Made by a program: the position numbers and the translations under genes
Assembly: GCA_026397405.1 (NCBI GenBank)
Contig: JAPLUW010000001.1
Span: forward strand, 407,064 to 471,063
Source of the DNA: Candidatus Adlerbacteria bacterium
GTDB lineage: Bacteria > Patescibacteriota > Minisyncoccia > Phycocordibacterales > SBAW01
DNA: 64,000 nt
Direction: 5' to 3'
The notes under the pieces: model-generated
The model's database searches: none
What the model was told of the DNA's origin: nothing
What the model saw: the letters and a program-made list of their open reading frames with translations, nothing else
Shown here: one piece after another, positions 1-64,000 of the stretch
Position numbering within the stretch: the first letter of the stretch is position 1
How the letters are laid out: the number at the start of each line of letters is the position of its first letter

Positions 1-1
1 A

Positions 2-460
2 AATATTGCCTTTAGTAACACTGTTACCGACGAGTCGTTGCAAAAAGCAATTGACACTGCCGAACTCGGTGACTTTATTGGTGCGCTGCCGCAAGGCTTA
101 AACACCGTAGTCTCTGAGCGAGGAACATCACTTTCGGGCGGGCAGAAACAGCGCATTATGCTTGCGCGTGCATTGGCGCTTGACCCAAAAATACTTTTGC
201 TCGACGACTTTACCGCGCGTGTCGACACACGCACCGAGCAGAAGATCCTTGCAAACGTTGCAAAAAATTATCCGGGTTTAACCCTTGTGTCGGTAACGCA
301 AAAAATTGCATCGGTTGAACACTACGACCAAATTTTACTTTTGATGGAAGGGGAATTGCTCGCCCAAGGTACGCACGCCGAATTGCTCGAAACGTCGCCG
401 GAGTACGCGCAAATTTACGAGTCTCAAGCCAGCACCAACACCTATGAAGTACACGCTTAA
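2..460 (+). CDS. ABC transporter ATP-binding protein, C-terminal part (gene continues upstream of window)
   Basis: Frame is open to the window start. ABC signature LSGGQKQR and Walker B ILLLDD are present. Its stop overlaps the next ABC gene by 17 nt, which is typical of heterodimeric exporter pairs. Confidence 0.85.
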   Translation, partial: NIAFSNTVTDESLQKAIDTAELGDFIGALPQGLNTVVSERGTSLSGGQKQRIMLARALALDPKILLLDDFTARVDTRTEQKILANVAKNYPGLTLVSVTQKIASVEHYDQILLLMEGELLAQGTHAELLETSPEYAQIYESQASTNTYEVHA

Positions 461-2210
461 TACATCAAACACAAAGACCCAAGGAACGGTGATGACCGCG
501 CTCACGCGTTTGGTCCCCTTGATGCGCGGGGAAGGCAGGAGTATTGCTATTGCCTTTGCCGCTATACTTGTCAGCTCTGCCTCGACACTGCTCGCGCCCT
601 ATATCATCGGTCACACTATAGACACGTTTATTGTGCGAAAAGACTTCCACGGCGTGCTCGTGTGGTCGGGCATGCTGCTTGTTGTGTACTTGTTTGGCCT
701 TGCTAGCAGCTACATACAAACAATAACGATGGGCAGCGTTGGTCGCCGCGTGTTGTTTAACTTACGCAACACGCTGTTTACCAAATTGCAGGAACTGCCG
801 ATTGCGTTTTTTAACCAAAACAAAGCAGGTGACCTTATTTCGCGCATCAACAACGACACCGACAAGTTAAACCAGTTTTTTGCCCAGGCCTTGATGCAAT
901 TTTTGGGTAACGCATTTTTGATAGTGGGTGCCGGAATATTTTTGCTGGTGCTCAATTTTAAATTAGGCCTTGTGTCGCTTGCCCCTGCTTTGGGAGTGTT
1001 GCTTGTAACACTTGTCTTGGGTGGCTGGGTGCGCCGCAAAAACCTTGCGTCTTTGCAGTCGACGGGGAGTTTGAGCGGGGAAGTGCAGGAAAGTTTGGAA
1101 AATTTTAAAGTTATTGTCGCGTTTAACCGTGTCGACTACTTCCGCAAAAAATTTGACGACGTCAACCAAAAAAACTATGTGGCGTCAGTCTCTGCAGGTA
1201 TCGCTAACAATATTTTTACACCTGTCTACGGCCTGGCGTACAACCTGGCGCAGCTTGCCGTGTTGGCCTACGGCATTTATTTAATTTCTGTAGGTGGGAC
1301 AACAATAGGGTTGCTTATCGGTTTCCTATTGTACGTGACAAACTTTTACAATCCGCTGCGCCAGCTCGCGAGCGTGTGGTCGTCGTGGCAGTTAGCGCTT
1401 GCGGGGCTCGACCGCATTTCCGAAGTGCTTCAACTGGAGTCGGACATGCCGCGCATGGTGGAAGGTGCCGCGCAGATGCACGGCAAAGTAGATGCCGTGC
1501 TTGAATTTGCGAATGTTGGCTTTACGTACCCGGAAGGGAAGGAGGTATTGCGTGACAGTAGTTTTACATTGATGCCCGGTAAAACGTACGCGCTTGTGGG
1601 CCCGACGGGCGGAGGCAAGACAACAAATGCATCTTTGATGGCCCGTCTCTTTGACCCCACGCAGGGTGCCGTGTACTTGAACGGTAAAAATATACAGTCG
1701 TACGAGCCGGAAGTGCGCGCGGAAAAAATAGGATTTATTTTACAAGAGCCGTTCCTGTTTTCGGGCACTGTGCGCGACAACATTGTCTACGGCAACAAAA
1801 AGTATCACGACTATACGGGCGACAAACTCCGCGCACTGCTTGAAGACAAAGGCCTTTCAGAGTTGCTCGCACGGTTTGAAGGTGGGCTTGAAACCAAAGT
1901 AGCAACCAGTGGCGACTCTATCAGTTTGGGACAAAAACAACTTATCGCATTTATGCGTGCAGCACTTCGCGAGCCGGACCTACTTATTTTGGACGAAGCA
2001 ACGGCAAACATCGACACGGTCACCGAGCAGATGCTTGAAGATATCCTCCAAAAATTTCCACCATCAATTACGAAAGTTATTATTGCCCACCGCCTTAACA
2101 CTATTGCTGCTGCCGACGAGATATTCTTCGTCAACGGTGGGGAAGTAACCCCGGCAGGCTCGATGGAGCACGCGGTCGAGATGCTGTTGCACGGAAAACG
2201 TAAGAGTTGA
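444..2210 (+). CDS. ABC transporter permease/ATP-binding protein (MsbA-like exporter subunit)
   Basis: 588 aa. N-terminal multi-TM domain. Walker A GPTGGGKTT, signature SLGQKQ, Walker B LLILDEAT. Confidence 0.9.
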   Translation: MKYTLNTSNTKTQGTVMTALTRLVPLMRGEGRSIAIAFAAILVSSASTLLAPYIIGHTIDTFIVRKDFHGVLVWSGMLLVVYLFGLASSYIQTITMGSVGRRVLFNLRNTLFTKLQELPIAFFNQNKAGDLISRINNDTDKLNQFFAQALMQFLGNAFLIVGAGIFLLVLNFKLGLVSLAPALGVLLVTLVLGGWVRRKNLASLQSTGSLSGEVQESLENFKVIVAFNRVDYFRKKFDDVNQKNYVASVSAGIANNIFTPVYGLAYNLAQLAVLAYGIYLISVGGTTIGLLIGFLLYVTNFYNPLRQLASVWSSWQLALAGLDRISEVLQLESDMPRMVEGAAQMHGKVDAVLEFANVGFTYPEGKEVLRDSSFTLMPGKTYALVGPTGGGKTTNASLMARLFDPTQGAVYLNGKNIQSYEPEVRAEKIGFILQEPFLFSGTVRDNIVYGNKKYHDYTGDKLRALLEDKGLSELLARFEGGLETKVATSGDSISLGQKQLIAFMRAALREPDLLILDEATANIDTVTEQMLEDILQKFPPSITKVIIAHRLNTIAAADEIFFVNGGEVTPAGSMEHAVEMLLHGKRKS

Positions 2211-2244
2211 CAAATGAGGTGGAATATATTACTATTACGCCTTC

Positions 2245-3579
2245 ATGTCAGATAAATTTAAACGGCCTTTCACATCGGGAGGCAAACCCGCTCGAAAGCC
2301 TTATAACATAACATCTACACCCGGAATGTCTGCAGGGGGCAGCCGGCCGTATGCAAACTCGTCTGGGCCTCGTAAGAGCTTTGGGGGTGCTTCGCGCCGC
2401 CCATTTGGTGGTGGTGGATATGCCGGCGGAAGCCGTGGTGGGAACCGTGGCGGTGGCAAAAAGTTTGGTATGTCGTCGTTTGATCCGTCCCGCTTTATCA
2501 ACAAGGCGGTTATCACCGAGCAAGTTGAACACTTTACACCCGAACACAAGTTTGCCGACTTTTTGATTGAAGAAAAACTGAAAGCTAACATCATCAAAAA
2601 AGGATACGTCCTCCCGACACCGATCCAGGACCGTGCTATCCCGCACGTACTCCGCGGCTCGGACGTTGTGGGTATCGCAAACACAGGTACCGGCAAAACT
2701 GCTGCATTCTTGATCCCACTCATCAACAAAGTGCTGCTCAACAAAAACGAGCGTGTACTTATCATGGTCCCAACCCGCGAACTTGCGGTACAAATCGGTG
2801 ACGAGCTCCGGGGCTTTACCCCAGGGCTTGGAATATTTTCTGCAATCTGCGTAGGTGGCGCCGGCATCGGCCCACAAATGTCGGAACTCCGCCGCAAACC
2901 AAACTTTGTCATTGGTACTCCAGGCCGCCTCAAAGACTTGCTCGAACGCAAAACGTTGGTGCTTTCTGCATTTAACACTGCAGTCTTGGACGAAGCTGAC
3001 CGCATGTTGGACATGGGCTTTATCAACGACATGCGCACGATACTTTCGTTGCTGCCTTCGCCCCGCCACACACTGTTTTTCTCTGCAACACTTTCAACTG
3101 AAATTGAGCGCCTCATTGGCGAATTCCTCCGCGAGCCGGTGCGCATCTCGGTTAAGACTCGCGAGTCTGCTGCGTCAATCGAGCAGGACATTGTCCGCGT
3201 ACCCCGCGGTACAGACAAACTTACTGTGTTGCATGACCTACTTATCCAGCCGGAATTTAACAAAGTGCTAATCTTTGGCCGTACTAAACACGGCGTGGAA
3301 AAACTTTCCAAAACATTGCTCGCCAAGGGCTTTAAGTCGGAGTCTATCCACGGCAACAAAACACAAAACAAACGCCAAAAAGCGCTCGACCTCTTTAAGC
3401 GCGACCATGTAAAAATTTTGGTGGCGACAGACGTTGCTGCGCGCGGTTTGGACATTTCTGGCGTCTCACACGTCATCAACTATGACCTCCCGTCGAGCCA
3501 CGAAGACTACATCCACCGCATTGGCCGTACCGGCCGTGCTGGCAAGAAGGGTAAGGCACTGACCTTTATCGAAGCCTAA
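2245..3579 (+). CDS. DEAD-box ATP-dependent RNA helicase with Gly/Arg-rich N-terminal extension
   Basis: Motifs GTGKTAAF (motif I), PTRELA, DEAD (LDEADRMLDMGF), SAT, HRIGRTGRAG. The first ~80 aa are a G/R/S low-complexity region. Confidence 0.93.
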   Translation: MSDKFKRPFTSGGKPARKPYNITSTPGMSAGGSRPYANSSGPRKSFGGASRRPFGGGGYAGGSRGGNRGGGKKFGMSSFDPSRFINKAVITEQVEHFTPEHKFADFLIEEKLKANIIKKGYVLPTPIQDRAIPHVLRGSDVVGIANTGTGKTAAFLIPLINKVLLNKNERVLIMVPTRELAVQIGDELRGFTPGLGIFSAICVGGAGIGPQMSELRRKPNFVIGTPGRLKDLLERKTLVLSAFNTAVLDEADRMLDMGFINDMRTILSLLPSPRHTLFFSATLSTEIERLIGEFLREPVRISVKTRESAASIEQDIVRVPRGTDKLTVLHDLLIQPEFNKVLIFGRTKHGVEKLSKTLLAKGFKSESIHGNKTQNKRQKALDLFKRDHVKILVATDVAARGLDISGVSHVINYDLPSSHEDYIHRIGRTGRAGKKGKALTFIEA

Positions 3580-3932
3580 AGCCCCGAGGCGGTTTGTGTG
3601 CGTTCAACTACTATGGAAAAAACAACCAAACTAAAAAAGAAAAATGTAGAACACGTTGCACCGCAAAACATACCGGCGCAAATTCCCGTGCCTTCAACAG
3701 GTGTGCGCAACAACGCGCAGATGCGTGGGCCCAGCAAGACCTTCCAACAAGACGGTCACTGGATAGAAAAACCAAACAAAACAACTATTTTAATTTGCGA
3801 ATGCAGCAATAAATATTTAAAGACTCGTGCCGGCCAAGATAAGTGCTTGCGCTGCCTTTCGGCTTTTAAGCGTTAGTCTCCGTACATAAGCGCTTCCTTG
3901 TATCTTCATGAAGCAAGCCATATCATTGTGAT

Positions 3933-4646
3933 ATGAACCCACAACAAAATACCCCGTCACTCCGCGGCCGCACCGTAGTTACAACTGTTGTTATTGTCGT
4001 TGTGCTTATTGCACTGTGTTTAGTCTTGTGGATGTTCCGCAATACGGCGCCACTTTCTGGCCTGCTGGGCTCGACCGCTTCAACTACGCAGCAAACAACT
4101 GGTAGTACAAATACACAGACGGGCTCAACAAACCAAACTACTCCAAATCAAGAAAACTGGAGTACCTACACATCAACCAAGTTTGGTTTTTCTATTCGCT
4201 ATCCAAAAGAGTATCGTCTTGAAACTCCCTACGCGTACAGTGCGCTTGGTCCGGGGCTGACTATACCCGGTGTAAAGTTTGATATTTCTACAACGTCGAC
4301 AAAAGGTACTAACTTGGCGCAGGACACTGGTGTCTCGGTCGAAACTTTGACCACCACCCGAAGCTGTACTGCCGACTTGTTTGTCCACACAAACGACACA
4401 GTAAAAACAATGGTTGACCACGGCACGACCTACTCGGTTGCTGAAAGTAGCGATGCGGGTGCAGGCAACCTCTACCACGAAACTATCTTTGCATTGCCGG
4501 GCACGTCGCCATGTACTGCGGTGCGTTACTTTATACATTCGACACAGCTTGGTAACTACCCACCAAACACCGTTGTTGCCTTTGACCAAACCGCACTCCT
4601 TGCGCAGTTTGATGCAATTCGCCAGACACTTGTCTTGGGTCGCTAA
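3933..4646 (+). CDS. hypothetical membrane-anchored/secreted protein with Thr/Gln-rich linker
   Basis: N-terminal TM helix (VVTTVVIVVVLIALCLVLW) followed by a T/Q/S/N low-complexity linker and a globular domain. A rho-independent terminator follows. Confidence 0.6.
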   Translation: MNPQQNTPSLRGRTVVTTVVIVVVLIALCLVLWMFRNTAPLSGLLGSTASTTQQTTGSTNTQTGSTNQTTPNQENWSTYTSTKFGFSIRYPKEYRLETPYAYSALGPGLTIPGVKFDISTTSTKGTNLAQDTGVSVETLTTTRSCTADLFVHTNDTVKTMVDHGTTYSVAESSDAGAGNLYHETIFALPGTSPCTAVRYFIHSTQLGNYPPNTVVAFDQTALLAQFDAIRQTLVLGR

Positions 4647-4663
4647 TTAAAAATCTGTACCAG

Positions 4664-4694
4664 AAAAAGCTCCGCCTAGTGTGGAGCTTTTTCT
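4664..4694 (+). terminator. rho-independent terminator
   Basis: Hairpin AAAAAGCTCCGC...GTGGAGCTTTTT directly after the stop of 3933..4646. Confidence 0.6.
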
Positions 4695-4707
4695 GTATAC
4701 TGCGTAG

Positions 4708-5058
4708 ATGCTGTGGCGCCGAAGCAGAAGAGAATATTTAAAATATAGGGAAACCGCGCGTGCACAAGTGCACGCGCGGCTAAACCACTTCAACACCTTC
4801 TACAAATTTCCACTCAAAAAAGTATTTATCAAAAACCACAAGTCGCGCTGGGGTTCCTGTTCCGAGCGGGGGAACCTGAACTTTAACTACAAAGTCGTCT
4901 TCCTTCCTGTAGAAATTGTCGACTATATAATCGTCCACGAACTGTGCCACCTAGCCGAATTTAACCATTCTCCAGCCTTTTGGGCCCAAGTCGCACGCGC
5001 CCTCCCTAACCACGTAGCTTTGCGAAAGAGTTTGAGGAGGTTGGAGCGGAATCGATAA
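4708..5058 (+). CDS. DUF45/YgjP-like metal-dependent hydrolase, C-terminal domain only (possibly N-terminally truncated)
   Basis: Motif HELCHLAEFNHSPAFW (HExxH...NHS..FW of the DUF45 WLM-type zincin fold). It is only 116 aa and shorter than typical family members. It contains a 26-nt perfect palindrome at 4754..4779. Confidence 0.6.
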   Translation: MLWRRSRREYLKYRETARAQVHARLNHFNTFYKFPLKKVFIKNHKSRWGSCSERGNLNFNYKVVFLPVEIVDYIIVHELCHLAEFNHSPAFWAQVARALPNHVALRKSLRRLERNR

Positions 5059-5074
5059 TCCCTCCATATTTTAA

Positions 5075-5110
5075 GAAAAAACCGTCCAGGCTCTGAAAGA
5101 GTGGACGGTT
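5075..5110 (-). terminator. rho-independent terminator (minus strand)
   Basis: Stem CCGTCCA/TGGACGG followed by a T-run on the minus strand. Confidence 0.5.
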
Positions 5111-5116
5111 GGTGGC

Positions 5117-5344
5117 CTATAATTGCATTTTTGCGAAAAATTCTCGCCAAAAAATAGTGGTAAGAATATAACATTCGTGAATTTGTTTTAGATCAATGAC
5201 CGTATCTGTCATCGCATGTTCGAGGGCTCTGATGCGAAAAAATTCGCGTGTCGATACATGGTCTCCGTCATGTAAGGACAATACTTCGAGGACGTACGGA
5301 TCTTCTACGGCATGAGCCGAGCCGTTGCAGTATACCGTTGGCAT
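5117..5344 (-). CDS. hypothetical small protein
   Basis: 75-aa ORF with GGAG Shine-Dalgarno 8 nt upstream of its ATG. A downstream hairpin plus T-run terminator lies at 5075..5110 on the minus strand. Confidence 0.5.
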   Translation of the reverse strand: MPTVYCNGSAHAVEDPYVLEVLSLHDGDHVSTREFFRIRALEHAMTDTVIDLKQIHECYILTTIFWREFFAKMQL

Positions 5345-5492
5345 GAGGTATCTCCACGGGTGAAATATGTAGATAAGTCTGGACTCAATAGTACGAGGAG
5401 GGTGATATAAGTCAATTGCAGCTCTTGCCTTATTTCTGTTACTATGTACAATCTTTAATGTTGTGTTCTAACGTACATGAAGGGATAGTGTT

Positions 5493-5792
5493 ATGGTGCA
5501 TCAGCACAACCGGGCATTCCCGGTCGATTTTAGGAACCGGGCAAAGCCGCCGACGACTACACGGTCGACGAAGGTGAAGCCGGGTGTCGAGTCGGTCGTC
5601 GTCGGCTCGAAAACCAATAGGCAGCACGTAGCGGTGGGAGATGTTGTCGTCAACGACGCGCGCATCCACGCCACACTGCAAGCTGTCTACGAGAACGGCG
5701 ATTTGCAGCTGAAGCCCGTGGAGAAGTTCCACGGCAAGCAGCCTGCCTTTCGTTCCAGCCCTGAGCTGGTCAACGTCTCGTCGCTGAACTGA
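5493..5792 (+). CDS. hypothetical protein (GC-rich small gene)
   Basis: 99-aa ORF preceded by AAGGGA-N7-ATG and followed by a hairpin plus T-run at about 5801..5835. Its GC content is visibly higher than its neighbours. Confidence 0.5.
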   Translation: MVHQHNRAFPVDFRNRAKPPTTTRSTKVKPGVESVVVGSKTNRQHVAVGDVVVNDARIHATLQAVYENGDLQLKPVEKFHGKQPAFRSSPELVNVSSLN

Positions 5793-5888
5793 CCGCGTTC
5801 AATGCCTCGGTAACCCCGGGGCATTTTCTTTTTCTAATTTCACAATTCTTCATCATTCCTACAGGCGCCCCGCGCTACAGTAAGCCGC

Positions 5889-6221
5889 ATGACTGAAATT
5901 ACATCAACCGGATATTACTATCGCGGCAGTTTTGTTGCGCGGATTATCAACGGGGTTGTTGGTATTATTGAAGTGTTTCTTTTTGTGCGTTTGGTGCTGG
6001 AACTTTTTGGTGCAAACTCTTCATCACAATTTGTTGCATGGATATACAGCGTAAGCGGTGCGTTTATAGGGCCTTTTGCAGGAGCATTTTCTGGTATATC
6101 GCTCGGCGGCAACTCGGTGTTAGATATTGTCGCAATCTTCGCGATGATAGGCTACGCAATAATCGGCTGGCTCGTTATCGAGCTAGTTGCATTTATGTTC
6201 GGGACGATGAAAAGGATTTAG
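5889..6221 (+). CDS. small integral membrane protein (YggT-like)
   Basis: 110 aa with two hydrophobic helices flanking a Gly-rich loop. The architecture resembles the YGGT family. Confidence 0.5.
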   Translation: MTEITSTGYYYRGSFVARIINGVVGIIEVFLFVRLVLELFGANSSSQFVAWIYSVSGAFIGPFAGAFSGISLGGNSVLDIVAIFAMIGYAIIGWLVIELVAFMFGTMKRI

Positions 6222-6742
6222 CGGAACCAGCCGAAGAAATGCTGGAAAAATCCCTGCACTCCCCGCGGAGGTACGGGGTCAGTTGAAGATGCGTTGTTTG
6301 CAGCAACCTCTCTGCCTTGTGGCATAGGTGGGGTGGTGGTGCTTTCTTGTTTTTCTTTACTAAAAAAACTAAACATATGGTTCATAAACGCACGTGCAAC
6401 ACCTTTTGGTGGTGTTGTGGTCCCGATCATCTCGCGACGCTCCTGTTCAAATCGTTCCTCTCGCGGAGTGCTTGTGCCTGCCATAGGGCTCGTTGACGAC
6501 ATCACCTGGCGGCGACGTTCTTGTTCAAACAAGGGTCTGCTTTCTGTACTTGTTCCCACCAGTCGTGGGGGCATCATAGGCCGGCCTTCTGTGGTCGAGC
6601 CCATCATACTTTCTGGCATACGGCGTTCCAGCGGCTCCTTGTCGTGTGGGCGTGGAGGCAGACCTCTTTCTCTAGGGCCTTCAGCAAATGCACTGGGTGC
6701 AACCAATAATGCAGCAGCTATAGCAAGTATTTTGTAATTCAT
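6218..6742 (-). CDS. secreted repeat protein (hypothetical)
   Basis: Signal peptide MNYKILAIAAALLVAPSAFA at an internal Met (start moved to 6742). Repeated FEQERR-containing segments. P/T/S/M-rich. Confidence 0.55.
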   Translation of the reverse strand: MNYKILAIAAALLVAPSAFAEGPRERGLPPRPHDKEPLERRMPESMMGSTTEGRPMMPPRLVGTSTESRPLFEQERRRQVMSSTSPMAGTSTPREERFEQERREMIGTTTPPKGVARAFMNHMFSFFSKEKQESTTTPPMPQGREVAANNASSTDPVPPRGVQGFFQHFFGWFR

Positions 6743-6797
6743 ATGATGTATATAATCAGTAATAGAACTTCTACAGTATACCCTTGCTTTATTTTTT

Positions 6798-8405
6798 CTA
6801 AAATCTTTGCCAAAACTTCTGTAGTGCGTGCCACAATGGCCCACTCAACGTTGCGGCAACCCCCGCTATATTTGACGCGGCATCAAGCAGTAGAGATGTT
6901 TTTGCTTTAACGACGATTGTTTGTTTTTGAATTAGTTGCGCACTACTGGTGCCGGCTTTTTGGTAGAGTCCTGCAACATAGGTCCCTGCTATTGTGTACG
7001 TGTGCGCAAAAACAGCACTCTGTGCTTTGCAGACATTTTTCCCGACAGAGACAGTGCTTGTCCCCGAGCCGTCACCATACCCCAAGCTGTAGGTAAGTGC
7101 CGCACATGACTTTGCGTTGTTTACCGACGCAGTAAAAGTGACTGCAAGTGGCAAGGTCCCTGTAGGCGGAGTCGCAAGCAACGAGTCGAGCGTTGTGGTT
7201 GGAGTTGATGTCGCAACAACGGCAGCAACTTTTACAATTGGTACTTCTAAGTTTATTGAACAAGGTGCATTGCCGTACTGGTTGTAAAACGTCAACACAT
7301 ACGTGCGTGATGCTGCAAGGTTTGTAAATGTTCTGCTGCCTTGCGCCGTGTCGCGTGTGCCGTCGCTCCACAGCACATACGTAGTGTCGGTACCTGTCCA
7401 ACTTACCGTCACAGGTTTTCCGGATGTTGCTACAGTCACGTCTGATGTTACCGAACATGTAGGCAGCACAGGAATAGGAGAATTTGAACGGCCTTCGGTA
7501 AAACCACTTGTGGGCATAGACAAAATTTTTGCATTGAGCCAGTCTTCGCTCGTTGTTGCAGACGTGCCGTACGTGTTTGGAGACCAAACAAAGTTACTGG
7601 TTGATGCTTGGTCGGTTGCGTTTGCGAGCGGTTTAAAGGTGTCGCCAAGCAACACGGTATCGACAGAATATGTTGTGTCTGTCGGAGTAACTGTCCCGTC
7701 GAGTTCGAAGTAGTAACTTGTGCCCGCTGGAATTTCTATAGAAGTGTCGGGGACAATAGCAAACGTGTCGCTCGTTGGGTTTGCGAGAGACGAATTAAGC
7801 GGCGTGGTTGTTGCTGTGGTTGTAGATATATCTCTACTGTAAGCAGCGTCTGCAAAGACGTAGAGTCCAATGTCGCCGACCGAGGCTCCGGTTGTGTGTG
7901 TCGCAAAAGAGATCTGGCTAATTCCCACCGGCCCGCTGCTCCCTGCGCGCACGACAAAACGCATCAAACGTCCGTCTGCAACATCGTACGGCGGCAGTGA
8001 GTCGACAGGTTCTACTGTAGGTAGTGACCGGAGGCCAATAGTAAGTGTGCTCGTTGCAAGAGTCGTCGTTCCAGATAGTAACGAAAGGGCATACGTTCCG
8101 GTCGAAAGCGGAGGGAATACATGCGCGCTCCAACGGTTTTGTACAACAGAGACCGGGTTTAAAAATACAGGTGTATGTGTCGCAAGAGATGTTATCGAAA
8201 GGGTCAGCGGAGTCTGTAGCTGTGCGACACTGCCTGCGAGTGTCGGGTCTGCGCGTAGTGATGTTACTCTGCCGTCGAATGATGCTGTCGGGGGAATAGG
8301 AGCACTTACTACCAAGGGCGGCACAGCTGTTTTTCCTGCTACAGAATATGGGAGGAATGAGGAAATAATTCCTGCAATAGCAAGCAGATGTAGGATTTTT
8401 TGCAT
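6798..8405 (-). CDS. large secreted Thr/Ser-rich surface protein (hypothetical, Ig-like beta-rich repeats)
   Basis: Signal peptide MQKILHLLAIAGIISSFLPYSVAG at an internal Met (start moved from 8504 to 8405). About 535 aa. The composition is dominated by T/S/A/V/G with repeated TxT motifs. Confidence 0.65.
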   Translation of the reverse strand: MQKILHLLAIAGIISSFLPYSVAGKTAVPPLVVSAPIPPTASFDGRVTSLRADPTLAGSVAQLQTPLTLSITSLATHTPVFLNPVSVVQNRWSAHVFPPLSTGTYALSLLSGTTTLATSTLTIGLRSLPTVEPVDSLPPYDVADGRLMRFVVRAGSSGPVGISQISFATHTTGASVGDIGLYVFADAAYSRDISTTTATTTPLNSSLANPTSDTFAIVPDTSIEIPAGTSYYFELDGTVTPTDTTYSVDTVLLGDTFKPLANATDQASTSNFVWSPNTYGTSATTSEDWLNAKILSMPTSGFTEGRSNSPIPVLPTCSVTSDVTVATSGKPVTVSWTGTDTTYVLWSDGTRDTAQGSRTFTNLAASRTYVLTFYNQYGNAPCSINLEVPIVKVAAVVATSTPTTTLDSLLATPPTGTLPLAVTFTASVNNAKSCAALTYSLGYGDGSGTSTVSVGKNVCKAQSAVFAHTYTIAGTYVAGLYQKAGTSSAQLIQKQTIVVKAKTSLLLDAASNIAGVAATLSGPLWHALQKFWQRF

Positions 8406-8572
8406 AGCAGACAACGTTAGTTTGTTTAATCTTACACTATCATTTACAAAAGGGCTTAAAAATCGCCAAGTTTTTGTGTCCACAGGCTTTCGTTGTGTAA
8501 ACAAACACCCCCGATGCTATAGTTAGCTTCATGCCTTTTTCATATGGCATTTATTAATTTACTATTTTTTCG

Positions 8573-9130
8573 ATGTCCAAAACAAAATGGGTGGCAGCTG
8601 TAGTAATCGTCGTTGTACTTGTAGCAGCGTATGTAATGTGGAAAGGTAACACTGCTATGGTCCCAGCAAGCGACCAGCCGACAGCAGCTGCGGCAGCAAA
8701 CGCACCGGTTGCAAATAACAACACAGACGCGATGATGGCGGCAGATGCAGCGGCTCTCGACGCGCAGATCCAAGTGTATACAGCTAATGTAAAAGGTCTC
8801 GACCAGACATTAACTGTAGGGACTGTTACCGCAGCAGCAACCCAAACACAAGACATTCTCGCACTTGCCACAAAGTTGGGTGTTAAAATCCAGGTCCGTA
8901 TAGCGGGTGCAGGTGCAGCACAAGGTTCTTTGCAGGCACTCTTTGCTGACATGACACGTAACATCTCGAACGCAAGTTCACAGGCAGCTGCAGCAGCAAA
9001 GAATGTTGCAAAAACTCCTAACGGAACAGCGCTCGCACAGTCAAAAACACAGTTGAATGCAGCACAGGCTTACGTTGTTACTGTTCGCAGTGATATCCAG
9101 AAGTTGTTGGCCGGTATTGCACAACGCTAA
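8573..9130 (+). CDS. membrane-anchored Ala-rich protein (hypothetical); paralog of 12843..13127
   Basis: N-terminus MSKTKWVAAVVIVVVLVAAYVMWKGN (TM anchor) followed by an A/Q-rich, probably helical region. Confidence 0.55.
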   Translation: MSKTKWVAAVVIVVVLVAAYVMWKGNTAMVPASDQPTAAAAANAPVANNNTDAMMAADAAALDAQIQVYTANVKGLDQTLTVGTVTAAATQTQDILALATKLGVKIQVRIAGAGAAQGSLQALFADMTRNISNASSQAAAAAKNVAKTPNGTALAQSKTQLNAAQAYVVTVRSDIQKLLAGIAQR

Positions 9131-9191
9131 ATAGGTTTCTCGTTCTAAACAAAAACCCCGCCAGTGGCGGGGTTTTTGTTTAGGCAATTTT

Positions 9192-10232
9192 TTAATGCAC
9201 TACTACTGTGGCGCTTATAGTTGCCTGCTGGCCCGTGTCGTTTGAAACAGTAAATGTTGGGTGGTAGGTGCCAGCGGTAACATACATGTGGGTAAATGTT
9301 GCTGATGTTTGTATTGGTTGCCCATTTGCAACTGCGGCATAGGCGTAGGTAGTTTCGTCACCCCACACGCTCTGGTAGTGGAGGTTGGCGCCGTTTACAT
9401 AATTTTGCAAGGTTGCGCGGACTGTCCATGTGCCTGTTTGCCCGACAATCAACTGCGGGGGAGCATCAATACCGCTAATCACAGGTGTTTGGTTTTGTGC
9501 GCTCTGGTCAGTGACATAGAAGTTTACAGTATTGCTTGTGCCGTTTTGGTTTTGTACGTACACCTGATAGGCCCCGGGTGTAGTAGGGCGGACCCACAAG
9601 GCCGAGACTTCGGACGACATTGCACAATATGCGCCTGGCGGGCAGTTGGGAGATATATATTGTGGAACAGTAAATGTCAGTGTCGTTCCGTTGTTTGAAT
9701 ACACAGCGTCAAGCGCTTTGCCGCCAAAGTATACGGTGTTTGTTCCGTACAACCCTGACCCATACAAGGTGACAACTGTTCCAATAGGCCCGCTCTGGGG
9801 CGACATAGTTTGTACAGACACTTGTTGTACAGGAGGCACGGGTTGCGGCTGTGGGTATGGATACGGCGGGTAGGTAGTGGTTGTACAACCTATCTGTCCA
9901 AATACGCCGCGGGTCATCACACCTACATACCCTGTCCGCGGGAGGCCGTGCGCTGCTTGGAAGTTTTGTACTGCACGGAACGTGAGCGGCCCAAAAATAC
10001 CAATGGGCGAATAGGGGAAGTATCCTTGAGTAGAAAGAAACGCCTGCAAGTTAGTGACATCGGCATTTTGTAACCCCAAATATAGATTGTTGTAAAACAC
10101 TGGGCATGTCGTTGGTGCAGGCGCATATATAAGGTTAGGAGCCTGTGCAAGTGCGGCATAGGTAGGCAACAAAAGCCCTGCCATAAGTGTAACTGCAACC
10201 ACAGTGCGCTTTACGTTTACGCTTAGAGTCAT
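9192..10232 (-). CDS. secreted peptidoglycan-binding domain protein with Pro-rich linker and C-terminal beta domain
   Basis: Signal peptide ...AALAQA. PG_binding_1-like segment LQAFLSTQGYFPYSPIGIFGPLTFRAVQNFQAAHGLPRTGYV. PYPYPQPQPVPP linker. Confidence 0.65.
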   Translation of the reverse strand: MTLSVNVKRTVVAVTLMAGLLLPTYAALAQAPNLIYAPAPTTCPVFYNNLYLGLQNADVTNLQAFLSTQGYFPYSPIGIFGPLTFRAVQNFQAAHGLPRTGYVGVMTRGVFGQIGCTTTTYPPYPYPQPQPVPPVQQVSVQTMSPQSGPIGTVVTLYGSGLYGTNTVYFGGKALDAVYSNNGTTLTFTVPQYISPNCPPGAYCAMSSEVSALWVRPTTPGAYQVYVQNQNGTSNTVNFYVTDQSAQNQTPVISGIDAPPQLIVGQTGTWTVRATLQNYVNGANLHYQSVWGDETTYAYAAVANGQPIQTSATFTHMYVTAGTYHPTFTVSNDTGQQATISATVVVH

Positions 10233-10296
10233 AGACTGGTGATGACGGGCCGCACTTGTCCTGCTTACACTACAGCAATGTTGTATACTAGTAGGT

Positions 10297-10599
10297 ATGT
10301 ATACACATCACTATGGGATGGATCAGAGCTTTTTTATCAACTTGCCGTTTTGGTCGTCTCCGTTGTTTGGGTTAGTGGCAGTAGCCGCACTGTGGTCGCT
10401 TGTGTGGAAAGGTTTGGGGTTGTGGCACGCAAGCCGTAATGGCCAGCCGTGGTGGTTTATGGCTATCTTTGTTGTTAACACTGCTGGGATCTTGGAGATA
10501 TTCTACTTGTTTTTTGTGGCAAAGCTCAAGTTTGACCAGCTCTTTACCAAGGGTAATTCGCACGCACACGTTCACCCTCATCACGACCACACGCACTAA
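10297..10599 (+). CDS. small membrane protein with His-rich C-terminus (hypothetical)
   Basis: 100 aa with two TM helices and a C-terminal HAHVHPHHDHTH tail. It lies immediately upstream of lexA. Confidence 0.5.
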   Translation: MYTHHYGMDQSFFINLPFWSSPLFGLVAVAALWSLVWKGLGLWHASRNGQPWWFMAIFVVNTAGILEIFYLFFVAKLKFDQLFTKGNSHAHVHPHHDHTH

Positions 10600-10625
10600 A
10601 CTTATCCACATGCATTAGTGTATCT

Positions 10626-10664
10626 TGTGTATTAATTACACAAAAAGTTGATACACTAGTGTAT
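10626..10664. promoter_or_regulatory. candidate LexA operator: two adjacent palindromes TGTGTATTAATTACACA and ATACACTAGTGTAT overlapping the lexA start
   Basis: Perfect inverted repeats at 10626..10642 and 10651..10664, directly upstream of and overlapping the lexA start codon region. Confidence 0.45.
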
Positions 10665-11330
10665 ATGTATATCCAAAACCTTTTAACGTTCAAGCAGCAA
10701 CGGGTGCTTAATGTGGTGCGGGAATATCTCCGGACAGAAAATATGTCCCCAACGCTCGAACAGCTTCGTGAAAGTTTGGGGTTTAGTTCGCTCCGCACGG
10801 TCACGCAATACTTGGACATTTTAGAGCGCAAAGGCTACATCGTCCGCCGCAAAAACGCCGCACGTAATATCGAACTGCGCAACGTCGACGGGGCGTGGGG
10901 GACAGTGAGCATTCCCGTTATAGCAAACGTTGGCTGCGACGATCTTTCGGTGTTTGCCCAGCAGGAGGTGGACGAATTTTTAGAAGTCGACAAGCGTATT
11001 GTTGAAGAGGAGGACGGCGACATTGTCGCGGTGCGGGCAATTGGCGACAGTATGAACGATGCAGGCATCAACACCGGCGACTACGTTCTTATCCGCTTTA
11101 CCGACCACGCAGAAACTGGCGACCGTGTGGCTGCCATTGTTAACGACATGGTCACAGTTAAACGGCTCGAAAAACGCGACGGCATGACAATACTCTGGCC
11201 CGAGTCGAAAGACCCTAAATTTAAGCCTATTATCCTTAAAGAAGACTTTAAAATTGCCGGCAAAGTGCTGTGCGTGATACCTGCCCCACAGATGGAGGTC
11301 ACCGAAGTGGTGCCCTTGCCCGAATGGTAG
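10659..11330 (+). CDS. lexA: LexA repressor (S24 peptidase)
   Basis: N-terminal winged-helix LexA DNA-binding domain. C-terminal S24 domain with catalytic Ser (GDSM) and Lys (TVKRL). The track start at 10659 is GTG, and an ATG follows 6 nt later. Confidence 0.9.
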   Translation: MYMYIQNLLTFKQQRVLNVVREYLRTENMSPTLEQLRESLGFSSLRTVTQYLDILERKGYIVRRKNAARNIELRNVDGAWGTVSIPVIANVGCDDLSVFAQQEVDEFLEVDKRIVEEEDGDIVAVRAIGDSMNDAGINTGDYVLIRFTDHAETGDRVAAIVNDMVTVKRLEKRDGMTILWPESKDPKFKPIILKEDFKIAGKVLCVIPAPQMEVTEVVPLPEW

Positions 11331-11445
11331 CTCTGGCCTAGCTTGGCCCAGGCCCTTTGACAAGAAAGCTCTTCTGTAGTAGGCTTACCCTTGTCTAGAA
11401 GACTAAGAAACGAGGTCGGGTTTCTAACAAGAAAAACAAAACAAT

Positions 11446-11643
11446 ATGACAGGAACAATCAAAACGCTTACGGACCGTGGATTCGGATTCATCTCTCGCG
11501 AAGGCGAGGCGAAGGATCTCTTTTTTCACTCCAAAGAGTTGCAGGGAGTAACTTTTGACGAACTTAAAGTTGGCGATGTAGTCAGCTTTGAAGTCGCTCA
11601 GGGTGAAAAAGGCCCAAGTGCTGTAAACGTATCTCGCGCCTAA
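11446..11643 (+). CDS. cold-shock protein (CspA family)
   Basis: 65 aa with the RNP motifs of a cold-shock domain: GFGFI and DLFFH (variant of the VFVHF RNP-2 motif). Long 5' UTR. Terminator at 11667..11704. Confidence 0.9.
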   Translation: MTGTIKTLTDRGFGFISREGEAKDLFFHSKELQGVTFDELKVGDVVSFEVAQGEKGPSAVNVSRA

Positions 11644-11666
11644 TGTAGGCGAGGGAAACCTCGACA

Positions 11667-11704
11667 AAAGCCGCTCACGCTGTAAAGCTGGAGCGGCTTT
11701 TGTG
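11667..11704 (+). terminator. rho-independent terminator
   Basis: AAAAGCCGCTC...GAGCGGCTTTT hairpin after csp. Confidence 0.65.
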
Positions 11705-11728
11705 CTGCCAAAAAGCTATACTGTCTGT

Positions 11729-12415
11729 ATGAAGGTGTGGATAAACCGAATATTCCTTGTTTTGTTTTCGGGCTTTATAGTGTGTGCTGGGATAATTGCC
11801 TATGCAGACATTGTTACAGCGCCGTTTATATATTCCGCAACAGAAACACCGCCACATGCAGAAGTTGCATTGGTGCTGGGCGCTTCTGTTTCATCAAGCG
11901 GGAAGCTTTCGGCAGTGATGGCAGAGCGTGCCGACAAGGCGGTCCAGCTGTACAAAGCAAAAACAGTAGAAAAAATTTTAGTAACAGGAGACAACAGTAC
12001 TCTTTCGTACGATGAGGTCTACCCAGTTGGAAAATATTTACTTATACAAGGAGTGCCTGAAGAAGATATATTCCTAGATTACGCAGGGTTTGACACCTAC
12101 AGCAGTATGTACCGCGCACGCGAAGTGTTTGACGTTACCTCGGTGGTTGTAGTTTCTCAAGCGTTCCATTTGCGCCGCGCTGTATTTATCGCGCGTTCGC
12201 TTGGGCTCGATGCCACCGGCATCGACGCATCCCGAGGAGAAAGATATGTGTGGTACACAATGCGCGAAATCCCTGCATCTATTAAAGCAGTTCTCGACCT
12301 GTGGTCGAAGCGGGTGCCAAAATATTTAGGTGTACAATTTCCAGTTGGGGGTGACGGCTCAACAACCTGGGTTGGGAGCAGTGCACAGATGATATATTTC
12401 CAAAATCAAAACTAA
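11729..12415 (+). CDS. SanA/ElyC/YdcF family (DUF218) membrane-anchored protein
   Basis: N-terminal TM helix. DUF218 core VALVLGASV...ILVTGDN...[13 protein letters not shown]. Start placed at ATG 11729, downstream of the csp terminator. Confidence 0.8.
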
Positions 12416-12417
12416 AT

Positions 12418-12795
12418 ATGAACGACGAAGAATTTAAACAAAAATTAACGGAAGAGCAGTACAAAGTGTTGCGCGAAAAGGGAACCGAAGCCCCGTTTTC
12501 GGGAAAATTTGTGCATGAAAAACGCGACGGCATGTACACCTGTGTAGCGTGCGGAAATGTGTTATTTGCTTCGGATACTAAGTTTGACTCAGGTACCGGG
12601 TGGCCGTCGTTTGCAGACGCCTTGCCTGGTTCCACAAAAATTATAGATGACACATCGCACGGCATGCACCGGCAGGAGGTAGTGTGTGCCAACTGCGGTT
12701 CGCATTTGGGGCACGTGTTTGACGATGGTCCGACCGGTACAGGTAAACGCTACTGTATCAACTCGGTGTGTCTTGACTTGGAGGAAAAAAAGTAA
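12418..12795 (+). CDS. msrB: peptide-methionine (R)-S-oxide reductase MsrB
   Basis: Two CxxC pairs (CVACGN, CANCGS) and the catalytic region GWPSF...[10 protein letters not shown]. Confidence 0.92.
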
Positions 12796-12842
12796 GGTAT
12801 ACTTTCTGATATACAAGTGTTTACGAAATAATTATATAAAAT

Positions 12843-13127
12843 ATGTCGAAAGTATTTAAATGGGTTATTGCGGTTGTTGTTATTGTGGTTCTTGGGCTCC
12901 TCGTCTGGAGAAGCGGGTGGCTCACGTCGGTTAAGCCCGGTATGCAAACAAACACGCAAGGCACTAAAGCTCCTGCTGCTCCAAAAAACGGCATGAGTGC
13001 GTCAAACGATGCCTCTGATGCAGCTCTTGTACAGGACAGTGCAGCAATAGACAGCCAAATGCAAGGCTATTCGACCGACTCTGCGGCTGTCGACTCGGGG
13101 CTTGGTGACAAGTCAATAGGCCAATAA
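12843..13127 (+). CDS. membrane-anchored hypothetical protein; paralog of 8573..9130
   Basis: N-terminus MSKVFKWVIAVVVIVVLGLLVWRSGW parallels MSKTKWVAAVVIVVVLVAAYVMWKGN. Confidence 0.55.
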   Translation: MSKVFKWVIAVVVIVVLGLLVWRSGWLTSVKPGMQTNTQGTKAPAAPKNGMSASNDASDAALVQDSAAIDSQMQGYSTDSAAVDSGLGDKSIGQ

Positions 13128-13163
13128 TTTCTATTATCATTAATACTTCGCATATATAATTCT

Positions 13164-13955
13164 ATGAAAAAAAATATTCTCGTAGCTCTTTCACTGCTCG
13201 GGTTTAGCGTTGCCCTTGCGCCTGTCCTTGCCTCTGCTGCAACAGCAGTAACCACAAGCGCGAATATTACAACACCAGTTGCAACAGTAACTATGAGCGC
13301 AAGTGCCATGGCAGCTGCTAAGGCGCGCGGCGACAAAGAGCTTGACCGCCGTATCGCTGCACTCACCGACGTAAATGCACGCATCCAAACCATGCAAAAG
13401 GTGACCGACGCGTTTAAGCAAAACTTGGCAACAAATATTCAAACACAGATAACAGGCTTCGCTGCTCTTAAATCAAAAATTCAAGCTGACACCGACGCAG
13501 GTGTGTTGAAAGCGGATGTTACGTCAATAACCCAGTCGTATCGCGTCTACGCGCTGATACTCCCACAGGTGCGCATTGCCGCCGCTGCCGACCGCGGAGT
13601 GCTCATTGCTGAAATGATGACAACGCTTGGTAACAAACTTGCGGCGCGTATCCAGGCTGCTGGCAAGGGTGGGGCTGATGTTACTGCCATGACAGCTTCT
13701 TTGAACGATCTTGGTGCAAAGATCTCTGACGCAAGTACTCAAGCACAAGCCTCTGTTTCGACAAGTGCAGCACTTACACCAGACCGTGGTGACAAAACAA
13801 AGATGGCATCAAATACTGCAACGCTAGCAAAAGCACGCGCTAACTTGGCTGCAGTAGAAAAAGACTTCCTGGCAGCACGTAAAGACATCGACAGTATTAT
13901 GAAAGGTCTTAAGGCTGCAGCAAGCGCAACTACAAACACGACAGTAAGTCACTAA
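13164..13955 (+). CDS. secreted Ala-rich coiled-coil protein (hypothetical)
   Basis: Signal peptide MKKNILVALSLLGFSVALAPVLASA. Highly A/T/K-rich and helical. Confidence 0.6.
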   Translation: MKKNILVALSLLGFSVALAPVLASAATAVTTSANITTPVATVTMSASAMAAAKARGDKELDRRIAALTDVNARIQTMQKVTDAFKQNLATNIQTQITGFAALKSKIQADTDAGVLKADVTSITQSYRVYALILPQVRIAAAADRGVLIAEMMTTLGNKLAARIQAAGKGGADVTAMTASLNDLGAKISDASTQAQASVSTSAALTPDRGDKTKMASNTATLAKARANLAAVEKDFLAARKDIDSIMKGLKAAASATTNTTVSH

Positions 13956-13973
13956 CAGCTCAACTTTTACACA

Positions 13974-14693
13974 ATGGCACTTCTTATCGGTCTTGCAGCA
14001 TTTTGCTCAACACTGGTGGGAGGTGTTGTTGCGTTTAGGTTACGCGACCGCCTCCATTTAATTTTAGGTTTTAGTGCGGGGGCCGTTATCGCCGTTGCAT
14101 TCTTCGACCTAATACCCGAAGCGCTCGAACTCGGCGGCCAAAGTCACGAACTTAAAACAGTTGTGGCATTTGTGGCCCTCGGGTTTTTGTTGTATCTGCT
14201 GCTCGACAGGCTCTTGTTGTTGCACAGCGGCAGTCACGAAGACGGTGACGAACATACGCATGCGCGCGGGGCTTTGCGTGCGGGTTCGCTTTCGGTCCAC
14301 AGTTTTTTGGACGGCATTGGTATAGGTTTGGCATTCCAGGTTTCCCCGACAGTTGGTTTTATTGTTGCTGCGGCAGTGTTGACACACGATTTTTCTGACG
14401 GTATTAACACCGTCAATGTTGTGGTGCGCCATGGCGGCAAACGCTCGCAGGCACTACGTTGGTTAGTTGTCGACGCGCTTGCGCCTGTTGTTGGTATTAC
14501 GGCGACACTCTTTTTTACTGTTTCGCAAAGTATACTCGGATTGTTGCTGGCGATGTTTGCTGGGTTTTTTCTCTATATTGGTGCGTCTGACCTTATACCC
14601 GAAAGTCATCACGTACATCCAACCTTTTGGACAACGTTTATGACCCTTGTAGGCGCCCTCGTGCTCTACGTGGCAATTACTATCGCAGGCTAG
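13974..14693 (+). CDS. zupT: ZIP family metal (zinc) transporter
   Basis: Multi-TM protein. ZIP signature HSFLDGIGIGLAF. Metal-binding His-rich loop HSGSHEDGDEHTHAR. LTHDFSDGIN. Confidence 0.85.
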   Translation: MALLIGLAAFCSTLVGGVVAFRLRDRLHLILGFSAGAVIAVAFFDLIPEALELGGQSHELKTVVAFVALGFLLYLLLDRLLLLHSGSHEDGDEHTHARGALRAGSLSVHSFLDGIGIGLAFQVSPTVGFIVAAAVLTHDFSDGINTVNVVVRHGGKRSQALRWLVVDALAPVVGITATLFFTVSQSILGLLLAMFAGFFLYIGASDLIPESHHVHPTFWTTFMTLVGALVLYVAITIAG

Positions 14694-14804
14694 TGCGCCC
14701 GTAGAGAGGACTTGCATTTTTTTAAATTAGTGGTAAGATAGGTCCAGATTGGGCGTGGGCGCTATTTTATTTGAAGCCGTATTGTTAATTAAGCCTTATT
14801 CTAT

Positions 14805-15731
14805 ATGACATTTTCCCGTGCCGCTCTCGTCGCTGTAGTACTCGCACTCGCATCATATGCGGTGCCTTTTGTGTCTTCGGCCGACACCGCACCATATTCT
14901 GAAGTTGTAATAACAACCAGACTTGCTGCAGGTGTTTCAACCCCAATTGTCTCCCCAATTGTTACCGTTACTGCAACCGTACCGACCATGTACGGCGCTA
15001 CAAACAACGGCTCGTCACAGTTGTACTACCAGTCAAACTTTGCAAACGACACTCGGTATGTAACGTTTGTGCCGGGTAGTTACAATGTGTCTATAACAGA
15101 CTCAAACTATTATTTTACCTATTCTCCTGACTGTTCGGGTTTTACACCGCTTGGTGGTGCAATAAAAACCTGCACCGTTACGCTTTCAACAACACCACAA
15201 CTGAGCAATCCATGCACAGGTATTTGGTATGGGACAGCGGGGTGCCCAGCACCAATTGTGGCCTACGCAGGTGGCTCGTACGTGCCGACACACCTTTCCT
15301 GCACACCAAACTACCAGAGCATTGGCGCAGGACAGGCTGCAACTTTTACCGCAACAGGTGGCACACCTGGCGGGTATAATTGGTCCACTGCAGACCGCAC
15401 CTTCTTGAATGTTGGCGCGCAGCTCACAACCGTGTTCCAGACTATGGGCACACAAACGGTCAACGTTTCAAACGGTGTACAAAACGCAACCTGCACCGTC
15501 GCCATTAACTCAACCGGAGGTGCGATAACCTACAGTGGTAGTTCAAATGCTTCGGCAACAACGTACAGCGGTGCTGCGTCTGTCGTACAAAACTATGTCC
15601 CTGCATATCTGCCAAACACTGGCTTTGGCCCACAAAACGGGACAGTCTTTGCACTTATTGCAGTCTTGCTCATGAGCGCAGGAGTATTCTTCTTCCCGTA
15701 TGTCAGAAAAGCACTTGCTATTATCGGCTAG
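14805..15731 (+). CDS. LPXTG-anchored cell-surface protein (sortase substrate)
   Basis: N-terminal signal peptide. Thr/Ser-rich beta domain. C-terminal LPNTG, then hydrophobic segment ALIAVLLMSAGVFFF, then a basic tail (RK). Confidence 0.75.
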   Translation: MTFSRAALVAVVLALASYAVPFVSSADTAPYSEVVITTRLAAGVSTPIVSPIVTVTATVPTMYGATNNGSSQLYYQSNFANDTRYVTFVPGSYNVSITDSNYYFTYSPDCSGFTPLGGAIKTCTVTLSTTPQLSNPCTGIWYGTAGCPAPIVAYAGGSYVPTHLSCTPNYQSIGAGQAATFTATGGTPGGYNWSTADRTFLNVGAQLTTVFQTMGTQTVNVSNGVQNATCTVAINSTGGAITYSGSSNASATTYSGAASVVQNYVPAYLPNTGFGPQNGTVFALIAVLLMSAGVFFFPYVRKALAIIG

Positions 15732-16380
15732 CACAAGCGTAGTGCCGGTATCTCCACATACCTATACCCGACTGTTGTTCTCACTTGTGGGAGTAGCGGT
15801 TGTGCTTGTTGGTGCTGCTAACATACTTTCGCGTGTGGCTGGCACTACACTTGAGGGCAGTGCAGTACAGACTGCCTTTGCGCCAGCTGCGTCACTTTTG
15901 CTTTTGCCTGCAGGTGTTGCAACCACAACGCCGCTTACGCCGGCTCGTATAAAAATCCCAAGCATTGGTGTTGATGCTGTTGTTGAACATGTAGGGCGAA
16001 AAACCGACGGCTCTATGGCAACTCCGGCAGCGTTTGGAAATGTCGGATGGTACGAGCTTGGTGCACAGCCGGGGATGCCGGGCAACGCTGTTTTTGCTGG
16101 TCACGTAAACAATGCACTTACAAAGTCGGGAGTGTTCGAACATCTCTCCGATGTAAAAGTTGGCGACTATGTAACTGTTGCAGACGCTGCAGGCAAAACG
16201 CTTGTGTATGTTGTCACAGAAACCGACCAGTACCCGGCCGAACAAGCGCCCGCAACATCAATATTTTCACCAAATGGCCCAACACAACTTGTGCTTATTA
16301 CCTGTGACGGCGCGTGGGATGCCGCTGCACATTCCTACGATAAACGTTTTGTTGTCTACGCACGGCTCACCGCGCGTTAG
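15700..16380 (+). CDS. sortase (class E-like cysteine transpeptidase)
   Basis: N-terminal TM anchor. Conserved His (VFAGHVNN), catalytic Cys in LVLITCDG, Arg near the C-terminus. Overlaps the 3' end of the LPNTG-protein gene by 32 nt. Confidence 0.85.
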   Translation: MSEKHLLLSASTSVVPVSPHTYTRLLFSLVGVAVVLVGAANILSRVAGTTLEGSAVQTAFAPAASLLLLPAGVATTTPLTPARIKIPSIGVDAVVEHVGRKTDGSMATPAAFGNVGWYELGAQPGMPGNAVFAGHVNNALTKSGVFEHLSDVKVGDYVTVADAAGKTLVYVVTETDQYPAEQAPATSIFSPNGPTQLVLITCDGAWDAAAHSYDKRFVVYARLTAR

Positions 16381-16531
16381 CAGGTAGGGGACTAGTCCAA
16401 TTGCGTTTTACACGGCACCATGTTTTACTAGGGTCGTTCGAGTAAGTTCTCCACTGGTCCCGGCGTTTGCGGAAAAGTTAGGAGGGTCGTCTTACGAGAC
16501 ACTTTGTTAATTAGTTTTGTAATCGTACACT

Positions 16532-16786
16532 ATGGCACGCAAATTGTTCATCGGTGGCCTTCCATACCGCACAACGGGAGATGAGCTCCGGGACGCGTTC
16601 GCGCAGGCTGGCGAAGTTGCTTCGGCATCTATCGTCACCGACCGCGAGACTGGTCGCTCACGCGGCTTTGGCTTCGTAGAAATGGCAGATGATATGGGTG
16701 CTGACGCAGCTATTGCTATGTGGAATGGCAAAGACTTCGGAGGCCGCATGCTCACCGTTTCTGACGCTCGCCCAAAAGCAGAGTAA
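16532..16786 (+). CDS. RRM-type RNA-binding protein
   Basis: RNP-2 LFIGGL and RNP-1 RGFGFVEM. 84 aa. Confidence 0.9.
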   Translation: MARKLFIGGLPYRTTGDELRDAFAQAGEVASASIVTDRETGRSRGFGFVEMADDMGADAAIAMWNGKDFGGRMLTVSDARPKAE

Positions 16787-16804
16787 TCTAACTTTGCTTT
16801 AGAC

Positions 16805-16832
16805 AAAAAACCTCCCGAGTGGGAGGTTTTTT
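16805..16832 (+). terminator. rho-independent terminator
   Basis: AAAAAACCTCCCGAGTGGGAGGTTTTTT. Confidence 0.7.
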
Positions 16833-16846
16833 GTTATTATGGGCGC

Positions 16847-17578
16847 GTGCTAAAAGAATTAAAAAAGTTTTATAAAATACAGGGCCGGCATGACTTACCG
16901 TGGCGGAAGACTCGCGACCCGTACAAAATTTTAGTGTCAGAATTGATGTTGCAACAAACACAAGTTGCCCGGGTGTTGCTAAAATACAAACAGTTTTTGA
17001 AAGTATTTCCTACGTTTAAGAGTTTGGCAGAAGCCCCACTTTCTAAAGTGCTAGGCGAGTGGCAAGGGCTTGGGTACAACCGCCGGGCAAAGTTTTTACA
17101 GCAAACTGCCAAAATAATTACCGAACAGTATAAAGGGAAGTTTCCAAAAGATATTTTAGAAATAGAGAAACTTCCTGGCATTGGCCCCTACACCGCGCGA
17201 GCTATTTCTACGTTTGCGTTTAATAACCTAGAAGTATTTATCGAAACAAACATCCGTACCGTTTTTACACACCACTACTTCTCGGAAAAAATATCAAGGT
17301 TAAACCTTGATACAAAGATTGCCGACACAGAGATAATGCCGCTTATAGAGCGCGATCTGAAGAAGTCTAAGATGGAGCCGCGTGATTTTTATGCGGCTTT
17401 GATGGACTACGGCTCGCACTTAAAAACTTCGGGTGTTCGTATCAACAGTAAAAGTAAACATTACACCAAGCAAAGTAAGTTCGAAGGCTCTACACGCCAA
17501 AAACGTGCAGCAAAATTGCGCCAACTCCTAGAAGCTGGCGCATCTGATGCTGAGTTAGCAAAACTCCTACACTCCTAA
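16847..17578 (+). CDS. HhH-GPD superfamily DNA glycosylase (EndoIII/MutY-like, no Fe-S cysteine cluster visible)
   Basis: HhH motif LPGIGPYTARAI. Pseudo-HhH LMLQQTQV. No C-terminal Cys-X6-C-X2-C-X5-C cluster. Confidence 0.75.
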   Translation: MLKELKKFYKIQGRHDLPWRKTRDPYKILVSELMLQQTQVARVLLKYKQFLKVFPTFKSLAEAPLSKVLGEWQGLGYNRRAKFLQQTAKIITEQYKGKFPKDILEIEKLPGIGPYTARAISTFAFNNLEVFIETNIRTVFTHHYFSEKISRLNLDTKIADTEIMPLIERDLKKSKMEPRDFYAALMDYGSHLKTSGVRINSKSKHYTKQSKFEGSTRQKRAAKLRQLLEAGASDAELAKLLHS

Positions 17579-19480
17579 TACTACAGGTATTACGATAGGG
17601 CGTTTGTTGGTTTTTTCGAAGAGGAAGCGGGCCACGGCGTCGGTCACATTGTTTTTAACAAAGTCGAAGTTGACTGGGTTCATGCCCTTGGTTGTGTCTT
17701 CAATTGTTTTTTTAACTATAAGGCGAGTCTGGGAAAGCAGCTCCTGGTTTTCGCGTAGGTAGACAAAGCCGCGGGAAATAATGTCAGGACTTTTGCGCAA
17801 GCGGCCGTTCTTTGGGTTCACGGTTGCGATAATCACAAACATTCCTTCCTGTGCCAAAACACTTCTGTCGCGGATAACCACTTCCTGGATGTCGCCAATG
17901 GAGAAGCCGTCAACGAGGCGAAGTGAGTTTGGCGCCATTTCCTTCAAACGCACAAGGCTCTGGCCTTCGTCACGAATTTCGATAATGGTGCCGTTGTCTG
18001 GGACGATAACGTCTTCCTCGCGGCGGCCACAGGCCTTAGCAATTTCCGCATGGGTGCGGAGCATGTAGTGGTACCCGTGCATTGGCATAAAGAATTTCGG
18101 ATTTACACGCATGTGTATCCAAACAAGCTCGTCGCGGTTTGCGTGGCCCGATGCGTGGACGTCCATCGTTTTGCGGTGGATTATTTTTGCACCCTGGCGT
18201 GAAATATTGTCTTTTAGTTTTTGTACGGAACGTTCGTTACCAGGAATGATAGATGACGAAAGCAGCACAACGTCGCTTGGTTTTAGTTTTACGTTTTTAT
18301 GCGTCTTCATCGCGATGCGCATAAGTGCGGCAAATTCGTCGCCCTGTGCACCTGTCGCCAAAATGAGGATTTTATTGTCGGGAATACTTTCAAGTTCTCC
18401 GGGGCCAACGAATGTTTTTTCTGGCACTTTAAGCATGCCGAGTTGTTTAACGATGTCGATGTTAACTTTCATCGAGCGGCCTTCCACCAAAATAGACTTG
18501 CCGCAGTTCGCCGCAGTTTCAATGATATGGATTAAGCGTTCAAGCTGGGACGAGAACGTTCCAATGATAAGCCGCCCCTTGGTGGTCGAAATAATTTCTT
18601 CCATGTTTTTGCGCACCGTACGTTCTGGGATAGAAAAACCGGGCTCTTCGCAGTTGGTCGAGTCGGCCATTAGCATGAGCACGTTTTGGCCTTTAAATAT
18701 TTCCCACTCCTTTTCTTCTTCTTCCGTAGGGACACCGTTAACGTGGTCGAGCTTTAAGTCGCCCGTTGCAACTACCCAGCCGTGTGGAGTCTCGACAATA
18801 ATACCCATCGAGTCGGGGATAGTGTGTGTCACCGAGAAGAAGCGGATTTTTAATTTCCCTGCGCGGACAGTTTCGTTTTTTTCCACTTCGTGGATCGTTA
18901 GGGGTTTGAGGTTAGGAAATTCTTCCTGGCGCTTCTTTATCATTATCGACGTCAGCAAGCGTGTGTACACCTGTGGGTAGCCGATGCGGTCGATGATGTA
19001 GGGGATTGCGCCAATGTGGTCGAGGTGGCCGTGGGTGATAAACATGCCGCGGATCTTGTCTTGGCGGTCTTCCAAATATTTGGTGTTTGGCAAAATGTAG
19101 TCGATACCTGGAGTGCTGTCTTCGCGGAACTGGAAACCGCAGTCGACAATAATAATATCGTCGCCATATTCAATAGCGGTCATGTTGCGGCCGACTTCTT
19201 CAACGCCGCCAAGCGGGATAATGCGCACAACACCTGCCTCAAGCGGCGGGATATACGTATTTTCCCCAGCAAGAGGGGCGGGGGTGTTTGGGTCATGTTC
19301 TTTTATCTCGCGTGCAGGGTGCGCTTGGTGTGGCTTAGGGCCACCACGGCGGTTAAAGTCGTTTCGGCGGTTGCCTTTGCCGCCGCGGCCGCCGTGGGGT
19401 CCGCGAAACGGTTTTTTACCTTCTGTTTTTACTGCTGCGGTCGGTGCCCCACTTGCGCGGGGAGTGGTCTGTTCATCCAT
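17567..19480 (-). CDS. rnj: ribonuclease J (metallo-beta-lactamase/beta-CASP) with Gly/Arg-rich N-terminal extension
   Basis: HxHxDH motif ITHGHLDHIG. Beta-CASP and C-terminal domain length 637 aa. The first ~70 aa are a G/R/P low-complexity region. Confidence 0.9.
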   Translation of the reverse strand: MDEQTTPRASGAPTAAVKTEGKKPFRGPHGGRGGKGNRRNDFNRRGGPKPHQAHPAREIKEHDPNTPAPLAGENTYIPPLEAGVVRIIPLGGVEEVGRNMTAIEYGDDIIIVDCGFQFREDSTPGIDYILPNTKYLEDRQDKIRGMFITHGHLDHIGAIPYIIDRIGYPQVYTRLLTSIMIKKRQEEFPNLKPLTIHEVEKNETVRAGKLKIRFFSVTHTIPDSMGIIVETPHGWVVATGDLKLDHVNGVPTEEEEKEWEIFKGQNVLMLMADSTNCEEPGFSIPERTVRKNMEEIISTTKGRLIIGTFSSQLERLIHIIETAANCGKSILVEGRSMKVNIDIVKQLGMLKVPEKTFVGPGELESIPDNKILILATGAQGDEFAALMRIAMKTHKNVKLKPSDVVLLSSSIIPGNERSVQKLKDNISRQGAKIIHRKTMDVHASGHANRDELVWIHMRVNPKFFMPMHGYHYMLRTHAEIAKACGRREEDVIVPDNGTIIEIRDEGQSLVRLKEMAPNSLRLVDGFSIGDIQEVVIRDRSVLAQEGMFVIIATVNPKNGRLRKSPDIISRGFVYLRENQELLSQTRLIVKKTIEDTTKGMNPVNFDFVKNNVTDAVARFLFEKTNKRPIVIPVVLGV

Positions 19481-19517
19481 ACAATACTGTTAGTTATTAA
19501 TTACTATGGTTATAAAA

Positions 19518-21281
19518 TTAGTGCGCGAACGGCGGCCATACGTGGTCTGTCTCTTTATGCCAAGCGGTGATGCTCAAAAAACGGTCACTTGGTGTTTCTA
19601 CAAACCCAAGGTCAACTCCTGCGAGGTCTTTGGGTACAATATACACGAAATCGGGCGCATAGAGAAATATCGCTGGGATGTCTTTTTTAAGCTCGGCATT
19701 AAATTTTTCGTACAGTGCTGCGCGCTTGGTGTCGTCACTTGTCTGACGTAGTTGTTCAAGTATGGTGTCGGCTGTGGCATTTGCATACAGCGCGATGTTT
19801 AACCCAGGGTCGTTGCGCTGGCTCGAGTCCCAAAAGGCAAACAAGTCGAGTTCGCGTCCCACTACTTCGCCAAACAACAATGCGTCGTACTTGCGTGGGC
19901 GGATAACATTTTGCGACAGGTCGCCCTGGTCGTACATTTGTATGTCAACACGTGCACCAACTTTTTCCCACGTCATGCGCAAATATTCTGCAGCGGCGCG
20001 CAGTTCAGGTACGTTACCTGTCGCAAGCGAAAACTCCAGAGTCTCTGTGTGTGCCGTTTTGCCGCTACCTACTGTTTTTTGCATCAACTTTTCCGGACCC
20101 ATTTTCCACCCAGCTTTTTGTAGTTCGGCTTGGGCTTTTGCTATGAGTGCATCGTTGGTTGTTGTTGCCCCCGCGTTTGTGGTGGCGTTTTGGTTCTGCA
20201 ACATGCTTGGCGGCACGGGCCCGGTTAGGGGTGTGCCGTACCCGCCGAGCACCTGGGCGACAAGTGCGTCGCGGTCTATAGAGTCGTTTAATGCTTGGCG
20301 GACATCCTTTTCACGCAGCAGCGCCGACTGATTTTGATTAAAAAATACACCAAACACGCGGTTAAGCGACGACTGGTCAACGGTAAAACCTTTCAACTGT
20401 GTAAGTGCTGCGGGCGAGATACCGCTTGCGGCCTCTATCTGGCCGCTTTTGATAGCACCAACCAGGTCGTCTTCGCTCTGGTAAAAGTGGAATGTCAAAC
20501 TTTCAAGGTAGGGCTCGCCGAGTGCGTAGCCTGCAAACGAGTCGAGTATATACGACGATGGTATTCCAGACGATGTTCTTGAAATTGAGTGCACGCGGAA
20601 CGGGCCGGAACCGACAGGTGAGGTGTTTAAGTCGCTAAATGGAATTTCGTCATCGCTGACAGTTTGCCAAAGTGCTTTTGGTAAAATTCCGAGTGTAAGG
20701 TTTGCTATAAACGGGGCATAGGGTGCCTTTAATGTAAATTGCACTGTGTGCGGGTCTAGTTCTTTTACGACAACGCCGTCCCAGTTGGCGCGTTCGGGAC
20801 TTTTAAGCTGAGGGTCTTGGGTTTTTTGTATAGTAAAGAGTACATCGTCGGCAGTGACAGGCGTCCCGTTGTGGAATGTGGCATCTGGGCGCAGTTTAAA
20901 TGTGTACGTTCTGCCGTCGTCTGAAATGGTATAGCTTTCTGCCAAGTCGGGTACGTAGTCGCCTTTTGGTGTTGCTTGCAGGAGCCCCGAATATACTAAT
21001 GCGGAAAGGTCACGGTCGGCGTCGGAAATTGCCAAAATAGGGTTGATAAACCGGGGTGCACCGATAATACCTTCCGAAAGTGTGCCGCCGCGCAGGGGAA
21101 CAGCCACAAGCAGCTGTTCGTTTAATAAGTACACAAGGCCAATGGTGCTCACGAGCAAAAGCCCTGCAAAAAAAAGGAACAGTGCGCGCCCACTTGCCGA
21201 AAAGGAACGAAAAGTGTCTTCCGCTGTTTCTATAAGCGGGGAATACCACGACTGTGAGGCCTTGCGCCAAAACGTACGCAT
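19518..21281 (-). CDS. ABC transporter substrate-binding protein, family 5 (peptide/oligopeptide-binding, OppA-like)
   Basis: N-terminal TM/signal anchor. 587 aa with SBP_bac_5-like topology, including the conserved WxxxD near the N-terminal lobe and G-x-Y-x-L. Confidence 0.75.
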   Translation of the reverse strand: MRTFWRKASQSWYSPLIETAEDTFRSFSASGRALFLFFAGLLLVSTIGLVYLLNEQLLVAVPLRGGTLSEGIIGAPRFINPILAISDADRDLSALVYSGLLQATPKGDYVPDLAESYTISDDGRTYTFKLRPDATFHNGTPVTADDVLFTIQKTQDPQLKSPERANWDGVVVKELDPHTVQFTLKAPYAPFIANLTLGILPKALWQTVSDDEIPFSDLNTSPVGSGPFRVHSISRTSSGIPSSYILDSFAGYALGEPYLESLTFHFYQSEDDLVGAIKSGQIEAASGISPAALTQLKGFTVDQSSLNRVFGVFFNQNQSALLREKDVRQALNDSIDRDALVAQVLGGYGTPLTGPVPPSMLQNQNATTNAGATTTNDALIAKAQAELQKAGWKMGPEKLMQKTVGSGKTAHTETLEFSLATGNVPELRAAAEYLRMTWEKVGARVDIQMYDQGDLSQNVIRPRKYDALLFGEVVGRELDLFAFWDSSQRNDPGLNIALYANATADTILEQLRQTSDDTKRAALYEKFNAELKKDIPAIFLYAPDFVYIVPKDLAGVDLGFVETPSDRFLSITAWHKETDHVWPPFAH

Positions 21282-21310
21282 ATATAGTTACACCCCGCGA
21301 GGGGTAAGAG

Positions 21311-21541
21311 TTAGTGGATGATGAGGGCTACAAACGCCGACAGTGCGAACAAGACGCCTACAATAAGAGTCGTATAGAAGAGATATTTTTCCATGCCGCG
21401 GCGAGTATGGTATGCCGCGCTAAAGTTGTCTCCGCCGAACGCGCCACCAAGCGATGCCCCGGTCTGTTGCAACAAGATACAGACAATAAGCAGCACGGCG
21501 AGCACTATTTGTATGTAGGGCAATATGCCCTGTAGGGTCAT
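21311..21541 (-). CDS. secG: preprotein translocase subunit SecG
   Basis: 76 aa, two TM helices, LLQQTGASLGGAFGG motif. Confidence 0.85.
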   Translation of the reverse strand: MTLQGILPYIQIVLAVLLIVCILLQQTGASLGGAFGGDNFSAAYHTRRGMEKYLFYTTLIVGVLFALSAFVALIIH

Positions 21542-21589
21542 TACCTATAACCCTAGCATAGGGTAAAAAAGGGTGCAATGGTGTCAATC

Positions 21590-21617
21590 TTGACCCTTTC
21601 CCTTGTTCGACTATAGT
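21590..21617 (+). promoter_or_regulatory. sigma-70-like promoter of groES (-35 TTGACC, 16-nt spacer, -10 TATAGT)
   Basis: TTGACC at 21590..21595 and TATAGT at 21612..21617, 11 nt upstream of the groES ATG. A palindrome ACCCTAGCATAGGGT lies at 21550..21564 between the divergent secG and groES. Confidence 0.5.
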
Positions 21618-21627
21618 TTGTACTACT

Positions 21628-22020
21628 ATGAAAAAGACTAATAAGAAGAAAGCACAAAAGCCTATTAGTAAAAAGACCGTCAAAAAAACAGTTTCTGCGG
21701 TTAGCCTTAGTAAGGATACAAACAAGTCGGGTATAACCCCTATGGGTGACCGTGTGCTTGTGCAGCCAATTTCTAAAGAAGACACAACTACGTCGTTTGG
21801 AATTATTATCCCCGACACTGTCAGCAAAGAAAAAGCTGAACAGGGCACGGTGGTGGCTGTGGGTGCCGGAAAGAAGAACGACGAAGGTAAAGTTATCCCC
21901 CTGTCGGTTAAAGTTGGAGACAAAATTATGTTTTCTAAATACGGCTTTGATGAAATTAAAGTCGCAGGTGTCGAATACTATATATTGCCCGAAAGTAGCA
22001 TTTTAGCCGTACTAAACTAA
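21628..22020 (+). CDS. groES: co-chaperonin GroES with Lys-rich N-terminal extension
   Basis: GroES core ITPMGDRVLVQP...AGVEYYIL preceded by ~35 aa of K/T-rich sequence. Confidence 0.9.
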   Translation: MKKTNKKKAQKPISKKTVKKTVSAVSLSKDTNKSGITPMGDRVLVQPISKEDTTTSFGIIIPDTVSKEKAEQGTVVAVGAGKKNDEGKVIPLSVKVGDKIMFSKYGFDEIKVAGVEYYILPESSILAVLN

Positions 22021-23682
<1,662 letters not shown>

Positions 23683-23702
23683 CGAATTCTCAAATAATTT
23701 CA

Positions 23703-23740
23703 AAAACCGCCCCTCCAAACGAAAGGGGTGGTTTTTGTTT
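23703..23740 (+). terminator. rho-independent terminator
   Basis: AACCGCCCCTCC...GGGGTGGTTTTT after groEL. Confidence 0.65.
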
Positions 23741-23777
23741 TGCACGCTGTCTATATATAAGGTACTTTGATATGCAC

Positions 23778-23865
23778 GGAGGCGTCGGATAGTGGTTTAT
23801 TCCACCATCTTGGAAAGATGGCATACCGCAAGGTATCGTGAGTTCAAATCTCACCGCCTCCGCCA
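23778..23865 (+). tRNA. tRNA-Ser (anticodon GGA), CCA encoded
   Basis: Manual fold: acceptor GGAGGCG/CGCCTCC, anticodon loop TTGGAAA, long variable arm, T-loop TTCAAAT, G73. Confidence 0.85.
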
Positions 23866-23892
23866 TAAGAAAATTGTCTATAATTGCAGTAC

Positions 23893-23982
23893 GGAGAGAT
23901 GGATGAGTGGTTTAAATCAACAGTTTACTAAACTGTCGACCCTTAATTGGGTCCGCGAGTTCGAATCTCGCTCTCTCCGCCA
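23893..23982 (+). tRNA. Ser-type tRNA (long variable arm, G73) with apparent anticodon ACU; its 3' end overlaps the left inverted repeat of the mobile element
   Basis: Manual fold: acceptor GGAGAGA/TCTCTCC, D stem GAT/ATC, anticodon stem ACAGT/ACTGT, loop TTACTAA, T-loop TTCGAAT, CCA encoded. Confidence 0.75.
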
Positions 23983-24096
23983 AAATTCGGAATTCAAATT
24001 TCCGCCAAAAATATGGTCGGCGCGAAGCGCCGTCTGTTCTGCATTCCCCCCAAAAAATTCTGATTCAGAAAGGATTTTCCACGCTCCGCGTGGCTC
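23977..24096. repeat. IR1-L: 120-nt inverted repeat (partner 25341..25452, 119/120 identical)
   Basis: Reverse complement of 25341..25452. Contains the dyad site CCACGC-TCC-GCGTGG at 24079..24093. Overlaps the last ~34 codons of the recombinase gene and the tRNA 3' end. Confidence 0.9.
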
Positions 24097-25319
24097 AAAA
24101 TTCGATCCTTAATTTGAAAGTTCGAACCGACTTTTTTGAACAAATGAATATTTTCCTCATTTGTTCGGTCGTTTGCCAATTCCATATTGTATTTCAAAAA
24201 CTTTTCGGTAAGTTCGAACCGATTATTCGCTTTTATACCGTCCGCAAAAAGCGTACTCGATTGGACTTCCGATTGCCGATCTTTTGCATTCTCGGCAATC
24301 ATCCAATTTGCCCAATCGAGCGGCAAAGAAACTTTTTTGATTTCCTCTTGAATTTGAGAAGTGATGAGTTCCTCGCGGACATACTTCTGCTCACAAGGAT
24401 TTTTCCGTTTGGTACACCGCAAATAGTGATGACCTTTTTGTTGCTCGGTTGTTATAAAACATCCACATTCTCCGCAACGGAAAAATCCTCTGTACAAAAA
24501 TAGTTTCAGTCCTTTGGAGTGAGGTTTACTTTTCCTCATCATCACTTCTTGAACGGAATCAAAAAGTTTCTTTGTGATAATCGGTTCGTGCTTTCCCTCA
24601 AAAATCTCTCCGTTATATCGCATTAGACCAGTGTAAATAGGATTTTTGAGAAGTTTTTGATAATTCGACACCGCAAGCTCTCTACCGCTTTTTCTTTTCA
24701 ATCCAAGCCCATTAAACTTGTCGCGGACTTCCCTCAAAGTGAAGTTTCCAGTTGCATATGCCTCAAATGTCTTTTTCACTAAAATCGAAAGTTCGGGATG
24801 AGGCACAATACCTTTTCCTTTCTCGTTCACATAGCCAATCGGAGACATTTGAGGCCATATTCCTTCCTTCACTTTGTTTCTGTGTCCGCGCTTAATATTC
24901 TCCGACAAGTTATCTACATAATACTTGGATTGCGAAAAAGCGATTGAGAGCATGAATTTCCCTTGCGGTGTCGGATCAAACCAAAAAGTTGGAAATTTCA
25001 TTTCTACGATTACGCCAGTATCAACGAGGTAGATTATTTTTCCTCCATCTACCGAGTTGCGAGCAAGTCTATCGGGATGCCACGCCAAAATACCAGACGC
25101 CTCGCCTTTTTCCATTCGCTCCACCATTTCATTAAACACAGGGCGACCTGGTATTTTGGCGGTCTGCTTTTCGACAAAGACATCAACCACTTCCAGTTGT
25201 TCTTTCAACGCGAGTTCTTTTAACTCACTCAACTGGTCGGAAATACTGCGGACTTGTCTGTCTTTGTCGTCCGTAGACTTGCGAGTATAAATGAAAAACT
25301 TTTTGGTTTGATTATTCAT
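23994..25319 (-). CDS. large serine recombinase (resolvase/invertase catalytic domain + recombinase domain + zinc ribbon)
   Basis: N-terminal YTRKSTDD...ISDQ...LAWHPDRLARN resolvase fold with nucleophilic Ser. Central recombinase domain. Cys-rich zinc ribbon CGECGCF...YLRC. 441 aa. Confidence 0.9.
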   Translation of the reverse strand: MNNQTKKFFIYTRKSTDDKDRQVRSISDQLSELKELALKEQLEVVDVFVEKQTAKIPGRPVFNEMVERMEKGEASGILAWHPDRLARNSVDGGKIIYLVDTGVIVEMKFPTFWFDPTPQGKFMLSIAFSQSKYYVDNLSENIKRGHRNKVKEGIWPQMSPIGYVNEKGKGIVPHPELSILVKKTFEAYATGNFTLREVRDKFNGLGLKRKSGRELAVSNYQKLLKNPIYTGLMRYNGEIFEGKHEPIITKKLFDSVQEVMMRKSKPHSKGLKLFLYRGFFRCGECGCFITTEQQKGHHYLRCTKRKNPCEQKYVREELITSQIQEEIKKVSLPLDWANWMIAENAKDRQSEVQSSTLFADGIKANNRFELTEKFLKYNMELANDRTNEENIHLFKKVGSNFQIKDRILSHAERGKSFLNQNFLGGMQNRRRFAPTIFLAEI

Positions 25320-25340
25320 AGATTTGTATTGGCAAACGAC

Positions 25341-25452
25341 GAGCCACGCGGAGCGTGGAAAATCCTTTCTGAATCAGAGTTTTTTGGGGGGAATGCAGAA
25401 CAGACGGCGCTTCGCGCCGACCATATTTTTGGCGGAAATTTGAATTCCGAAT
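25341..25452. repeat. IR1-R: inverted partner of IR1-L
   Basis: Contains CCACGC-GGA-GCGTGG at 25344..25358. Confidence 0.9.
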
Positions 25453-25661
25453 TTTGGCGGTGTGTATTAAACAAAGTTCGAATGTATTTTGAGTTGAATC
25501 CTGACTCCGACTAATCGCACGCGCGGAGCGCGTAGTGGCTCTGGATTGAACCGTACGCCCCGATTGCGTGGGGAAACGAACCAATGCGCCTCGGACAGTC
25601 TCCTCCCCCCACCCCTCCACCGCGAAGCGGAAAAAGAAATGGAAAGGAAATTTTTGGTTTT
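25449..25661. repeat. IR2-L: ~213-nt inverted repeat (partner 35209..35431), identical except two indels
   Basis: Reverse complement of 35209..35431 is identical over ~165 nt. There is a 48-nt insertion here and a 57-nt insertion in the partner. Contains ACGCGC-GGA-GCGCGT at 25511..25525. Confidence 0.9.
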
Positions 25662-25744
25662 GCTTCGCCGTTGTCAATAATCTCATCTATTGTAATATAT
25701 CACATTATTGATATACGGCACAACAAACTGATACACTATAAACT

Positions 25745-25957
25745 GTGGATATGAAAACATCATCAATAAAACTGGGGAAAAACATAAAGCGCATACGAGA
25801 GCGAAAGAAAATGTCGCAAGGCGACATTTGTCGTGCACTCGGCTTTGATCGCGCTCAAATGAGTAATATTGAGGGCGGTAAGGGAAACCCGACACTTGCT
25901 ACTATTGAAAAAATCGCCCAAGCATTAGGAGTCGCTAGCGACGAACTTTTGAAATAA
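25745..25957 (+). CDS. XRE-family HTH transcriptional regulator
   Basis: 70 aa with a Cro/C1-type HTH (QGDICRALGFDRAQMSNIEGG...TLATIEKIAQALGV). Confidence 0.85.
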   Translation: MDMKTSSIKLGKNIKRIRERKKMSQGDICRALGFDRAQMSNIEGGKGNPTLATIEKIAQALGVASDELLK

Positions 25958-25959
25958 AT

Positions 25960-26823
25960 ATGACAACAAAAATATACAAATTCATACCACTCACACTGCT
26001 CGCACTATTTGTCTTCGCTCCGAGTCTTGTTCTAGCCCATCAACCTCGCATTACCGAGAGCAGGCAAACACAAGTCCCTAGTCCAGAAATTTCCAAAGCG
26101 TATTACGGCAAGCTTACCGGCGAGCCAGATGTCTATGTCATACAGGCAAGCGAGCCCTTTGATCTCTACGTCAATATACTCGTCCCCGATATTGCCGGCC
26201 AAAAGAAAGATGTCTCTGCCGTAGTCATTAAAGACGGCAATGTTGAAAAACCTCTGGCAGTTCTTGACGGTATACATTTTGAATGGAAGAAGTTTTATGA
26301 ACCTTTTGGTGCTGACAGCTACTGGATGGGGCCAGAGTACAAGGCCCGCGCAGTAGCTGGTATGTATGAGATCCGCGTATCGAGCCCAAACAACGACAGC
26401 AAGTACTCACTCGCCATCGGCGAGATAGAAGCTTTTGACGGCAAGGAGGGATTGAATGCACTCACTGTCATCCCCGAGCTAAAGAAAAACTTTTTTGAAG
26501 TATCTCCAATAAGTTTTATTAAATCACCGTTCGGCTGGGGACTTATCGTGGTTATGTATATTCTTGCGTTCATTGTGGGCTTCATCTACCGCACAATTTT
26601 GAAAAAGTTTGCCAAAAATTCTTCCCGTGGCGTTGCCCGAAATATCGGCAAGCCCGACCGCTTGCTCCGTGCGGTCATCGGCGTAGCATTACTCCTATGG
26701 GCTATCACCACCACATGGAGCCCTATCCTCATCTTCTTCTCCGGCTTCGCATTCTTTGAGTCGATATTTAGCTGGTGTGGATTTTATGCAGCTCTCGGCA
26801 AAAACACCTGCCCGGTGGAGTAA
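25960..26823 (+). CDS. secreted/membrane protein with C-terminal DUF2892-like (YgaP-type) TM domain
   Basis: Signal peptide. Soluble ~190-aa domain. C-terminal two-TM segment ending SWCGFYAALGKNTCP, typical of DUF2892. Confidence 0.6.
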   Translation: MTTKIYKFIPLTLLALFVFAPSLVLAHQPRITESRQTQVPSPEISKAYYGKLTGEPDVYVIQASEPFDLYVNILVPDIAGQKKDVSAVVIKDGNVEKPLAVLDGIHFEWKKFYEPFGADSYWMGPEYKARAVAGMYEIRVSSPNNDSKYSLAIGEIEAFDGKEGLNALTVIPELKKNFFEVSPISFIKSPFGWGLIVVMYILAFIVGFIYRTILKKFAKNSSRGVARNIGKPDRLLRAVIGVALLLWAITTTWSPILIFFSGFAFFESIFSWCGFYAALGKNTCPVE

Positions 26824-26943
26824 AAATTTACGGCCAAAGTATCACTTGCCACTGAAGATTGGGGTTCGCAAATAGGATGGGGAGGGAATAGTGGCTATTG
26901 AAAAATAAAGTTTATAATAGAAGTAAGGACTGAAGATACATAA

Positions 26944-27210
26944 ATGGATACTATAACCATACACACGATTGCCATCATTGCGTTTATTATCTGGAGTTTT
27001 CCTCTGGGATTGTTTCGCAGTCGATTTAGGAAGATGGTCTATCAAACTGATAGCTGGTGGATTAATGTAAAGCCCGTTTTTTGGGAGGAGATCAAAGTGC
27101 TTTTTGGCTTTCATCAGCGCACGAAGAGGGCAGAGTTGCGGCTGATTAATTTCTATCGTTTTTATCTGATCGTATACTTCGCTATTTTAATTTTAATACT
27201 ATCAACCTGA
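26944..27210 (+). CDS. small membrane protein (hypothetical)
   Basis: 88 aa with two hydrophobic helices. Followed by hairpin 27309..27350. Confidence 0.45.
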   Translation: MDTITIHTIAIIAFIIWSFPLGLFRSRFRKMVYQTDSWWINVKPVFWEEIKVLFGFHQRTKRAELRLINFYRFYLIVYFAILILILST

Positions 27211-27352
27211 TAGATAAATACTACCTACACCTTGTACTCATACCATGAGAAGCCCACATGAGCGCCACCCTCCTGGCTTTTTTAGTTGGGTGGGGGAGGT
27301 GGTAGAATAAAACGTAAATTTAGTCGATATTCGTGTATAATTTACGTTTTTC

Positions 27353-27381
27353 TTGACTTATTTTAATAAATAGACTATAAT
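27353..27381 (+). promoter_or_regulatory. consensus sigma-70 promoter upstream of fic (-35 TTGACT, 17-nt spacer, -10 TATAAT)
   Basis: TTGACT at 27353..27358 and TATAAT at 27376..27381, 14 nt before the ATG. Preceded by an 11-bp-arm hairpin plus T-run (27309..27350). Confidence 0.55.
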
Positions 27382-27395
27382 TTGAGTAAATATTT

Positions 27396-28289
27396 ATGAA
27401 AAATATACCCAAAAAAGTCCAAAATATCATAGATTTAAAAAAGAAATTCGATGCTCTTAAAAAGGGCAAAGATTCTCTTTTAACTATTCTTGAAGATGTA
27501 GAGTTGGCGGAATCTGTTTATAACTCAAATGCTATTGAAAACAGCACACTTACTCTACCTGACACAGAAAAAATACTATTGGATCTGGAAGTTTCTAAGG
27601 ATTATTCTTTACGTGAAGTTTTTGAAGCCAAAAATCTAGCTCGTGTATATGAATACATAAAGATAAAAAAAGATAGTATTGTTCTTAATCAAAAAACAAT
27701 GCTTTTTCTCCATAGCCTGCTTATTGGTGGCATAGATGATTCGATTGCTGGCAGGTTTAGAAAAGAGAGCGAATATGTCAGAGTTGGCAAACATGTAGCT
27801 CCAGCGCCAGAACATGTAATACGAATGATCGAGGTAATTCTCGATGAATACAAATCAAATCATGATGCAAATGTATTTGCCAAGATTGCTCACTTCCATT
27901 TACAGTTTGAAACAATACATCCATTTTGTGATGGGAATGGGCGTATTGGGCGTGTATTAATAAATCTGCAACTTCAGGAATTTGGTTATCCAAATATAAT
28001 TATTCGTGATAAAGAAAAGCAAGTTTATTATAGAACTTTTACACATTTTCGTGATACAAAATCAACAAAGCAAATGGAGAAAGTTATACATCTTGCATTG
28101 TTAGAGGGTTTACACAAAAGGATTGCATATTTAGAAAGCGCAACCATAGTCACTCTTTCTGCTTACGCAAAGAAACATTCATTACCCCTTGCAAATCTTA
28201 TCAATAGCGGAAGACGACAAACTATTCCAGCTTTTCGTGAAAAGGGTATTTGGAAAATAGGAGTTGAATATAAAAAAATAGATTTATGA
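27396..28289 (+). CDS. Fic family protein (AMPylator/NMP-transferase) with N-terminal inhibitory motif
   Basis: Fic motif HPFCDGNGRIGR. N-terminal [ST]xxxE[GN]-type inhibitory motif SNAIEN. Confidence 0.9.
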   Translation: MKNIPKKVQNIIDLKKKFDALKKGKDSLLTILEDVELAESVYNSNAIENSTLTLPDTEKILLDLEVSKDYSLREVFEAKNLARVYEYIKIKKDSIVLNQKTMLFLHSLLIGGIDDSIAGRFRKESEYVRVGKHVAPAPEHVIRMIEVILDEYKSNHDANVFAKIAHFHLQFETIHPFCDGNGRIGRVLINLQLQEFGYPNIIIRDKEKQVYYRTFTHFRDTKSTKQMEKVIHLALLEGLHKRIAYLESATIVTLSAYAKKHSLPLANLINSGRRQTIPAFREKGIWKIGVEYKKIDL

Positions 28290-28363
28290 AGAAAATTATT
28301 TAAAAATTGCAAAGGAGTATCTGTCTAAAAACTAATTTCATATACAAATGGTATAATAAATGT

Positions 28364-30034
28364 ATGAATGAAATTTTTTATACGGATGTCGCTAATGATT
28401 TGCGTACAATAATCAAAGGAGATATTTCTATCTTAGACAGTGATCGAGAAAAAGCTGCGCGAGACACAAGCCTTTTTTATGTAAAACCTCGCATTGTTGT
28501 CTACCCAAAAAGCAAAGAAGACATTGCAAGACTTGTTGCTTATGTGCATGCAAAAAAAACTAAAGATATAGATCAGGGTGTTCCGTTATCCCTCACCATG
28601 CGAGCCGCTGGTACATGTATGACCGGTGGCCCACTTTCGGAATCCATCGTCGTAGACACAATGAAATACATGAATCATGTATTTTCTGTCACCGACACAG
28701 AGGCCATAACAGAGCCGGGAGTATACTATAGTGATTTTGAGAAAAAAACTCTTGCGCACGGCTGGCTTTTGCCAAGCTATCCGGCGTCTCGTGATTTGGC
28801 TGCGATTGGAGGTATTGTCTCTAATAACTCAGGAGGTGAAAAGACACTTACCTATGGAAAGACGGAAAAGTATGTTCGCTCGCTCCGTGTTGTATTTGCA
28901 AATGGAGAAGAAGATGTTCTAGAACCACTTCATGCAGAGAAACTTATCGCAAAATGCGAAGAGCAAACTGAAAGCGGGCGAATTCATCGAGAGATATTTG
29001 CCCTTGTAAAGGACAACTATGATGTACTGCAACAAGCAAAACCGACAGTAACAAAAAATTCTTCGGGGTACTATCTTTGGAATGTCTACGATAAAGAATC
29101 AGGAGTATTTGACCTATCAAAGCTCGTTGTGGGCAGTCAGGGAACCCTTGCCTGTGTGACTGAAGCGACATTGAGTGGAATTGCCCCCAAAAAACATTCC
29201 AGAATGCTCGTTATGTTTTTGCCAGCCACAACACAACTAGGAGAAATAATTCCAAGACTTTTAAAACATACACCTGAAACCATCGAATCTTATGATGATC
29301 ATACGTTTAAAATAGCGATTAAATTCTTTGGCTCAATTGCAAAAAGCATGGGGGGTACTATGTTGACGCTCGGGTTCCAATTTTTGCCTGAGTTTTGGAT
29401 GGCAATCACTGGCGGAGTTCCAAAGATAATTCTCATGGCAGAATTTGCAGGGGATACTGAAGAAGAAGTTGCAGAGCAGGTACAGTCAGCATATAACGAG
29501 ATGAAGGTATTCGGATTTCCTATTACATTGACGCACTCGGAACAAGAAGCAAAAAAGTATTGGACATTCAGGCGCGAAAGCTTCAACCTGCTTCGCCAGA
29601 AGTTGCGAGGGTATCGAACGGCACCCACAATTGATGATATTGTCGTACACACAAAAGATCTCCCGGAGTTTCTTCCCAAACTTGAAATTATTTTTTCAAA
29701 ATATGATCTTATTTATACTGTAGCCGGACATATGGGAGATGCAAACTTTCATATTATTCCGCTTATTGACATTCATAAAGAAGGAATAGTTGAGACTCTC
29801 CACACACTCATGGATGAAGTCTATACTCTCGTATTTCAGTATGGAGGTTCTATGTCTGGAGAACATAATGACGGACTTTTACGTACCTCGTACCTTTCGC
29901 AGATGTTTAACCCTGAGATCGTACGTCTCTTTGAAAAGACAAAAGATATTTTTGACCCGCTTGCTATTTTAAACCCAGGTAAAAAAGTGTATGGAGACAA
30001 GGGTTTTGCGTGGAATCATATTGATACAAAATAA
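28364..30034 (+). CDS. FAD-linked oxidase (FAD_binding_4 / GlcD-like, D-lactate dehydrogenase family)
   Basis: FAD-binding PCMH domain (VVYPKSKEDIARLV...RAAGTCMTGG) and a C-terminal FAD-oxidase_C region. Start moved to internal ATG 28364. Confidence 0.8.
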   Translation: MNEIFYTDVANDLRTIIKGDISILDSDREKAARDTSLFYVKPRIVVYPKSKEDIARLVAYVHAKKTKDIDQGVPLSLTMRAAGTCMTGGPLSESIVVDTMKYMNHVFSVTDTEAITEPGVYYSDFEKKTLAHGWLLPSYPASRDLAAIGGIVSNNSGGEKTLTYGKTEKYVRSLRVVFANGEEDVLEPLHAEKLIAKCEEQTESGRIHREIFALVKDNYDVLQQAKPTVTKNSSGYYLWNVYDKESGVFDLSKLVVGSQGTLACVTEATLSGIAPKKHSRMLVMFLPATTQLGEIIPRLLKHTPETIESYDDHTFKIAIKFFGSIAKSMGGTMLTLGFQFLPEFWMAITGGVPKIILMAEFAGDTEEEVAEQVQSAYNEMKVFGFPITLTHSEQEAKKYWTFRRESFNLLRQKLRGYRTAPTIDDIVVHTKDLPEFLPKLEIIFSKYDLIYTVAGHMGDANFHIIPLIDIHKEGIVETLHTLMDEVYTLVFQYGGSMSGEHNDGLLRTSYLSQMFNPEIVRLFEKTKDIFDPLAILNPGKKVYGDKGFAWNHIDTK

Positions 30035-30057
30035 AAAATTTGTAGCCATTCTTAATT

Positions 30058-30447
30058 TTGCTATACTACAAGCATATGGAACATACAACTATACAGAGTC
30101 AGACCCCTACTCCTGAAAATAACTCGCCACTGACTCAACAAAAATGCATGGCATGCGAGGGTGGTGTCATTCCTTTTTCAAAGATAGAGGCAGATATATT
30201 ATGCAAGCAAATTCCCGGCTGGGATATTTCGCTTGATGCTAAAAGTATCGCCAAGCGATATGGTTTTAAAGACTTCAATGAAGCTCTTGTTTTTGTAAAT
30301 AAGGTTGGCGTTTTGGCTGAATCAGAGGGGCATCATCCGGACATATATCTGAAAGACTACAAATTTGTAGAGCTCACACTGTCCACCCATGCAATTAACG
30401 GACTCTCTCAAAATGATTTTATTCTTGCGGCTAAAATAGACGCCTAA
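30058..30447 (+). CDS. pterin-4-alpha-carbinolamine dehydratase (PCD/DCoH) with short Cys-containing N-terminal extension
   Basis: PCD signature region FNEALVFVNKVGVLAESEGHHPDIYLKDYKFVELTLSTHA. Confidence 0.85.
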   Translation: MLYYKHMEHTTIQSQTPTPENNSPLTQQKCMACEGGVIPFSKIEADILCKQIPGWDISLDAKSIAKRYGFKDFNEALVFVNKVGVLAESEGHHPDIYLKDYKFVELTLSTHAINGLSQNDFILAAKIDA

Positions 30448-30539
30448 TGTACTAGTATAATTCCATTAAACTATGATTAATCATTCTCCCTGTTATAGTT
30501 CTTGCAATGAAATCATGGTGGATATTAATAAATAACATT

Positions 30540-31667
30540 ATGGAAGAATCTTTGACAAAAAAACTCGATTTTATAGTCATAGGCGCAGGTATTGCCGGGC
30601 TTTCGTGTGCTTATCACCTCACCAAAGATGGTTACAGCGTCATGGTGTTCGAGAAATCGGACGGAAAAGATAATGCAAGCTATGCCTCTACCGCGGAGAT
30701 GAATCACGATCCGGACGCAAGCTGGGATAGGATCATAAGTAAGTTTGGTATTCGGGGGGCAAGGTACATCTGGAAACTTTCTGAATTTTCTGCGCAGAAA
30801 CTTACGAAATTCGCACATCGTCCGGGGTCGGAACACTTTTCGACCAAGCGAGTGCCGGCGCATATTTTTACCTATGACCAGAAAGGCGTAACGCTCTTAA
30901 AAAAGAGATTTGAACTATATAAGAAAATAGGGGCACAGGTTACGTTCACAGAAAACGCAAAATCTCTGCACAAGAATTTTCGTTCCTCGATAACTATAAA
31001 AAACGAAGGCGCAACAAATAACCAAGCTCTACTAATAGCTCTCCGGGCCGCCACGCACGAACAGGGTGGCAAGGTTATGTACAAGACGCCAGTAGTAGAT
31101 CTCAAGGTCAACAAGCAGGGGGTAGAAGTCAGAACAAAAAAAGGGAATATATTTCATGCAAAGCATGTGATACTCGCGACAGGCGGAATAGAGCTCATTA
31201 ATCTCCCGATCAAGATTGGGAGAGAGCGAACGTTTGTTGTGAGTTACAAAAAGCGAAATATGGACAAACTTTTCTCGTCTTCGCTCCTGTGGGATACAGC
31301 TGAGCCATTTCATTACATCCGTTCATTTGTAGGAAAGCGACTTTGGGTCGGAGGAGAAGACGTGGCAGAGGAATCCTATACACCTAGCTCGGACAAAAGG
31401 CATATTGCTGCACTGGATAAATATTCCAGAGAAGTATTGGCACTTGATTCCTCATACGTTCTTGAAAAGAAAAAAAGTTGGAGCGGAGTTTTTTTTCCGA
31501 CCGCGCGTGGATTGCCGTATATTGGCGACGTAGCCGGAACACCTATAAAACTTGCATTAGGATTCGGTGGGTCAGGTATTCTTATGTCTTTTGTATCTGG
31601 ATATCTAATTGCCTCATGGCTGAAGAAAAAAGAAATGAAATACAAACCGCTGTTCAAGATATGGTGA
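30540..31667 (+). CDS. FAD-dependent oxidoreductase (DadA/glycine-oxidase-like)
   Basis: Rossmann DFIVIGAGIAGLSCAYHL. C-terminal GG..G (FGGSGILMS). Confidence 0.8.
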   Translation: MEESLTKKLDFIVIGAGIAGLSCAYHLTKDGYSVMVFEKSDGKDNASYASTAEMNHDPDASWDRIISKFGIRGARYIWKLSEFSAQKLTKFAHRPGSEHFSTKRVPAHIFTYDQKGVTLLKKRFELYKKIGAQVTFTENAKSLHKNFRSSITIKNEGATNNQALLIALRAATHEQGGKVMYKTPVVDLKVNKQGVEVRTKKGNIFHAKHVILATGGIELINLPIKIGRERTFVVSYKKRNMDKLFSSSLLWDTAEPFHYIRSFVGKRLWVGGEDVAEESYTPSSDKRHIAALDKYSREVLALDSSYVLEKKKSWSGVFFPTARGLPYIGDVAGTPIKLALGFGGSGILMSFVSGYLIASWLKKKEMKYKPLFKIW

Positions 31668-31750
31668 ACTTTTACTCCGAATTGGGGAGCTAAGATGTCG
31701 GGGAAAAGGGGCTGGAAAACTGAGGCTTTTAGTGTCTGATCAATACAAAT

Positions 31751-31782
31751 AAAAAAACTCTAACTTTTGTTAGAGTTTTTTT
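31751..31782. terminator. bidirectional rho-independent terminator between convergent genes
   Basis: AAAAAAACTCTAAC...GTTAGAGTTTTTTT. Confidence 0.7.
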
Positions 31783-31801
31783 ATTTGTATTTCAGATGTA
31801 T

Positions 31802-32203
31802 TTATTTTGGCATCAAGACTGAGTCGATGACATGGATTACTCCGTTTGTACATTCTATGTCTGTTTGTACTACTTTGGCGTCGTTTACCATAACTCCATT
31901 TGCAGTGTCTATTTTAACTTCACCACCCTGTACTGTCTTTGCAGAAGTTAGACCCATTACATCAGAAGCCATTACTTTTCCTGCCACTACATGGTACGTA
32001 AGTATAGCTGTTAGCTTTGCTTTATCCGCGAGGACTGCATCGAGAGTCTCTTTTGGAATTTTGGCGAAAGCCTCATCAGTTGGAGCAAATACAGTGAAGG
32101 GCCCTGCACCAGATAGAGTGTCTACTAATCCTGCTACTTGTACTGCTGTTACTAAAGTTTTAAAGGATCCTGCCGCGACAGCTGTTTCTACGATATTTTG
32201 CAT
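31802..32203 (-). CDS. fasciclin (FAS1) domain protein
   Basis: [11 protein letters not shown]...LTYHVV...[13 protein letters not shown]1 motifs. Confidence 0.85.
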
Positions 32204-32265
32204 ATATTTATTTTAAATTGATTAAATATTGTTAATGCATACATGAAACAATTCGGGGTCGGAGA

Positions 32266-32472
32266 TTACTTTCTTCCAAGGTTTCCTAATTGAGTAAGAA
32301 GGTATACAGCTGATAGTCCTACCAATGTATATACTATTCTTGAGATTGCTGACATGTCACCAAACAGAGTTGCAACTAAGTCGAAATTTATTACCCCAAC
32401 TAATGCCCAGTTTAGACCACCTACAATCACAAGGATCATAGATACTAAATCCAATAAGTTTAATTTATTCAT
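32266..32472 (-). CDS. DUF378 family small membrane protein
   Basis: 68 aa. VGGLNWALVG motif. Confidence 0.8.
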   Translation of the reverse strand: MNKLNLLDLVSMILVIVGGLNWALVGVINFDLVATLFGDMSAISRIVYTLVGLSAVYLLTQLGNLGRK

Positions 32473-32584
32473 TTTATTTTTTTAATATTTTAAATTATCA
32501 ATTCGACCTTCCTCACTTGATATAGTTATATTATAAGATTTATGATAAAATAATGCAATACTTGTTTATAATTAACAATAACGT

Positions 32585-33241
32585 ATGTCGATGAATAAAA
32601 CTATGATCAATATACTTATCGCTTTGTTTGTTATTGTGGTGCTTTGGTCTATCTCAGGATTTTTTGGTTCTCGTGTTGAGCAAGCTGACTATACTGTCCT
32701 TGAGATAAAGGATGGATATGAAATACGAGAATATCCGGCACATATCGTAGCGCAGACTATGGTAAAGGGTTCTTATGGAGAATCTATGAATAATGGTTTT
32801 AGAATTGTGGCTGGGTATATCTTTGGCGGGAATACAAAAAAAGAAAGCATAGCCATGACCGCTCCAGTCGTCGCGCAAAGTGGCAAAGGTGAAAAAATAT
32901 CAGAAAGCATAGCCATGACTGTACCAGTCGTCGCGACGACTGAGGGCGACTCGCAAATAATATCTTTCGGCATGCCTCGTTCTTATACTCTGGAAACATT
33001 GCCGACACCAAATGATCCTCGAGTGAAAATTGTGATGATTCCTACCAAGAAATATGCAGTACTGCAGTTCTCATGGTATCGCTCGGATGCTCGGGTAAAA
33101 AACATGCAAGAAAAATTAGCTTCGGCACTTGCTCGTGATGGAGTAGCAACAAAGGGAAACACTGCATACGCTGGATACAATGCACCGTGGACTCCACCGT
33201 GGATGAATCGTAACGAAGTATTGGTTGAAATTATTAATTAA
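32585..33241 (+). CDS. SOUL/HBP heme-binding family protein with internal 20-aa tandem duplication
   Basis: SOUL-like fold (N-terminal TM, GYIFGGN, C-terminal ...YNAPWTPPWMNRNEV). 60-nt tandem duplication at 32843..32935 (ESIAMTAPVV / ESIAMTVPVV). Confidence 0.75.
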   Translation: MSMNKTMINILIALFVIVVLWSISGFFGSRVEQADYTVLEIKDGYEIREYPAHIVAQTMVKGSYGESMNNGFRIVAGYIFGGNTKKESIAMTAPVVAQSGKGEKISESIAMTVPVVATTEGDSQIISFGMPRSYTLETLPTPNDPRVKIVMIPTKKYAVLQFSWYRSDARVKNMQEKLASALARDGVATKGNTAYAGYNAPWTPPWMNRNEVLVEIIN

Positions 33242-33252
33242 TCTTATTTTTT

Positions 33253-33651
33253 ATGTTCATAAAACTTTACGCAATCGCATTACCAGTTTTCTTCGCCATC
33301 GACATGGTGTGGCTCGGGCTCGTGGCCAAAGACTTTTATCGAGGGCAAATAGGCACGCTTATGAAAAGTGATGTCAACTGGACCGCGGGGATTATTTTTT
33401 ACCTGATATTTATTGTGGGACTAGTGGTATTTGTCATCACACCAGCCGTGGAAAGGGGCTCATGGACGCACGCACTACTTTTCGGTGCGCTGTTTGGTTT
33501 GGTGTGTTATGCAACCTATGACCTCACCAACCTCGCGACACTCAAAGATTGGCCATTGCTCGTAACTATCGTTGATTTAGCGTGGGGTGCAGTACTCGCG
33601 GCTTCCGTATCTACCGCGACATACTTCATCGCAAGCAAGATCGGTTTATGA
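33253..33651 (+). CDS. DUF2177 family membrane protein
   Basis: 132 aa with 4 TM helices. YDLTNLATLKDWP motif. Confidence 0.65.
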   Translation: MFIKLYAIALPVFFAIDMVWLGLVAKDFYRGQIGTLMKSDVNWTAGIIFYLIFIVGLVVFVITPAVERGSWTHALLFGALFGLVCYATYDLTNLATLKDWPLLVTIVDLAWGAVLAASVSTATYFIASKIGL

Positions 33652-34412
33652 GTTATTACACAGCGCTCATTTTACTATTGTTTGCATACATGAGCCTGTG
33701 GTTTGCGGTTTCTTTGATTAAAAAAAGGAATGATGTGGCTGATGTGGCATGGGGTCTGGGATTCGTACTCATGACATGGGTGTCTTTTTTTCTTTCGGAT
33801 GATTCGGGAGTAAGAGGGCTGCTGGTGGGTATCTTGGTAACTGTGTGGGGCTTGCGTTTGGCGTGGCATATTCATGCACGAAACAAGGGCAAGGCGGAGG
33901 ACTATCGGTATCTCGCGTGGCGGAAAGAATGGGGCAAGTGGTTTTATATTCGTTCGTATTTCCAAGTCTATCTTTTGCAAGGTCTGTTTTTGTTTCTCAT
34001 CGTTCTGCCAGTACTGCTTATAAACAAAAGTGCAAGCGGAGATATCGGCTTACTCGATTTCTTAGGCGTAGCCGTTTGGCTCTTTGGTTTTTATTATGAA
34101 GCTGTCGGTGATGCACAACTCGCCCGATTTATTAAAAATCCTGCAAACAAAGGTAAGCTACTGCAAAGCGGACTGTGGGCATATACTCGGCATCCAAATT
34201 ATTTTGGTGAAGTAACGCAATGGTGGGGCATTTGGCTTGTCGCGCTTTCTGTACCTAGTGGTTGGTTTAGTATAATTGGGCCGATAACTATAACCTTTTT
34301 GATTTTGAAAGTTTCAGGTATTCCTATGCTCGAGAAAAAAATGGAAGAGAATCCAGATTTTGCAGAGTATAAAAGTAAAACAAGCGTATTTATTCCGTTG
34401 CCTAGAAAATAA
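33648..34412 (+). CDS. DUF1295 / 3-oxo-5-alpha-steroid 4-dehydrogenase-like membrane protein
   Basis: YTRHPNYFGEVTQWWGIW motif. Start ATG 33648 overlaps the previous stop (ATGA). Confidence 0.8.
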   Translation: MSYYTALILLLFAYMSLWFAVSLIKKRNDVADVAWGLGFVLMTWVSFFLSDDSGVRGLLVGILVTVWGLRLAWHIHARNKGKAEDYRYLAWRKEWGKWFYIRSYFQVYLLQGLFLFLIVLPVLLINKSASGDIGLLDFLGVAVWLFGFYYEAVGDAQLARFIKNPANKGKLLQSGLWAYTRHPNYFGEVTQWWGIWLVALSVPSGWFSIIGPITITFLILKVSGIPMLEKKMEENPDFAEYKSKTSVFIPLPRK

Positions 34413-34418
34413 CGTAGC

Positions 34419-34856
34419 ATGCATAATTTTGATCCACGCTTTAAACCAGACCTTACTCCAAAAGAAATGCTTCGTCTTGGAGTCTTTGGCGGATTATATT
34501 TTTCTGATAAGCCGAAGGAATTTCCAAAAGATTGGTGGCGGAGTGCAAAATTATCACCCGATGGAAAACGGCACAAAGAACTGAATTATTTTGGCGTGAA
34601 TGCCAGTCAGCCGCTTTCAGTGTGGCAAGCCAAAGGCTGGATCAATCCACAAGATCCACGTGGATGGTTTCAGTGGTATTGCAGATACTATATGGGTCGT
34701 AGAACAGCCGACGACGAGCGACAAATTAAAAGATGGCTCGCTATGCGACGACATATAATGCAAATCAAAAATAATTGCAGAGCTGAAGATATTTTTTGTC
34801 GGCCTCGCCAAAGACAAGCGGTATTGCATTGGGCCTATGACGCGAGAAAAATGTGA
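34419..34856 (+). CDS. conserved hypothetical protein (possibly DUF4385)
   Basis: 145-aa soluble protein. GWFQWYCRYYMGRR...DERQIKRW. Confidence 0.5.
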   Translation: MHNFDPRFKPDLTPKEMLRLGVFGGLYFSDKPKEFPKDWWRSAKLSPDGKRHKELNYFGVNASQPLSVWQAKGWINPQDPRGWFQWYCRYYMGRRTADDERQIKRWLAMRRHIMQIKNNCRAEDIFCRPRQRQAVLHWAYDARKM

Positions 34857-35208
34857 TCTAGGGAGCAATCCCCGTTGTTTTATAATGTTTTCTAAAAACG
34901 GCGAGGATTGTTGTGCGCGCATAGGGCGGGCGGGGCAAGCACATACAGATTTGTTTGTGCCTATGCACAATCCATATTCTTTAGGGTTACCACTCCACTC
35001 CCTCGAAGCCACCAAGCGAACAGACACAACGCCAAAGCAGCCAGCGCGAGCGAATGCGAGCGGGCTATGCGGAGGCGATTGTGTGTGGTTCGCGGACTCT
35101 AGAACTACCACTAAACGTCGCTATGGCACGCGCCTCGGTCGCCACAAGGAAATGGAGCAAATGGGCTTCATTGTGATAACTTTGTTGCCCTTTGTGGAGT
35201 TTCCTTGT

Positions 35209-35431
35209 GGCGAAGCAAAACCAAAAATTTCCTTTCCATTTCTTTTTCCGCTTCGCGGTGGAGGGGTGGGGGGAGGAGACGCGAGAAAAATGCAAGGAAA
35301 TTTTTTGGTTTTTGCACACGCGAGTCCGCGAGCGTGTCCGAGGCGCATTCCACTACGCGCTCCGCGCGTGCGATTAGTCGGAGTCAGGATTCAACTCAAA
35401 ATACATTCGAACTTTGTTTAATACACACCGC
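35209..35431. repeat. IR2-R: inverted partner of IR2-L
   Basis: Contains ACGCGC-TCC-GCGCGT at 35355..35369. Ends ...ACACACCGC followed by AAAAT. Confidence 0.9.
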
Positions 35432-35600
35432 AAAATAATGCGCCCGACAAGTATGTATTGGGGGGGGATTATATTTTTGCGTGAGAAGCGGATATTTATA
35501 ATTCACCCAGTGCTCCTAGCACGACATCTATTAATAGGTAATAATGTCACTACTGAAGGCCGTTTTCATACGTATCTTTATTCTCTAATACAATTCACAC

Positions 35601-36344
35601 ATGCATTTAAAAGGACTTGTTGATTATGCCCAACCTTTGGTGGCAGCGGGAACGGTGCTCTCATTGGCCTTTGTCATCTCTGTTGGTATCGGGGCATACA
35701 CCTCCTACCAAATTAAGGTGGAAAGTAACACCATCGAAGTGACGGGTTCGGCAAAAGAATCAGTCGTTTCTGACTTTGGACGTTGGACCATTAACCTTAC
35801 TACCGCGACATCTGTCGATAATCAACAAGTGGGGTTCGACCGGTTGGAGAATGCCTCAAAACATATTCTTGCGTATCTTGCTGGCCAGGGATTCGCGAAT
35901 GTAGAAACTCCTGCTCCTGTAGTCGATTCGAGTTATATATATCCTGAAAAGAGCGCACCTATACTTACTGGCTATACAGTATCGCGCCAGATAATTGTAA
36001 GCAGTGCTGACATTGATAAGCTTTCAGTGCTTGCAGGGTCGGTAGCTCCGCTGTCTGGCTTTGGGTATAACGTAACTACAAATAGCGTAGAGCTTACGTA
36101 TCAAAAACTTCCGGAAGAAAGAGTCGTGCTGCTCTCAGGTGCCATTAAAGATGCACAGGCTCGCGCGGAAGCCATCGCAAAAGAAACTGGAAGGTCGGTA
36201 GGGGCCCTTAAGTCAGCCACGGGCGGGGTAGTACAAGTCCTTCCTAAAGGCGGTGTTGATATAAGTGACTCTGGTATGTATGACACCTCCAATAAAAATA
36301 AGGATGTGATGGTTACTGTGCGAGCCAGTTTCATTTTGAAATAA
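35601..36344 (+). CDS. SIMPL domain (DUF541) membrane-anchored protein
   Basis: N-terminal TM. SIMPL-like ~220-aa domain. Confidence 0.65.
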   Translation: MHLKGLVDYAQPLVAAGTVLSLAFVISVGIGAYTSYQIKVESNTIEVTGSAKESVVSDFGRWTINLTTATSVDNQQVGFDRLENASKHILAYLAGQGFANVETPAPVVDSSYIYPEKSAPILTGYTVSRQIIVSSADIDKLSVLAGSVAPLSGFGYNVTTNSVELTYQKLPEERVVLLSGAIKDAQARAEAIAKETGRSVGALKSATGGVVQVLPKGGVDISDSGMYDTSNKNKDVMVTVRASFILK

Positions 36345-36419
36345 CGGATGTTTTAGGAGGCTCAGAAATTGGGGTTAGTAGTATTCTCCGTCAAAAGAAA
36401 AACGAACACAAAGTGTTCG

Positions 36420-36863
36420 TTAGAGATTTCGAGCATTTAGTTGCTCCTGTGTGAGTTCGTCTAGCGTAATTACAAATCCCAGGCCGTGGAACATGTCTAT
36501 CACGCGGTCGATAATACTGTATACAGGGCGTGGTAGCGGGTTGCCCCAACCTGGGTCGCCTCCATGCCATCCGAACGAAAGCACAGTGTGCGGTGCCAGG
36601 GATGACACGTCCGCTTGTTCGTGAGGTACAAGTTTGTCTTGCTTCAATATTGCAGTCAGTGCTTCACGTACAAGCGTTACCATTGTGGGGTCGGTAATTA
36701 TTACATCCCAACTACAGGTAAGGTTGCGCTCTTGTATGTCGATATGGTGTAGCTCGTTGATAACGACGGTGTACTTTTCGCAAAGAGCTTTTGCACGCGC
36801 CTCGCTAATTGAAGAAGTAAAACCACTCTTTCTAGTGCCCGTGCACAGTATGAGGTTCGGCAT
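36420..36863 (-). CDS. hypothetical protein
   Basis: 147-aa ORF with no motif I can name confidently. It is divergent from the DnaA-domain gene, and the palindrome 36928..36948 lies in the shared intergenic region. Confidence 0.5.
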   Translation of the reverse strand: MPNLILCTGTRKSGFTSSISEARAKALCEKYTVVINELHHIDIQERNLTCSWDVIITDPTMVTLVREALTAILKQDKLVPHEQADVSSLAPHTVLSFGWHGGDPGWGNPLPRPVYSIIDRVIDMFHGLGFVITLDELTQEQLNARNL

Positions 36864-36927
36864 GAATGTATCTCCTTGTGCGTTGTGTCCGAATATTGAA
36901 ACGAATTTTATAAGTGAAAAGTCACCA

Positions 36928-36948
36928 AGTTTCTAAATTTAGAAAACT
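36928..36948. promoter_or_regulatory. perfect palindromic operator-like site AGTTTCTAAATTTAGAAAACT
   Basis: 10-nt arms. Sits in the 146-nt divergent intergenic region upstream of the DnaA-domain-IV gene. Confidence 0.45.
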
Positions 36949-37009
36949 ATAGACATTGCAAAACGGCACTGTATAAGTAGTATAAAATCAGCCAGTACAG
37001 GAGGGGCAC

Positions 37010-37567
37010 ATGACCGATTCTGGTCCAGGAAAAAGTCTTGCTGAACAACAAATTGAAAAGCACGTTCCAAGGCACTATAGGGTAATTCCTCTCAGGCCTA
37101 GGTTTGAGAAGGCAGCAAAGCCTCCGGCTGAGGTTCACGCTGAAAAACCGAAGGAAACCAAGACAGAGCTGACGGAAGAGCTCTGCGTTCGGATTAATCA
37201 ACAGTCTGAGAACCTCTCCGATGGGTCGTCCCCAACGATTACGCTCGAAGCAATAAAGAGGGAAGTCCTCCAACGTAGTGGCCTAAGCATCGAGGAATTT
37301 GAAGGGATCCGGCGTACTAGGAGACTGGCACGGCCTCGGCAGGTGTTCGCATATTTTGCCTATATGTGCGGACAAGGCTACATCGTTCGAGAGATCGGGG
37401 AAGTATGTAAACGTCACTACACAACCGTCTTGAATTCGATAGAAGAGATTGAGAGCCTTAGATGTGGTAACGTGCTCTGGAATGATGATACAGATGCCTT
37501 GGAGCTGCTTGAACAACTTTGTCAGCATTTCAAAGTATCATTGCCAAAACCCAAACCCTCCCCGTAG
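37010..37567 (+). CDS. standalone DnaA C-terminal (domain IV) HTH protein
   Basis: RRTRRLARPRQVFAYFAYMCGQGYIVREIGEVCKRHYTTVLNSIEEIESLR aligns with Bac_DnaA_C (R..AFPRQIAMYL....SL.EIG..FG.RDHTTVLHA..KI). No AAA+ domain. Confidence 0.75.
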   Translation: MTDSGPGKSLAEQQIEKHVPRHYRVIPLRPRFEKAAKPPAEVHAEKPKETKTELTEELCVRINQQSENLSDGSSPTITLEAIKREVLQRSGLSIEEFEGIRRTRRLARPRQVFAYFAYMCGQGYIVREIGEVCKRHYTTVLNSIEEIESLRCGNVLWNDDTDALELLEQLCQHFKVSLPKPKPSP

Positions 37568-37618
37568 TGCACGGGGAGTTTTCTTTTTAAGATTTCGCAG
37601 GCATGCTAGGCTTAGTGC

Positions 37619-38161
37619 ATGCAAGACATTACCTTTATAACCGGCAATCAAAACAAAGCCGACTATTTGGCAAAATATTTAGGCTTCTCGGTCAAGCACG
37701 TAAAGCTCGACCTAGGCGAACTACAGTCCATGGACTTGAAAGAAATTGTCGAACATAAAGTCCGCCAGGCATATTCCAAGATACAGTCCCCAGTTATTGT
37801 CGAAGATGTGTCACTCGGCTTCGAGGCACTTGGGGGCTTGCCCGGGCCGTTCATTAAATTTTTTATCGACCGTATGCCGTTCGAAACTATCTGTTCATTG
37901 CTTGCGGGAAAATCTCGAAAGGCTACTGCAACATGTGTGTTTGGATATTATGACGGCGAGATTTTAAAATTATTTGAAGGGGGGCTGGACGGAGAAATTG
38001 CAGAAGTTCCTGCGGGTGACGGTGGCTACGGTTGGGACAAAATTTTTATCCCCGACGGGTACACACAAACTCGCGCACAACTAAGTGAGGCAGACGACCA
38101 AAAAACATATCTCCAGATAAAACCATTTGCTGCACTCAAGGAGTTTTTACTATCAAGGTAG
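37619..38161 (+). CDS. non-canonical purine NTP pyrophosphatase (Ham1/RdgB family)
   Basis: ITFITGNQNK... Ham1-type N-terminus. 180 aa. Confidence 0.8.
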   Translation: MQDITFITGNQNKADYLAKYLGFSVKHVKLDLGELQSMDLKEIVEHKVRQAYSKIQSPVIVEDVSLGFEALGGLPGPFIKFFIDRMPFETICSLLAGKSRKATATCVFGYYDGEILKLFEGGLDGEIAEVPAGDGGYGWDKIFIPDGYTQTRAQLSEADDQKTYLQIKPFAALKEFLLSR

Positions 38162-38182
38162 GAAAGTTTTTTGTGCTAGCAT

Positions 38183-40642
38183 ATGGTTACTAAACCTATG
38201 AATGTGTGGAAGCGGCTCAAACAGTACGACTTGCTGGCAGTGGTGTTTATAACCGGTGCTGCAGTGCTTATTGTTGAAGTAACGGCAGTTAGGATTCTTT
38301 CTATTTATTTCGGCAACACTATATATACCGTGTCGGGTGTTGTGGGGGTTATTTTGGCAGGACTCTCTGTTGGCTACGCGCGTGGCGGGGTGCGCGCCGA
38401 CAACATACCAACCCGCCTAGAATTTTTCCGCACTATTGAAAAAGGCGGTATTGCTCTTTTGGTACTTTTTGCACTTATGTTTAAGGCTGCCGAGGCGCTT
38501 GCTGCCGCGCTGCCACTGTCCTGGGGGCCGTTTGCGCTGGCGCTCGTGCTGTTTTTTGTCCCCAGTTACTACCTTGGGATGCTTTCTCCATTTGCTATTA
38601 AACTTGGCGAACGCGAACATCCACACGCCGGCACGGGGCGTGTCAGTGGACAGGTATTTTTTTGGTCAACATGTGGCAGCTTGGCCGGGACACTTCTTAC
38701 GGCATTTGTTCTTATCCCGCAATTTGGGCTCACCGCAATTATGTGTGGCACAACACTTGGTGTGTTAGTGCTTGGCTCTGGTGGAAAAATTTGTACAGAC
38801 ACTCCTGCAAAACGCTCGCGACATTTCGGTTTTTTAGTTTTTCTTGTTGTAGTGCTTGGCTGCGTGTTGTATGCAAGTACACGTACACCGCCTGGTGTGC
38901 TGTTTAGTGCAGACGGCGTATACCAGCGCTTGGTGATACGTGACGGGACATACGCGGGGCGACCCGCGCGATTTTTTTATCAAGACAGGAGTGAAGACGA
39001 CGTGCGCTTCCTAGACGGCGACGACCTTGCGGCGGCGTATACAAAATATTATGCGCTGTATAAAATTTTAAAACCCGACCTTACCCACGCATTGTTTATA
39101 GGTGGCGGGATGTACAGTATGCCGGCAGCTTTGCACCGCGACGCACCCGATGCACACATAGACATTGCCGAAATTGAGCCGTCGCTATTTTCGCTCGCAC
39201 AAAAATATTTTGGTGTACCGAACGACCCGCACCTTGCAAACCATGTTGTGGACGGGCGGCGTTTTTTGCAGGAAAGCAGCGTCTCGTACGATCTTATATT
39301 TAGCGACGTATACTATTCGCTCTATTCAATTCCGCCCGCCTACACAACAAAAGAATTTTTTACACAGGCACGTAGCAAGCTTAACGACGGGGGGATTTTT
39401 GTTGCAAATTTTATAGGCAACCTTTCACCAGATAACCCATCACTGATATTGTCTGAAATTCATACGCTGCAGGAAGTATTTCCCCAGGTGTATGTGTTTG
39501 CGACCGTATCTCCGGACATTACGAGTAATCAAAATATTGTAGTCGTTGGTGTTACCGGCACGAGCACTTCTGCTGCAGCATTTCCTCATGTGCCTCCTAC
39601 ACCACTACCTAAAGATTTAAATGCGCACCTAGTGCCACTTGAGCAGTACAGCCTCGGAAATTATCCAATACTGACCGACGACTACGCACCGGTCGAATAT
39701 ATGACAGGTAAAATTCTTACTGACACTCATACAAAAAAAGTTACAGCCGCGGCTGCACCTAACGCCACTTCTGGCGCAAGCGTAGACCCTTCTGTGTGGA
39801 GCGGCGCGCGAGCGATGGAAACAATTGCAACGCAACTTTCGTTTGGTGTACGTGCGCTTGGTACACCTGGCCACCAAAAAACAATAAATTTTATTACGTC
39901 ACAGTTGGCTTCTACCTCGGCGCACGTGTTGGTGCAAAACGGCACGTATACAGAAGCGGGCGTGCCACATCCACTTACAAATATTATTGCGCGCTTTGAC
40001 CCGAGCAACCCGCGGCGTGTTGTTGTAGCAACGCATTACGACAGTATTGTGCGCGCCTATGCCGACAAAAAAAGTCCCTATGCACCAATGCCTGGCGCCA
40101 ATAACTCTGCGTCGGGCGTTGCATTATTGCTTGAAACTGCGCGCATGCTCGACCACACAAAAAAACTTTCCGTTGGAATTGACTTCGTATTTTTTGATGG
40201 AGAAGAGGGTCCTCAGTCGCTCGGTGCAGGTGACCCAGATTGGCACGCACTTGGCTCGCCGTTTTTTGTTCAGCACTTGTCCGACTTATATAGAACAGCT
40301 GCGGGGCATGCCCCCGAACAGGTAGCCGTGTTCGACATGGTGTGCGACGCGCATTTAAATGTACGGCGGGAACCATTGTCACTCCTCTCTGCGCAAAAAC
40401 AGGTAGATGCATTTTGGAAGATAGGGCAGGCAATTGCGCCTGCGGCATTTGTGACAGAGCCTTCTGCACACATAAGTGACGACCAAACTGCATTTGTACA
40501 AGCGGGAGTGCCCAGTTTTTTGGTAATCGACTTCGACTATGCGCCGTGGTTTAACACGACAGAGGATACGCTCGACAAATGTTCGTCAGAGAGTCTTCAA
40601 ACTATTGGCCGCACATTGACCCAGTATCTTTACACACTTTAA
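38183..40642 (+). CDS. fused membrane protein: N-terminal multi-TM + spermidine-synthase-like domain, C-terminal M28 peptidase / glutaminyl-cyclase-like domain
   Basis: ~8 TM helices. SpeE-like region (LFIGGGMYSMPAALH...DLIFSDVY). C-terminal PMPGANNSASGVALLLETARML...VFFDGEEGP (M28 metal-binding signature). Confidence 0.7.
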   Translation: MVTKPMNVWKRLKQYDLLAVVFITGAAVLIVEVTAVRILSIYFGNTIYTVSGVVGVILAGLSVGYARGGVRADNIPTRLEFFRTIEKGGIALLVLFALMFKAAEALAAALPLSWGPFALALVLFFVPSYYLGMLSPFAIKLGEREHPHAGTGRVSGQVFFWSTCGSLAGTLLTAFVLIPQFGLTAIMCGTTLGVLVLGSGGKICTDTPAKRSRHFGFLVFLVVVLGCVLYASTRTPPGVLFSADGVYQRLVIRDGTYAGRPARFFYQDRSEDDVRFLDGDDLAAAYTKYYALYKILKPDLTHALFIGGGMYSMPAALHRDAPDAHIDIAEIEPSLFSLAQKYFGVPNDPHLANHVVDGRRFLQESSVSYDLIFSDVYYSLYSIPPAYTTKEFFTQARSKLNDGGIFVANFIGNLSPDNPSLILSEIHTLQEVFPQVYVFATVSPDITSNQNIVVVGVTGTSTSAAAFPHVPPTPLPKDLNAHLVPLEQYSLGNYPILTDDYAPVEYMTGKILTDTHTKKVTAAAAPNATSGASVDPSVWSGARAMETIATQLSFGVRALGTPGHQKTINFITSQLASTSAHVLVQNGTYTEAGVPHPLTNIIARFDPSNPRRVVVATHYDSIVRAYADKKSPYAPMPGANNSASGVALLLETARMLDHTKKLSVGIDFVFFDGEEGPQSLGAGDPDWHALGSPFFVQHLSDLYRTAAGHAPEQVAVFDMVCDAHLNVRREPLSLLSAQKQVDAFWKIGQAIAPAAFVTEPSAHISDDQTAFVQAGVPSFLVIDFDYAPWFNTTEDTLDKCSSESLQTIGRTLTQYLYTL

Positions 40643-40663
40643 TTTTTTGTGGTATAGTACATT

Positions 40664-40958
40664 CAGCGCGTTGGAAAGTAGCCTTTGTTTCTTTCGGGAA
40701 GCAGGGGAGGAAAGTCCGAACACTCACTAACCGCAAGGTTAGTAGCAAGGTAGCAGGTAACCCCTGTCATTCGCTTTTTGCGGGCGAAAGAGGTGCGAAC
40801 AGTGACGAACCGATTTAGTTCGGGTGAAACGGCAAAATCCTTACCCGGGTGCAAGGTCGTGCTTCGTGCAAACGAAGAGTGCCGCTCGATCTCTGCGGCG
40901 ACGCAGGGACCAGATAAATTACTTTTCACGACAGAATTCGGCTTACAGACGCGCGCGC
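40664..40958 (+). ncRNA. rnpB: RNase P RNA (bacterial, reduced)
   Basis: P4 halves GGAGGAAAGTCCGAAC and ACAGAATTCGGCTTACAG. GGTGAAACGG. P1 pairing of the GCGCG ends. Hairpin terminator at 40968..40993. ORF-track entries here are spurious. Confidence 0.8.
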
Positions 40959-41064
40959 AAAAATGTGAACGCCCCCATACTCTGGGGGCGTTTGCGCGTC
41001 TGGCAATACACAATTCACATGCTGTTAGGCCAGTGCGGGCTGACTCTCGGGTATACTGGTGTGT

Positions 41065-43416
41065 ATGCGAACATTTCTATCTACCTCGTGGGCAAAAATT
41101 ATTTTTAGTGTTGGTGTTGTTCTTTCTCTTGTATGTATTATCCCAGCAGTGTGGTTTCCTCTCCAGCTCGGTAAAATTACTCTTTTTAGTTTGTGTGCCC
41201 TTGTTGGCGCGATACTTTTTTTTGTGAGCGGCGGCGTTGCGCGTATACACGGTAAACGGGGTGTGCTGCCCGCGTTACTTGTTGGGTTGCTTCCGGTCGC
41301 GTACGTGCTTTCGTATCTCTTTTCTACGGACCGTGCTGTCGGGTTCCTTGGATACTCTGTTGAAGGGGACACAGTCATGTTTATTGTCCTTGGGTTTATA
41401 GCATTTATACTTTCGTCGTACCTATTTCGAGAACTCGCTGCCGCTCGGATACTGCTTGTTTCCGTTGTCTCCTGTATATGTGCGGCCGTCGCCTTCCAAT
41501 GCGTACTTATTTTACTCGGAACAAAAGGAATATCGTGGTCGGTTTTTTCGGGCGTATCAGTTAACCTTGTTGGTAAATGGAACGACCTCGGTCTTGCTGC
41601 TGGCCTCGCACTGTGTGTGCTAGTCGTATGGCTCGCGTGTGGTGAGCTTTCGCGCGTAAAGCGTCTTGGAGTTACATGCGCTGTCCTCGTGCTGACACTG
41701 TTCCTTGCAATCGTCCAATTTCCCCTCGTGTGGGCATTGTTAGTAGGCAGTTTTTTTGCGCTTGCACTGTGGATGTATGTCAACGCTACCAACGTAGTAG
41801 ACAATACAAACGCTACGCGTGTACGGGGTTTAAAGGCATTTCCGTGGTTGCCACTAGCGGCAGGGGTAGTAAGCGGCCTGTTTTTGCTCTGGGGTGTTAT
41901 CTTCCAGGGTGGTTTTGCACAGCTATTTTCTGCGTCGTCTCTGGAAGTTCGCCCGTCTCTTTCGTCAACCCTTGATGTGGTCCGGTCTGCGCACGGCACC
42001 TCCGTTACCCGTTTTTTGGTCGGCACAGGTCCTAACACTTTTAGCGACGCGTGGTTCCTGTACAAATCAGCGGAAGTAAGCAAATCACAATTTTGGAATC
42101 TCGACTTTACGGTCGGCTTTAGCACGTTTACAACGGCACTTGGTACTGTTGGTGTGTTGGGTGCGCTTGCATGGCTCATACCCCTGTTGTTTGTTGTGCT
42201 AGGGCTTGTCCGTGTGATGCGTTTGTCCAGCGTGTTTTCACTACGTGAAAAAATCTCCATCTTTTCTCTTGGGGTATCCAGCATATATGCATGGTGCAGC
42301 GTGCTCTTCTACGTCCCAAGCCAAAACATTGTTTTGCTTGCCTTCGTGCTTTCGGGTGCCGTATTTGGGTTGTCTATGAAAGAGGTTCCTGGTGGGGGTG
42401 ACATGTCAAACCACCCATACGCGCATCTGTATACACGGCTTCTTCAAGGGATTTTTATTCTTTGTGTAGTGGTGTTGGTAGCCCTAAGCGGTGTATTGGT
42501 GCGGCGTTTTATCGGCGAAGCATATGTAAATAAAGGCTTATATGCGCTCTCTCAAAATAATGCCGACGATGCGCTCCTTGCTGCGGCACATGCACTAAAA
42601 ATTGAAACAACAGCAGATGCGCTCCATGTGGGAGTTGTCGCGGGCTTGGCAAAAATGCAGCAACTAGTAAGCATCCAAGCTCCATCGCAAGATGTGCAGG
42701 CGCACTTTGTGTCACTGACGCAAGCAACTATTACAGCCGGGCAGGAAGCAATTAGGCGCACTCCAGGCGACTATCGCACGTACTTTGCATTGGCACGCGT
42801 CTATGATGTACTTGCGTCTATTGAGGTTTCGCAGGCGTATGAAAATGCAAAAGCATTGTACATGCAAGCCTATACGTACAACCCAACTAATCCAGAAATT
42901 CCGCTCGCAGTCGCACGCTTAGAGTCTGTCCACGGCAACTCTGCGGCAGTGACCGCTGCTCTCACGCAGGCGTTGACACTCAAACCCGACTACACCGACG
43001 CTATTTTGTTTGTCGTACAGCTCAACGTTGTAAATAAAGATATTCCAAATGCTATTGTCGCAGCACGTGCGGCAGTGAACAGTGCCCCGGGAGTGCCTTC
43101 CATTTGGTTTGAACTAGGTCTTCTGTACTACTCTGCAGGAAATATGAAAGATGCGGCGACAGCGCTTGCCCAAGCAGTAGTGCTTGCACCGCAGTATGCA
43201 AATGCAAAATATTTCCTCGGCCTCGCATATGCTGCACTTGGACGCACGTCCGACGCAGTAGTCCAGTTTAAAGATCTGCAAGCTTCAAACCCCGACAATA
43301 CCGAAGTTGCATTTATTCTTGGGAATTTAGAGTCTGGTAAGGCACCGTTTGATGGCGCTAAAGCTCCCGTGACGCCTACACCACAAAATCGAGCAACTGC
43401 GCCTGTTTCGCAGTAG
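41065..43416 (+). CDS. O-antigen ligase-like multi-TM protein with C-terminal TPR repeats
   Basis: ~12 TM helices with a Wzy/O-antigen-ligase-like loop. C-terminal ~300 aa of TPR-like repeats (YALSQNN..., YFALARVYD..., WFELGLLYYSAGN...). Confidence 0.7.
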   Translation: MRTFLSTSWAKIIFSVGVVLSLVCIIPAVWFPLQLGKITLFSLCALVGAILFFVSGGVARIHGKRGVLPALLVGLLPVAYVLSYLFSTDRAVGFLGYSVEGDTVMFIVLGFIAFILSSYLFRELAAARILLVSVVSCICAAVAFQCVLILLGTKGISWSVFSGVSVNLVGKWNDLGLAAGLALCVLVVWLACGELSRVKRLGVTCAVLVLTLFLAIVQFPLVWALLVGSFFALALWMYVNATNVVDNTNATRVRGLKAFPWLPLAAGVVSGLFLLWGVIFQGGFAQLFSASSLEVRPSLSSTLDVVRSAHGTSVTRFLVGTGPNTFSDAWFLYKSAEVSKSQFWNLDFTVGFSTFTTALGTVGVLGALAWLIPLLFVVLGLVRVMRLSSVFSLREKISIFSLGVSSIYAWCSVLFYVPSQNIVLLAFVLSGAVFGLSMKEVPGGGDMSNHPYAHLYTRLLQGIFILCVVVLVALSGVLVRRFIGEAYVNKGLYALSQNNADDALLAAAHALKIETTADALHVGVVAGLAKMQQLVSIQAPSQDVQAHFVSLTQATITAGQEAIRRTPGDYRTYFALARVYDVLASIEVSQAYENAKALYMQAYTYNPTNPEIPLAVARLESVHGNSAAVTAALTQALTLKPDYTDAILFVVQLNVVNKDIPNAIVAARAAVNSAPGVPSIWFELGLLYYSAGNMKDAATALAQAVVLAPQYANAKYFLGLAYAALGRTSDAVVQFKDLQASNPDNTEVAFILGNLESGKAPFDGAKAPVTPTPQNRATAPVSQ

Positions 43417-43425
43417 AATACCCAC

Positions 43426-45099
43426 ATGGTCCGGTCACTGTTGTCTGCGTTCGGTAAAGAAGCTCGTGGTATGCACGAGGCGGCGTATCTGCTTGCCGCA
43501 TTTGCGCTCGGCTCGCAGTTGCTAGCCCTTGTGCGTGACCGCCTGTTGGCTTTCAACTTTGGTGCGTCCCATACACTCGACCTCTACTACGCAGCATTCC
43601 GTATACCCGACTTTTTGTTTGCTACTATTGCGTCGCTGCTTTCTCTGTACGCGTTGCTCCCTGTGCTGACACGGTTGGAAAGCCGTCACCCAGGGCTGAT
43701 GATCTCTTTTTTGCGGCAAATACTTTTGGTGTTTTTTGCAGGGATGGGACTTATTTCTTGTGTTGTGTATGTGTTGGCTCCGTGGCTCGTGCCACTCATA
43801 GCTCCTGGCATTGCGACGCCAGAACTCGTGTTGCTGGTACGCGTTTTACTGCTGCAGCCTATTCTCCTTGGCGCATCAAATATTTTAGCAGCACTCACAC
43901 AACTGAGACATCGCTTTTTTCTGTACTCTATTTCGCCACTGCTGTATAACCTCGGGATTATTTTTGGCATCGTCGTGTTGTATCCCTCCATGGGCATTGT
44001 GGGACTTGGGTGGGGGGTAGTGCTTGGTGCGTGCATGCATTTCCTTATACAACTACCTTTTTTTACAAGCGAAAAAAATACTGAAACAGTAGGCTTGCGC
44101 GAAATGTTTACTGAACTTACAAGTGTGTTGCGTCTGTCTGTGCCGCGGACTGCTGCACTTGCGGCAGGACAAATTTCGCTATTGTTGCTTGTTGCGCTCG
44201 CATCATTTTTTGCCCCGGGCTCTATTGCAATATTTATGTTTGCGTACAATTTGCAGGCAGTACCACTTACTATCATAGGCGTGTCCTATTCGGTCGCGGC
44301 ATTCCCAACACTCGCACGCCTCCATGCACGGGGGGAACATAGCGAATTTGTCCGCTACATAGAAACTGCGCTGCGGCACATTTTCTTTTGGGCAATTCCT
44401 GCAAGTGTGCTGATAATTGTGTTGCGCGCCCAGCTGGTGCGCGTCATTTTAGGTGCCGGTGCATTTAGTTGGGATGCGACACGTCTTACGGCTGCAGCGT
44501 TGGCATTGTTTGTGCTTTCGCTCGCAGCGCAGTCGGTGACATTACTTATTGCGCGCGCATACTACGCGGCAGGCAATACAAAAAAACCGCTGTACTTTGC
44601 GGCTGTCGACATAGGTGTCTCGGTTGCGTCGGCATTTTGTTTTGTTGCGCTCTTCCATTGGAGCCCGTTTGCGCGCAATTTTATTGAGTTGCTGTTGCGC
44701 GTTGGCGACGTACCGGGCACTAGTGTGTTGATGTTGGCACTTGGATATTGTTTTGGTTCAGTTGCGGAGTTCGCCCTCGGGATGTTCTTTTTTATACGAG
44801 ACTTTTCTATCCCGCGCATGCGTATTTCAGCTTTGTTGTTCCAGAGTTTTTCAGCGTCTGTTATAGGCGGCGCGGCTGCCTACAGTGTGCTCGCATTTAC
44901 CGGTACCGCAGGCACTATACACACCACACTACTACTGGTCTTGCAGGGTACTGCTGCTGGGCTACTCGGGCTCCTCACAACTGCAGGTGTGTTGTGGTTG
45001 CTCAAAAATGAAGAACTTGCAGAAGCCACACTCGCGTTCCAGAGGCGCTTCCGTGACACAAAGGGTGTGCCGCTTGAAACGACCGACATCTCGTCATAG
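43426..45099 (+). CDS. murJ: lipid II flippase MurJ (MviN)
   Basis: Classic N-terminus ...LGSQLLALVRDRLLAFNFGASHTLDLYYAAFRIPDFLF. 14 TM. Confidence 0.9.
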   Translation: MVRSLLSAFGKEARGMHEAAYLLAAFALGSQLLALVRDRLLAFNFGASHTLDLYYAAFRIPDFLFATIASLLSLYALLPVLTRLESRHPGLMISFLRQILLVFFAGMGLISCVVYVLAPWLVPLIAPGIATPELVLLVRVLLLQPILLGASNILAALTQLRHRFFLYSISPLLYNLGIIFGIVVLYPSMGIVGLGWGVVLGACMHFLIQLPFFTSEKNTETVGLREMFTELTSVLRLSVPRTAALAAGQISLLLLVALASFFAPGSIAIFMFAYNLQAVPLTIIGVSYSVAAFPTLARLHARGEHSEFVRYIETALRHIFFWAIPASVLIIVLRAQLVRVILGAGAFSWDATRLTAAALALFVLSLAAQSVTLLIARAYYAAGNTKKPLYFAAVDIGVSVASAFCFVALFHWSPFARNFIELLLRVGDVPGTSVLMLALGYCFGSVAEFALGMFFFIRDFSIPRMRISALLFQSFSASVIGGAAAYSVLAFTGTAGTIHTTLLLVLQGTAAGLLGLLTTAGVLWLLKNEELAEATLAFQRRFRDTKGVPLETTDISS

Positions 45100-45125
45100 T
45101 TCGTCCGAAATGCTAGACTCCTCTG

Positions 45126-46913
45126 ATGCAGCAGATTAGAAATTTTTCAATAATCGCCCACATAGACCACGGCAAGTCGACGCTTGCGGACCGGTTTTTA
45201 GAGCTGACCGGTACTATTGAAAAACGCAAAATGCGCGAACAAGTGCTCGACTCTATGGACCTCGAGCGTGAGCGTGGTATCACCATTAAGATGCAGCCAG
45301 TGCGTATGCGCTATACAAAAGACGGCACAGAGTATCTGTTGCACCTTATCGACACGCCCGGACATATCGACTTTTCGTACGAAGTGTCGCGCGCACTCAC
45401 GGCGGTTGAAGGCGCTATATTGCTTGTCGATGCAACTCAGGGTGTACAAGCCCAAACACTTACAACCCTTCGCACGGCGCAAGAATTAGGGTTGGTTATT
45501 GTGCCGGCAATTTCAAAAATCGACTCACCGCTTGCGAATGTTGACGATGTCCGTATGCAAGTCGCGTTGTTGCTTAACGTTGACCCAGCATCTATTCTCA
45601 CGTGTTCGGGAAGAACGGGGGAGGGAGTAGATGAGTTACTTAATGAAATCATCAAAAAAGTTCCGCCACCAAAACTATCTACAGAAAAATCACCTCGAGG
45701 CTTAGTTTTCGACTTTCAATATTCTGACCACCAAGGCGTTATTGTCTACGTGCGCATGTTCGACGGCAAAATAAAAAAAGGTGACGTGCTCGAATTTTCG
45801 GCAACAGGGAGAAAGTTTACAGCGCTCGACGTGGGCACATTTTCTCCAACACCTATTTCACTCCAAGACGGGCTTGATGCAGGCTCAATTGGGTATGTTG
45901 TGACAGGTATCAAAGAGCCGGGGTTGGCGCGTGTTGGAGACACGGTGCGCGAATATGGCTCCAAGGCCGCACCACTTTCTGGCTATGCCGAACCTAAGGC
46001 CGTTGTGTGGGCCAGCGTTTACCCAGAAAGCCAGGACGACTTTACGGCACTCCGCCAGGCCCTTTCGCGCTTGCGCCTCTCCGACTCGTCTTTGTCGTTT
46101 GAAGAAGAGTCCTCGGGCATGCTTGGGCGTGGGTTCCGCTGCGGCCTGCTTGGCATGTTGCACCTGGAAATTGTTACCGAGCGCCTGCGCCGCGAGGCCA
46201 ACCTTTCCTTGGTTGTCACCACACCAACCATTACGTATGAAGTGGAAACAAAAGACGGCAAGCGCCACACGGTCTATTCGCCGCCACAATTTCCCGAATT
46301 CGGCGACATCAAGGAAGTATGGGAGCCGTTTGTCTCTGCAGAAATTATTTTGCCGCTCGACTACTTAGGCAACTTACTGCCTATGTTGTTTGAACACGAG
46401 GCCGCTGTCGAGTCGACAGAAACATTTTCGCAGGAGCGCGCCATTGTAAAAGTGGTGATGCCTCTGCGCGAGTTGATGCGGAACTTTTTCGACAAACTTA
46501 AAAGTATTTCCTCTGGCTACGCATCAATTTCCTACGAACTGCGCGAGCTACGCTTGGCCGACGTTGCGCGTTTAGACATCTACGTTGCCGACGAACTAGT
46601 GCCAGCATTTTCCCGCATTATTGCAAAACATCGTGCCGACGAAGAGGCCATAGCGGCAGTTGAAAAGCTTTACAAAATTTTGCCGCGCCAGCAGTTTGCT
46701 ACCAAAATACAGGGGAGGGCACTTGGGCGTATTATTTCCTCGCGCACACTTTCAGCACTTTCTAAAGACGTTACGCAGCACATGTACGGCGGTGACATTA
46801 CCCGCAAAATGAAGCTCCGCGAAAAGCAGAAAAAAGGTAAGAAAAAAGCTCTCGCAAACGCTAAAGTAAACATCCCGAGCGACGTCTTTTTGAAGATGAT
46901 CAAGAGTGAATAG
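45126..46913 (+). CDS. lepA: elongation factor 4 (LepA)
   Basis: IRNFSIIAHIDHGKSTLADR. 595 aa. LepA C-terminal domain. Confidence 0.97.
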   Translation: MQQIRNFSIIAHIDHGKSTLADRFLELTGTIEKRKMREQVLDSMDLERERGITIKMQPVRMRYTKDGTEYLLHLIDTPGHIDFSYEVSRALTAVEGAILLVDATQGVQAQTLTTLRTAQELGLVIVPAISKIDSPLANVDDVRMQVALLLNVDPASILTCSGRTGEGVDELLNEIIKKVPPPKLSTEKSPRGLVFDFQYSDHQGVIVYVRMFDGKIKKGDVLEFSATGRKFTALDVGTFSPTPISLQDGLDAGSIGYVVTGIKEPGLARVGDTVREYGSKAAPLSGYAEPKAVVWASVYPESQDDFTALRQALSRLRLSDSSLSFEEESSGMLGRGFRCGLLGMLHLEIVTERLRREANLSLVVTTPTITYEVETKDGKRHTVYSPPQFPEFGDIKEVWEPFVSAEIILPLDYLGNLLPMLFEHEAAVESTETFSQERAIVKVVMPLRELMRNFFDKLKSISSGYASISYELRELRLADVARLDIYVADELVPAFSRIIAKHRADEEAIAAVEKLYKILPRQQFATKIQGRALGRIISSRTLSALSKDVTQHMYGGDITRKMKLREKQKKGKKKALANAKVNIPSDVFLKMIKSE

Positions 46914-46934
46914 TGTCCGTGATATACTTTTAGT

Positions 46935-47207
46935 ATGGAAGAAAAGCTCGACCGACTGGAGAAAAATATGAACGATCTTATTGAGATCGTCGTATCTATT
47001 AAAGACAATATGGCAACGAAGCAAGAGTTAGCTGAAGTCGAAGAAAGGCTCACTGCTAAGATGGTAACCAACATAGAACTTACAGAGTTAGAAGAAAGGT
47101 TGAGTGGAAAAATAGAAGGTGTGCAGCGCTCGGTAGACGGCGCATACGAACGCCAGAGTGCGCTCGAAGCCCGCGTCTCAAAAGTCGAAGCTGAGCTGCA
47201 TATATAA
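46935..47207 (+). CDS. small coiled-coil protein; paralog of 59496..59795
   Basis: Shared C-terminal block GKIEGVQRSVDG[AS]YERQSxLExRVSKVExELH[IV]. Confidence 0.6.
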   Translation: MEEKLDRLEKNMNDLIEIVVSIKDNMATKQELAEVEERLTAKMVTNIELTELEERLSGKIEGVQRSVDGAYERQSALEARVSKVEAELHI

Positions 47208-47391
47208 AAACAATAAACCCCTGCTCCAAAAGAGCTTGTGAAATAGAGATTTTAGGAGTTTTTTACTACACCAGCAGGGAGAAGTACGACAAAATCATAC
47301 TGAGGATAACGATGCCGCCAAGGACACCGGACCAGATCTGCATATTGCGCTTCCTATTTTTTCCAAACATATAACTGCTAGAATAGCATAT

Positions 47392-47784
47392 ATGCGTGAG
47401 TTCAAAAAGCGCCGGAGCAGCAGGGGCGAAGTGCTCTATTTTTGCTACCGTCTTGGCGGCACCCTGGTGTTGTTACTTATAACCCTAGTGGCTGTGCGTG
47501 CGGCGTGGGGCATGTATGGGAGGCTCGGGAGCGCCTCGGCAGGCCAACAAGAGGCAGAGGCGCAACTGCAGGCGCTCCAGGCCCAGCAACGGCAGATTAC
47601 GGCATCTGTGGGGGAGTTGTATTCTGACCGTGGGGTCGAGGCGTTGATGCGCGAACATTTTGGCGTTGTCCGGCCGGGCGAGGGGGTTGTGCAAATAGTC
47701 CACGAAACAGCTACAACAACCACACGTGACACCGCGTCTAAGGGTTGGTTTGAACGGCTATTTCACACCCTATTTTCGTGGTAG
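47392..47784 (+). CDS. FtsB/DivIC-like septum formation initiator
   Basis: N-terminal TM, Q/A-rich coiled coil, then a conserved VVRPGEGV-type C-terminus. Confidence 0.6.
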   Translation: MREFKKRRSSRGEVLYFCYRLGGTLVLLLITLVAVRAAWGMYGRLGSASAGQQEAEAQLQALQAQQRQITASVGELYSDRGVEALMREHFGVVRPGEGVVQIVHETATTTTRDTASKGWFERLFHTLFSW

Positions 47785-47812
47785 AATTTTTGCGATTTAG
47801 AGGGTGATATTT

Positions 47813-47883
47813 GCGAGTGTAGTTTAGTGGCAGAACTGGTGCTTCCCAAGCATCGGGCGGGAGTTCGATTCTCCCCACTCGCA
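47813..47883 (+). tRNA. tRNA-Gly (anticodon CCC)
   Basis: Manual fold: acceptor GCGAGTG/CACTCGC, anticodon loop TTCCCAA, T-loop TTCGATT. Confidence 0.8.
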
Positions 47884-47927
47884 CAGAAAATGATATAATG
47901 GCCCTCTAGCTACTAAATTATATTTGT

Positions 47928-48170
47928 ATGCAAAATACTGTCACTATTTACACCACGCCAACCTGCCATTTTTGCAAATTAGCAAAAGAGTTTTTTGCTG
48001 AAAAGAATGTTCAGTACACCGCCTACGATGTTTCGGCAGACGCAGCTAAGCGCGAAGAAATGATACAGATGACAGGACAGCTTGGTGTCCCAGTTATCGA
48101 CATTAACGGTGACCTTATGGTCGGCTTTGACCGCGAAAAAATTGCCGCAAAGCTCGGGATCGAAGCGTAG
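47928..48170 (+). CDS. glutaredoxin-like protein (NrdH/Grx family)
   Basis: CHFC active site. 80 aa. GVPVI motif. Confidence 0.85.
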   Translation: MQNTVTIYTTPTCHFCKLAKEFFAEKNVQYTAYDVSADAAKREEMIQMTGQLGVPVIDINGDLMVGFDREKIAAKLGIEA

Positions 48171-48227
48171 CAAAAAAATAAAATATATCGCATACTCAAA
48201 CTGGCCCTGAAGGCCAGTTTTGTATTA

Positions 48228-48299
48228 GCCCCCGTAGTTCAATGGATAGAACAGCCCCGTCCTAAGGGGTAGATGCTGGTTCGATTCCGGCCAGGGGCA
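48228..48299 (+). tRNA. tRNA-Arg (anticodon CCU)
   Basis: Manual fold: acceptor GCCCCCG/CAGGGGC (one C-A mismatch), anticodon loop GTCCTAA, T-loop TTCGATT. Confidence 0.7.
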
Positions 48300-48358
48300 C
48301 AAAATATCTGCGATTGTGTGGTCTTCCTGAATAACTTTAAATCTGGTATATTCATGGT

Positions 48359-48640
48359 GTGGACGAGGACATTGAAGAGCTTAAAGAACTTGTAAAAAAG
48401 AACCTCCAAATGACGGAGGATACACACCGTATAGTACGGGGCATGCGCAGCAGTGCACGGTGGGGAAGATTCTTTTCTATAGTGTGGTGGCTTGTAGTGC
48501 TTGCAGTGTCGGGCGCTACGTACTATATCTATGTCCAGCCGTATGTGCAGCAGGTAGAAAACGCATATACAAACGGGAAAAATTTTGAAACACAGGTACA
48601 AGATTTCTTTAAAAACTTCGGTCAAAAGTTCACACAGTAG
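48359..48640 (+). CDS. hypothetical small membrane protein
   Basis: GTG start. Acidic N-terminus and one TM helix. Sits between tRNA genes. Confidence 0.45.
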   Translation: MDEDIEELKELVKKNLQMTEDTHRIVRGMRSSARWGRFFSIVWWLVVLAVSGATYYIYVQPYVQQVENAYTNGKNFETQVQDFFKNFGQKFTQ

Positions 48641-48645
48641 GTAAT

Positions 48646-48718
48646 GCCTGGGTAGCTCAGTTGGTAGAGCATTTCCCTGAAGAGGAAGGGGTCGCCGGTT
48701 CGATCCCGGCCCCAGGCA
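48646..48718 (+). tRNA. tRNA-Phe (anticodon GAA)
   Basis: Acceptor GCCTGGG/CCCAGGC, D-loop AGTTGGTA, anticodon loop CTGAAGA, T-loop TTCGATC. Confidence 0.9.
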
Positions 48719-48866
48719 CAGACAAGGTAAAAAATCTGCCCAGTGGCAGTTTTTTTGCTTGGATGTGAGGCGGAGCGATGTTTTGCATTTGCAAAACCGT
48801 GAGCCAGGGTCGAGAGCGAATTTTCTGACGAGAAAATTTGACTCGTGACCCAAATAACTCGCAAAC

Positions 48867-49364
48867 CTAATTCGACTTAATTTTGAGTTTTGCTTGGCGG
48901 CCCTTGTCGAGTTTTGGCAGGCGGATAGTTAGAAGCCCGTGTTTTTCGCTTGCCTCAGCTTCTTCAATTTCTATTTCTTGCGGCAGTACTATTGTGCGTG
49001 AAAATGCTCCCCAGTACAGCTCAGAGAAGAAAAAGTCGCCTGCAGTGCCTTCGGTATGTCTCTCGCGTTTACCGCGGAGTGTAACCATGTCGCGAGTAAT
49101 TGAGACATCTAAGTCCTCTGGTCGGACACCGGCTATCATAGCTTTGATTATTATGTGCGTGGGAGTTTGATACACGTCGACGGCAAGTTCGCCTTCGGCA
49201 GGTTCTTCTTCAGCGATAACGTTTACCTGATGCTGTGCGGAGCTTGGCATTTTGGATGGATATCCTCCTGTACCCCCGCTTTCGAGATCTTCAAACGAAT
49301 AGTCGCTTTCGGCTGCCGAGCCACCGGTGAGCCATTCAAATAAAGATCGTTTTTCTTTTGCCAT
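48867..49364 (-). CDS. Hsp20/alpha-crystallin family small heat-shock protein
   Basis: Alpha-crystallin domain (...VYQTPTHIIIKAMIAGVRPEDLDVSITRDMVTLRGKR...LLTIRLPK). Confidence 0.88.
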   Translation of the reverse strand: MAKEKRSLFEWLTGGSAAESDYSFEDLESGGTGGYPSKMPSSAQHQVNVIAEEEPAEGELAVDVYQTPTHIIIKAMIAGVRPEDLDVSITRDMVTLRGKRERHTEGTAGDFFFSELYWGAFSRTIVLPQEIEIEEAEASEKHGLLTIRLPKLDKGRQAKLKIKSN

Positions 49365-49393
49365 AATCTAATGAGTGAGAAGTAAAATATTTT

Positions 49394-50080
49394 TTAGCAG
49401 TAGTCTTTTGTGGGTTGTTTTACCCGCTCTATCATCAGCAGCGCTGCGATAATACCAAACCAAATACAAAGGAAAATCCAGAATGTTGCACTGCTTCCTT
49501 GTTGAAGTATAAAAAAATTAAACAGTGTGTGCAAGGTAATGGCGAGGACAACTCCAACAAGCGCAAACATTCGTCGCACATCAACCTCTTTATGGAACGA
49601 CCACGCGAGCGCAAGACCTATTGTGGCCGACGCAAGTGTATGCAAAAGTGTTGCTCCCATAAAACGCAGGTCGCCTGTCACAATGGTACGCAGCAAGTCG
49701 CCTTGCTGAAGAGGAGTCCACAAAAATAATGCGTTTTCCAGTGCGGAAAACCCAAGTGCTGCAGTGACCAGGTATATAACTGCATCGAGTGGCTCATCAA
49801 ATACGCGGAAGCGAAGGGCTGCAAAATATGCCGCTGCAAACTTAAGCAATTCTTCACATATGGCCCAGCAAAACAGCAGTGCTCCGCCCGAAAGGTAGCC
49901 CGCCGCCGCACGTTCGAGAGGCAGTGCCACAAGTACGGCAACCATACCCGCAAGAAAGGTAAAAAATATATAGCGTTTTGGCTCCGGCTCGCAGCGGTCT
50001 TCGAGTAGCCAAAAAAACAACCAGACGAGCGCCGGCAACATCCCACCTAAAAATGCAAGAAGCAATATACCTGCGTTCAT
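49394..50080 (-). CDS. PrsW-like intramembrane metalloprotease (CPBP/PrsW family)
   Basis: Multi-TM. Motifs CEELLKF (EExxK), GFSALENALF, HTLASA / HTLFN. Confidence 0.65.
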   Translation of the reverse strand: MNAGILLLAFLGGMLPALVWLFFWLLEDRCEPEPKRYIFFTFLAGMVAVLVALPLERAAAGYLSGGALLFCWAICEELLKFAAAYFAALRFRVFDEPLDAVIYLVTAALGFSALENALFLWTPLQQGDLLRTIVTGDLRFMGATLLHTLASATIGLALAWSFHKEVDVRRMFALVGVVLAITLHTLFNFFILQQGSSATFWIFLCIWFGIIAALLMIERVKQPTKDYC

Positions 50081-50130
50081 TACTTGCTAGTATATCACTG
50101 AGATTTATTTAGTTGGCCCTCGGCCGTAGC

Positions 50131-52194
50131 CTATGGGCGAGGCCACTGTTCAACTATCAATAAATTTTTTACTCCAGGCATGTCCTGCCAAATTTCTTCT
50201 GTCACAAACGGCATAAACGGGTGGAGGAGTTTGAGTGAACCTTCCAATAGGTAGTAGAGAGTCGCGTTATATTCGGGTTTGCCTTTGCTTTCTTCCAAGA
50301 TCTGCGACGCAAAACGGTCCCACACATAGTGGTACAGCTTTTCTGCGGCCATATACACCCGGTATTCTGCAATATCTTTTGTGACATCTGCGGCCATAGC
50401 ATCAAATTCCTCTTTTAGTTCTGTTTTTATTTCACCACTGTTTTCTTGCGAAAGTACAAAGCGGGTAATGTTCCAGAGTTTGTTTGCAAATTTTTTGTAT
50501 GCGCCAATTTTTTGTGGGTCGAGGTTTAAGTCGGTTCCTGGCGTGTTGCCGACAATAAGCCCCATACGTAGTGCGTCGGTGCCGTATTCGTCCGAAACTT
50601 GAAGTGGCGAAATAACATTCCCTTTGCTTTTACTCATTTTTGCGCCTTTAGCGTCGCGCACCATTCCATGGAGGTACACAGTTTTAAACGGCACATCGCC
50701 GGCACGGTAGAGTCCGAGCATTATCATCCGGGCTATCCAAAAAAAGATAAGATCCGAACCACTCTCCATTACAGATGTTGGATAAAAAGTTTTGAAGTCG
50801 CTGGAGTCGGGATAGCCGAGTGTTGCAAATGGCCACTGGCCGGAAGAAAACCATGTATCAAAGGTGTCCGGGTCACGTGCCCAGCCTTCGCCCGGAGAGT
50901 CTTCGCAAATCTTCCATTCGTCTCCTTTACTCCATGCAGGTATCGGAATGCCCCAGACAATTTGGCGGGAAATATTCCAGTCTTGAATGTTTTCGAGCCA
51001 ATGGAGGAGAATTTTCTCATGGGCTTGGGTAACAATTTTTACATCCCCGTTTTTAACTGCGGCAATCGCTTTTTCTGCAAGGGGCTGCATCTTAACAAAC
51101 CACTGTGCTTTAACTTGTGGTTCGATCTCGCGACCGCACTTGTAGCACACAGGGACTTCGTGGGTGTACGTTTCGTCAATTTTTGTTACTAACCCTTTTG
51201 ACTGGAGTTTTTCGACAATTTTTTCGCGCGCTTCTTTTATATTCATCCCTGCAAACTCGCCAGCAATAGGGAGCAGCTTTCCGCGCCAATCGATTACTTG
51301 CTCGTAGGGGAGGTTGTGGCGCTGTGCAATGTCGAAGTCGGCTTGGTCGTGCCACGGGGTAATGGTCATGACGCCAGTACCCAGCTCCATGTCTATGTGC
51401 GCGTCTTTGACAACTGTTGCAGTAATGGGGCCGTTGATCCACTCCAATTCAAACTGCTGGCCTTGTGTGTACTGCGCGTAGCGCGGGTCATCTGGGTGCA
51501 TCACCACGTACTTGTCGCCAAATTTTGTTTCTGGCCGTGCGGTGGCTATAACAAACGGCCCGTATTGTAAATAATAAAATTTGTCAGTGCGTGTCTCGCG
51601 GTCGGTTTCCAAGTTGGAAAGAGATGTCTGATGTTTGGGGCACCAGTTTACAATGCGTGAACCGCGGTACAGAAGCCCGTCGTCGTTTAATTTTTTAAAT
51701 GTGTCGTATACAGTTTTGATTACTTTTTCATCAAGCGTAAACATCTCGCGTGACCAGTCACACGATGCACCGAGTTGGCGGATCTGTCCTTCCATAAACG
51801 ACTTGTTGGACAGGGTAAAGTCCATGATTTCTTTATAGAGCTGTTCGGGCTCCATGCCAAAACGCGAACGCCCTTCTTTTTCTAGCTGGCGTTCATACAC
51901 TACCTGTGTTTCAAAACCAGCGTGGTCGGCGCCAGGTAACCACAAAGCTTTTTTGCCCCGCATACGCGCGAAGCGGGTCATAATGTCTTGTAGAGTTACA
52001 AAGAGCGCATGCCCGGCATGGAGCGAGCCGTTCGCATTTGGTGGCGGCATAATTATCGTAAACGGCTCGGTGCGTTCTCCCGGCAAGTTGTCGGGGTTAA
52101 AAAAGCCGCTGTCTTCCCACTTTTTATATATAGCAGGCTCGACAGTTTTTGGATCGTAGGGTTTTAGGAATTTTTCCGGAATGTGTTCTTCCAT
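50131..52194 (-). CDS. valS: valine--tRNA ligase (short form lacking C-terminal coiled-coil)
   Basis: HIGH region PPPNANGSLHAGHA (ValRS-type). KMSKS present. 687 aa. Confidence 0.85.
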   Translation of the reverse strand: MEEHIPEKFLKPYDPKTVEPAIYKKWEDSGFFNPDNLPGERTEPFTIIMPPPNANGSLHAGHALFVTLQDIMTRFARMRGKKALWLPGADHAGFETQVVYERQLEKEGRSRFGMEPEQLYKEIMDFTLSNKSFMEGQIRQLGASCDWSREMFTLDEKVIKTVYDTFKKLNDDGLLYRGSRIVNWCPKHQTSLSNLETDRETRTDKFYYLQYGPFVIATARPETKFGDKYVVMHPDDPRYAQYTQGQQFELEWINGPITATVVKDAHIDMELGTGVMTITPWHDQADFDIAQRHNLPYEQVIDWRGKLLPIAGEFAGMNIKEAREKIVEKLQSKGLVTKIDETYTHEVPVCYKCGREIEPQVKAQWFVKMQPLAEKAIAAVKNGDVKIVTQAHEKILLHWLENIQDWNISRQIVWGIPIPAWSKGDEWKICEDSPGEGWARDPDTFDTWFSSGQWPFATLGYPDSSDFKTFYPTSVMESGSDLIFFWIARMIMLGLYRAGDVPFKTVYLHGMVRDAKGAKMSKSKGNVISPLQVSDEYGTDALRMGLIVGNTPGTDLNLDPQKIGAYKKFANKLWNITRFVLSQENSGEIKTELKEEFDAMAADVTKDIAEYRVYMAAEKLYHYVWDRFASQILEESKGKPEYNATLYYLLEGSLKLLHPFMPFVTEEIWQDMPGVKNLLIVEQWPRP

Positions 52195-52208
52195 AGGGCA
52201 ATTTTATG

Positions 52209-53279
52209 CTATTTGGCTGTTTGAAGCGAGAGGCTCCCTTTGGCTGCAATTGTTTCGGGTGGAGGGATAATTTCTGCCCCAGACAGCATACGGGCAAGTG
52301 CGGCCATGGCTATCATCACGGCGTTGTCGCCGGTTATGTCGAGTGCAGGGAGACGGAACTCGACGTTAGGAAATTCTGCTTCAATGCGTGCCCCAAGAGT
52401 GCGACGCAGATGTTTACTTGCCGCAACTCCGCCGCCTATGACAAATGTTTTGGAGTCTGTCTGTTCCAGTGCGCGTCGTGTTTTTGCAATAAGCACGTCG
52501 GACACGGCATCTTCAAACTCGCGGGCAAAGGCTGTTATGTGGTCACTGGAGAGTGTGTGCATGCCTCCCAAGTCACGCAGCGCATACAACACCGCAGTCT
52601 TTAACCCTGAAAAAGAAAAGTCGCACGTAGGTTCGTGCAGCATGGGGCGGGGAAGTTTAATGTCGGAGGTTATATTATTTTGCCGTGCATATTCTGCAAG
52701 TTTGGAAATTTCTGGGCCGCCGGGGTAGGAGAGCCCGAGCATGCGTGCGACTTTGTCGAACGCTTCGCCCACGGCGTCGTCTTTGGTTTGGCCAACAAGT
52801 GTGTAGTCGAACCAGTCCTTCATTAATGCAAATTCTGTATGGCCACCCGAAATTAGTAGGCCAAGTACTGGCAGTGCAACATGTTCCAGCTTTCCGTTTT
52901 GCACCAATGAAGAAATTAAGTGCCCTTCCATATGGTTTATCGGCAACAGCGGTAGGCCCCACTCTGCTGCAAGTTTTTGCGCAAACGTTATCCCTGTCCA
53001 AAGTGCAGGTTCGAGCCCTGGCCCGTAGGTTACGGCGATTGCGTCCAGCGTTTGTTCGCCAGCTTGTTTCAGAGCTTGTTCAAGCATGGGCGGTAAGTTT
53101 TTTATGTGCTCGCGTTTTGCAAGGGCGGGGAATACGCCGCCATATTCTGCATGTAGCGCAGCTTGGGAAAGCAGTGCGTTTCCAAGTACGGTAAAAGAAA
53201 AAGACTCTCCATCTTTAGTGCCTTCAAGTATGGCAATGCCCGTCTCGTCGCAGCTTGTTTCTATAGCGAGGATTTTCAT
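52209..53279 (-). CDS. tsaD: tRNA N6-adenosine threonylcarbamoyltransferase TsaD
   Basis: MKILAIETSCDETGIAIL N-terminus. HMEGHL metal-binding motif. Start moved to internal ATG 53279. Confidence 0.9.
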   Translation of the reverse strand: MKILAIETSCDETGIAILEGTKDGESFSFTVLGNALLSQAALHAEYGGVFPALAKREHIKNLPPMLEQALKQAGEQTLDAIAVTYGPGLEPALWTGITFAQKLAAEWGLPLLPINHMEGHLISSLVQNGKLEHVALPVLGLLISGGHTEFALMKDWFDYTLVGQTKDDAVGEAFDKVARMLGLSYPGGPEISKLAEYARQNNITSDIKLPRPMLHEPTCDFSFSGLKTAVLYALRDLGGMHTLSSDHITAFAREFEDAVSDVLIAKTRRALEQTDSKTFVIGGGVAASKHLRRTLGARIEAEFPNVEFRLPALDITGDNAVMIAMAALARMLSGAEIIPPPETIAAKGSLSLQTAK

Positions 53280-53471
53280 AGATTGTTTTGTGGTCACAAA
53301 AGAGAACAGGATTCTGCCAAGAACATTTTTATTCGCCGTCGCTATTAAAAATTTCTCGGCCCTGCTCACACGACCCATTGCGCTCAATGGGTGCCCGCGC
53401 TCGCTTTCTCATCCTGTACACCGCAAAAACAGTAATCCCTAAAGGGCATGCCTTTAGTTCAACTGTTTTAG

Positions 53472-53544
53472 TGCGCGATACAGGATTCGAACCTGTGACC
53501 CTCCCCACGTCAAGGGGATGCTCTACCAACTGAGCTAACCGCGC
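53472..53544 (-). tRNA. tRNA-Val (anticodon GAC)
   Basis: Reverse complement folds: acceptor GCGCGGT/ATCGCGC, D-loop AGTTGGTA, anticodon loop TTGACGT, T-loop TTCGAAT. Confidence 0.85.
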
Positions 53545-53581
53545 GTAGCCCCAAAATAGCCTATTTTGGGGTGGAATTCAA

Positions 53582-54007
53582 TTACTTGGTTGGCATTGGG
53601 GCTGGCTGCAAAATGCCAAAGATATTACCCTCCGTGTCTTTGTAGTAACGCAGTTGACCTATATTAGGCACATCCATTTTGTCAGTCTGTGGCTTGCCAC
53701 CAGCCGCTTCTATTCTTTCCATGTACATGTCGATATTGTCGACGCCAATAATGCAGGTGTATGCATTTGGGCACGCGCCGTCTGCGGGTGCTGTGCCATT
53801 GCGTTTCATTAGGTCACCGTTAATGCCAACATCTTCCATCTTTACCCCTTTTGCCATCTCGTCGGGCCCAGGGCCAGTAGAAATAACACGGTAGCCGCCA
53901 TATTCTTCGCCCATAACTTTAAATGTCCAGCCAAACACTGCTTCGTAAAACTTCTGCGCGCGGTCCATGTCGTCTGCTTGGATTTCGAAATGTACTACTC
54001 GGTTCAT
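53582..54007 (-). CDS. VOC family protein (glyoxalase/bleomycin-resistance fold)
   Basis: VVHFEIQADDMDRAQKFYEAVFGWTF N-terminus typical of the VOC superfamily. Confidence 0.8.
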   Translation of the reverse strand: MNRVVHFEIQADDMDRAQKFYEAVFGWTFKVMGEEYGGYRVISTGPGPDEMAKGVKMEDVGINGDLMKRNGTAPADGACPNAYTCIIGVDNIDMYMERIEAAGGKPQTDKMDVPNIGQLRYYKDTEGNIFGILQPAPMPTK

Positions 54008-54053
54008 AATTTATATATGTGAGCGGATAAGATTCCCTGAACATCTAGTATAC

Positions 54054-54437
54054 CTAATCGGCGGTGACAGATTTAAATGTTTCTACGTGTGCATTGAATC
54101 CTTCGTCGTCTAAAATTTCTACGTCTCGCAACACAGGAAGGAAAGCTTTTTTAATTTCTTTCAGTTCCGACTCACTAGTCTCTATAAAAAACTTCGTTTC
54201 AACAGGCACGTCGAGCCGCCAGACACGAATGCAGCCCTGGAGATTGCCTGTTCCAACGAAGACGTCGAGCTCGGCACCGTCTTCCCCCGTGTAGCCTTGT
54301 ATATATCCGTAATCAACAGGGTAGGTTACGCCTTGCAGTGGATACGATGACCAGACGGGGTCGTTCTCAATTCCAAAAGATTTATATGAACCTTTTTGAT
54401 TTTCTATACTGATTTTAAAATCTGAAGCGCTAATCAT
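54054..54437 (-). CDS. inorganic pyrophosphatase family protein (short)
   Basis: YPVDYGYIQGYTGEDGAELDVFV resembles family I PPase YPxNYGFIPxTLxEDGDPLDVLV. Confidence 0.6.
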   Translation of the reverse strand: MISASDFKISIENQKGSYKSFGIENDPVWSSYPLQGVTYPVDYGYIQGYTGEDGAELDVFVGTGNLQGCIRVWRLDVPVETKFFIETSESELKEIKKAFLPVLRDVEILDDEGFNAHVETFKSVTAD

Positions 54438-54452
54438 ATTTTATTTATTGTG

Positions 54453-54539
54453 CGGAGAGGGAGGGATTTGAACCCTCGATCCAGTTTCCCAGATGCCGGT
54501 TTTCGAAACCGGTGCCTTCGACCACTCAGCCACCTCTCC
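54453..54539 (-). tRNA. tRNA-Ser (anticodon CGA)
   Basis: Reverse complement: acceptor GGAGAGG/CCTCTCC, anticodon loop TTCGAAA, long variable arm, T-loop TTCAAAT, G73. Confidence 0.85.
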
Positions 54540-54567
54540 TTGGAACAACGCCCACTATAACAAAAAC

Positions 54568-55203
54568 TTACCCAAAAATCTCCTGTATTTTTTCTGCCGA
54601 AACTGCACCTTCGCGGAGAATTTTTGGCTCGCTCGACGTAAGGTCTACTACAGTTGAGGGGAGCGACGGTGGAAGAACGCCTGCGTCAATAACCAAATCA
54701 ATTATCTCCGCTTCAAGCCCTAACTGTTCCAATATTTTTTCTACAGAATGTTCCGGTTCCAGTCCGCTTTTGTTGGCGCTGGTTGCTGTAATTGGTCGGC
54801 CATATTGTTTTGTCAGTTCCAAACAAAATGTATTGTCGGGAACTCGTGCCCCGAATGTTTCAATGTCTCGGAGTGTGCCGGTATCGAATCCAAGTTTTTT
54901 CTTGAAGATGAATGTAGTAGGACCAGGTATGAGTGACCGAACTCCTTTCTCTAATAAAGGATCTATTTCTGCGTAATGTTTGAGTGTTTCAAAACTATCA
55001 ACCAATGCACGGATAAATTTACCTTCCTTCCGGTTCTTTACCGCATATATCTTGTCTACAGCTTCGTCAGACAAGGCATCCGCCCCCAACCCATATATCG
55101 TGTCGGTTGGGTAGAGAATTACGCCGCCGTTTTTGAGCACCTCGGCTGTCTTTTGTGCAGCTGCAGCAATATCTGCAGGGGTTGTAATACGCACTATATC
55201 CAT
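54568..55203 (-). CDS. tsaC: L-threonylcarbamoyladenylate synthase (TsaC/YrdC/Sua5 family)
   Basis: YrdC fold motifs: ILYPTDTIYGLGADA, KNRKEGKFIRALV, YGRPITATSANKSG. Confidence 0.88.
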   Translation of the reverse strand: MDIVRITTPADIAAAAQKTAEVLKNGGVILYPTDTIYGLGADALSDEAVDKIYAVKNRKEGKFIRALVDSFETLKHYAEIDPLLEKGVRSLIPGPTTFIFKKKLGFDTGTLRDIETFGARVPDNTFCLELTKQYGRPITATSANKSGLEPEHSVEKILEQLGLEAEIIDLVIDAGVLPPSLPSTVVDLTSSEPKILREGAVSAEKIQEIFG

Positions 55204-55215
55204 ATACCTAAATCA

Positions 55216-55287
55216 TGACCCTACGGGGAATCGAACCCCGATTTAAAGCTTGAAAAGCTTCCGTCCTAACCGTTAGACGATAGGGCC
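55216..55287 (-). tRNA. tRNA-Glu (anticodon UUC)
   Basis: Reverse complement: acceptor GGCCCTA/TAGGGTC, anticodon loop TTTTCAA, T-loop TTCGATT. Confidence 0.8.
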
Positions 55288-55345
55288 TCACAGACGCGCC
55301 AATAGTATCGTTTTTTTGTCAAAAACGCAAAAATCTCTGAACAGG

Positions 55346-56269
55346 CTAGTTAGCCTTTACGTAAAAATAGATATCCTCGAGGGCCTTCACCGCGTCGCCG
55401 GCAGCGATGTTGTTTTGGTGGTACAAGCCGTCTGAGCAGTCGCCTGCAGACCAAATACCAAGCACCGACGAGCGCTGGCTCTTGCCGTCTACCTTAACGC
55501 GGCCCCATTCGTCCAAGGCGACCAAGTCTTTTACCAAGTCGGTTGCAGCGGTCATACCGATTTCAACAAAAATGCCGGTTGCAGCAAGTTCGGTAGTTTC
55601 ACCGGTCTGTGTATTTTTAACGACAACACTTTTTACAAATGAACCGCCTTTTACCTCTGCAGGTTCTGTGTTGGTGAGTGCCTTCATGTTTGGGTGCGCC
55701 AGTACTGCTTGTACTGTGGCAGCGTCGGCACGGCTAAATTCAGCACTACGGTGTATAAGCGTCACCGACTTGCAGTACGCAAGGAGTTGCGCGGCACTTT
55801 CAAACCCGGCATTACCGCCGCCAACAACAATAACGTCTTGTCCGCCAAACATCGGCCCGTCGCACGACGCGCAATAGGTGACACCTTTATTTTCAAATTC
55901 TGCAGCGCCGGGAATGTCGAGTTTACGGCGCGAACCGCCGGTTGCTATAAGCACTGCTTTTGCTTCGTAGGTTTGCGAACCTGTTTGTATAGAGAAACCA
56001 CCATCGATTTTTGTAACCTTGTTTGCACGAGTGCCGGTTTTGATTTCTACAAACGTACCTGCGTATGCTTTTAAGTGGCTTTCGAGCGCTTTTGCCAAGT
56101 CGAGGCCGGAAATTTTTTCGGTGCCTATCCAGTTTTGGATTTCGACCGAGTCGGTGCTTTGGCCTCCGATACTTTCGGCTATAAAAATAGTTTTTAACTG
56201 TTTGCGTGCTGCATACACTCCGGCAGCGACGCCCGCGGGGCCGCCTCCAATTATTGCCAAGTCATACAT
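55346..56269 (-). CDS. trxB: thioredoxin-disulfide reductase
   Basis: FAD Rossmann AIIGGGPAG. Redox CASCDG. NAD(P) GGGNAGFE. Start at internal Met 56269. Confidence 0.9.
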   Translation of the reverse strand: MYDLAIIGGGPAGVAAGVYAARKQLKTIFIAESIGGQSTDSVEIQNWIGTEKISGLDLAKALESHLKAYAGTFVEIKTGTRANKVTKIDGGFSIQTGSQTYEAKAVLIATGGSRRKLDIPGAAEFENKGVTYCASCDGPMFGGQDVIVVGGGNAGFESAAQLLAYCKSVTLIHRSAEFSRADAATVQAVLAHPNMKALTNTEPAEVKGGSFVKSVVVKNTQTGETTELAATGIFVEIGMTAATDLVKDLVALDEWGRVKVDGKSQRSSVLGIWSAGDCSDGLYHQNNIAAGDAVKALEDIYFYVKAN

Positions 56270-56372
56270 AAAAAAGAGTTTAACATGTCTCCACAAAAGA
56301 AGCCCATAAAAGAGTGCGCTCCGGGCCGCTAGGCCAAGTCTAACCCTCTTTTACAGGCTCTTTTGTTTCGCA

Positions 56373-57578
56373 CTATTTAATCTTTGGTCTGCGGAGGAAT
56401 GAAGGCACTGCGCCCCATTCGTCGTCTTCGTCCTCTTCTTTTTTGAGTTTTACTTCAGGTTCGGGAGTTTTTTTAGGCTCTTCCTCTTTTTCTTTTGGGA
56501 CTTCGCGCGGTGTGGGGGCAGGTGCTGGAGTGTTAAAGATTTTGCCAATTGGTGTAACGTCAGCCTCTTTTGTTTCGCGTGCGCCGAAGTTAAACAGTGG
56601 TGTGCCGCGTGGTGTGATGCCTGCCGCAGGGAAGCCAGTTGCTATAACAGTTACGCGGACTTCGCCTTTTTTGAGTTTTTCGTCGCGGATTGCGCCGAAG
56701 ATTATTTTTGCATTTGGGTCGACAGACTCGGTGATTATCTTTGCAGCTTCATGGACTTCGATCATACCCAAGTCGTCTTGGCCTGCAATTGCAAACAATA
56801 CACCCTTTGCACCGTTAATTGAAAGTTCAAGAAGTGGGGAAGATACTGCCGCCTTTGCTGCAATTGCTGCGCGGTTTTCGCCGCTCGCGATACCGATACC
56901 CATCAATGCTGACCCAGCGTTTTCCATTACGGCGCGGATGTCGGCAAAGTCGACGTTAATGATACCTGGGTTGGTAATGAGGTCGGAAATTCCTTCCACT
57001 GCTTGTTTTAAAATGTCATCGCACGCTGCAAATGCTGCTTTAAGCGTTGTGTCTTTTGCAACCGTTGCCAAGATGCGGTCGTTCGGGATTACGATAAGCG
57101 CGTCGACTTCCTTGCGGAGTTCTTCCAACCCTTGGTCGGCAAGGCGGCTGCGCTGTTGACCTTCAAATGAAAATGGTTTTGTAACAACAGCAACGGTAAG
57201 TGCGCCGAGTTCCTTTGCTGTCTTTGCAACAATTGGTGCCGCACCTGTGCCGGTGCCGCCGCCCATACCGCAGGCAATAAACACCATGTCAGAACCTTTA
57301 ATGGCCTGCTGGATTTCTTCTTTAGTTTCTTCGGCTGCACGTTTGCCGATTTCCGGGTTCATCCCGGCACCAAGGCCACGTGTAAGGTTTTTACCAACGT
57401 GGATTTTTTTCTTTGCGAGTGAGTGGTGGAGGTCTTGTGCGTCTGTATTGATGGAGATGAAGTCTACACCGCGTACTTTGCTTTCAACCATGTGGTTGAC
57501 CGCGTTCTTACCCGAGCCTCCAACGCCGACAACTCGGATGCGTGCGAATGCTTCAATTTCTGCTTGTACTTGTGGCAT
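56373..57578 (-). CDS. ftsZ: cell division protein FtsZ
   Basis: Tubulin signature GMGGGTGTGAAP. N-terminal GGSGKNAVN. Confidence 0.97.
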   Translation of the reverse strand: MPQVQAEIEAFARIRVVGVGGSGKNAVNHMVESKVRGVDFISINTDAQDLHHSLAKKKIHVGKNLTRGLGAGMNPEIGKRAAEETKEEIQQAIKGSDMVFIACGMGGGTGTGAAPIVAKTAKELGALTVAVVTKPFSFEGQQRSRLADQGLEELRKEVDALIVIPNDRILATVAKDTTLKAAFAACDDILKQAVEGISDLITNPGIINVDFADIRAVMENAGSALMGIGIASGENRAAIAAKAAVSSPLLELSINGAKGVLFAIAGQDDLGMIEVHEAAKIITESVDPNAKIIFGAIRDEKLKKGEVRVTVIATGFPAAGITPRGTPLFNFGARETKEADVTPIGKIFNTPAPAPTPREVPKEKEEEPKKTPEPEVKLKKEEDEDDEWGAVPSFLRRPKIK

Positions 57579-57670
57579 AGAATACTGGAGTTTTCTGGTA
57601 ATGGGTGCGCGGAAAGTATACCACTTCTAATGTAGAAGCAAACTTTGACAAAAAGACGTTTTGTTTCAGG

Positions 57671-58846
57671 TTACGGAAGGAATTTCTTGAACCAGCGCCA
57701 GAGGTTTTTAACAAGTTCACCCATAGATGGGTCTTCGTGATGTTCCAGGTCGCCACCAGACGTAAAACCCCAAATGGTGAGGCCGTATGCAACTGCCCAC
57801 GAGCCGTCTTTAAGCTGCATCTTTGTTGCAGCGCCTTCGGCGAGTGACGCAGTGCGTGCGGGCAAGCGCAGCGCTGCTTTTGCGAGATCAGATACACTTT
57901 GGATAAGCGAGCCCCCACCGGTCAAAATAATCCCCGCGGGCAGGAGTTCGTCTTTGCCAATTTTTTTCAAATGTGACTCTATGAGTTTAAACATCTCGGA
58001 CACTTTTTTTGCAATGATGTCGTCTATCTTCTTTTTTGGAAATGGGGCACCAAGCACGGCACCTTGTTTTAACTGTTCGGCATCTTCGGGCGAAATGCGC
58101 AGGCCGAGTGCGATTTCGTTGGTAACGTTACCGGCACCTATCGGGAACACTTTTATAGAAATGGGTGTCGTATCTTCAAACACGGCAATGGAAAGAGTTT
58201 CCGAACCGATGTTTGCTAGCACGCAGCCGACACGTTTTTGCATCTTGGTGAGTGCAACAAAACTTGCGGCAATGGGCGAGGCAACAATGTCTTCTACCTC
58301 AATGCCTGCATCTTCGACTGCGGCAACGAGGTCGGTCACATGGCGCTCGAGGCAGGTAATAAACAACGTCTCGACTGCAATACGCATACCTTTCATCCCC
58401 GCGGGTGAGCCACCCATCACTTTGACGCCGTCGACCGCAAACCGCAGGGGAATAGTATGAATTATTTTCCTATTTAAAATTGCACTTGGTGCCAGAGCTT
58501 TTTCGCTTGCGGCAATGGCGCGTGGGATGTCGCGGTCGGTAATTTCCGAGTCGCCACGCTCCACGACTGCCTCGCCGCGGGAAAATGCTTCGTCTAAGCC
58601 GATGCCGCCAATGCCAATGTATGCACGTTTTACTTTAACGTGTGCGGCCTTAGAGGCCTGTGCAACAGCCGCTGCAATAGAGCGCGACACTTCCTGCCCA
58701 GATAGTATGTACCCTTGTTTGAGCCCGCGGCTTTCTGCGTAGCCGGTGCCTAAGATACGTGGGGGCTGGTGTGGGTCGGTACTTTCAGCAATGACCACTT
58801 TGACATGGTAGGTGCCGACATCAATTCCTGTAACGATTTTGCTCAT
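57671..58846 (-). CDS. ftsA: cell division protein FtsA
   Basis: Actin-like ATPase. IVTGIDVGTYHVKVVIAE. SHS2 insert. Start at Met 58846. Confidence 0.92.
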   Translation of the reverse strand: MSKIVTGIDVGTYHVKVVIAESTDPHQPPRILGTGYAESRGLKQGYILSGQEVSRSIAAAVAQASKAAHVKVKRAYIGIGGIGLDEAFSRGEAVVERGDSEITDRDIPRAIAASEKALAPSAILNRKIIHTIPLRFAVDGVKVMGGSPAGMKGMRIAVETLFITCLERHVTDLVAAVEDAGIEVEDIVASPIAASFVALTKMQKRVGCVLANIGSETLSIAVFEDTTPISIKVFPIGAGNVTNEIALGLRISPEDAEQLKQGAVLGAPFPKKKIDDIIAKKVSEMFKLIESHLKKIGKDELLPAGIILTGGGSLIQSVSDLAKAALRLPARTASLAEGAATKMQLKDGSWAVAYGLTIWGFTSGGDLEHHEDPSMGELVKNLWRWFKKFLP

Positions 58847-59162
58847 GTAATGCAAGACCGAATTGTTTTAAAATTCGGCGTTCTTGTTTTTCCATTGTAG
58901 CACCATGTTTGAACCCTTTAATATGAAACAACCCGTGGATAAAGAGGTAGCCGACACTAAACGGATGCGCCGCGCGGCGGCAGATCAAAATCTCGCCAGA
59001 ATTTTTAGAAAGGGGAAATGAAAGGACGTTAGACACTTTGTCGACTTTTTTTGAACGGAGCGTCACGGCGCGCATCTCGCGCATAGACAAAAAAGCATAC
59101 GAGAGGTCGTATGCTTTTCCTAACACTTCGTTTTTGAGCGCCACGTAGGGAACGCGCTTCAT
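58821..59162 (-). CDS. ybeY: endoribonuclease YbeY (rRNA maturation factor)
   Basis: HxxxHxxxxxH zinc motif IHGLFHIKGFKH. 113 aa. Confidence 0.85.
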   Translation of the reverse strand: MKRVPYVALKNEVLGKAYDLSYAFLSMREMRAVTLRSKKVDKVSNVLSFPLSKNSGEILICRRAAHPFSVGYLFIHGLFHIKGFKHGATMEKQERRILKQFGLALHEQNRYRN

Positions 59163-59167
59163 TACGA

Positions 59168-59422
59168 TTATTTACGGCGGAAACCGCGTGGAGCGCGTTC
59201 TTCCATCTTGCCGAGCTTTATAAGCTCTTTAACGTTTTCGCGACGTTTGATTACTTTAAGAGTTTGTTTGCGGCGCACTTCGCGGGACTTGATGCGGGTG
59301 GCATAGCGGCGGCTGCGCATGCGCTGGATAAGCCCCGACCCCTGCACGCGCTTTGAAAAGCGGCGGATAAGGTTTACCGGGGTCTCGTTTTCGTTTTTGG
59401 TGACTTCTGCGTTAATTGCCAT
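59168..59422 (-). CDS. rpsU: 30S ribosomal protein S21
   Basis: 84 aa and highly basic. Motifs NETPVNLIRRFSKRVQ...RRYATR. Confidence 0.85.
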   Translation of the reverse strand: MAINAEVTKNENETPVNLIRRFSKRVQGSGLIQRMRSRRYATRIKSREVRRKQTLKVIKRRENVKELIKLGKMEERAPRGFRRK

Positions 59423-59495
59423 GTGGTCAAAATACTACCACATCCAGGCGTTATGGCGCAAGTGACCTATTTCAACATGATATACTTTTTGTTAT

Positions 59496-59795
59496 ATGGA
59501 CGAGAAAATCGACCGAATAGAAAAAGCGGTTGAGCGGACGGAGAAAAACGTCAGCGACCTAACTGAAATTGTAGTTGCTATTAAAGACTATATGCTTACG
59601 CACATGGCAACAAAAGAAGAATTGACAGAGGAACTTTCCAGCGTAAAAAAAGAATTACGGAAAGACCTTGCCGATGTGCGTGAAGAGCTTGGCGGTAAAA
59701 TTGAAGGAGTTCAGCGTTCGGTTGATGGAAGTTATGAACGCCAAAGTCTGCTCGAAACGCGTGTTTCGAAAGTTGAAACTGAATTGCACGTATAA
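59496..59795 (+). CDS. small coiled-coil protein; paralog of 46935..47207
   Basis: See 46935..47207. Shares the same conserved C-terminal block. Confidence 0.6.
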   Translation: MDEKIDRIEKAVERTEKNVSDLTEIVVAIKDYMLTHMATKEELTEELSSVKKELRKDLADVREELGGKIEGVQRSVDGSYERQSLLETRVSKVETELHV

Positions 59796-59854
59796 AGTAT
59801 AAAGAAAAAAGCCGGCCCGGGTGGGACGGCGTTGAAGATCGTGACCAGCATGAG

Positions 59855-60163
59855 TTAACTGACCTGCGGTTCCTGTTTGGGCTGCTGGGAGCCGTTGATG
59901 AGGTTTGCCATGTCCATCTGGAGCTTCCACTGGTCGATAGTTGGAGCGCGATTGCCGTAGCTTCCCAGAAGATTAGCGATGATATCCTCGAGCACCCCCT
60001 CTTGCTCGAGCGTCAGCTCGGCGTCCCGCCGAGTAAACGCGATAGCGACACCAAGCGGGTTCAAGGTCGTTTTGGTAGCAACGTTGCGTGCAATCAGAAA
60101 ATTGCGAGCATTGGTTCCCATAGCACGTTCCTTTGTTAGTGGGCAATTCGCCCGTGTACTCAC
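59855..60163 (-). CDS. hypothetical protein
   Basis: 102-aa ORF. Real start possibly at internal Met (60121). No recognisable motif. Confidence 0.4.
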   Translation of the reverse strand: MSTRANCPLTKERAMGTNARNFLIARNVATKTTLNPLGVAIAFTRRDAELTLEQEGVLEDIIANLLGSYGNRAPTIDQWKLQMDMANLINGSQQPKQEPQVS

Positions 60164-60329
60164 ATAACCTCACGCAAAATATCTATTTAGCCCGAAGTTG
60201 TCAACTACACCTTAATTGTTTTTAAAAAGCGGGGAAGTGAAATTTGATGTGGATAAAATCCTAGCAGGCATAACCACTACGATATATCGTAGTGGTTTGC
60301 ATTGTGGTTGGAAGAGGAATAATAAGGGG

Positions 60330-60677
60330 TTACAAAAACAATGTGGCGGCGATGCCGAGGGCTCCGAGGCAGAGGCCAATACCAGCGCCCAAGGTTGGTG
60401 TCTGATGAAAGAGTACAAATGCCAAAAACGGTTCAACAATTAAAATTGAACCAACAGAGAGCGCAGTTACAATCCAAATATTTTTAAATTGTGTGTACCC
60501 GAGCATGTAGCCGCCAACAAGAAGCGCTCCGCCTAGAATTACGATAGGAAGCATTACAAAGAAGGTTGAAGCATAGCTACCAACTTCAGCAGCGCGTTTT
60601 GAACCAACCAGTTCCGCACCAATTGAAAGCGTTTCGCCGAGAAATAGTAAAAGCAGTGGAGTAATTTTTTGCAGCAT
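60330..60677 (-). CDS. small 4-TM membrane protein (SMR/EamA-like fold, hypothetical)
   Basis: 115 aa with four hydrophobic helices. Start codon abuts the hisS stop. Confidence 0.55.
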   Translation of the reverse strand: MLQKITPLLLLFLGETLSIGAELVGSKRAAEVGSYASTFFVMLPIVILGGALLVGGYMLGYTQFKNIWIVTALSVGSILIVEPFLAFVLFHQTPTLGAGIGLCLGALGIAATLFL

Positions 60678-61826
60678 TTATACTTTAATAGTTTTTAAAA
60701 AGCGGGGGAGGGCGGAGAGCTGCAAAATTGTTTGTGACGAATTGGTAGACGAGCGGACAATGATAGTGCCGTCCAGGGCCTCGCGTTGGCCCATTATTAA
60801 AAGATGTGAGACACCTTGTGCCTTTGCCGACTCGAGCTGGGTACCGAGGCTCTTTGCGTCGAATGACTGCGAGACAGACACGTTTGCACTGCGGAGCATG
60901 TCGACAACCTGGAGGCCTTCCAGCTTGGCGCGGAGGCCGAGTTGTACAAAGTACACTTTTGGCATTTTTGCCGAAGGGGCTGGGGTAAAGTTGGCGCGCA
61001 CCGTGCCTTTTTTACGGAAGAAGACGCTCGCAGAGACTGCACTGCCGTCTTTTTTACCGGTTAGTTTGCGAACATATTCGTCATAGCGGCCACCCATAGC
61101 CGAAAGCACCGTCGCGTCTTCGCCTACCAGGTCGAGGGCAAAGACAATGCGCGGTTCGCGGTCATCGCCCACCAACAAGTCGTCGAGTTCGTATGGGAAG
61201 CCCAAGCGTTCGACATGTTCGAGCACTTCGCGGAAGTGGCCGCGGCTTTTTTCGGAAAGGAAGTTCATCGCACGGGGGCCGTCGCTCAAAATTTGGCGGC
61301 ATGTCTCGCCGGTGCAGTTGTACAAAGCAAGCGGGTCTTTTGCCAACATCGCACGGCACCCTTCATCTAAATTGTTTGCGTGTTTGCGGACGTAGCCCGA
61401 GAGTTCGCGTTCGAAGCGTGCTTTGGAGTCGCGGTCGCCTAGTGCGTTAACGCGTACGCGCGAAACAGTTGCGCCCCACTCGGTCATAATTGCAAACAAT
61501 GTTTTAAGCAAAATAACTTCGCCTAAACTCTCTGGCGAGCCAACCACTTGAAGCCCAAATTCTCCCGTGTCTTTTGGAATGTAGCTTGCAGGCACGTGCG
61601 AAGGAGTTGGGGTTGCGTAAAAAGCGAGTACGGGGTCGGTTGGTTTTTGTATGACGCATGAGGCGCAGGTTTGTGCAGTTGTCCCGAAGGAATGCACACC
61701 TTTTACGCGGTCAGCACGGGGGATGCCACGTTCGACTTCTTTCATCGGGCGGAAGCCATAGAAAGACGAAACGTCAGCAGCGTGTTTGATAAACAGCTCG
61801 GGCGAAAGTTTTTGAGGTGAACCCAT
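60678..61826 (-). CDS. hisS: histidine--tRNA ligase (short class II HisRS) or HisZ-like paralog
   Basis: Class II core with motif-3 GGRYDE. C-terminal anticodon-binding-like domain (VYFVQLG...HLLIMGQREALDGTIIVR). 382 aa. Confidence 0.75.
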   Translation of the reverse strand: MGSPQKLSPELFIKHAADVSSFYGFRPMKEVERGIPRADRVKGVHSFGTTAQTCASCVIQKPTDPVLAFYATPTPSHVPASYIPKDTGEFGLQVVGSPESLGEVILLKTLFAIMTEWGATVSRVRVNALGDRDSKARFERELSGYVRKHANNLDEGCRAMLAKDPLALYNCTGETCRQILSDGPRAMNFLSEKSRGHFREVLEHVERLGFPYELDDLLVGDDREPRIVFALDLVGEDATVLSAMGGRYDEYVRKLTGKKDGSAVSASVFFRKKGTVRANFTPAPSAKMPKVYFVQLGLRAKLEGLQVVDMLRSANVSVSQSFDAKSLGTQLESAKAQGVSHLLIMGQREALDGTIIVRSSTNSSQTILQLSALPRFLKTIKV

Positions 61827-61829
61827 ATG

Positions 61830-62405
61830 TTATTGAGGTTCTGCTATGCTGCCGGGAAAGATGTTTGCGGTTTGTACGGGGAGCAGGCGTAAAAAGACAC
61901 GACCGACAATATTTTCGCGAGGCACGGTGCCCCAGGAACGTGAGTCGGAGCTTTCCGGCCGATTGTCGCCCATCACAAAGTAGTTGCTGGTGCCAACTGA
62001 GTAGTCTTTGTTGGAGCCGTCGCCTTGGTTAACAACATACGACTCGTCTAGCTGCACTGTACTGCCGTCAACTTTAGAAACAGATACTGTGCCGTTTAAC
62101 ACATGCACAGTTTCACCCGGCAAACCAATGATGCGTTTGATAAAAAATTGTGTTGGGTCTTTAGGATAGCGGAAAACAATAACGTCGCCGCGCTTTGGTT
62201 GTTCAAAATGGTACGTTGCTTCGTCGATTATTAAATATTGCGCGTCTTCGAACGTGGGGACCATCGATGCACCAGAGACAATGAAAGGTTGTGCAACAAA
62301 AAGGCGTATTGGTAGAACGATGACGAGGGCAACGAGTGCGAACTTGAGGAGTTCTGTGAAAAAATTCTCACTTTTTTCCTCTGGCATGGAGATATTGTAG
62401 TTCAC
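61830..62405 (-). CDS. lepB: signal peptidase I
   Basis: N-terminal TM. Catalytic Ser in SGASMVPTF. Box E GDNRPESSDSRSWG. Confidence 0.92.
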   Translation of the reverse strand: MNYNISMPEEKSENFFTELLKFALVALVIVLPIRLFVAQPFIVSGASMVPTFEDAQYLIIDEATYHFEQPKRGDVIVFRYPKDPTQFFIKRIIGLPGETVHVLNGTVSVSKVDGSTVQLDESYVVNQGDGSNKDYSVGTSNYFVMGDNRPESSDSRSWGTVPRENIVGRVFLRLLPVQTANIFPGSIAEPQ

Positions 62406-62568
62406 TCTTTGGAAGATGCAAGTTTTTTGTATAGCTTGAATAGTAAGCTCTCAGGAGTACGCAATTTTTCTGCTAAAAAATTGCTCAGTTCTCGCACCGT
62501 CGTGCTCAAAAGCCTCCTTTAAGCTTCTATTCTTCGCTTTTTTCCTTTGTGTTATGCTTTGCCTCATG

Positions 62569-63153
62569 AATTGGATAATCGCAGGCCTTGGCAACCCTGG
62601 AAAAGAGTACGACGGCACGCGCCACAACGTCGGCCGTGAGTTTTTGCAGCAGATAGAGAAGTCCGCCGGAGGCGGATCCGCCTCCGGCGGAAAGGAAATA
62701 AGAAAAGTTGAGTTGTTTGGTAAAAAAGTCACTGTAGTGACGCCTGACACCTACATGAACAACTCCGGGTTGGCGTTTAAAAAGCTTGTGACATCTAAAA
62801 AACAGGCCGAACAGTTCGTTGTCTTGCAAGACGAACTAGACTTGCCGCTGGGTAAAGTAAAACTTTCGTTCGGGTCGTCGTCTGGCGGACACAACGGCAT
62901 TAATTCAATCCATACAGCTCTTAAAACCAAAGACTTTGTGCGTATCCGTATTGGTATTTCGCCCGCAACCCCTTCGGGTAAATTAAAAAAACCGACAGGC
63001 GAAGAAAAGGTAGTCGACTTTGTGCTCGGCAAATTTAAAGCAACTGAGCAAGACAAATTAAAAAAAGCAAAAAAGCTTGTCCGCGACGCACTCGAACTCC
63101 TCGTGACCGAAGGTCGCGAAAAAGCAACGATGGAAATCCATTCGCGCAATTAA
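62569..63153 (+). CDS. pth: peptidyl-tRNA hydrolase, with a 10-aa Gly/Ser loop encoded by a perfect 30-nt palindrome
   Basis: MNWIIAGLGNPGKEYDGTRHNVG. D..D..LP.G. Catalytic His and Asp positions conserved. Palindrome at 62662..62691. Confidence 0.9.
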   Translation, partial: NWIIAGLGNPGKEYDGTRHNVGREFLQQIEKSAGGGSASGGKEIRKVELFGKKVTVVTPDTYMNNSGLAFKKLVTSKKQAEQFVVLQDELDLPLGKVKLSFGSSSGGHNGINSIHTALKTKDFVRIRIGISPATPSGKLKKPTGEEKVVDFVLGKFKATEQDKLKKAKKLVRDALELLVTEGREKATMEIHSRN

Positions 63154-63155
63154 GC

Positions 63156-63572
63156 ATGGAGCGGAAAATTGATATCCATAAAGCATCGGGAGTTTTGATT
63201 CAAGGCCGGAAGTTTTTAATTGTGCGCCAAATAGGAAAGAAGTTTTTTGTAGCACCGGGCGGCAGGGTAGAAGTAGGCGAAATTGTAATAGATGCGTTGA
63301 AGCGTGAACTAAAAGAAGAGCTCACGATAGATGTTGATATCTCCGATTTAGAAGAGTTCGGAACATTTTATGCCCCGGCAATTGGCGAAGAAAATAAATA
63401 CCTCCAGTCGGATGTCTTTTTGGTCACCAAATGGAGTGGAACTATTGCTCCTGCAAGCGAAATTGAAGAAATAATGTGGGTTAATTCTGTTTTGCCTCCC
63501 GACATTGAACTCGGTTCAATATTTCATCACGACGTGTTACCAAAATTGAAAGAGTTAGGTCTTATTGATTAA
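63156..63572 (+). CDS. NUDIX hydrolase
   Basis: Nudix box GGRVEVGEIVIDALKRELKEELTI. Confidence 0.88.
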   Translation: MERKIDIHKASGVLIQGRKFLIVRQIGKKFFVAPGGRVEVGEIVIDALKRELKEELTIDVDISDLEEFGTFYAPAIGEENKYLQSDVFLVTKWSGTIAPASEIEEIMWVNSVLPPDIELGSIFHHDVLPKLKELGLID

Positions 63573-63623
63573 CAAAAAAACTCTCCAGTCTGGAGAGTTT
63601 TTTTAATTTTTATTTCTTGGAAA

Positions 63624-64000
63624 TTACTTTTTATCGCCACCAAAAGCCAAAGCCATGCGCATTTCTTTTGGATCAAACAAAGAGATGGTGAATGGGTAGC
63701 GTTTGCCAAGTTCGAGTGCTTGGCGGAGTTTTTCTTCCGAGCCAAACTCCGACACGTGCACCAAGCCTGCGATACCTTCTTCAATACTTGCAAGTGCCCC
63801 GTGCTTGTTGAACTTAATGACAACACCTTCGACTTTGTCGCCTTTGTTGTATTTACCCACAGCGTCTGTCCATGGGTTGCTCTTAAGTGCTTTGACTGAA
63901 AGCGAAACTTTGCCGTCTTTGATGTCGATAATTTTAACTTTTACCTTGTCACCAACTTTAAAGAAGTGGCGTGGGTCGTCCACCAATCCCCAGTCAATTT
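63624..64000 (-). CDS. S1 RNA-binding domain protein, C-terminal part (possibly ribosomal protein S1; N-terminus beyond window end)
   Basis: Two S1-like OB segments (VGDKVKVKIIDI...VSLS and KGDKVEGVVIKF...LVHVSE). The ORF is open to the window end. Confidence 0.7.
   Translation of the reverse strand, partial: IDWGLVDDPRHFFKVGDKVKVKIIDIKDGKVSLSVKALKSNPWTDAVGKYNKGDKVEGVVIKFNKHGALASIEEGIAGLVHVSEFGSEEKLRQALELGKRYPFTISLFDPKEMRMALAFGGDKK

Follow-up and report, generated by a model that had tools for sequence, protein, structure and literature searches.

The control region of lexA in the 64-kb Candidatus Adlerbacteria window (the window being the whole stretch of DNA analysed here) reads as the autoregulatory region of a leaderless gene, in which LexA would bind GTGTAT half-sites lying beside a DnaA-type box, and we assign this reading a probability of roughly 0.7. 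The GTGTA/TACAC motifs upstream of lexA are most likely LexA's own operator. These motifs recur in orthologous lexA promoters with a fixed geometry, and they co-vary with LexA clade by clade. The coordinates of the features are collected in Table 1.

Table 1. Features of the lexA control region and its surroundings (positions in the window; distances from the predicted transcription start)
Feature	Positions	Strand	Remarks
-10 and first codons of the DUF5652 gene, TGTATACTAGTAGGTATGTATACAC (third element of the earlier note)	10282..10306	+	
DUF5652 small membrane protein gene, His-rich C-terminus	10297..10599	+	Pfam PF18893, 9.4e-21; own promoter
DnaA-box-type 9-mer TTATCCACA	10602..10610	+	Exact 9-mer match; about -63 to -55
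Putative core operator, direct repeat GTGTAT-CTT-GTGTAT	10618..10632	+	9-bp period; about -47 to -33
TACACA, inverted counterpart of repeat unit 2 (palindrome 1, right arm)	10637..10642	+	About -28 to -23
Extended -10: TG (10649-10650), a, TACACT (10652-10657)	10649..10657	+	TGnTAnnnT at this place in most orthologues
Promoter-proximal half-site GTGTAT (right arm of palindrome 2)	10659..10664	+	-6 to -1 from the ATG/predicted start
lexA coding sequence	10665..11330	+	Pfam LexA_DNA_bind and Peptidase_S24; ATG 10665 favoured by orthologue alignment

The identity of lexA, already called in an earlier note on this DNA, was confirmed by Pfam search of its product (LexA_DNA_bind, PF01726, 8.8e-14; Peptidase_S24, PF00717, 2e-18) and by a search of solved structures, in which E. 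coli LexA (1jhf) was the top match over the full length (1.4e-22). The Ser-Lys dyad is present, with GDSM and TVKRL aligning with the Ser119 and Lys156 motifs of E. coli; G[DENT]SM was found in 120/120 of the closest LexA homologues and TVKR[LF] in all 95 where the pattern was found. The nearest record belongs to a Candidatus Adlerbacteria MAG, in which LexA is 100% identical and the nucleotide identity is 92.5%. The open reading frame list begins lexA at the alternative GTG 10659, and the orthologues open with M-x-I-Q-N-L at the ATG equivalent to 10665.

A strict -35/-10 scan upstream of lexA revealed no canonical sigma-70 promoter. Of 38 genes of the window, 12 have a TAnnnT ending 6-7 nt ahead of the ATG, and only one has a Shine-Dalgarno-like sequence. 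The peak of TAnnnT at this distance, together with the near absence of Shine-Dalgarno sequences, suggests that transcription starts at the ATG and that the half-sites flank the -10. The lexA mRNA is apparently leaderless, with its predicted start at ATG 10665.

A segment of 46 bp (10618-10663) contains five GTGTA/TACAC pentamers, the sole cluster of at least four per 80 bp in the window, where the mean density is about one pentamer per 490 bp and one further group of three occurs (42432-42491). The half-site recognised in the earlier note is supported as the relevant one, and, as had also been claimed, it matches none of the E. coli, Gram-positive and alphaproteobacterial LexA boxes. Scored with a weight matrix built from the conserved repeat, 10618-10632 reached 31.6 bits and all the rest of the window stayed below 9 bits; a second repeat-like match, GTGGATCTTGTGGAT at 34645, lies inside a coding region and was dismissed as chance. 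The two perfect palindromes described earlier are at the positions given for them, and one of them is perfect: ATACACTAGTGTAT at 10651-10664 is a perfect 14-mer palindrome that adjoins ATG 10665 and contains the alternative GTG 10659. In TGTGTATTAATTACACA at 10626-10642, the 6-nt arms TGTGTA/TACACA are perfectly inverted around the 5-nt spacer TTAAT, which is not palindromic, so the element is an inverted repeat and not a perfect 17-mer palindrome. With mismatches allowed, the two palindrome patterns gave 4 matches (1.45 expected) and 5 matches (2.33 expected) in the 64-kb window, so that the enrichment of each on its own is not striking. An RNA element was also considered for the palindromes and rejected, since an Rfam scan of 10200-10700 gave no match and both palindromes precede the predicted transcription start.

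Comparing about 20 orthologous lexA promoters revealed a common layout of DnaA-type box, direct repeat, extended -10 and GTGTAT or ATACAC just before the ATG, and this conservation supports the earlier claim that the sites overlap the lexA promoter and start as would fit LexA autoregulation. The invariant columns of an 18-promoter alignment comprise T-T-C-A-C-A in the box, GTGT and GTGTA in the repeat, TA...T in the -10, and the ATG; the sequence between the conserved elements is scrambled. The direct repeat has 0-2 mismatches and invariant spacing in the alignable Adlerbacteria-type promoters; it is missing at that position in the most divergent one (L018). A proximal GTGTA or its complement TACAC follows the -10 directly in most orthologues (GTATA in L017 and L026), its orientation varying between subclades, and in L003 the unit still stands directly after the -10 though a 30-nt leader precedes the ATG. 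The neighbours of lexA vary between loci, and the repeat stays with lexA.

The palindromes are conserved only in part, namely the left half of the first and the right half of the second. The right arm of the first is kept in about a third of the orthologues, the TACACA partner being retained in L001, L005, L006 and L013 and more weakly in L002 and L008, at a spacing of N2-N5; TACACA at 10637-10642 is probably an accessory half-site. The left arm of the second is the -10 hexamer TACACT itself, which is replaced by unrelated hexamers in other orthologues; in L001, the closest relative, the hexamer is TATACT and the palindrome is broken (ATATACTAGTGTAT). These data bear on the reading in which TGTGTA-N5-TACACA and ATACAC-N2-GTGTAT are the functional units, each bound by one LexA dimer, with a third site adding the DUF5652 gene to the SOS unit. 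Palindromic operators are the usual LexA arrangement, both inverted repeats exist here with perfect arms, and good inverted pairs occur beside the repeat in L013, L006 and L038 too. We nevertheless consider this reading improbable, because the second palindrome is absent in most promoters besides being broken in L001, the right arm of the first is missing in about two thirds of them and variably spaced where present, the spacing of the direct repeat is invariant everywhere, and the DUF5652 element is accounted for by a -10 and coding sequence. What is invariant is GTGTAT-N3-GTGTAT with its 9-bp period plus a single GTGTAT/ATACAC by the start, and the palindromes do not hold as conserved units. 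A rigid dimer model gives no explanation for the orientation flips of the proximal unit or the N2-N5 spacing of the inverted partner. The genome scan for TACAC-N2-GTGTA and TGTGTA-N5-TACACA suggested earlier would probably find nothing, because these arrangements are peculiar to this species.

The DUF5652 element was examined in the same manner. A small His-tailed membrane protein gene does lie 5' of lexA, as had been described (DUF5652, with a His-rich tail), and the element noted upstream of it exists, about 7 nt further right than the interval 10275-10300 assigned to it. TGTATACTAGTAGGTATGTATACAC consists of the -10 TATACT (10284-10289), a 7-nt spacer and ATG TAT ACA C from 10297, the first codons of the gene being ATG TAT ACA CAT (MYTH). 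Orthologous DUF5652 regions keep TGTATACT, followed by 6-8 nt and ATGTATA(C/T)(A/G)CAT, and the direct repeat was found in none of the orthologous upstream regions searched. The position of the gene relative to lexA differs between orthologous loci, and the two are not always adjacent. The proposed two-gene SOS unit is therefore not supported, the element being a -10 and coding start without the repeat, next to lexA only in some loci.

The same comparison can be set against a reading in which the motifs only belong to the core promoter (-35/UP-like, or context of the start site) or are repeats that arose by chance, and no regulatory protein takes part. The spacer TTG and second unit (cTTGTGT) resemble the beginning of a -35, and the proximal unit is located at the start site. 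The distance of TTGTGT from the -10, 21 nt, is however too great for a -35, and no comparable element is present at the other leaderless promoters of the window. In addition, the proximal unit flips between subclades yet stays complementary to the repeat, and the cluster is unique in 64 kb. We regard this reading as barely credible.

An indication of the binding protein comes from about seven lexA loci of other Parcubacteria clades, which have a variant repeat together with a proximal half-site. LexA proteins with the recognition helix S[LIM]R[TS]V accompany GTGTA(T/G) repeats (Adlerbacteria, L030, L035 and L036/L037), and those with SPR[AS][VA] accompany GTAT(A/G)T-N3-GTATAT (L031, L034 and L039), with ATATAC before the ATG in 2/3 of these loci. 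L038, whose helix reads SIRSVTQR, displays GTGTAG-GTT-GTGTAG and GTGTAG-N4-CTACAC, with CTACAC preceding the ATG. Across clades, the proximal unit thus changes along with the distal repeat, both tracking LexA, and TTAT(C/G)CACA of the adjoining box stays constant. The number of independent clades behind this co-variation is small, GTATAT being represented by three loci and GTGTAG by one. The joint change of repeat and proximal unit beside a constant box argues for LexA autoregulation and against weak DnaA boxes.

Weak DnaA boxes were considered because TGTGTATNN resembles TGTGNATAA, the reverse complement of the DnaA-box consensus TTATNCACA. Compared with a relaxed DnaA box, the GTGTAT units agree in 6-8 of the 9 positions; the proximal unit of some orthologues (TTATACACA) is a full match to TTATNCACA; and a conserved, perfect DnaA-type box lies at a distance of 2-7 nt. 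On this reading the region would be a DnaA-controlled promoter or a DnaA-box cluster instead of a LexA operator. Against this, the units of the SPR-helix clade (GTATAT/ATATAC) have no CACA core although the adjoining box is still TTAT(C/G)CACA, and within each clade position 5 is always C in the strong box and always A in the units, suggesting two different readers. The units also oppose the strong box in direction, lie at a variable distance from it and abut with a 9-bp period, while cooperative DnaA arrays have a period of about 11 bp, and neither a GC-skew switch nor an origin-like region is present here. Weak DnaA boxes are accordingly very unlikely, and LexA remains the preferred reader of the units.

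The adjoining box itself, TTATCCACA, which has the sequence of the R1/R4 DnaA boxes of E. coli, matches TTATNCACA exactly. It lies 2-7 nt upstream of the direct repeat across the promoters (7 nt in the window), its T/A/T/C-CACA positions show no variation in the 18-promoter alignment, and it is retained in the clades with an altered repeat. In 297 kb of loci, TTATNCACA has 26 matches against about 9 expected; about 20 of the 26 lie in the lexA promoter region and 16 at the box position itself. DnaA regulates promoters as well as origins. A search of the window for replication-origin features found no GC-skew switch, no dnaA or dnaN and only one strong box, located in an intergenic gap of 65 bp; a protein with a DnaA_C domain only is encoded at 37010-37567. 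The origin reading of the box was rejected on the lack of a skew switch and on its specificity for the lexA promoter. In the literature searched, a DnaA box within a lexA promoter is nowhere described.

To what extent the operator serves genes other than lexA was addressed by several searches. The weight-matrix scan yielded no second site of at least 9 bits in the window, and no further repeat was detected in the flanking 3-10 kb at about 20 lexA loci. Pfam analysis of about 45 window proteins revealed no recA, uvrA, dinB or ruvAB; an endonuclease III-like protein, a DEAD-box helicase and Ham1 were the only candidates, and the motif accompanies none of them. Scanning metagenomes for GTGTA-N4-GTGTA 212-271 nt upstream of RecA P-loop codons gave two contigs and no CPR match. 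The two contigs (67% and 54% G+C) have the layout recA-recX-alaS (shown for L024), which marks them as non-CPR, and they were discarded as regulon members, their number being about chance level. Two hints were obtained elsewhere. A NERD-domain gene of L034 combines GTATGT-TCA-GTATAT with a GTATAT that precedes its ATG, and in L038 the uvrA upstream region and the lexA operator have the 11-mer AAGATGTGTAG in common. The SOS regulon anticipated in the earlier note did not materialise, in that the window and the lexA-locus flanks held no second site and the recA scan no CPR match.

This result also bears on whether another transcription factor, or a repressor of phage or mobile-element type with the same specificity, binds the repeats, LexA's true operator being elsewhere or absent. 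Besides the missing SOS-type regulon in the window and the recA-anchored metagenome scan, such a reading could draw on the fact that the link between LexA and the site is read from sequence, and on phage contig L091, where GTGTAT-ATT-GTGTAT sets occupy an intergenic control region and the stretch examined has no LexA gene. (L091 alone looked relevant among viral-contig repeat scans, which otherwise gave mostly chance matches and 9-bp tandem repeats on contigs of giant viruses and phages.) On the other side, the site accompanies lexA at every locus although the neighbouring genes vary, its sequence tracks the changes in the LexA recognition helix, and these short promoters offer no further conserved element as a candidate. 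Control of its own gene is also the general rule for LexA. Another binder is therefore unlikely, if somewhat less so than the other alternatives weighed here.

In the mechanism that we infer for LexA autoregulation, LexA binds GTGTAT half-sites, the tandem GTGTAT-CTT-GTGTAT at about -47 to -33 would be the obligatory operator, and a further half-site GTGTAT would lie between the extended -10 and the start. The extra inverted half-sites of this genome, TACACA at 10637 and ATACAC arising from the -10 hexamer, would create the two palindromes. With LexA bound to either side of the -10, RNA polymerase would be blocked and lexA repressed, and loss of LexA would de-repress it. A separate protein of unchanging specificity, most likely DnaA, may bind TTATCCACA as a second input.

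At the position of the E. coli cleavage site Ala84-Gly85, this LexA has Cys-Asp (VGCDD); an Ala-Gly or Cys-Gly scissile bond was looked for in the cleavage-site loop by alignment and is absent. Among 70 representatives, [C/A]-D occupies the position in 26, including nearly all of the closest, and [A/C]-G in 41; P0146 and P0169 have AGCG in the same local context. A Gly-to-Asp change at the scissile bond renders E. coli LexA non-cleavable. With Cys-Asp at the cleavage site, induction of the circuit by DNA damage cannot be taken for granted.

Taken together, these features allow a tentative and rather doubtful proposal that lexA across Parcubacteria is under a composite promoter, with a DnaA box abutting a direct-repeat LexA operator, and that, together with the Cys-Asp LexA of this clade, it forms a rewired SOS-like switch whose regulon could be little more than lexA. 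If both features are functional, the switch would read the status of the replication initiator through DnaA, and LexA inactivation would be unusual, possibly RecA-independent or very slow. The conserved DnaA-type box and the Cys-Asp substitution may exceed published work, and both are relevant to the question whether a classical SOS response, inducible by damage, exists in Patescibacteria at all. The analysis also provides a concrete candidate operator for an uncultured lineage with reduced genomes, GTGTAT-N3-GTGTAT with the clade variants GTATAT and GTGTAG, and the pairing of operator variants with the recognition helix offers a natural data set on drift of LexA specificity.

Direct repeats have precedents among LexA operators. 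Sanchez-Osuna, Barbe and Erill are said to have reported, in Environ Microbiol in 2017, a Patescibacteria LexA-binding motif with a small regulon. PMC7739468 cites this 2017 Patescibacteria SOS study (PMID 28618189) among cases of LexA evolving a direct-repeat motif; a direct-repeat LexA motif thus appears to have been published already for Patescibacteria, and the operator would not newly define the LexA box of the lineage, as the earlier note had proposed that it might. That motif, as cited there, has the superphylum, the regulator and the direct-repeat architecture in common with the present one. PMC7739468 also describes a gel-shift-confirmed direct-repeat LexA box of Balneolaeota, TTACACATATTTTWTACATA, whose half-site TACACA/TACATA amounts essentially to the complement-strand reading of the units here (ATACAC). 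Balneolaeota are a different phylum, the period of their box is about 13 bp compared with 9 bp here, and a regulon that includes recA and polymerases IV and V, among others, was demonstrated for that box and not for the present one. The alphaproteobacterial box GTTC-N7-GTTC, as cited in PMC8565304, is likewise a direct repeat. Its half-site differs, and its period is 11 bp. The lexA promoter of E. coli contains two CTGT-N8-ACAG SOS boxes and is under negative autoregulation. Several LexA sites overlap the gene's own promoter there, and the same is predicted here. As for the DnaA box TTATNCACA known as a transcription-factor site, the same 9-mer is found here, conserved across clades, and it is a single box in contrast to the cluster of an origin. 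The E. coli promoter has palindromic 16-mers, a Shine-Dalgarno leader and no DnaA box, whereas the promoter described here combines tandem hexamers and an apparently leaderless mRNA with a flanking DnaA-type box.

The gene downstream of the motifs was confirmed as lexA by its Pfam domains (LexA_DNA_bind and Peptidase_S24) and by full-length matches to E. coli LexA structures. The strings quoted before it in the earlier note are present in the sequence, although their description as paired perfect palindromes holds in full only for the second (palindrome 2); in the first (palindrome 1), the arms are perfect but the spacer is not palindromic. Five GTGTA/TACAC pentamers fall within a 46-bp stretch before lexA, forming the only cluster of at least four per 80 bp in the window, and a weaker group of three lies at 42432-42491. 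Neither palindrome pattern, searched alone with mismatches allowed, displayed a clear excess over chance in the window; the enrichment is a property of the cluster and not of single palindromes.

Scanning genomes at the species level with LexA as the protein query revealed 19 loci, 18 of which are close (75-100% identity) and labelled nearly all as Candidatus Adlerbacteria or Patescibacteria. The best match, JBAXLB010000003.1, encodes a 100% identical LexA and is 92.5% identical in nucleotides across 6.7 kb. Further lexA loci were added through exact-protein look-ups, and the promoters were lined up and formally aligned. The DnaA-type box, the direct repeat, the extended -10 and the proximal unit just before the ATG were invariant or nearly so, and the sequence between them was scrambled, with 5-7 variable nt separating box and repeat (7 in the window) and about 20 variable bases separating repeat and extended -10. 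Two of the four palindrome arms are conserved: the left one of palindrome 1, which is the second unit of the direct repeat, and the right one of palindrome 2, which is the proximal unit. Only about one orthologue in three keeps the right arm of palindrome 1, at a spacing of N2 to N5. The left arm in palindrome 2 is nothing other than the -10 hexamer of the window, which reads TATACT in the closest relative, thereby breaking the palindrome, and TAGAGT, TAGTAT, TATAGT etc. elsewhere. The conserved set thus takes one arm from each palindrome, which argues against the palindromes as the functional unit; the GTGTA/TACAC half-site was correctly identified, the conserved repeat and proximal unit being built from GTGTAT/ATACAC.

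Features of the lexA region and related sites (window positions)
Feature	Position	Strand	Remarks
Third element, TGTATACTAGTAGGTATGTATACAC	10282-10306		earlier placement was about 7 nt too far left
DnaA-type box, T(T/A)ATCCACA	10602-10610		conserved in aligned lexA promoters
Direct repeat, GTGTAT-(C)(T)T-GTGTAT	10618-10632		9-bp period never changes
Palindrome 1, TGTGTATTAATTACACA	10626-10642		6-nt inverted arms; 5-nt spacer
Extended -10, TGnTAnnnT	10649-10657		TG-a-TACACT in the window; conserved in aligned promoters
Palindrome 2, ATACACTAGTGTAT	10651-10664		perfect 14-mer; last base directly precedes ATG 10665
Proximal unit, GTGTAT or complement ATACAC	10659-10664		immediately 3' of the -10, then ATG
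LexA VGCDD loop	10926-10940		residues about 88-92; V-A-A-G-E in other LexA proteins
Other exact TTATCCACA copy	11736-11744	-	inside first codons of DUF218 gene; no conservation in relatives
Other exact TTATCCACA copy	60248-60256	-	about 125 nt upstream of small gene 59866-60123 (-)

A strict -35/-10 scan upstream of lexA returned no match, consistent with an extended -10 promoter. Across the window, TAnnnT ends 6-7 nt before the ATG in 12 of 38 genes, against a background of about 1 per position, and a Shine-Dalgarno-like sequence precedes only one of the 38. Because of this peak and the near-absence of Shine-Dalgarno sequences, leaderless transcription looks common, suggesting widespread leaderless mRNAs among the window genes; examples of the pattern are found at 10284-10299, 11714-11732 and 49394-50101. 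For lexA, transcription would start at or near A10665. Counted from this putative start, the repeat would lie at about -47 to -33, with the proximal unit at -6 to -1, so that the two would flank the -10 in a classical repressor arrangement.

The ORF upstream of lexA encodes a DUF5652 membrane protein (Pfam), and the third element had been taken as a sign that the two genes form an SOS unit. Upstream of this gene, seven orthologous loci keep TGTATACT, a gap of 6-8 nt and ATGTATA(C/T)(A/G)CAT, which reads as a -10 (TATACT) ahead of a leaderless gene whose first codons spell MYTH or MYMH. No GTGTAT repeat was found there in the seven loci, and in other relatives the gene lies 1-1.4 kb from lexA or is missing. 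An element without the repeat and a gene of varying position speak against the two-gene unit.

DnaA was treated as a serious rival to LexA as the reader of the hexamer units, since TGTGTAT is similar to a DnaA box read on the opposite strand, and the direct repeat has a perfect DnaA-type box as its neighbour. Comparison of the LexA recognition helix with the operator in more distant Parcubacteria proteins and loci settled most of this question. Loci whose LexA shares the recognition helix type of the window, S[LIM]R[TS]V (L030, L035 and L036/L037), possess the repeat GTGTA(T/G)-N3-GTGTA(T/G/C), and those with SPR[AS][VA] (L031, L034 and L039) possess GTAT(A/G)T-N3-GTATAT, the unit before the ATG being ATATAC in L031 and L034. 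Locus L038 (helix SIRSVTQR) has GTGTAG-GTT-GTGTAG followed by GTGTAG-N4-CTACAC, and CTACAC abuts the ATG. Distal repeat and proximal unit therefore vary jointly and with the LexA helix among the Parcubacteria clades compared, whereas the adjoining box stays TTAT(C/G)CACA throughout, and the GTATAT/ATATAC variants lack the CACA core of the DnaA box. Because the units track LexA while the box is unchanged and the core is lost, two different readers are indicated: a single factor, most simply LexA, would read the hexamers, and a second factor of constant specificity, most simply DnaA, would read the 9-mer box. We estimate at about 0.7 the probability that LexA uses the hexamer repeats as its own operator, and the conservation and co-variation of the units at lexA promoters favour the lexA autoregulation proposed in the earlier note.

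The box in the window, TTATCCACA, is a perfect DnaA-type box. At the corresponding position in loci L001-L039, nearly all of the Parcubacteria lexA promoters compared have it 2-7 nt upstream of the repeat, including promoters with a changed repeat. Within 297 kb of loci, TTATNCACA was counted 26 times (about 9 expected), with about 20 occurrences in the lexA promoter region and 16 exactly at the conserved position; outside lexA promoters, the frequency of DnaA-type boxes in the loci compared is at chance level. Beyond the lexA box, the window holds two other exact copies of TTATCCACA. No GC-skew switch or origin-like context was found near the lexA box. In the searchable literature we found no mention of a lexA promoter with a DnaA box, and a conserved DnaA-type box abutting the operator across clades may be new. 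The gene at 37010-37567 (+) encodes a 185-aa protein that is essentially the DNA-binding C-terminal domain of DnaA (PF08299, 4.6e-11) and might be another reader of such boxes. Among the window genes examined, it alone has a clear Shine-Dalgarno sequence.

The window encodes no classical SOS genes, and no second site matching the repeat matrix was found in it or within 3-10 kb on either side of about 20 loci. When metagenomes were scanned for GTGTA-N4-GTGTA lying 212-271 nt ahead of the P-loop codons of RecA, only two contigs matched, both non-CPR and richer in GC (67% and 54% G+C), which is chance level. The former, L024, has a recA-recX-alaS layout with GTGTAG-ATT-GTGTAG (2299-2313) about 50 nt upstream of recA, probably by chance because the scan itself demanded GTGTA-N4-GTGTA. 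Other clades gave two hints. In L034 (15416-15505), the clade-specific repeat GTATGT-TCA-GTATAT adjoins TTATAAT (-10), and a NERD-domain gene has GTATAT 3 nt ahead of its ATG; of all loci, this one offers the best hint of another LexA-regulated gene. Upstream of uvrA-uvrC in L038 (760-800), the 11-mer AAGATGTGTAG, the left edge of the L038 lexA operator, recurs 24 nt before TATACT as a single half-site, a hint of a LexA site. In the phage contig L091 (IMGVR_UViG_3300035698_005122), a terminase and a primase/helicase-like gene lie on opposite sides of a divergent intergenic region (9700-9900) that carries three GTGTAT-ATT-GTGTAT(-ATT-GTGTAT) sets, two inverted and one direct, including TTATACACA. 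Their unit is identical to that of the L036/L037 lexA operator; the repeats may wire the phage to host LexA or may be iterons.

The window LexA retains the Ser and Lys catalytic motifs, and Cys-Asp in its VGCDD loop aligns with the scissile Ala84-Gly85 of E. coli LexA. Wherever the loop was found among the 120 closest homologues, Cys-Asp is invariant; among 70 representatives, [C/A]-D occurs in 26 (including nearly all of the closest) versus [A/C]-G in 41, and in two relatives, P0146 and P0169, the same local context holds AGCG. G85D, the non-inducible lexA3 allele, renders E. coli LexA non-cleavable. Structure 1jhf is this G85D mutant. The Cys-Asp substitution at the predicted cleavage site of the clade may be new. 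Some Parcubacteria LexA homologues whose recognition helices diverge (NSINS, NYINS and one KSLRT) lie in L032, L033 and L035 inside mobile/defence islands with serine recombinases, ParB-methylases, CBASS-like SMODS/Cap15, reverse transcriptase with bAvd and NERD genes, suggesting LexA-like repressors of mobile elements. In the window, a low-GC stretch at about 23778-37000 (0.40-0.43 versus 0.49) starts beside two tRNA genes (23778-23979) and a large serine recombinase (23994-25319, -) and carries genes for Fic, FAD oxidases, SOUL and DUF1295; an integrated mobile element is the probable explanation.

Seventeen LexA motifs have been reported, direct repeats among them (PMC8565304), and direct-repeat recognition by LexA evolved independently several times (PMC7739468). 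Because the latter cites a 2017 Patescibacteria SOS study among its direct-repeat examples, such an architecture is expected for the superphylum, and the motif class, put forward in the earlier note as one that would define the LexA box of this lineage, is probably not novel. The window site would thus be a LexA autoregulatory operator of the known direct-repeat type, and its GTGTAT half-site resembles that of the Balneolaeota LexA, which binds the direct repeat TTACACATATTTTWTACATA in gel-shift assays (PMC7739468).

Follow-up and report, generated by a model that had tools for sequence, protein, structure and literature searches.

In the genome of Candidatus Adlerbacteria, an ultra-small bacterium of the Patescibacteria (CPR), a gene for a secreted protein that ends in an LPNTG sorting signal overlaps the gene for a sortase, which raises the question of whether the two proteins form a natural enzyme–substrate pair and how the shared stretch of DNA is to be understood. 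To our knowledge sortases are common in CPR/Patescibacteria and none has a known substrate, nor do we know of an experiment on any CPR sortase. A sortase family is carried by more than half of CPR genomes (PMC6744442). We analyzed the locus within a 64-kb window, that is, the whole stretch of DNA under study, which represents ~13% of a contig of 495.6 kb. Our data demonstrate that the substrate–sortase system is real and mostly ordinary, and that its unusual part is the conserved gene junction.

Results

A conserved pair of overlapping genes

The substrate gene (14805..15731, + strand) starts with ATG and encodes a secreted surface protein of 308 aa with the LPNTG signal at its end, and the sortase gene (15700..16380, + strand), which also starts with ATG, encodes a class F-like enzyme of 226 aa that is recognized by both Pfam and NCBIfam models. 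An independent gene caller made identical calls for both ORFs in public contigs, where NCBI names the identical enzyme "class F sortase" and the substrate "hypothetical". Synteny across related loci revealed a conserved neighbourhood in the order p263-ZIP-substrate-sortase-RRM-HhH-RNase J, and in 66 of 68 such loci a gene for an LPN(T/A)G protein lies directly upstream of, and overlaps, the sortase gene. The substrate has 30 homologues, all from Adlerbacteria/Paceibacterota, in which LPN(T/A)G is invariant. This invariance, together with the recurrence of the pair in 66 of the 68 loci, means that the gene pair is not due to chance; it is a single syntenic, ancestral, vertically inherited locus. 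The cognate pairing put forward in the initial annotation of this DNA receives strong support from the conservation of both pair and junction.

No second sortase is encoded within the 64-kb window and no other ORF in it combines a pentapeptide with a hydrophobic stretch and a basic tail, so that the protein is, as had been claimed, the sole LPXTG protein of the window. A second LPXTG-type protein was likewise absent from ~700 kb of sequence flanking related loci, and near the sortase locus, which holds one sortase and one substrate gene only, there are no tip or base pilins. An Rfam scan of the window returned tRNAs only, with no match at the substrate–sortase locus. Also encoded in the window are a PG_binding_1 protein and, at 43426..45099, the lipid II flippase MurJ.

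Three Thr-rich exoproteins are encoded near the locus (6798..8405, 9192..10232 and 3933..4646). All three lack a sorting signal, in agreement with the initial annotation, and the first two lie on the minus strand and are unrelated to the substrate by BLASTP.

Architecture of the substrate

The N-terminus of the substrate, MTFSRAALVAVVLALASYAVPFVSSA|D, reads by inspection as a Sec signal peptide of approximately residues 1–27 (14805..14885, + strand), composed of MTFSR, a hydrophobic core and the putative cleavage site VSSA|D. It was modelled as an N-terminal helix (residues 2–24), and homologues show AxA|Q at the equivalent site, so the signal peptide is both legible in the sequence and conserved in the family.

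The passenger region consists of two domains, a linker and a stalk, all on the + strand. Domain 1 (residues 31–130; 14895..15194) is a β-sandwich predicted by AF2 with a pLDDT of about 85–95. It is SpaA_2-like: the family profile aligns to the P0195 repeats, which Pfam calls SpaA_2, pointing to a distant relationship with SpaA_2 prealbumin-like repeats, and the domain carries the conserved pair Cys110/Cys123. The linker (residues 131–162; 15195..15290) has low pLDDT and contains Cys137/Cys147, near-conserved among homologues. Domain 2 (residues 163–236; 15291..15512) is a PKD-like Ig domain with a pLDDT of 82–90 and the invariant pair Cys166/Cys230. PKD matches were obtained in 8 of the 30 family members, and the profile aligns to the PKD repeats of P0175 and P0167. 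This domain is found in ~55 of 59 related substrates and is the sole passenger module common to most clade substrates at the locus; the remaining substrates retain no more than the final strand of the domain together with stalk and signal, or just the signal. The stalk itself (residues 237–268; 15513..15608) is rich in Ser, Thr, Gly and Tyr, is predicted to be disordered (pLDDT below 50) and varies in length among homologues. The N-terminal part of the protein is also variable among relatives at this otherwise syntenic locus.

The C-terminus, ...YVPAY-LPNTG-FGPQN-GTVFALIAVLLMSAGVFFFPYV-RK-ALAIIG*, is a tripartite sorting signal. The LPNTG recognition pentapeptide occupies residues 269–273 of 308 (15609..15623, + strand), at the expected distance of about 35–40 residues from the C-terminus, and lies within an extended conserved motif, LPNTGFxP, of which L269, P270, N271, G273 and P276 are invariant in the 30 homologues. 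It is followed by a hydrophobic membrane-spanning segment of 22 residues (279–300; 15639..15704, + strand; model helix 279–295) whose best 15-residue Kyte-Doolittle mean is 2.68, and by the cytoplasmic tail RKALAIIG (residues 301–308; 15705..15728, + strand), with RK at 15705..15710. The family consensus of the tail is PY(V/A)(R/K)K plus 7 residues, and the 6 uncharged residues that follow RK here are attributable to the gene overlap. The 308-aa signal-peptide protein described in the initial annotation is thus present with LPNTG, a genuine transmembrane helix and a basic tail. Against the Pfam model Gram_pos_anchor (PF00746) the signal scores 16.1 bits (E 0.011) and does not reach the cut-off of 20, and the NCBIfam anchor models do not match the substrate, which explains why automatic annotation missed the signal.

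The family has six conserved cysteines, those at Cys137/Cys147 being near-conserved, and no conserved Lys among the 30 homologues. Passenger regions contain 0.22% Lys, 40 of 58 contain none, and the mature part of the substrate in the window has a single, non-conserved Lys, K121. We considered Lys avoidance as an adaptation specific to the sortase and gave it little weight, as the passenger is poor in all charged residues and the exoprotein at 9192..10232 has a similar composition. The SpaA_2 repeats that align to domain 1, which we take to be isopeptide-forming, have the Asn of ...CT(I/V)TN(D/N)D where the family consensus has Leu/Ser, and conserved Cys pairs stand in place of isopeptide-type Lys/Asn. 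A sequence search of the family against the PDB gave nothing significant, and Foldseek of the substrate model returned generic tandem-Ig matches only (Dscam, Big_2, LigA), with no pilin match and no functional clue. Modelling in search of pilin-like Ig folds and isopeptide Lys/Asn, as the initial annotation had proposed, thus yielded Ig-like β-sandwich domains and neither a pilin match nor isopeptide-type residues.

In a few relatives the upstream ORF is a mini-ORF of 66–67 aa that has the sorting signal, lacks the signal peptide and is followed by an intact sortase gene; such variants would display a peptide of ~27 residues only. A sorting-signal profile searched against a set of 5.8 billion proteins recovered 14 short ORFs or fragments only, including the mini-ORFs.

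A class F-like sortase

The downstream ORF matches the Pfam Sortase family (PF04203) with an E value of 5.2e-25 and 88 bits, compared to a cut-off of 26.6, over model positions 1–124 of 125. Its features all lie on the + strand. A conserved cytoplasmic N-terminal peptide with the consensus MSEKxLLLxSAK... (15700..15768), defined by an alignment of 24 relatives and by the table of junctions, precedes a hydrophobic N-terminal membrane anchor of approximately residues 24–46 (15769..15837; model helix 19–50) and an extracytoplasmic linker of low pLDDT (15838..15927) that contains invariant Phe60..Pro62 (AFAP) in the alignment. The catalytic β-barrel domain (residues 77–226; 15928..16377) is supported by HMM spans, triad and fold. 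Its catalytic residues, His135 in FAGHV (16102..16104), Cys202 in the TLxTC-like motif LITC (16303..16305) and Arg216 in KRFVVYA (16345..16347), align with those of the solved sortases 8t28 and 7s54 and are invariant in the 24 relatives. The AF2 model has a pLDDT of 80–96 over residues 80–226 and shows the eight-stranded β-barrel sortase fold. Foldseek against the PDB gave 105 matches at E <= 1e-3, of which the best 50 are all sortases, and the matches include sortases A, C, D and E with E values of 1e-9 to 1e-7. The membrane anchor, the FAGHV His and the LITC Cys on which the ORF was originally called a sortase are hence confirmed by HMM, triad alignment and predicted fold.

Among the class-specific models, NCBIfam class_F_sortase (NF033748) gave 130.7 bits and the other classes 42 bits or less (class C, 19.7; class D, 24; the general model TIGR01076, 26; TIGR03784, 41.9), a lead of ~90 bits, and class F was the best-scoring class in 24 of 24 family members tested. 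As the score does not reach the curated class F cut-off of 166 bits, we label the enzyme class F-like and regard it as a divergent subfamily. The 226-aa sequence contains neither a DP(W/F/Y) lid motif nor a C-terminal transmembrane or hydrophobic segment.

Both reading frames are selected at the gene junction

The initial annotation had reported an overlap of 32 nt. This stretch (15700..15731, + strand) is dual coding: the substrate frame reads ...Y-V-R-K-A-L-A-I-I-G-stop and the sortase, encoded in +1, opens with M-S-E-K-H-L-L-L-S-A-S. The overlap takes one of three lengths in 59 unique junctions, namely 35 nt in 53 of them, 32 nt in 5 and 29 nt in 1, and the sortase ATG is kept in all 59, always within the Tyr/His-Val/Ala codons of the substrate. 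Third codon positions of the substrate carry 1.27 bits inside the overlap compared to 0.34 bits just upstream; its wobble positions are constrained inside the overlap only. The final substrate codon is NGC in 47 of 53 junctions, with TAA or TAG next, so that the sortase reads Ala and then Lys or another residue. With the sortase start codon embedded in the membrane-proximal Tyr-Val codons of the substrate, both frames are under selection over 32–35 nt.

RNAalifold found no conserved RNA structure in 37 diverged junctions (energy 0.0 versus -0.03 for column shuffles), and we therefore ascribe the nucleotide conservation to dual coding and not to RNA folding. A Shine-Dalgarno sequence before the sortase ATG is absent in 52 of 53 junctions, and the motif is missing before 33 of the 35 genes of the window. 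An AGGA located 16–20 nt 5' of the sortase ATG was considered as a Shine-Dalgarno sequence and discarded, being unconserved and too distant from the start codon; no conserved internal promoter precedes the ATG either. Kept out of frame throughout the clade, the overlap illustrates dual-coding constraint cleanly in a natural system.

Circumstantial points (the conserved overlap of 29–35 nt, the retained ATG, and the absence of both a Shine-Dalgarno motif and a conserved RNA structure) bear on translational coupling. The overlap could well tie synthesis of the sortase to translation of the sorting signal in this Shine-Dalgarno-less genome, a proposal on which we are evenly divided. An overlap of 32–35 nt is long for efficient termination–reinitiation, and coupling may therefore be weak or mechanistically different. 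A further and rather doubtful extension is that the junction works as a device for expression: the sortase would be made only by ribosomes fresh from the sorting signal, the enzyme:substrate ratio would be fixed, both proteins would be made at the same membrane site and the sorting-signal ORF would serve as an obligatory upstream ORF; such a role would account for its survival as a 66–67-aa mini-ORF after loss of the passenger.

Discussion

We consider it likely that the locus is a two-gene surface-display module in which a Sec-secreted LPNTG protein is attached to the wall by a class F-like sortase. The core of the initial annotation, an overlapping unit of sortase and LPNTG protein genes in bacteria whose envelope is Gram-positive-like, is upheld. 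In this module the N-terminal helix would hold the sortase in the membrane with its His135/Cys202/Arg216 site outside the cell, and the substrate, as sortase biochemistry suggests, would be kept in the membrane via its C-terminal helix. By the same biochemistry the enzyme would cut LPNTG between Thr and Gly to give a thioacyl intermediate on Cys202; the catalytic domain (residues 77–226) would be expected to cleave the peptide YVPAYLPNTGFGPQ. The protein would then be passed to an amine of the lipid II/peptidoglycan stem peptide, our assumed acceptor, leaving both β-sandwich domains displayed on the stalk. The presence of MurJ and the PG_binding_1 protein in the same window makes a peptidoglycan acceptor plausible. 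The substrate is most likely an adhesin or surface-coat protein, stabilized by disulfides rather than by isopeptide bonds; the expected pairs are C110-C123, C137-C147 and C166-C230.

A general housekeeping sortase with several scattered substrates, of which the LPNTG neighbour is simply the most conserved, is a possibility that we take seriously, even if we do not favour it. The only characterized class F sortase, that of Cutibacterium acnes, is described as housekeeping (PMC8225981); the present locus is syntenic and lies among core genes, and an intact sortase is kept where the upstream ORF is a mini-ORF. Giant multi-repeat proteins of other organisms, which bear C-terminal anchors, share both domain types, and the LPXTG scan of the source genome spanned 64 kb of the 495.6-kb contig. 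However, neither the window nor the ~700 kb of related flanks holds a second LPXTG-type signal, and in 66 of 68 cases the enzyme varies together with the extended signal (LPNTGFxP...PYVRK), the two behaving as a single locus. Of the original claim of a dedicated single substrate, the single LPXTG signal stands in the regions covered, and the mini-ORF relatives hint otherwise: a strict one-enzyme, one-passenger model fails to explain them, and there may be other substrates or another role. The same variants, with only ~27 residues to display, can be read as pointing to an acceptor other than peptidoglycan (another polymer of the envelope, a constituent of the S-layer or an amine on the surface of a host cell) or to cleavage and release only. 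The architecture of the CPR envelope is poorly understood (PMC5220378) and what class F sortases do physiologically is described as unknown even in 2026 (PMC13251363), but MurJ and the PG_binding_1 protein indicate lipid II and peptidoglycan and the sorting signal is canonical, and we judge such an outcome improbable.

The initial annotation had also allowed for a pilin, and here the findings disagree with it. Polymerization of the substrate via a pilin-motif Lys, as by class C sortases with SpaA-type pilins, would suit the distant SpaA_2 relationship of domain 1 and the class C sortases among the top Foldseek matches of the enzyme model, yet there is no invariant or near-invariant Lys in the 30 homologues, most passenger regions (40 of 58) are Lys-free and the substrate model matches generic Ig-like folds only. 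The enzyme lacks the DP(W/F/Y) lid and a C-terminal transmembrane segment and scores 19.7 bits with the class C HMM versus 130.7 with class F, and the single sortase and substrate genes have no tip or base pilins nearby. With conserved cysteines and almost no lysine the substrate is not a sortase-polymerized pilin, and we rejected this reading as very improbable. Least credible of all is a programmed +1 frameshift in the overlap, for example at the conserved A-AAA-G, yielding a substrate–sortase fusion with two transmembrane helices that would be cleaved in cis outside the cell. The +1 position of the sortase frame, the conserved AGAAAAGC stretch inside the overlap and the predicted topology of the fusion would fit. 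But the ATG is present in 59 of 59 junctions, the substrate is seen to change there only from Tyr to His or from Val to Ala, both of which leave A-T-G intact, and such retention is expected of independent initiation and not of frameshifting; AAAAG conservation is accounted for by Lys codons in both frames, and no stimulatory RNA structure is conserved. We rejected the fusion on these grounds.

What is new here is the conserved pair at one locus, the fixed overlap, the wobble constraint, the domain make-up of the substrate and its variable N-terminal part. The general picture of sortase function is unchanged by the locus. It matches a class F-like sortase of an uncultivated ultra-small bacterium with a natural substrate that bears an extended motif, LPNTGFxP, so that specificity is directly testable in vitro. 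Because its anchor and the PKD-like domain nearest the wall are conserved while its N-terminal part varies, the substrate is a candidate cell-surface or host-contact protein of episymbiont-like organisms, and the junction may also be a case of coupled expression in a genome that has no Shine-Dalgarno sites.

Comparison with known sortase systems

Like class GN 'marine' sortases (TIGR03784), which have a single adjacent target according to the TIGRFAMs description, the Adlerbacteria locus places a single sortase gene beside that of a single cognate target, and the two are inherited together. It differs in that the enzyme scores 41.9 bits with TIGR03784 and in envelope type and target domains, and we know of no out-of-frame overlap in class GN sortase–target pairs. 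The enzyme resembles class F sortases (NF033748) in its N-terminal membrane anchor, His-Cys-Arg triad and LPXTG-type motif; the C. acnes class F enzyme, a housekeeping sortase, uses LPXTG (Di Girolamo et al. 2019, as cited in PMC8225981). Unlike the class F reference, the Adlerbacteria sortase scores 130.7 bits against the cut-off of 166, comes from Patescibacteria and not Actinobacteria, begins with a conserved cytoplasmic MSEKxLLLxSAK sequence whose DNA also encodes the substrate tail, and is preceded in its clade by one specific substrate gene (66/68 related loci).

The class C/SpaA-type pilin systems of C. diphtheriae and A. oris provide the closest solved structures by Foldseek, as judged from the best 50 of 105 matches, and the Adlerbacteria substrate resembles their pilins in its LPXTG signal and its SpaA_2-like prealbumin domain, whereas the Adlerbacteria enzyme has no lid or C-terminal transmembrane segment (class C HMM, 19.7 bits) and its substrate has no pilin Lys or isopeptide-type Lys/Asn. 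The SrtC enzyme of Bacillus anthracis, a class D sortase, recognizes LPNTA, a motif with the LPNT(G/A) core. The enzyme family of the Adlerbacteria sortase differs from class A and from this class D enzyme (class D HMMs, 24 bits; TIGR01076, 26 bits), and the likeness lies in the motif: the Adlerbacteria substrates have the same LPNT(G/A) core as the streptococcal class A/LPNTG substrates PrtS and SadP.

The gene of an LPNTG protein overlaps that of a class F-like sortase

ORF calls on the window give a 308-aa substrate ORF (14805..15731, +) and a 226-aa sortase ORF (15700..16380, +), which starts 32 nt upstream of the substrate stop codon in the +1 frame. On public contigs with identical proteins an independent gene caller arrived at both ORFs as well, and the two ORFs, LPNTG signal and 32-nt overlap reported in the initial annotation match these coordinates exactly. 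The substrate has a typical signal peptide at its N-terminus, MTFSRAALVAVVLALASYAVPFVSSA, followed by Asp, and ends in YVPAY-LPNTG-FGPQN-GTVFALIAVLLMSAGVFFFPYV-RK-ALAIIG, a canonical sorting signal with a true C-terminal helix and basic tail. Its description as the only LPXTG-type protein of the window also holds: regex and hydropathy scanning of all six frames of the 64 kb found no second pentapeptide with hydrophobic helix and basic tail, and tblastn of the window gave neither a further sortase nor a substrate paralogue. The public record lists the identical substrate as NT019_02315, a hypothetical protein on a 495,613-bp contig of a Candidatus Adlerbacteria MAG, and names the identical enzyme "class F sortase"; this places the organism in the Patescibacteria/CPR.

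The downstream ORF is a sortase, as had been proposed. Its Pfam Sortase match spans the whole model (E 5.2e-25), and His135 (FAGHV), Cys202 (LITC) and Arg216 match catalytic positions in solved sortases by alignment and are invariant in an alignment of 24 sortase relatives. The AlphaFold model contains a single long N-terminal helix (residues 19–50) and a confident β-barrel (residues 80–226), and the Foldseek matches listed for it include class A, C, D and E sortases (E 1e-9 to 1e-7). Among the NCBIfam class models, class F scored 130.7 bits and all others ≤42 bits, and class F also ranked top for all 24 relatives; because the curated threshold for class F, 166 bits, lies above this score, we term the enzyme class F-like. 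Both a class C lid motif and a C-terminal TM are absent from it. In the otherwise variable linker between membrane anchor and catalytic domain, Phe60 and Pro62 of AFAP (residues 60–62; window 15877..15885) are invariant and could form a lid-like or pseudo-substrate element.

The junction is conserved in both reading frames

With the substrate profile we retrieved 10 full-length genome loci; in all 10 the sortase lies directly downstream of the substrate, its ATG falling within the substrate Pro-Tyr-Val-Arg/Lys codons (ccN-TATG-TC-AGA-AAA). Scanning metagenomes with the sortase profile added 80 loci. Upstream sequence of at least 400 nt is available at 68 loci. At 66 of these 68 the upstream ORF overlaps the sortase start and ends in [LFWM]P[NRDS][TA]G, a helix and PY(V/A)(R/K)K; one exception resembles a frameshifted substrate ORF and the other has no locatable sortase ATG. 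The gene pairing is obligatory and the junction is dual-coding. Of 59 unique junctions, 53 have a 35-nt overlap, five a 32-nt overlap (the window type) and one a 29-nt overlap, and the sortase ATG is kept in all 59. Substrate residues over this ATG show only Tyr/His and Val/Ala variation, changes that spare A-T-G. In 47 of 53 junctions the substrate gene closes with an NGC codon (Arg/Gly/Ser); TAA or TAG comes next, and in the sortase frame this reads as Ala and then Lys or another residue. Third codon positions of the substrate carry 1.27 bits of information within the overlap versus 0.34 bits in the adjacent upstream TM-coding stretch, a signature of selection on both frames.

The related loci are orthologues and share throughout a gene order of p263–ZIP transporter–substrate–sortase–RRM protein–HhH-GPD glycosylase–RNase J (the last on the opposite strand); conservation of the junction therefore partly reflects shared ancestry. 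Sortases at these loci have diverged to 42–72% identity and the substrates far more. The 263-aa p263 (window 13164..13955, +) is secreted, Ala/Thr-rich, probably helical and without a Pfam family; its synteny with the sortase locus extends over much of the clade, with 38–70% identity in diverged loci.

The substrate combines adhesin-type modules with a changing distal part

An alignment of 30 substrate homologues from a word-indexed search shows no variation at L269, P270, N271, G273 and P276, which defines LPNTGFxP as the extended motif. In the same alignment six cysteines (C110, C123, C137, C147, C166 and C230) are invariant or near-invariant, and no lysine is conserved. AlphaFold predicts two confident β-sandwich domains (31–130 and 163–236), the remainder being a low-confidence linker, a disordered stalk (237–268) and the C-terminal helix; Foldseek matched this model to generic tandem Ig-like folds only. 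An exhaustive profile search with the family yielded 1,304 representative proteins at E ≤ 1e-3, many of them giant proteins with one or other substrate domain repeated 5–16 times, in which Pfam labels the domain 1-matching repeats SpaA_2 (prealbumin-like fold) and the domain 2-matching repeats PKD. The substrate is therefore assembled from modules typical of Gram-positive adhesins.

Of the two options raised earlier, pilin or adhesin attachment, the adhesin fits these modules and the pilin is disfavoured. The domain 1 family consensus keeps the Cys pair and has Leu/Ser in place of the Asn of the SpaA_2 repeat motif ...CT(I/V)TN(D/N)D. The only Lys of the window substrate's passenger region, K121, is non-conserved, and family passenger regions contain 0.22% Lys, 40 of 58 having none. 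We rejected a sortase-polymerised pilin since these required features are missing. Lys depletion was likewise dropped as a sortase-specific trait, because charged residues are scarce in the passenger regions generally, as in another exoprotein of the window.

Thirteen of the 59 unique substrates align along their whole length. For about 20 the alignment starts only at residue ~86, for about 20 it covers only the PKD-like domain and signal (some of these being 175–190-aa single-domain forms), and for a few only the domain's last strand, stalk and signal, or the signal alone. The wall-proximal part and anchor are conserved and the distal N-terminal part is repeatedly replaced, a pattern that would suit an exposed, interaction-mediating surface protein.

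In other organisms the PKD-like domain forms 5–13 tandem repeats in 600–2,350-aa proteins (P0165, P0167, P0173, P0175, P0177, P0181, P0196), and SpaA_2-like repeats occur in others, e.g. P0195. Their C-terminal anchors differ (...APKTGAD, helix and RKRK; ...VVTGPxE, helix and basic tail) and may be other sorting signals. Two window exoproteins (9192..10232, −, with a PG_binding_1 domain; 6798..8405, −) are secreted, low-charge and Thr-rich with weak PKD-domain matches, are probably held non-covalently at the wall, and have no sequence relation to the substrate.

Proposed anchoring and possible translational coupling

From established sortase biochemistry, the substrate would be held back by its C-terminal helix, cut between Thr and Gly of the sorting motif, carried as a thioacyl intermediate on Cys202 and handed to a peptidoglycan precursor. 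The usual acceptor in sortase reactions is lipid II/peptidoglycan. Lipid II machinery is encoded in the window, and the MurJ lipid II flippase (43426..45099) together with the PG_binding_1 protein makes it plausible that the organism has this acceptor.

RNAalifold gave no conserved RNA structure at the junction, and 52 of 53 junctions have no Shine-Dalgarno-like motif ahead of the sortase ATG. Such motifs are lacking genome-wide, judging by the 33 of 35 window gene starts with no Shine-Dalgarno-like 4-mer within 21 nt upstream. Several window genes have an A/T-rich, -10-like sequence immediately 5' of the ATG, which may mark leaderless or SD-independent initiation. With lower confidence, we infer that sortase translation relies on ribosomes crossing the substrate sorting-signal codons. 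Compatible with such coupling, the substrate gene has shrunk in at least two lineages to a 66–67-aa ORF without signal peptide (loci L090, 5832..6035, and L095, 4001..4201; also proteins P0151, P0152 and P0159) that retains LPN(T/A)G, helix, PYVRK and a 35-nt overlap with an intact sortase. These reduced forms would also suit a housekeeping sortase acting on substrates elsewhere in the genome.

Other features of the window

GC falls from about 0.49 to 0.39–0.42 over 23778..34500, beginning just after two tRNA genes (23778..23862 and 23893..23979). The low-GC stretch opens with a large serine recombinase (23994..25319, −) and looks like a mobile element integrated at a tRNA; it also encodes a Fic protein (27396..28289), a YgaP-like TM protein, FAD-linked oxidases, a SOUL haem-binding protein and DUF1295. 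Further tRNA genes form two small clusters of three each, at 47813..48718 and 53472..55287.

Relation to known sortase systems

Sortases are frequent in CPR genomes (PMC6744442), and papers on single genomes do no more than record that they are present (PMC7143001). Literature searches pairing sortase or LPXTG with Patescibacteria, Parcubacteria or CPR turned up no description of the substrate family or the overlap. Class F sortases, whose roles are still described as unknown (PMC13251363), have a single characterised member, and its motif is LPXTG (PMC8225981); the substrate of the window pair carries LPNTG. The module was correctly spotted and is a largely ordinary sortase–substrate pair; its noteworthy feature is the clade-wide out-of-frame overlap.

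Follow-up and report, generated by a model that had tools for sequence, protein, structure and literature searches.

A decaying island at a tRNA-Ser 3' end suggests a family of small serine-recombinase elements with an inverted internal attP-like site in Patescibacteria

Elements and prophages that use large serine recombinases (LSRs), such as phiC31, Bxb1, TP901-1, A118, and SPbeta, encode an enzyme with Resolvase, Recombinase, and zinc-ribbon (plus coiled-coil) domains, and the integrase gene adjoins the att site. Their attP, attB, attL, and attR sites have only a few crossover bases in common, and the recognition motif of the host half-site lies 5 bp nearer the centre than that of the element half-site. 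This 5-bp attB/attP offset of the zinc-ribbon (ZD) motif has been reported for LSRs (PMC3783163). Site-specific insertion at the 3' end of tRNA genes is a feature of Islander-type tyrosine-integrase islands and of Prochlorococcus tycheposons, which carry variable cargo, form tandem arrays at hot-spot tRNAs, and leave the tRNA intact after insertion (for tycheposons the comparison is in outline; 10.1101/2020.12.28.424599). The element family to which we assign the locus described here shares these features with the two groups.

The window, that is, the whole stretch of 64,000 nucleotides that was analysed, contains at 23977-35431 what we interpret from sequence comparison, with a probability of roughly 0.7, as one copy, now in decay, of a family of small integrative islands (~3-12 kb) that occur widely among Patescibacteria at the last bases of tRNA-Ser genes (Table 1). 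Islands of this kind are common in ultra-small Patescibacteria and have apparently not been described. A preliminary description of the locus could not assign it to a described family, and we likewise found neither such a family nor a prior account of this layout in the literature or in phage, plasmid, and viral-contig searches.

Table 1. Features of the island and its target in the window (junctions are written with a slash)
Feature	Position	Strand	Remarks
tRNA-Ser(GGA)	23778..23865	+	neighbour gene, unoccupied potential target (…CTCCGCCATAAG)
tRNA-Ser(ACT)	23893..23982	+	target gene; ARAGORN and Rfam
Arm a (IR1-L)	23977..24096	+	overlaps recombinase 3' end
Site 1 core CCGC	23977..23980	+	tRNA/a junction, attL-like; three-site comparison, window and 25 copies
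LSR, degraded	23994..25319	-	441 aa; Pfam, protein and DNA alignments
Arm a^ (IR1-R)	25341..25460	+	21 nt upstream of recombinase start codon
Arm b (IR2-L)	25453..25669	+	GTTCGAA 16 nt from core
Site 2 core	25457..25460	- (GCGG on +)	- strand reading b^/CCGC/a, intact attP-like composite, inverted
XRE-type HTH gene	25745..25957	+	70 aa; Pfam; conserved backbone gene heading cargo operon
Cargo genes	25960..34856	+	YgaP-like membrane protein, Fic, FAD-linked oxidase, pterin-4a-carbinolamine dehydratase, DAO oxidoreductase, fasciclin (-), small membrane protein (-), SOUL, DUF2177, DUF1295, 145-aa ORF
AT-rich block	26830..32563	.	35-42% GC; missing from otherwise collinear L003 cargo
Conserved hairpin-rich non-coding region	34857..35208	-	far end of cargo
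Arm b^ (IR2-R)	35209..35435	+	
Site 3 core CCGC	35428..35431	+	b^/B' junction, attR-like

The inverted repeats noted earlier are real. A whole-window repeat search recovered I1 (23977-24096/25341-25460; 120 nt, 99%, one mismatch), I2 (25453-25538/35350-35435; 86 nt, 99%), and I3 (25598-25669/35209-35280; 72 nt, 100%), and global alignment joins I2, I3, and a common 15-mer between them into 173 identical-register nucleotides broken by two indels. Because the 64 kb contain no other long repeat besides tRNA-tRNA similarity, a chance origin is excluded. The resulting order is tRNA - a - recombinase (antisense) - a^ b - XRE - cargo - conserved non-coding region - b^. The insertion at the tRNA-Ser 3' end is likewise borne out: given the position of tRNA-Ser(ACT), arm a starts at its last six bases (CCGCCA). 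Arm a also holds the last 34 LSR codons, a TTCGGAAT motif 5 nt from the core, a GGCGCGAAGCGCC hairpin at 24019-24031, and a CCACGCTCCGCGTGG hairpin near its inner end. The cargo is AT-rich as described, with a computed GC content of 35-46% compared with 47-51% in the flanks. Both short end sequences (CCGCCAAAAT at 23977, CCGCAAAAT at 35428) are present, and their proposed role as an att core stands insofar as they mark the core, but only CCGC is common to the three sites across relatives.

For comparison we used 273 relatives in species-representative genomes, mostly Patescibacteria metagenome-assembled genomes (MAGs), from which 80 loci were fetched; the same nested inverted-repeat pairs occur in 25 element copies at 23 of these loci. 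Identity switches at CCGC in the three-site alignment of the 25 copies, with an overlap of 4-11 nt, and CCGC is the only sequence that all three sites share in the window and in the relatives. At site 1 it consists of the last two acceptor bases, the discriminator G, and the first C of CCA, and the T-arm and acceptor 3' strand of tRNA-Ser(ACT) form the left (B) half of the attachment site. Site 3 is followed by the former tRNA trailer and then by a SIMPL/DUF541 gene (35601-36344). The two window repeats, previously called unrelated, overlap by 8 nt (25453-25460) and form the two halves of one attP-like composite site, b^-CCGC-a, which is intact but inverted between recombinase and cargo (25341-25669). 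Judged from these alignments, the tRNA/a, b^/former trailer, and inverted b^/a junctions correspond to attL, attR, and attP, respectively. Thus, the "nested" inverted repeats are the halves of one duplicated attP region of ~330-390 nt. The distance between GTTCGAA and CCGC is 11 nt in the tRNA and 16 nt in b^, which matches the 5-bp zinc-ribbon motif offset between attB and attP known for LSRs. Arm a does not mirror b^ and has a TTCGRAAT motif 5 nt from the core; hence, the proposed attP would be very asymmetric. The right half of attB is not conserved, which is unusual among LSRs, and the flanks past site 3 are unrelated between loci and often open with a terminator hairpin, which fits an origin as tRNA trailers.

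The minus-strand gene flanked by the 120-nt repeat does encode an LSR, as had been proposed, with Resolvase, Recombinase, and Zn_ribbon_recom domains (Pfam). It is distantly homologous to the TP901-1, A118, and SPbeta integrases, with at most ~28% identity to characterised enzymes, and has 7613 homologues, mostly 75-83% identical (70-84% across the 80 related loci), but no close relative in 2.9 million viral contigs, 50,697 phage records, or plasmids. The layout is kept in dozens of genomes and recurs in a second LSR lineage, with only 41% identity between the two. A convergent tRNA-Ser directly follows the recombinase at 61 loci, and all five tRNA-Ser isoacceptors (GCT, CGA, GGA, TGA, ACT) are used by the family. 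The same arrangement without a recombinase, which the preliminary description named as grounds for refutation, is not universal in relatives: these nearly always carry an intact recombinase ORF (54/59 scorable copies), and unoccupied tRNA-Ser sites exist: the GGA and CGA genes of the window, and an identical tRNA-Ser(ACT) with an empty 3' end at L091. In the close relative L092, the identical tRNA-Ser(ACT) is followed by a different element remnant (tRNA, a, 30 nt of recombinase, then cargo). Among assembled sequences we recovered neither a circular form nor an excision scar, nor an empty site at the same locus. The arms are ~100% identical within one element, compared with a median of 87% between elements; at L008, three elements have arms that are 71-73% alike between elements and 100% within each. 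In arrays of the L068 type, b^/a junctions occur between different elements, which implies either homologous recombination or site pairings foreign to canonical LSRs.

The XRE gene is transcribed divergently from the recombinase, and a homologous HTH gene (65-73 aa) occupies the same position in 23/28 cargoes. The cargo of the family is otherwise variable and mostly related to restriction-modification or defence. Neither transfer, replication, or identified excision genes nor phage structural genes were found in the cargoes examined, and no recombination directionality factor was identified in the elements. Window positions 25952-26830 and 32563-34973 are collinear with the L003 cargo, which identifies the intervening 5.7 kb as a secondary insertion inside the cargo. 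The non-coding region at the far end, which has no Rfam match, is possibly a structured RNA on the recombinase-sense strand. Several lesions mark the window copy. Its recombinase has a 153-nt in-frame deletion that removes the coiled-coil motif (alignment with 12 homologues) and a frameshifting 7-nt deletion just before arm a (DNA alignment with L001, L003, L008, and L037). Arm b has lost 54 nt and arm b^ 44 nt by independent deletions from an intact ~275-nt arm; the partner arm retains each missing stretch, as does the intact arm of L070. Its own recombinase can probably no longer move this copy, which is now probably a fixed, eroding passenger of its genome.

We propose that the LSR integrates a circular form by recombining attP (b^/a) with attB (tRNA-Ser 3' end/trailer), with crossover inside CCGC, and that within attB the tRNA half is its main recognition target. 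The arms are probably kept identical by gene conversion or by homologous recombination with each other. The internal attP copy sits in the divergent control region of the recombinase and XRE genes and would probably act in regulation, in later recombination, or in both. If a circle carried two identical attP copies in inverted orientation, it could integrate through either, and two isomers are therefore expected. Since essentially one is found in relatives, the attP x attB model needs an added assumption, namely selection or cis preference. Nor does the model explain why the repeats (120 and ~200 nt) so greatly exceed an LSR site in length. The lack of a recovered circular form or of an identified directionality factor, the asymmetry of the proposed attP, and the b^/a junctions within arrays also count against it.

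First among the alternatives is a programmed inversion switch, in which the recombinase (or RecA) would flip the 1.5-kb recombinase module between its 120-nt arms and/or the cargo between the b arms and thereby switch expression. In one version, the flip would re-fuse the recombinase ORF to a^-GCGG-b, restore a conserved 16-19-aa acidic C-terminal tail, and turn mobility on. Both segments are bracketed by perfect inverted repeats, and the ORF of the integrated form continues into antisense tRNA, where its tails vary. All b types, when translated in the recombinase frame, encode R[CY]xL[DY][KE][VI]Rx[YF]FxxNPx[DE].., with a stop at codon 16-19 in 34/35 distinct b types; the N-P pair never varies, all four Pro codons being used, and third codon positions are the most variable. 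However, a shifted frame shows at least as high a synonymous fraction as the tail, and the first 27 nt of the tail overlap conserved half-site DNA. The b-encoded tail occurs in 13/120 database homologues, but most of these proteins lie on short contigs ending inside b (L095, L097), as assemblers yield at such repeats. A flip would fit L090 (257-kb contig; order b^/a - recombinase - a^/b) and L015, where the recombinase is co-directional with the tRNA. Yet the orientation is almost fixed: of the 62 loci at which an adjacent tRNA-Ser can be recognised, 61 have the recombinase 3' end pointing toward it, and homologous cargo segments have the same orientation between elements in 49/49 comparisons. 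Thus, a free-running inversion switch is not supported, and the label "invertible" in the preliminary description finds no comparative support. Moreover, site 1 resembles attL, and attL x attP is not a reaction of canonical LSRs (PMC3783163). We consider this switch unlikely.

The preliminary description had divided the locus into a recombinase cassette and a cargo segment, each flanked by inverted repeats. As independent cassettes, these might have inserted separately at CCGC cores, with arrays built cassette by cassette: a recombinase module with 120-nt terminal inverted repeats (circle junction a^/a) and a cargo module with ~200-nt ones (circle junction b^/b). The perfect terminal repeats of each module are compatible with this, a homodimeric recombinase could well use a symmetric junction, a-types and b-types are combined differently from locus to locus, and recombinase and cargo modules alternate in arrays (L008, L025, L068, L081). 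However, b comes after a^ throughout, the only exceptions being two loci explained by inversion between elements. None of the 74 b starts compared shows a tRNA/b or a^/trailer junction, and no cargo module lies directly at a tRNA and no recombinase module at a tRNA trailer. Symmetric junctions would also insert either way, yet the orientation is fixed, and b would be needed as both an attP-type and an attB-type half-site. With a second, intact attP-like copy inverted inside the element, separate cassettes are still less probable than the switch.

Slightly less credible again is a self-splinting single-strand transfer, in which an island strand taken up, e.g., by natural transformation folds into a/a^ and b/b^ duplexes. 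Joining of the island ends into a double-stranded attP would then be templated by the internal a^-GCGG-b, allowing circularisation without excision or a directionality factor. The internal copy is the exact reverse complement of the joined ends, and the arms, much longer than the recombinase site, are identical within an element, as repair of a/a^ and b/b^ heteroduplexes would make them; ordinary gene conversion explains this identity too. Both arms carry d(GCGAAGC)-type mini-hairpins, recombinases are closely related across the 80 loci despite the missing transfer, replication, and identified excision genes, and natural competence has been reported for Patescibacteria (PMC12455944). However, the scheme is purely inferential, with no intermediate observed, and the double-stranded circle from a folded strand still has two attP copies, so that the orientation problem persists. 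We know of no precedent for such a transfer. Many related contigs break at or inside the arms and the recombinase is distantly related to phage integrases, but an assembly artefact (chimeric metagenome joins) or a degraded ordinary prophage is very improbable given the same architecture in >50 independent assemblies from different assemblers, including single-chromosome-titled records (OY969413.1, OZ246398.1) and contigs of 0.8-0.95 Mb, cargoes without phage structural or replication genes, and the lack of a close homologue in the viral-contig and phage records searched.

As an integrative island, the element differs from LSR prophages in keeping an intact inverted second attP, which creates perfect inverted repeats of 120 and ~200 nt. 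Its target is the tRNA-Ser 3' tip with only one host half-site conserved, and at 3-12 kb it lacks phage genes and has a recombinase remote from the characterised enzymes. In contrast to Islander-type islands and tycheposons, it uses serine rather than tyrosine chemistry, has long inverted repeats, and shows no displaced direct-repeat copy of the tRNA 3' end, only CCGC being common. Staphylococcal cassette chromosome (SCC) elements, mobilised by the Ccr LSRs, are likewise LSR-driven cassettes at the 3' end of a conserved gene, with highly variable cargo, composite arrays, and recombinase-less remnants. However, they target rlmH, have short direct and imperfect inverted repeats, usually encode two recombinases (ccrAB), and lack an internal inverted attachment site. 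If the island circularises, its topology would be that of the yeast 2-micron plasmid (FLP/FRT), in which long inverted site copies divide recombinase and cargo segments. That eukaryotic plasmid uses a tyrosine recombinase and flips freely for copy-number amplification, whereas the island, whose circle is postulated, has no replication gene and no evidence of flipping. Hin/Gin/Cin-type invertible segments also combine a serine recombinase gene with a DNA segment bounded by inverted repeats, but their invertases are small (~190 aa), act on 26-bp sites with a Fis enhancer, and leave both orientations common in populations, whereas the island LSR has ~500 aa, the repeats span 120-275 nt, and the orientation is fixed across genomes.

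The best-supported reading of the island in the 3' end of tRNA-Ser(ACT) is an integrative island moved by its large serine recombinase (LSR) via attP x attB recombination. The inverted repeats claimed in the preliminary description were reproduced by a repeat finder, which confirmed the observation as a whole. We call the repeat around the recombinase gene arm a and its inverted partner a^, and the second repeat arm b, next to a^, and its partner b^, at the far end of the cargo. The earlier view of these as two unrelated repeats did not stand, as they are two halves of one region with an 8-nt overlap at the core (25453-25460). Between the two matching blocks of the second repeat, a global alignment finds a 15-mer in common and two indels, and the repeat finder returned no other long repeats over all 64 kb except tRNA-tRNA similarity. 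The ARAGORN/Rfam boundary of tRNA-Ser(ACT) at 23982 places the start of arm a on the last six tRNA bases, and thus the element does begin in the tRNA 3' end; its cargo is AT-rich, as had been stated (35-46% GC versus 47-51% outside).

With a taken as the sequence right of the core and b^ as the sequence left of the core at the far end, site 1 reads …tRNA…CTCTCT/CCGCCAAAAT/TCGGAATTC…, site 2, as the reverse complement of the internal junction, …TTTAATACACA/CCGCCAAAAT/TCGGAATTC…, and site 3, the far junction, …TTTAATACACA/CCGC-AAAAT/AATGCGCCC…. Judged from these sequences, site 1 (tRNA/a), site 3 (b^/trailer) and site 2 (b^/a) are related as attL, attR and attP, the trailer being the presumed former DNA downstream of the tRNA. 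The integrated element retains the attP-like site 2 in inverted form, 21 nt before the recombinase gene starts. No displaced tRNA direct repeat is present at the far end, where only CCGC(+AAAAT) recurs, and an Rfam scan of 23600-35700 at E<=1 matched only the two tRNAs plus noise and neither the arms nor the far-end region.

Coordinates and content of features in the window and in related loci (L-numbers)
Feature	Position	Strand	Remarks
tRNA-Ser(GGA)	23778-23865		ARAGORN + Rfam
tRNA-Ser(ACT)	23893-23982		ARAGORN + Rfam
Recombinase ORF	23994-25319	-	Resolvase, Recombinase, Zn_ribbon_recom domains
Arm a / a^	23977-24096 / 25341-25460		120 nt, 99% complementary (repeat finder)
Arm b / b^, block 1	25453-25538 / 35350-35435		86 nt, 99% (repeat finder)
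Arm b / b^, block 2	25598-25669 / 35209-35280		72 nt, 100% (repeat finder)
CCGC cores of sites 1, 2, 3	23977, 25457, 35428		
Mini-hairpins, arm a	24019-24031, 25405-25419		GC-rich, d(GCGAAGC)-type
Mini-hairpin, arm b	25620-25630		GC-rich, d(GCGAAGC)-type
Extra cargo block	26830-32563		5.7 kb
Direct repeat	32842-32875 / 32902-32935		34 nt, 91% identical, 60 nt apart
Far-end non-coding region	34857-35208	-	
Far-end region, L003	4638-4900		alignment A2, which holds others too
Far-end region, L037	4234-4560		alignment A2
Far-end region, L070	3930-4270		alignment A2
Recombinase module, L020	9778-11582		between two different, inverted tRNA-Ser genes
Recombinase module, L026	9780-11584		between two different, inverted tRNA-Ser genes
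Recombinase module, L015	9775-11437		downstream of and co-directional with tRNA-Ser
Tandem array, L008	900-14400		
Tandem array, L025	3037-14994		
Tandem array, L068	3529-11509		
Tandem array, L081	1-11400		
Cargo methylases			N6/N4, C5, D12
Cargo nucleases			HpaII, TdeIII, EcoRI, ResIII
Cargo ATPases			AAA_13/15/21
Cargo systems			Type I/IIG

This architecture is family-wide. Databases hold 7613 homologues of the window recombinase, the best being 73-83% identical, and the few named ones bear the labels Patescibacteria, Paceibacteria, Minisyncoccia or Liptonbacteria. A few related records carry the titles Gammaproteobacteria, Bdellovibrionales, Actinomycetota or Bacteroidia, a taxonomy given by the record title alone. 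With one genome scanned per species, 273 relatives came to light; 80 loci were examined by self-comparison. Arms of about 120 nt bracket the recombinase almost wherever both flanks are present, and a convergent tRNA-Ser adjoins the downstream arm in 61 loci, with the anticodons GCT, CGA, GGA, TGA and ACT all in use. The second repeat measures 190-275 nt in relatives (up to 433); its proximal arm adjoins the upstream 120-nt arm, 1.2-6.4 kb from the partner arm. This layout, with arms of 132-143 nt, is shared by a second recombinase lineage of only 41% identity. In 25 aligned element copies the identity between sites 1 and 2 begins at CCGC and that between sites 2 and 3 ends there (overlap 4-11 nt), and in these copies and the window CCGC is all that the three sites have in common. 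In the tRNA, this tetranucleotide corresponds to the final two bases of the acceptor stem plus the discriminator G and the initial C of CCA. The DNA past site 3 is unrelated between loci and often starts with a terminator hairpin, as expected of the original tRNA trailer. Unoccupied tRNA-Ser genes with CCGC exist in the window itself (GGA with CTCCGCCATAAG, CGA with CTCCGCACAATA), and a third unoccupied site, at an identical tRNA-Ser(ACT), lies on a metagenome contig (L091). A metagenome scan with the 3' half of tRNA-Ser(ACT) returned two contigs only, neither an empty copy of the window locus.

tRNA-Ser(ACT) also occurs in L001, L006, L008, L015, L026, L074, L091 and L092, with an ordinary cloverleaf and long variable arm and often beside another tRNA-Ser. 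Bacteria normally read AGY with GCU, and a serine tRNA with A34 (possibly inosine) is unusual.

Mechanistically, the LSR would catalyse recombination of attP (b^/a), on a putative circular intermediate, with attB (tRNA-Ser tip/trailer), with crossover inside CCGC and recognition probably mainly through the tRNA half of attB. GTTCGAA, the T-loop motif, is found 11 nt from CCGC in tRNA-Ser, and b^ carries the identical motif at a distance of 16 nt (in a few copies 17); a hallmark of serine-integrase sites is that the zinc-ribbon-domain motif sits 5 bp closer to the centre in attB than it does in attP (PMC3783163). The right halves show no mirrored spacing: in arm a the core is followed at 5 nt by TTCGRAAT, the trailer shows no conservation, and a half-site symmetry analysis of arm a against b^ detected no mirrored motif. 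Since site 2 occupies the divergent control region between the recombinase and an XRE-type HTH gene, the first of the cargo, recombinase bound at the inverted attP could regulate both promoters. The inverted attP could also remain a live recombination partner.

The call of a 441-aa large serine recombinase held up in an HMM check. The catalytic domain (PF00239, E=7e-20) spans residues 9-154, with the recombinase (PF07508, E=2e-14) and zinc beta-ribbon (PF13408, E=2e-8) domains C-terminal to it; all 13 aligned sequences share the motif YTRKSTDD (Ser15) unchanged. With the intact relative of L037 as query, residues 206-396 match the structure of the A118 integrase C-terminal domain (4kis). Identity to TP901-1/A118-type integrases is only 24-29%, no close relative was found among 2.9 million viral contigs, 50,697 phage records and 72,556 plasmids, and an exact-protein look-up retrieved no identical protein on record. 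The enzyme has about 500-560 aa in relatives, and lengths in databases are 494-650 aa, with annotated lengths of 455-647 aa among homologues P0001-P0120. In most relatives the ORF continues through arm a and the core (F-W-R) into antisense tRNA (…RRxRDSNPR…), where RDSNPR is the antisense T-arm. Annotated lengths are variable because called ORFs run via arm a into antisense tRNA or arm b, and the C-terminal tails are for the most part not comparable as protein sequence.

In LSRs, a coiled coil inserted in the zinc-ribbon domain controls which sites synapse. The coiled-coil motif is present in 12/12 aligned relatives and has been lost from the window copy by an in-frame deletion of 153 nt (51 aa, KADISLLDSKIEKLM…KEKLSAFEQ of the relatives). 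As the relatives have the coiled coil and only the window copy lacks it, the window gene is a damaged member of the large serine recombinases. A second deletion, of 7 nt immediately ahead of arm a, causes a frameshift, and the ORF consequently terminates within the arm. With an intact recombinase ORF in 54/59 related copies, the window gene is an exception. The b arms have decayed too: measured against the intact 275-nt arm of the closely related L070 element, 54 nt are missing from the left arm and 44 nt from the right, and these separate deletions indicate that the window arms are no longer homogenised. L090 was discarded as the intact reference, its distal part being rearranged. In L092, a close relative of the host with a 98.8% identical flank and the same tRNA pair, the tRNA gives way to another type of a arm, then to 30 nt of a recombinase 3' end and a homologue of the first cargo gene; this remnant marks the tRNA as a hot spot at which recombinase loss recurs. 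The window island is best seen as a fixed, eroding passenger.

Within elements, arm identity is perfect in 18/25 a pairs and 14/25 b pairs, and in 31/54 a pairs around an intact recombinase. Between different elements the median identity is 87-89% and half of the arms give no alignment at all; in L008, with three elements in one genome, arms are 71-73% alike between elements and 100% within each. Arms nearly identical within and divergent between elements indicate that the two copies evolve in concert, and gene conversion might be the homogenising force. The arms also hold mini-hairpins that score as terminator-like on both strands. Their stems vary by arm type (GTCGCGCC…GGCGCGAC, GTCGGCGC…GCGCCGAC, GTCGGCAC…GTGCCGAC) through compensating changes, so the hairpin is conserved rather than its sequence. 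A sigma-70 promoter scan gave candidates no commoner than in shuffled sequence, and the idea of b arms as a duplicated promoter was dropped, the only promoter candidates of the XRE gene lying just outside arm b.

The proposed invertibility of the island finds no support among relatives, in which orientation is fixed: the recombinase 3' end points towards the tRNA in 61/62 loci with an adjacent tRNA-Ser, and shared homologous cargo segments have the same orientation relative to the recombinase in 49/49 cases. All 74 b starts are preceded by GCGG and a^ or trailer, and none by sense tRNA. Arm b follows a^ everywhere but in L020 and L026; the recombinase and cargo modules travel together. In these two loci the arms are mismatched over the core-proximal 30-70 nt and match further in, a pattern better explained by homologous recombination between arms belonging to two elements, which would be a chromosomal inversion, than by attP x attB capture of a second tRNA, which was rejected. 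Tandem arrays of two or three complete elements occur in four loci (see table), and some of the arrayed elements belong to the second recombinase lineage. In L008 and L081, spacers of ~165-180 nt with degenerate tRNA-Ser copies separate the elements, and in L068 one element directly abuts the next, with a b^/a junction between different elements. L081 had been considered as one element inserted in the attR of another, and its junctions instead show two tandem (pseudo-)tRNA-Ser genes, each canonically occupied.

If the circle simply carried two attP copies, integration should yield two isomers, and relatives show essentially one. The unseen second isomer is the main weakness of the attP x attB circle model, and because of it two rival ideas are kept. 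Both would make the islands a distinct element class in which the inverted att copy is obligatory, is kept identical and serves as a switch or a self-splint with no separate directionality factor, a proposal we regard as unlikely. As a switch, a flip of the recombinase module could exchange the C-terminal tail between a 'parked' antisense-tRNA form and a conserved acidic tail encoded by b. Across a^-GCGG-b, in the same frame, all b types do encode an acidic tail of 16-19 aa followed by a stop, with an N-P that is invariant despite the use of all four proline codons. The sequence of this tail, present in 13/120 database homologues, hints at a state with the recombinase joined to b, either in a circle or in a flipped module; however, its codon statistics are weak, part of it overlaps the conserved half-site, and b-tail proteins sit mostly on short contigs ending within b. 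These proteins were rejected as evidence of a circular or flipped form, as the contigs examined stop inside b. As a self-splint, the inverted attP could let a single DNA strand rebuild a double-stranded attP.

An assembly artefact as the source of the architecture is excluded by the same layout in the second lineage and by records that include two single-chromosome titles, OY969413.1 and OZ246398.1, as well as 0.8-0.95-Mb contigs, and that come from several assemblers. Many metagenome contigs stop at or within the 120-nt arms (L001-L080; L014, L021, L038 and L073 begin inside the upstream arm). In Patescibacteria MAGs, the elements thus recurrently cause assembly breaks and may also cause mis-joins.

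The gene adjoining site 2 encodes a 65-73-aa XRE-type HTH protein in 23/28 related cargoes; it is divergent from the recombinase and first in an operon of variable genes. The 28 cargoes consist mostly of restriction-modification and defence genes. Neither they nor the window cargo contain phage structural, packaging or replication genes, and transfer genes are likewise absent from the elements. A type I R-M genomic island has been drawn in MAG nzgw456 with recombinase, tRNA and repeats unmentioned (PMC12455944), and this genome carries the element at L023. Both ends of the window cargo align collinearly with the L003 cargo (75-81% identity). The block 26830-32563, absent from the otherwise collinear L003 cargo and lowest in GC (35-42%), encodes Fic, an FAD-linked oxidase, pterin-4a-carbinolamine dehydratase, a DAO-type oxidoreductase, fasciclin and a small membrane protein, and is a secondary insertion within the cargo that has no recognisable mobility gene. 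A direct repeat within the SOUL haem-binding-protein gene is probably a trivial internal duplication of a short peptide segment.

Many cargoes end in a conserved, hairpin-rich non-coding region of 230-330 nt between the last gene and the far b arm, which has no Rfam match and lacks an optional internal domain of ~100 nt in three elements. Its predicted consensus fold has 38 pairs (98% paired), five with compensatory changes, and four invariant G-U pairs on the recombinase-sense strand. Four of five pairing measures were reached by <=1/500 shuffles and the fifth by 355/500, for a fold derived from the same alignment of only 11 sequences from about three clades. The predicted fold is suggestive only, and the region could specify an element-encoded RNA.

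In the tiny genomes of Patescibacteria (CPR), few mobile elements have been recognised, and defence relies mostly on restriction-modification instead of CRISPR. The element family looks like a major vehicle by which genes for restriction-modification and for other defence or accessory functions move between distant CPR lineages, with a single compact recombinase and the tip of tRNA-Ser as the one conserved target. Genome engineering could draw on the family for numerous natural integrases, closely related to each other, whose target is short, conserved and tRNA-based. The 120-nt arms break short-read assemblies and drive chromosomal inversions from one tRNA-Ser gene to another, which affects how CPR genomes are reconstructed. 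At the family level the observation is of real interest, and the window copy is mainly a "dated fossil" of island decay and fixation.

The open-access full-text literature yielded no description of this architecture, and the island differs from every described kind compared, in agreement with the earlier statement that no described family could be assigned. A prophage would have phage genes, and the window island has none; nor does its recombinase have close homologues in the phage and viral collections searched. In IS607 the serine recombinase is small and has an N-terminal HTH, inverted repeats are absent and target specificity is low, and Tn4451/Tn5397 have TnpX/TndX and GA-dinucleotide ends; both are unlike the island with its resolvase-first LSR, long repeats and strict tRNA-Ser target. 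Hin/Gin are small serine recombinases with a C-terminal HTH and short inverted sites that are found in both orientations, whereas here LSR domains and, across relatives, a fixed orientation are seen. Tyrosine-integrase tRNA islands differ by tyrosine chemistry and a displaced tRNA 3' repeat, in contrast to the serine recombinase and the mere CCGC(+AAAAT) of the present elements. An intact, inverted and perfectly matched internal attP is not known from phage/ICE integrases, SCC cassettes, Tn4451/Tn5397, IS607 and Hin/Gin alike. As serine integrases need only ~50-bp sites and leave no attP behind, they do not explain the invariant layout attL - integrase - inverted attP - cargo - attR, and understanding what the inverted copy does could uncover a novel control of integrase directionality or transfer. 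A circular form of the island would resemble 2-micron DNA in topology. LSRs convert attP x attB into attL + attR with identity limited to a few bases at the crossover, and in the present elements CCGC is all that the sites share while their halves are combined as such an exchange predicts. The enzyme belongs to the large serine recombinases, although its window copy lacks the coiled coil, and the element behaves like a serine-integrase island.
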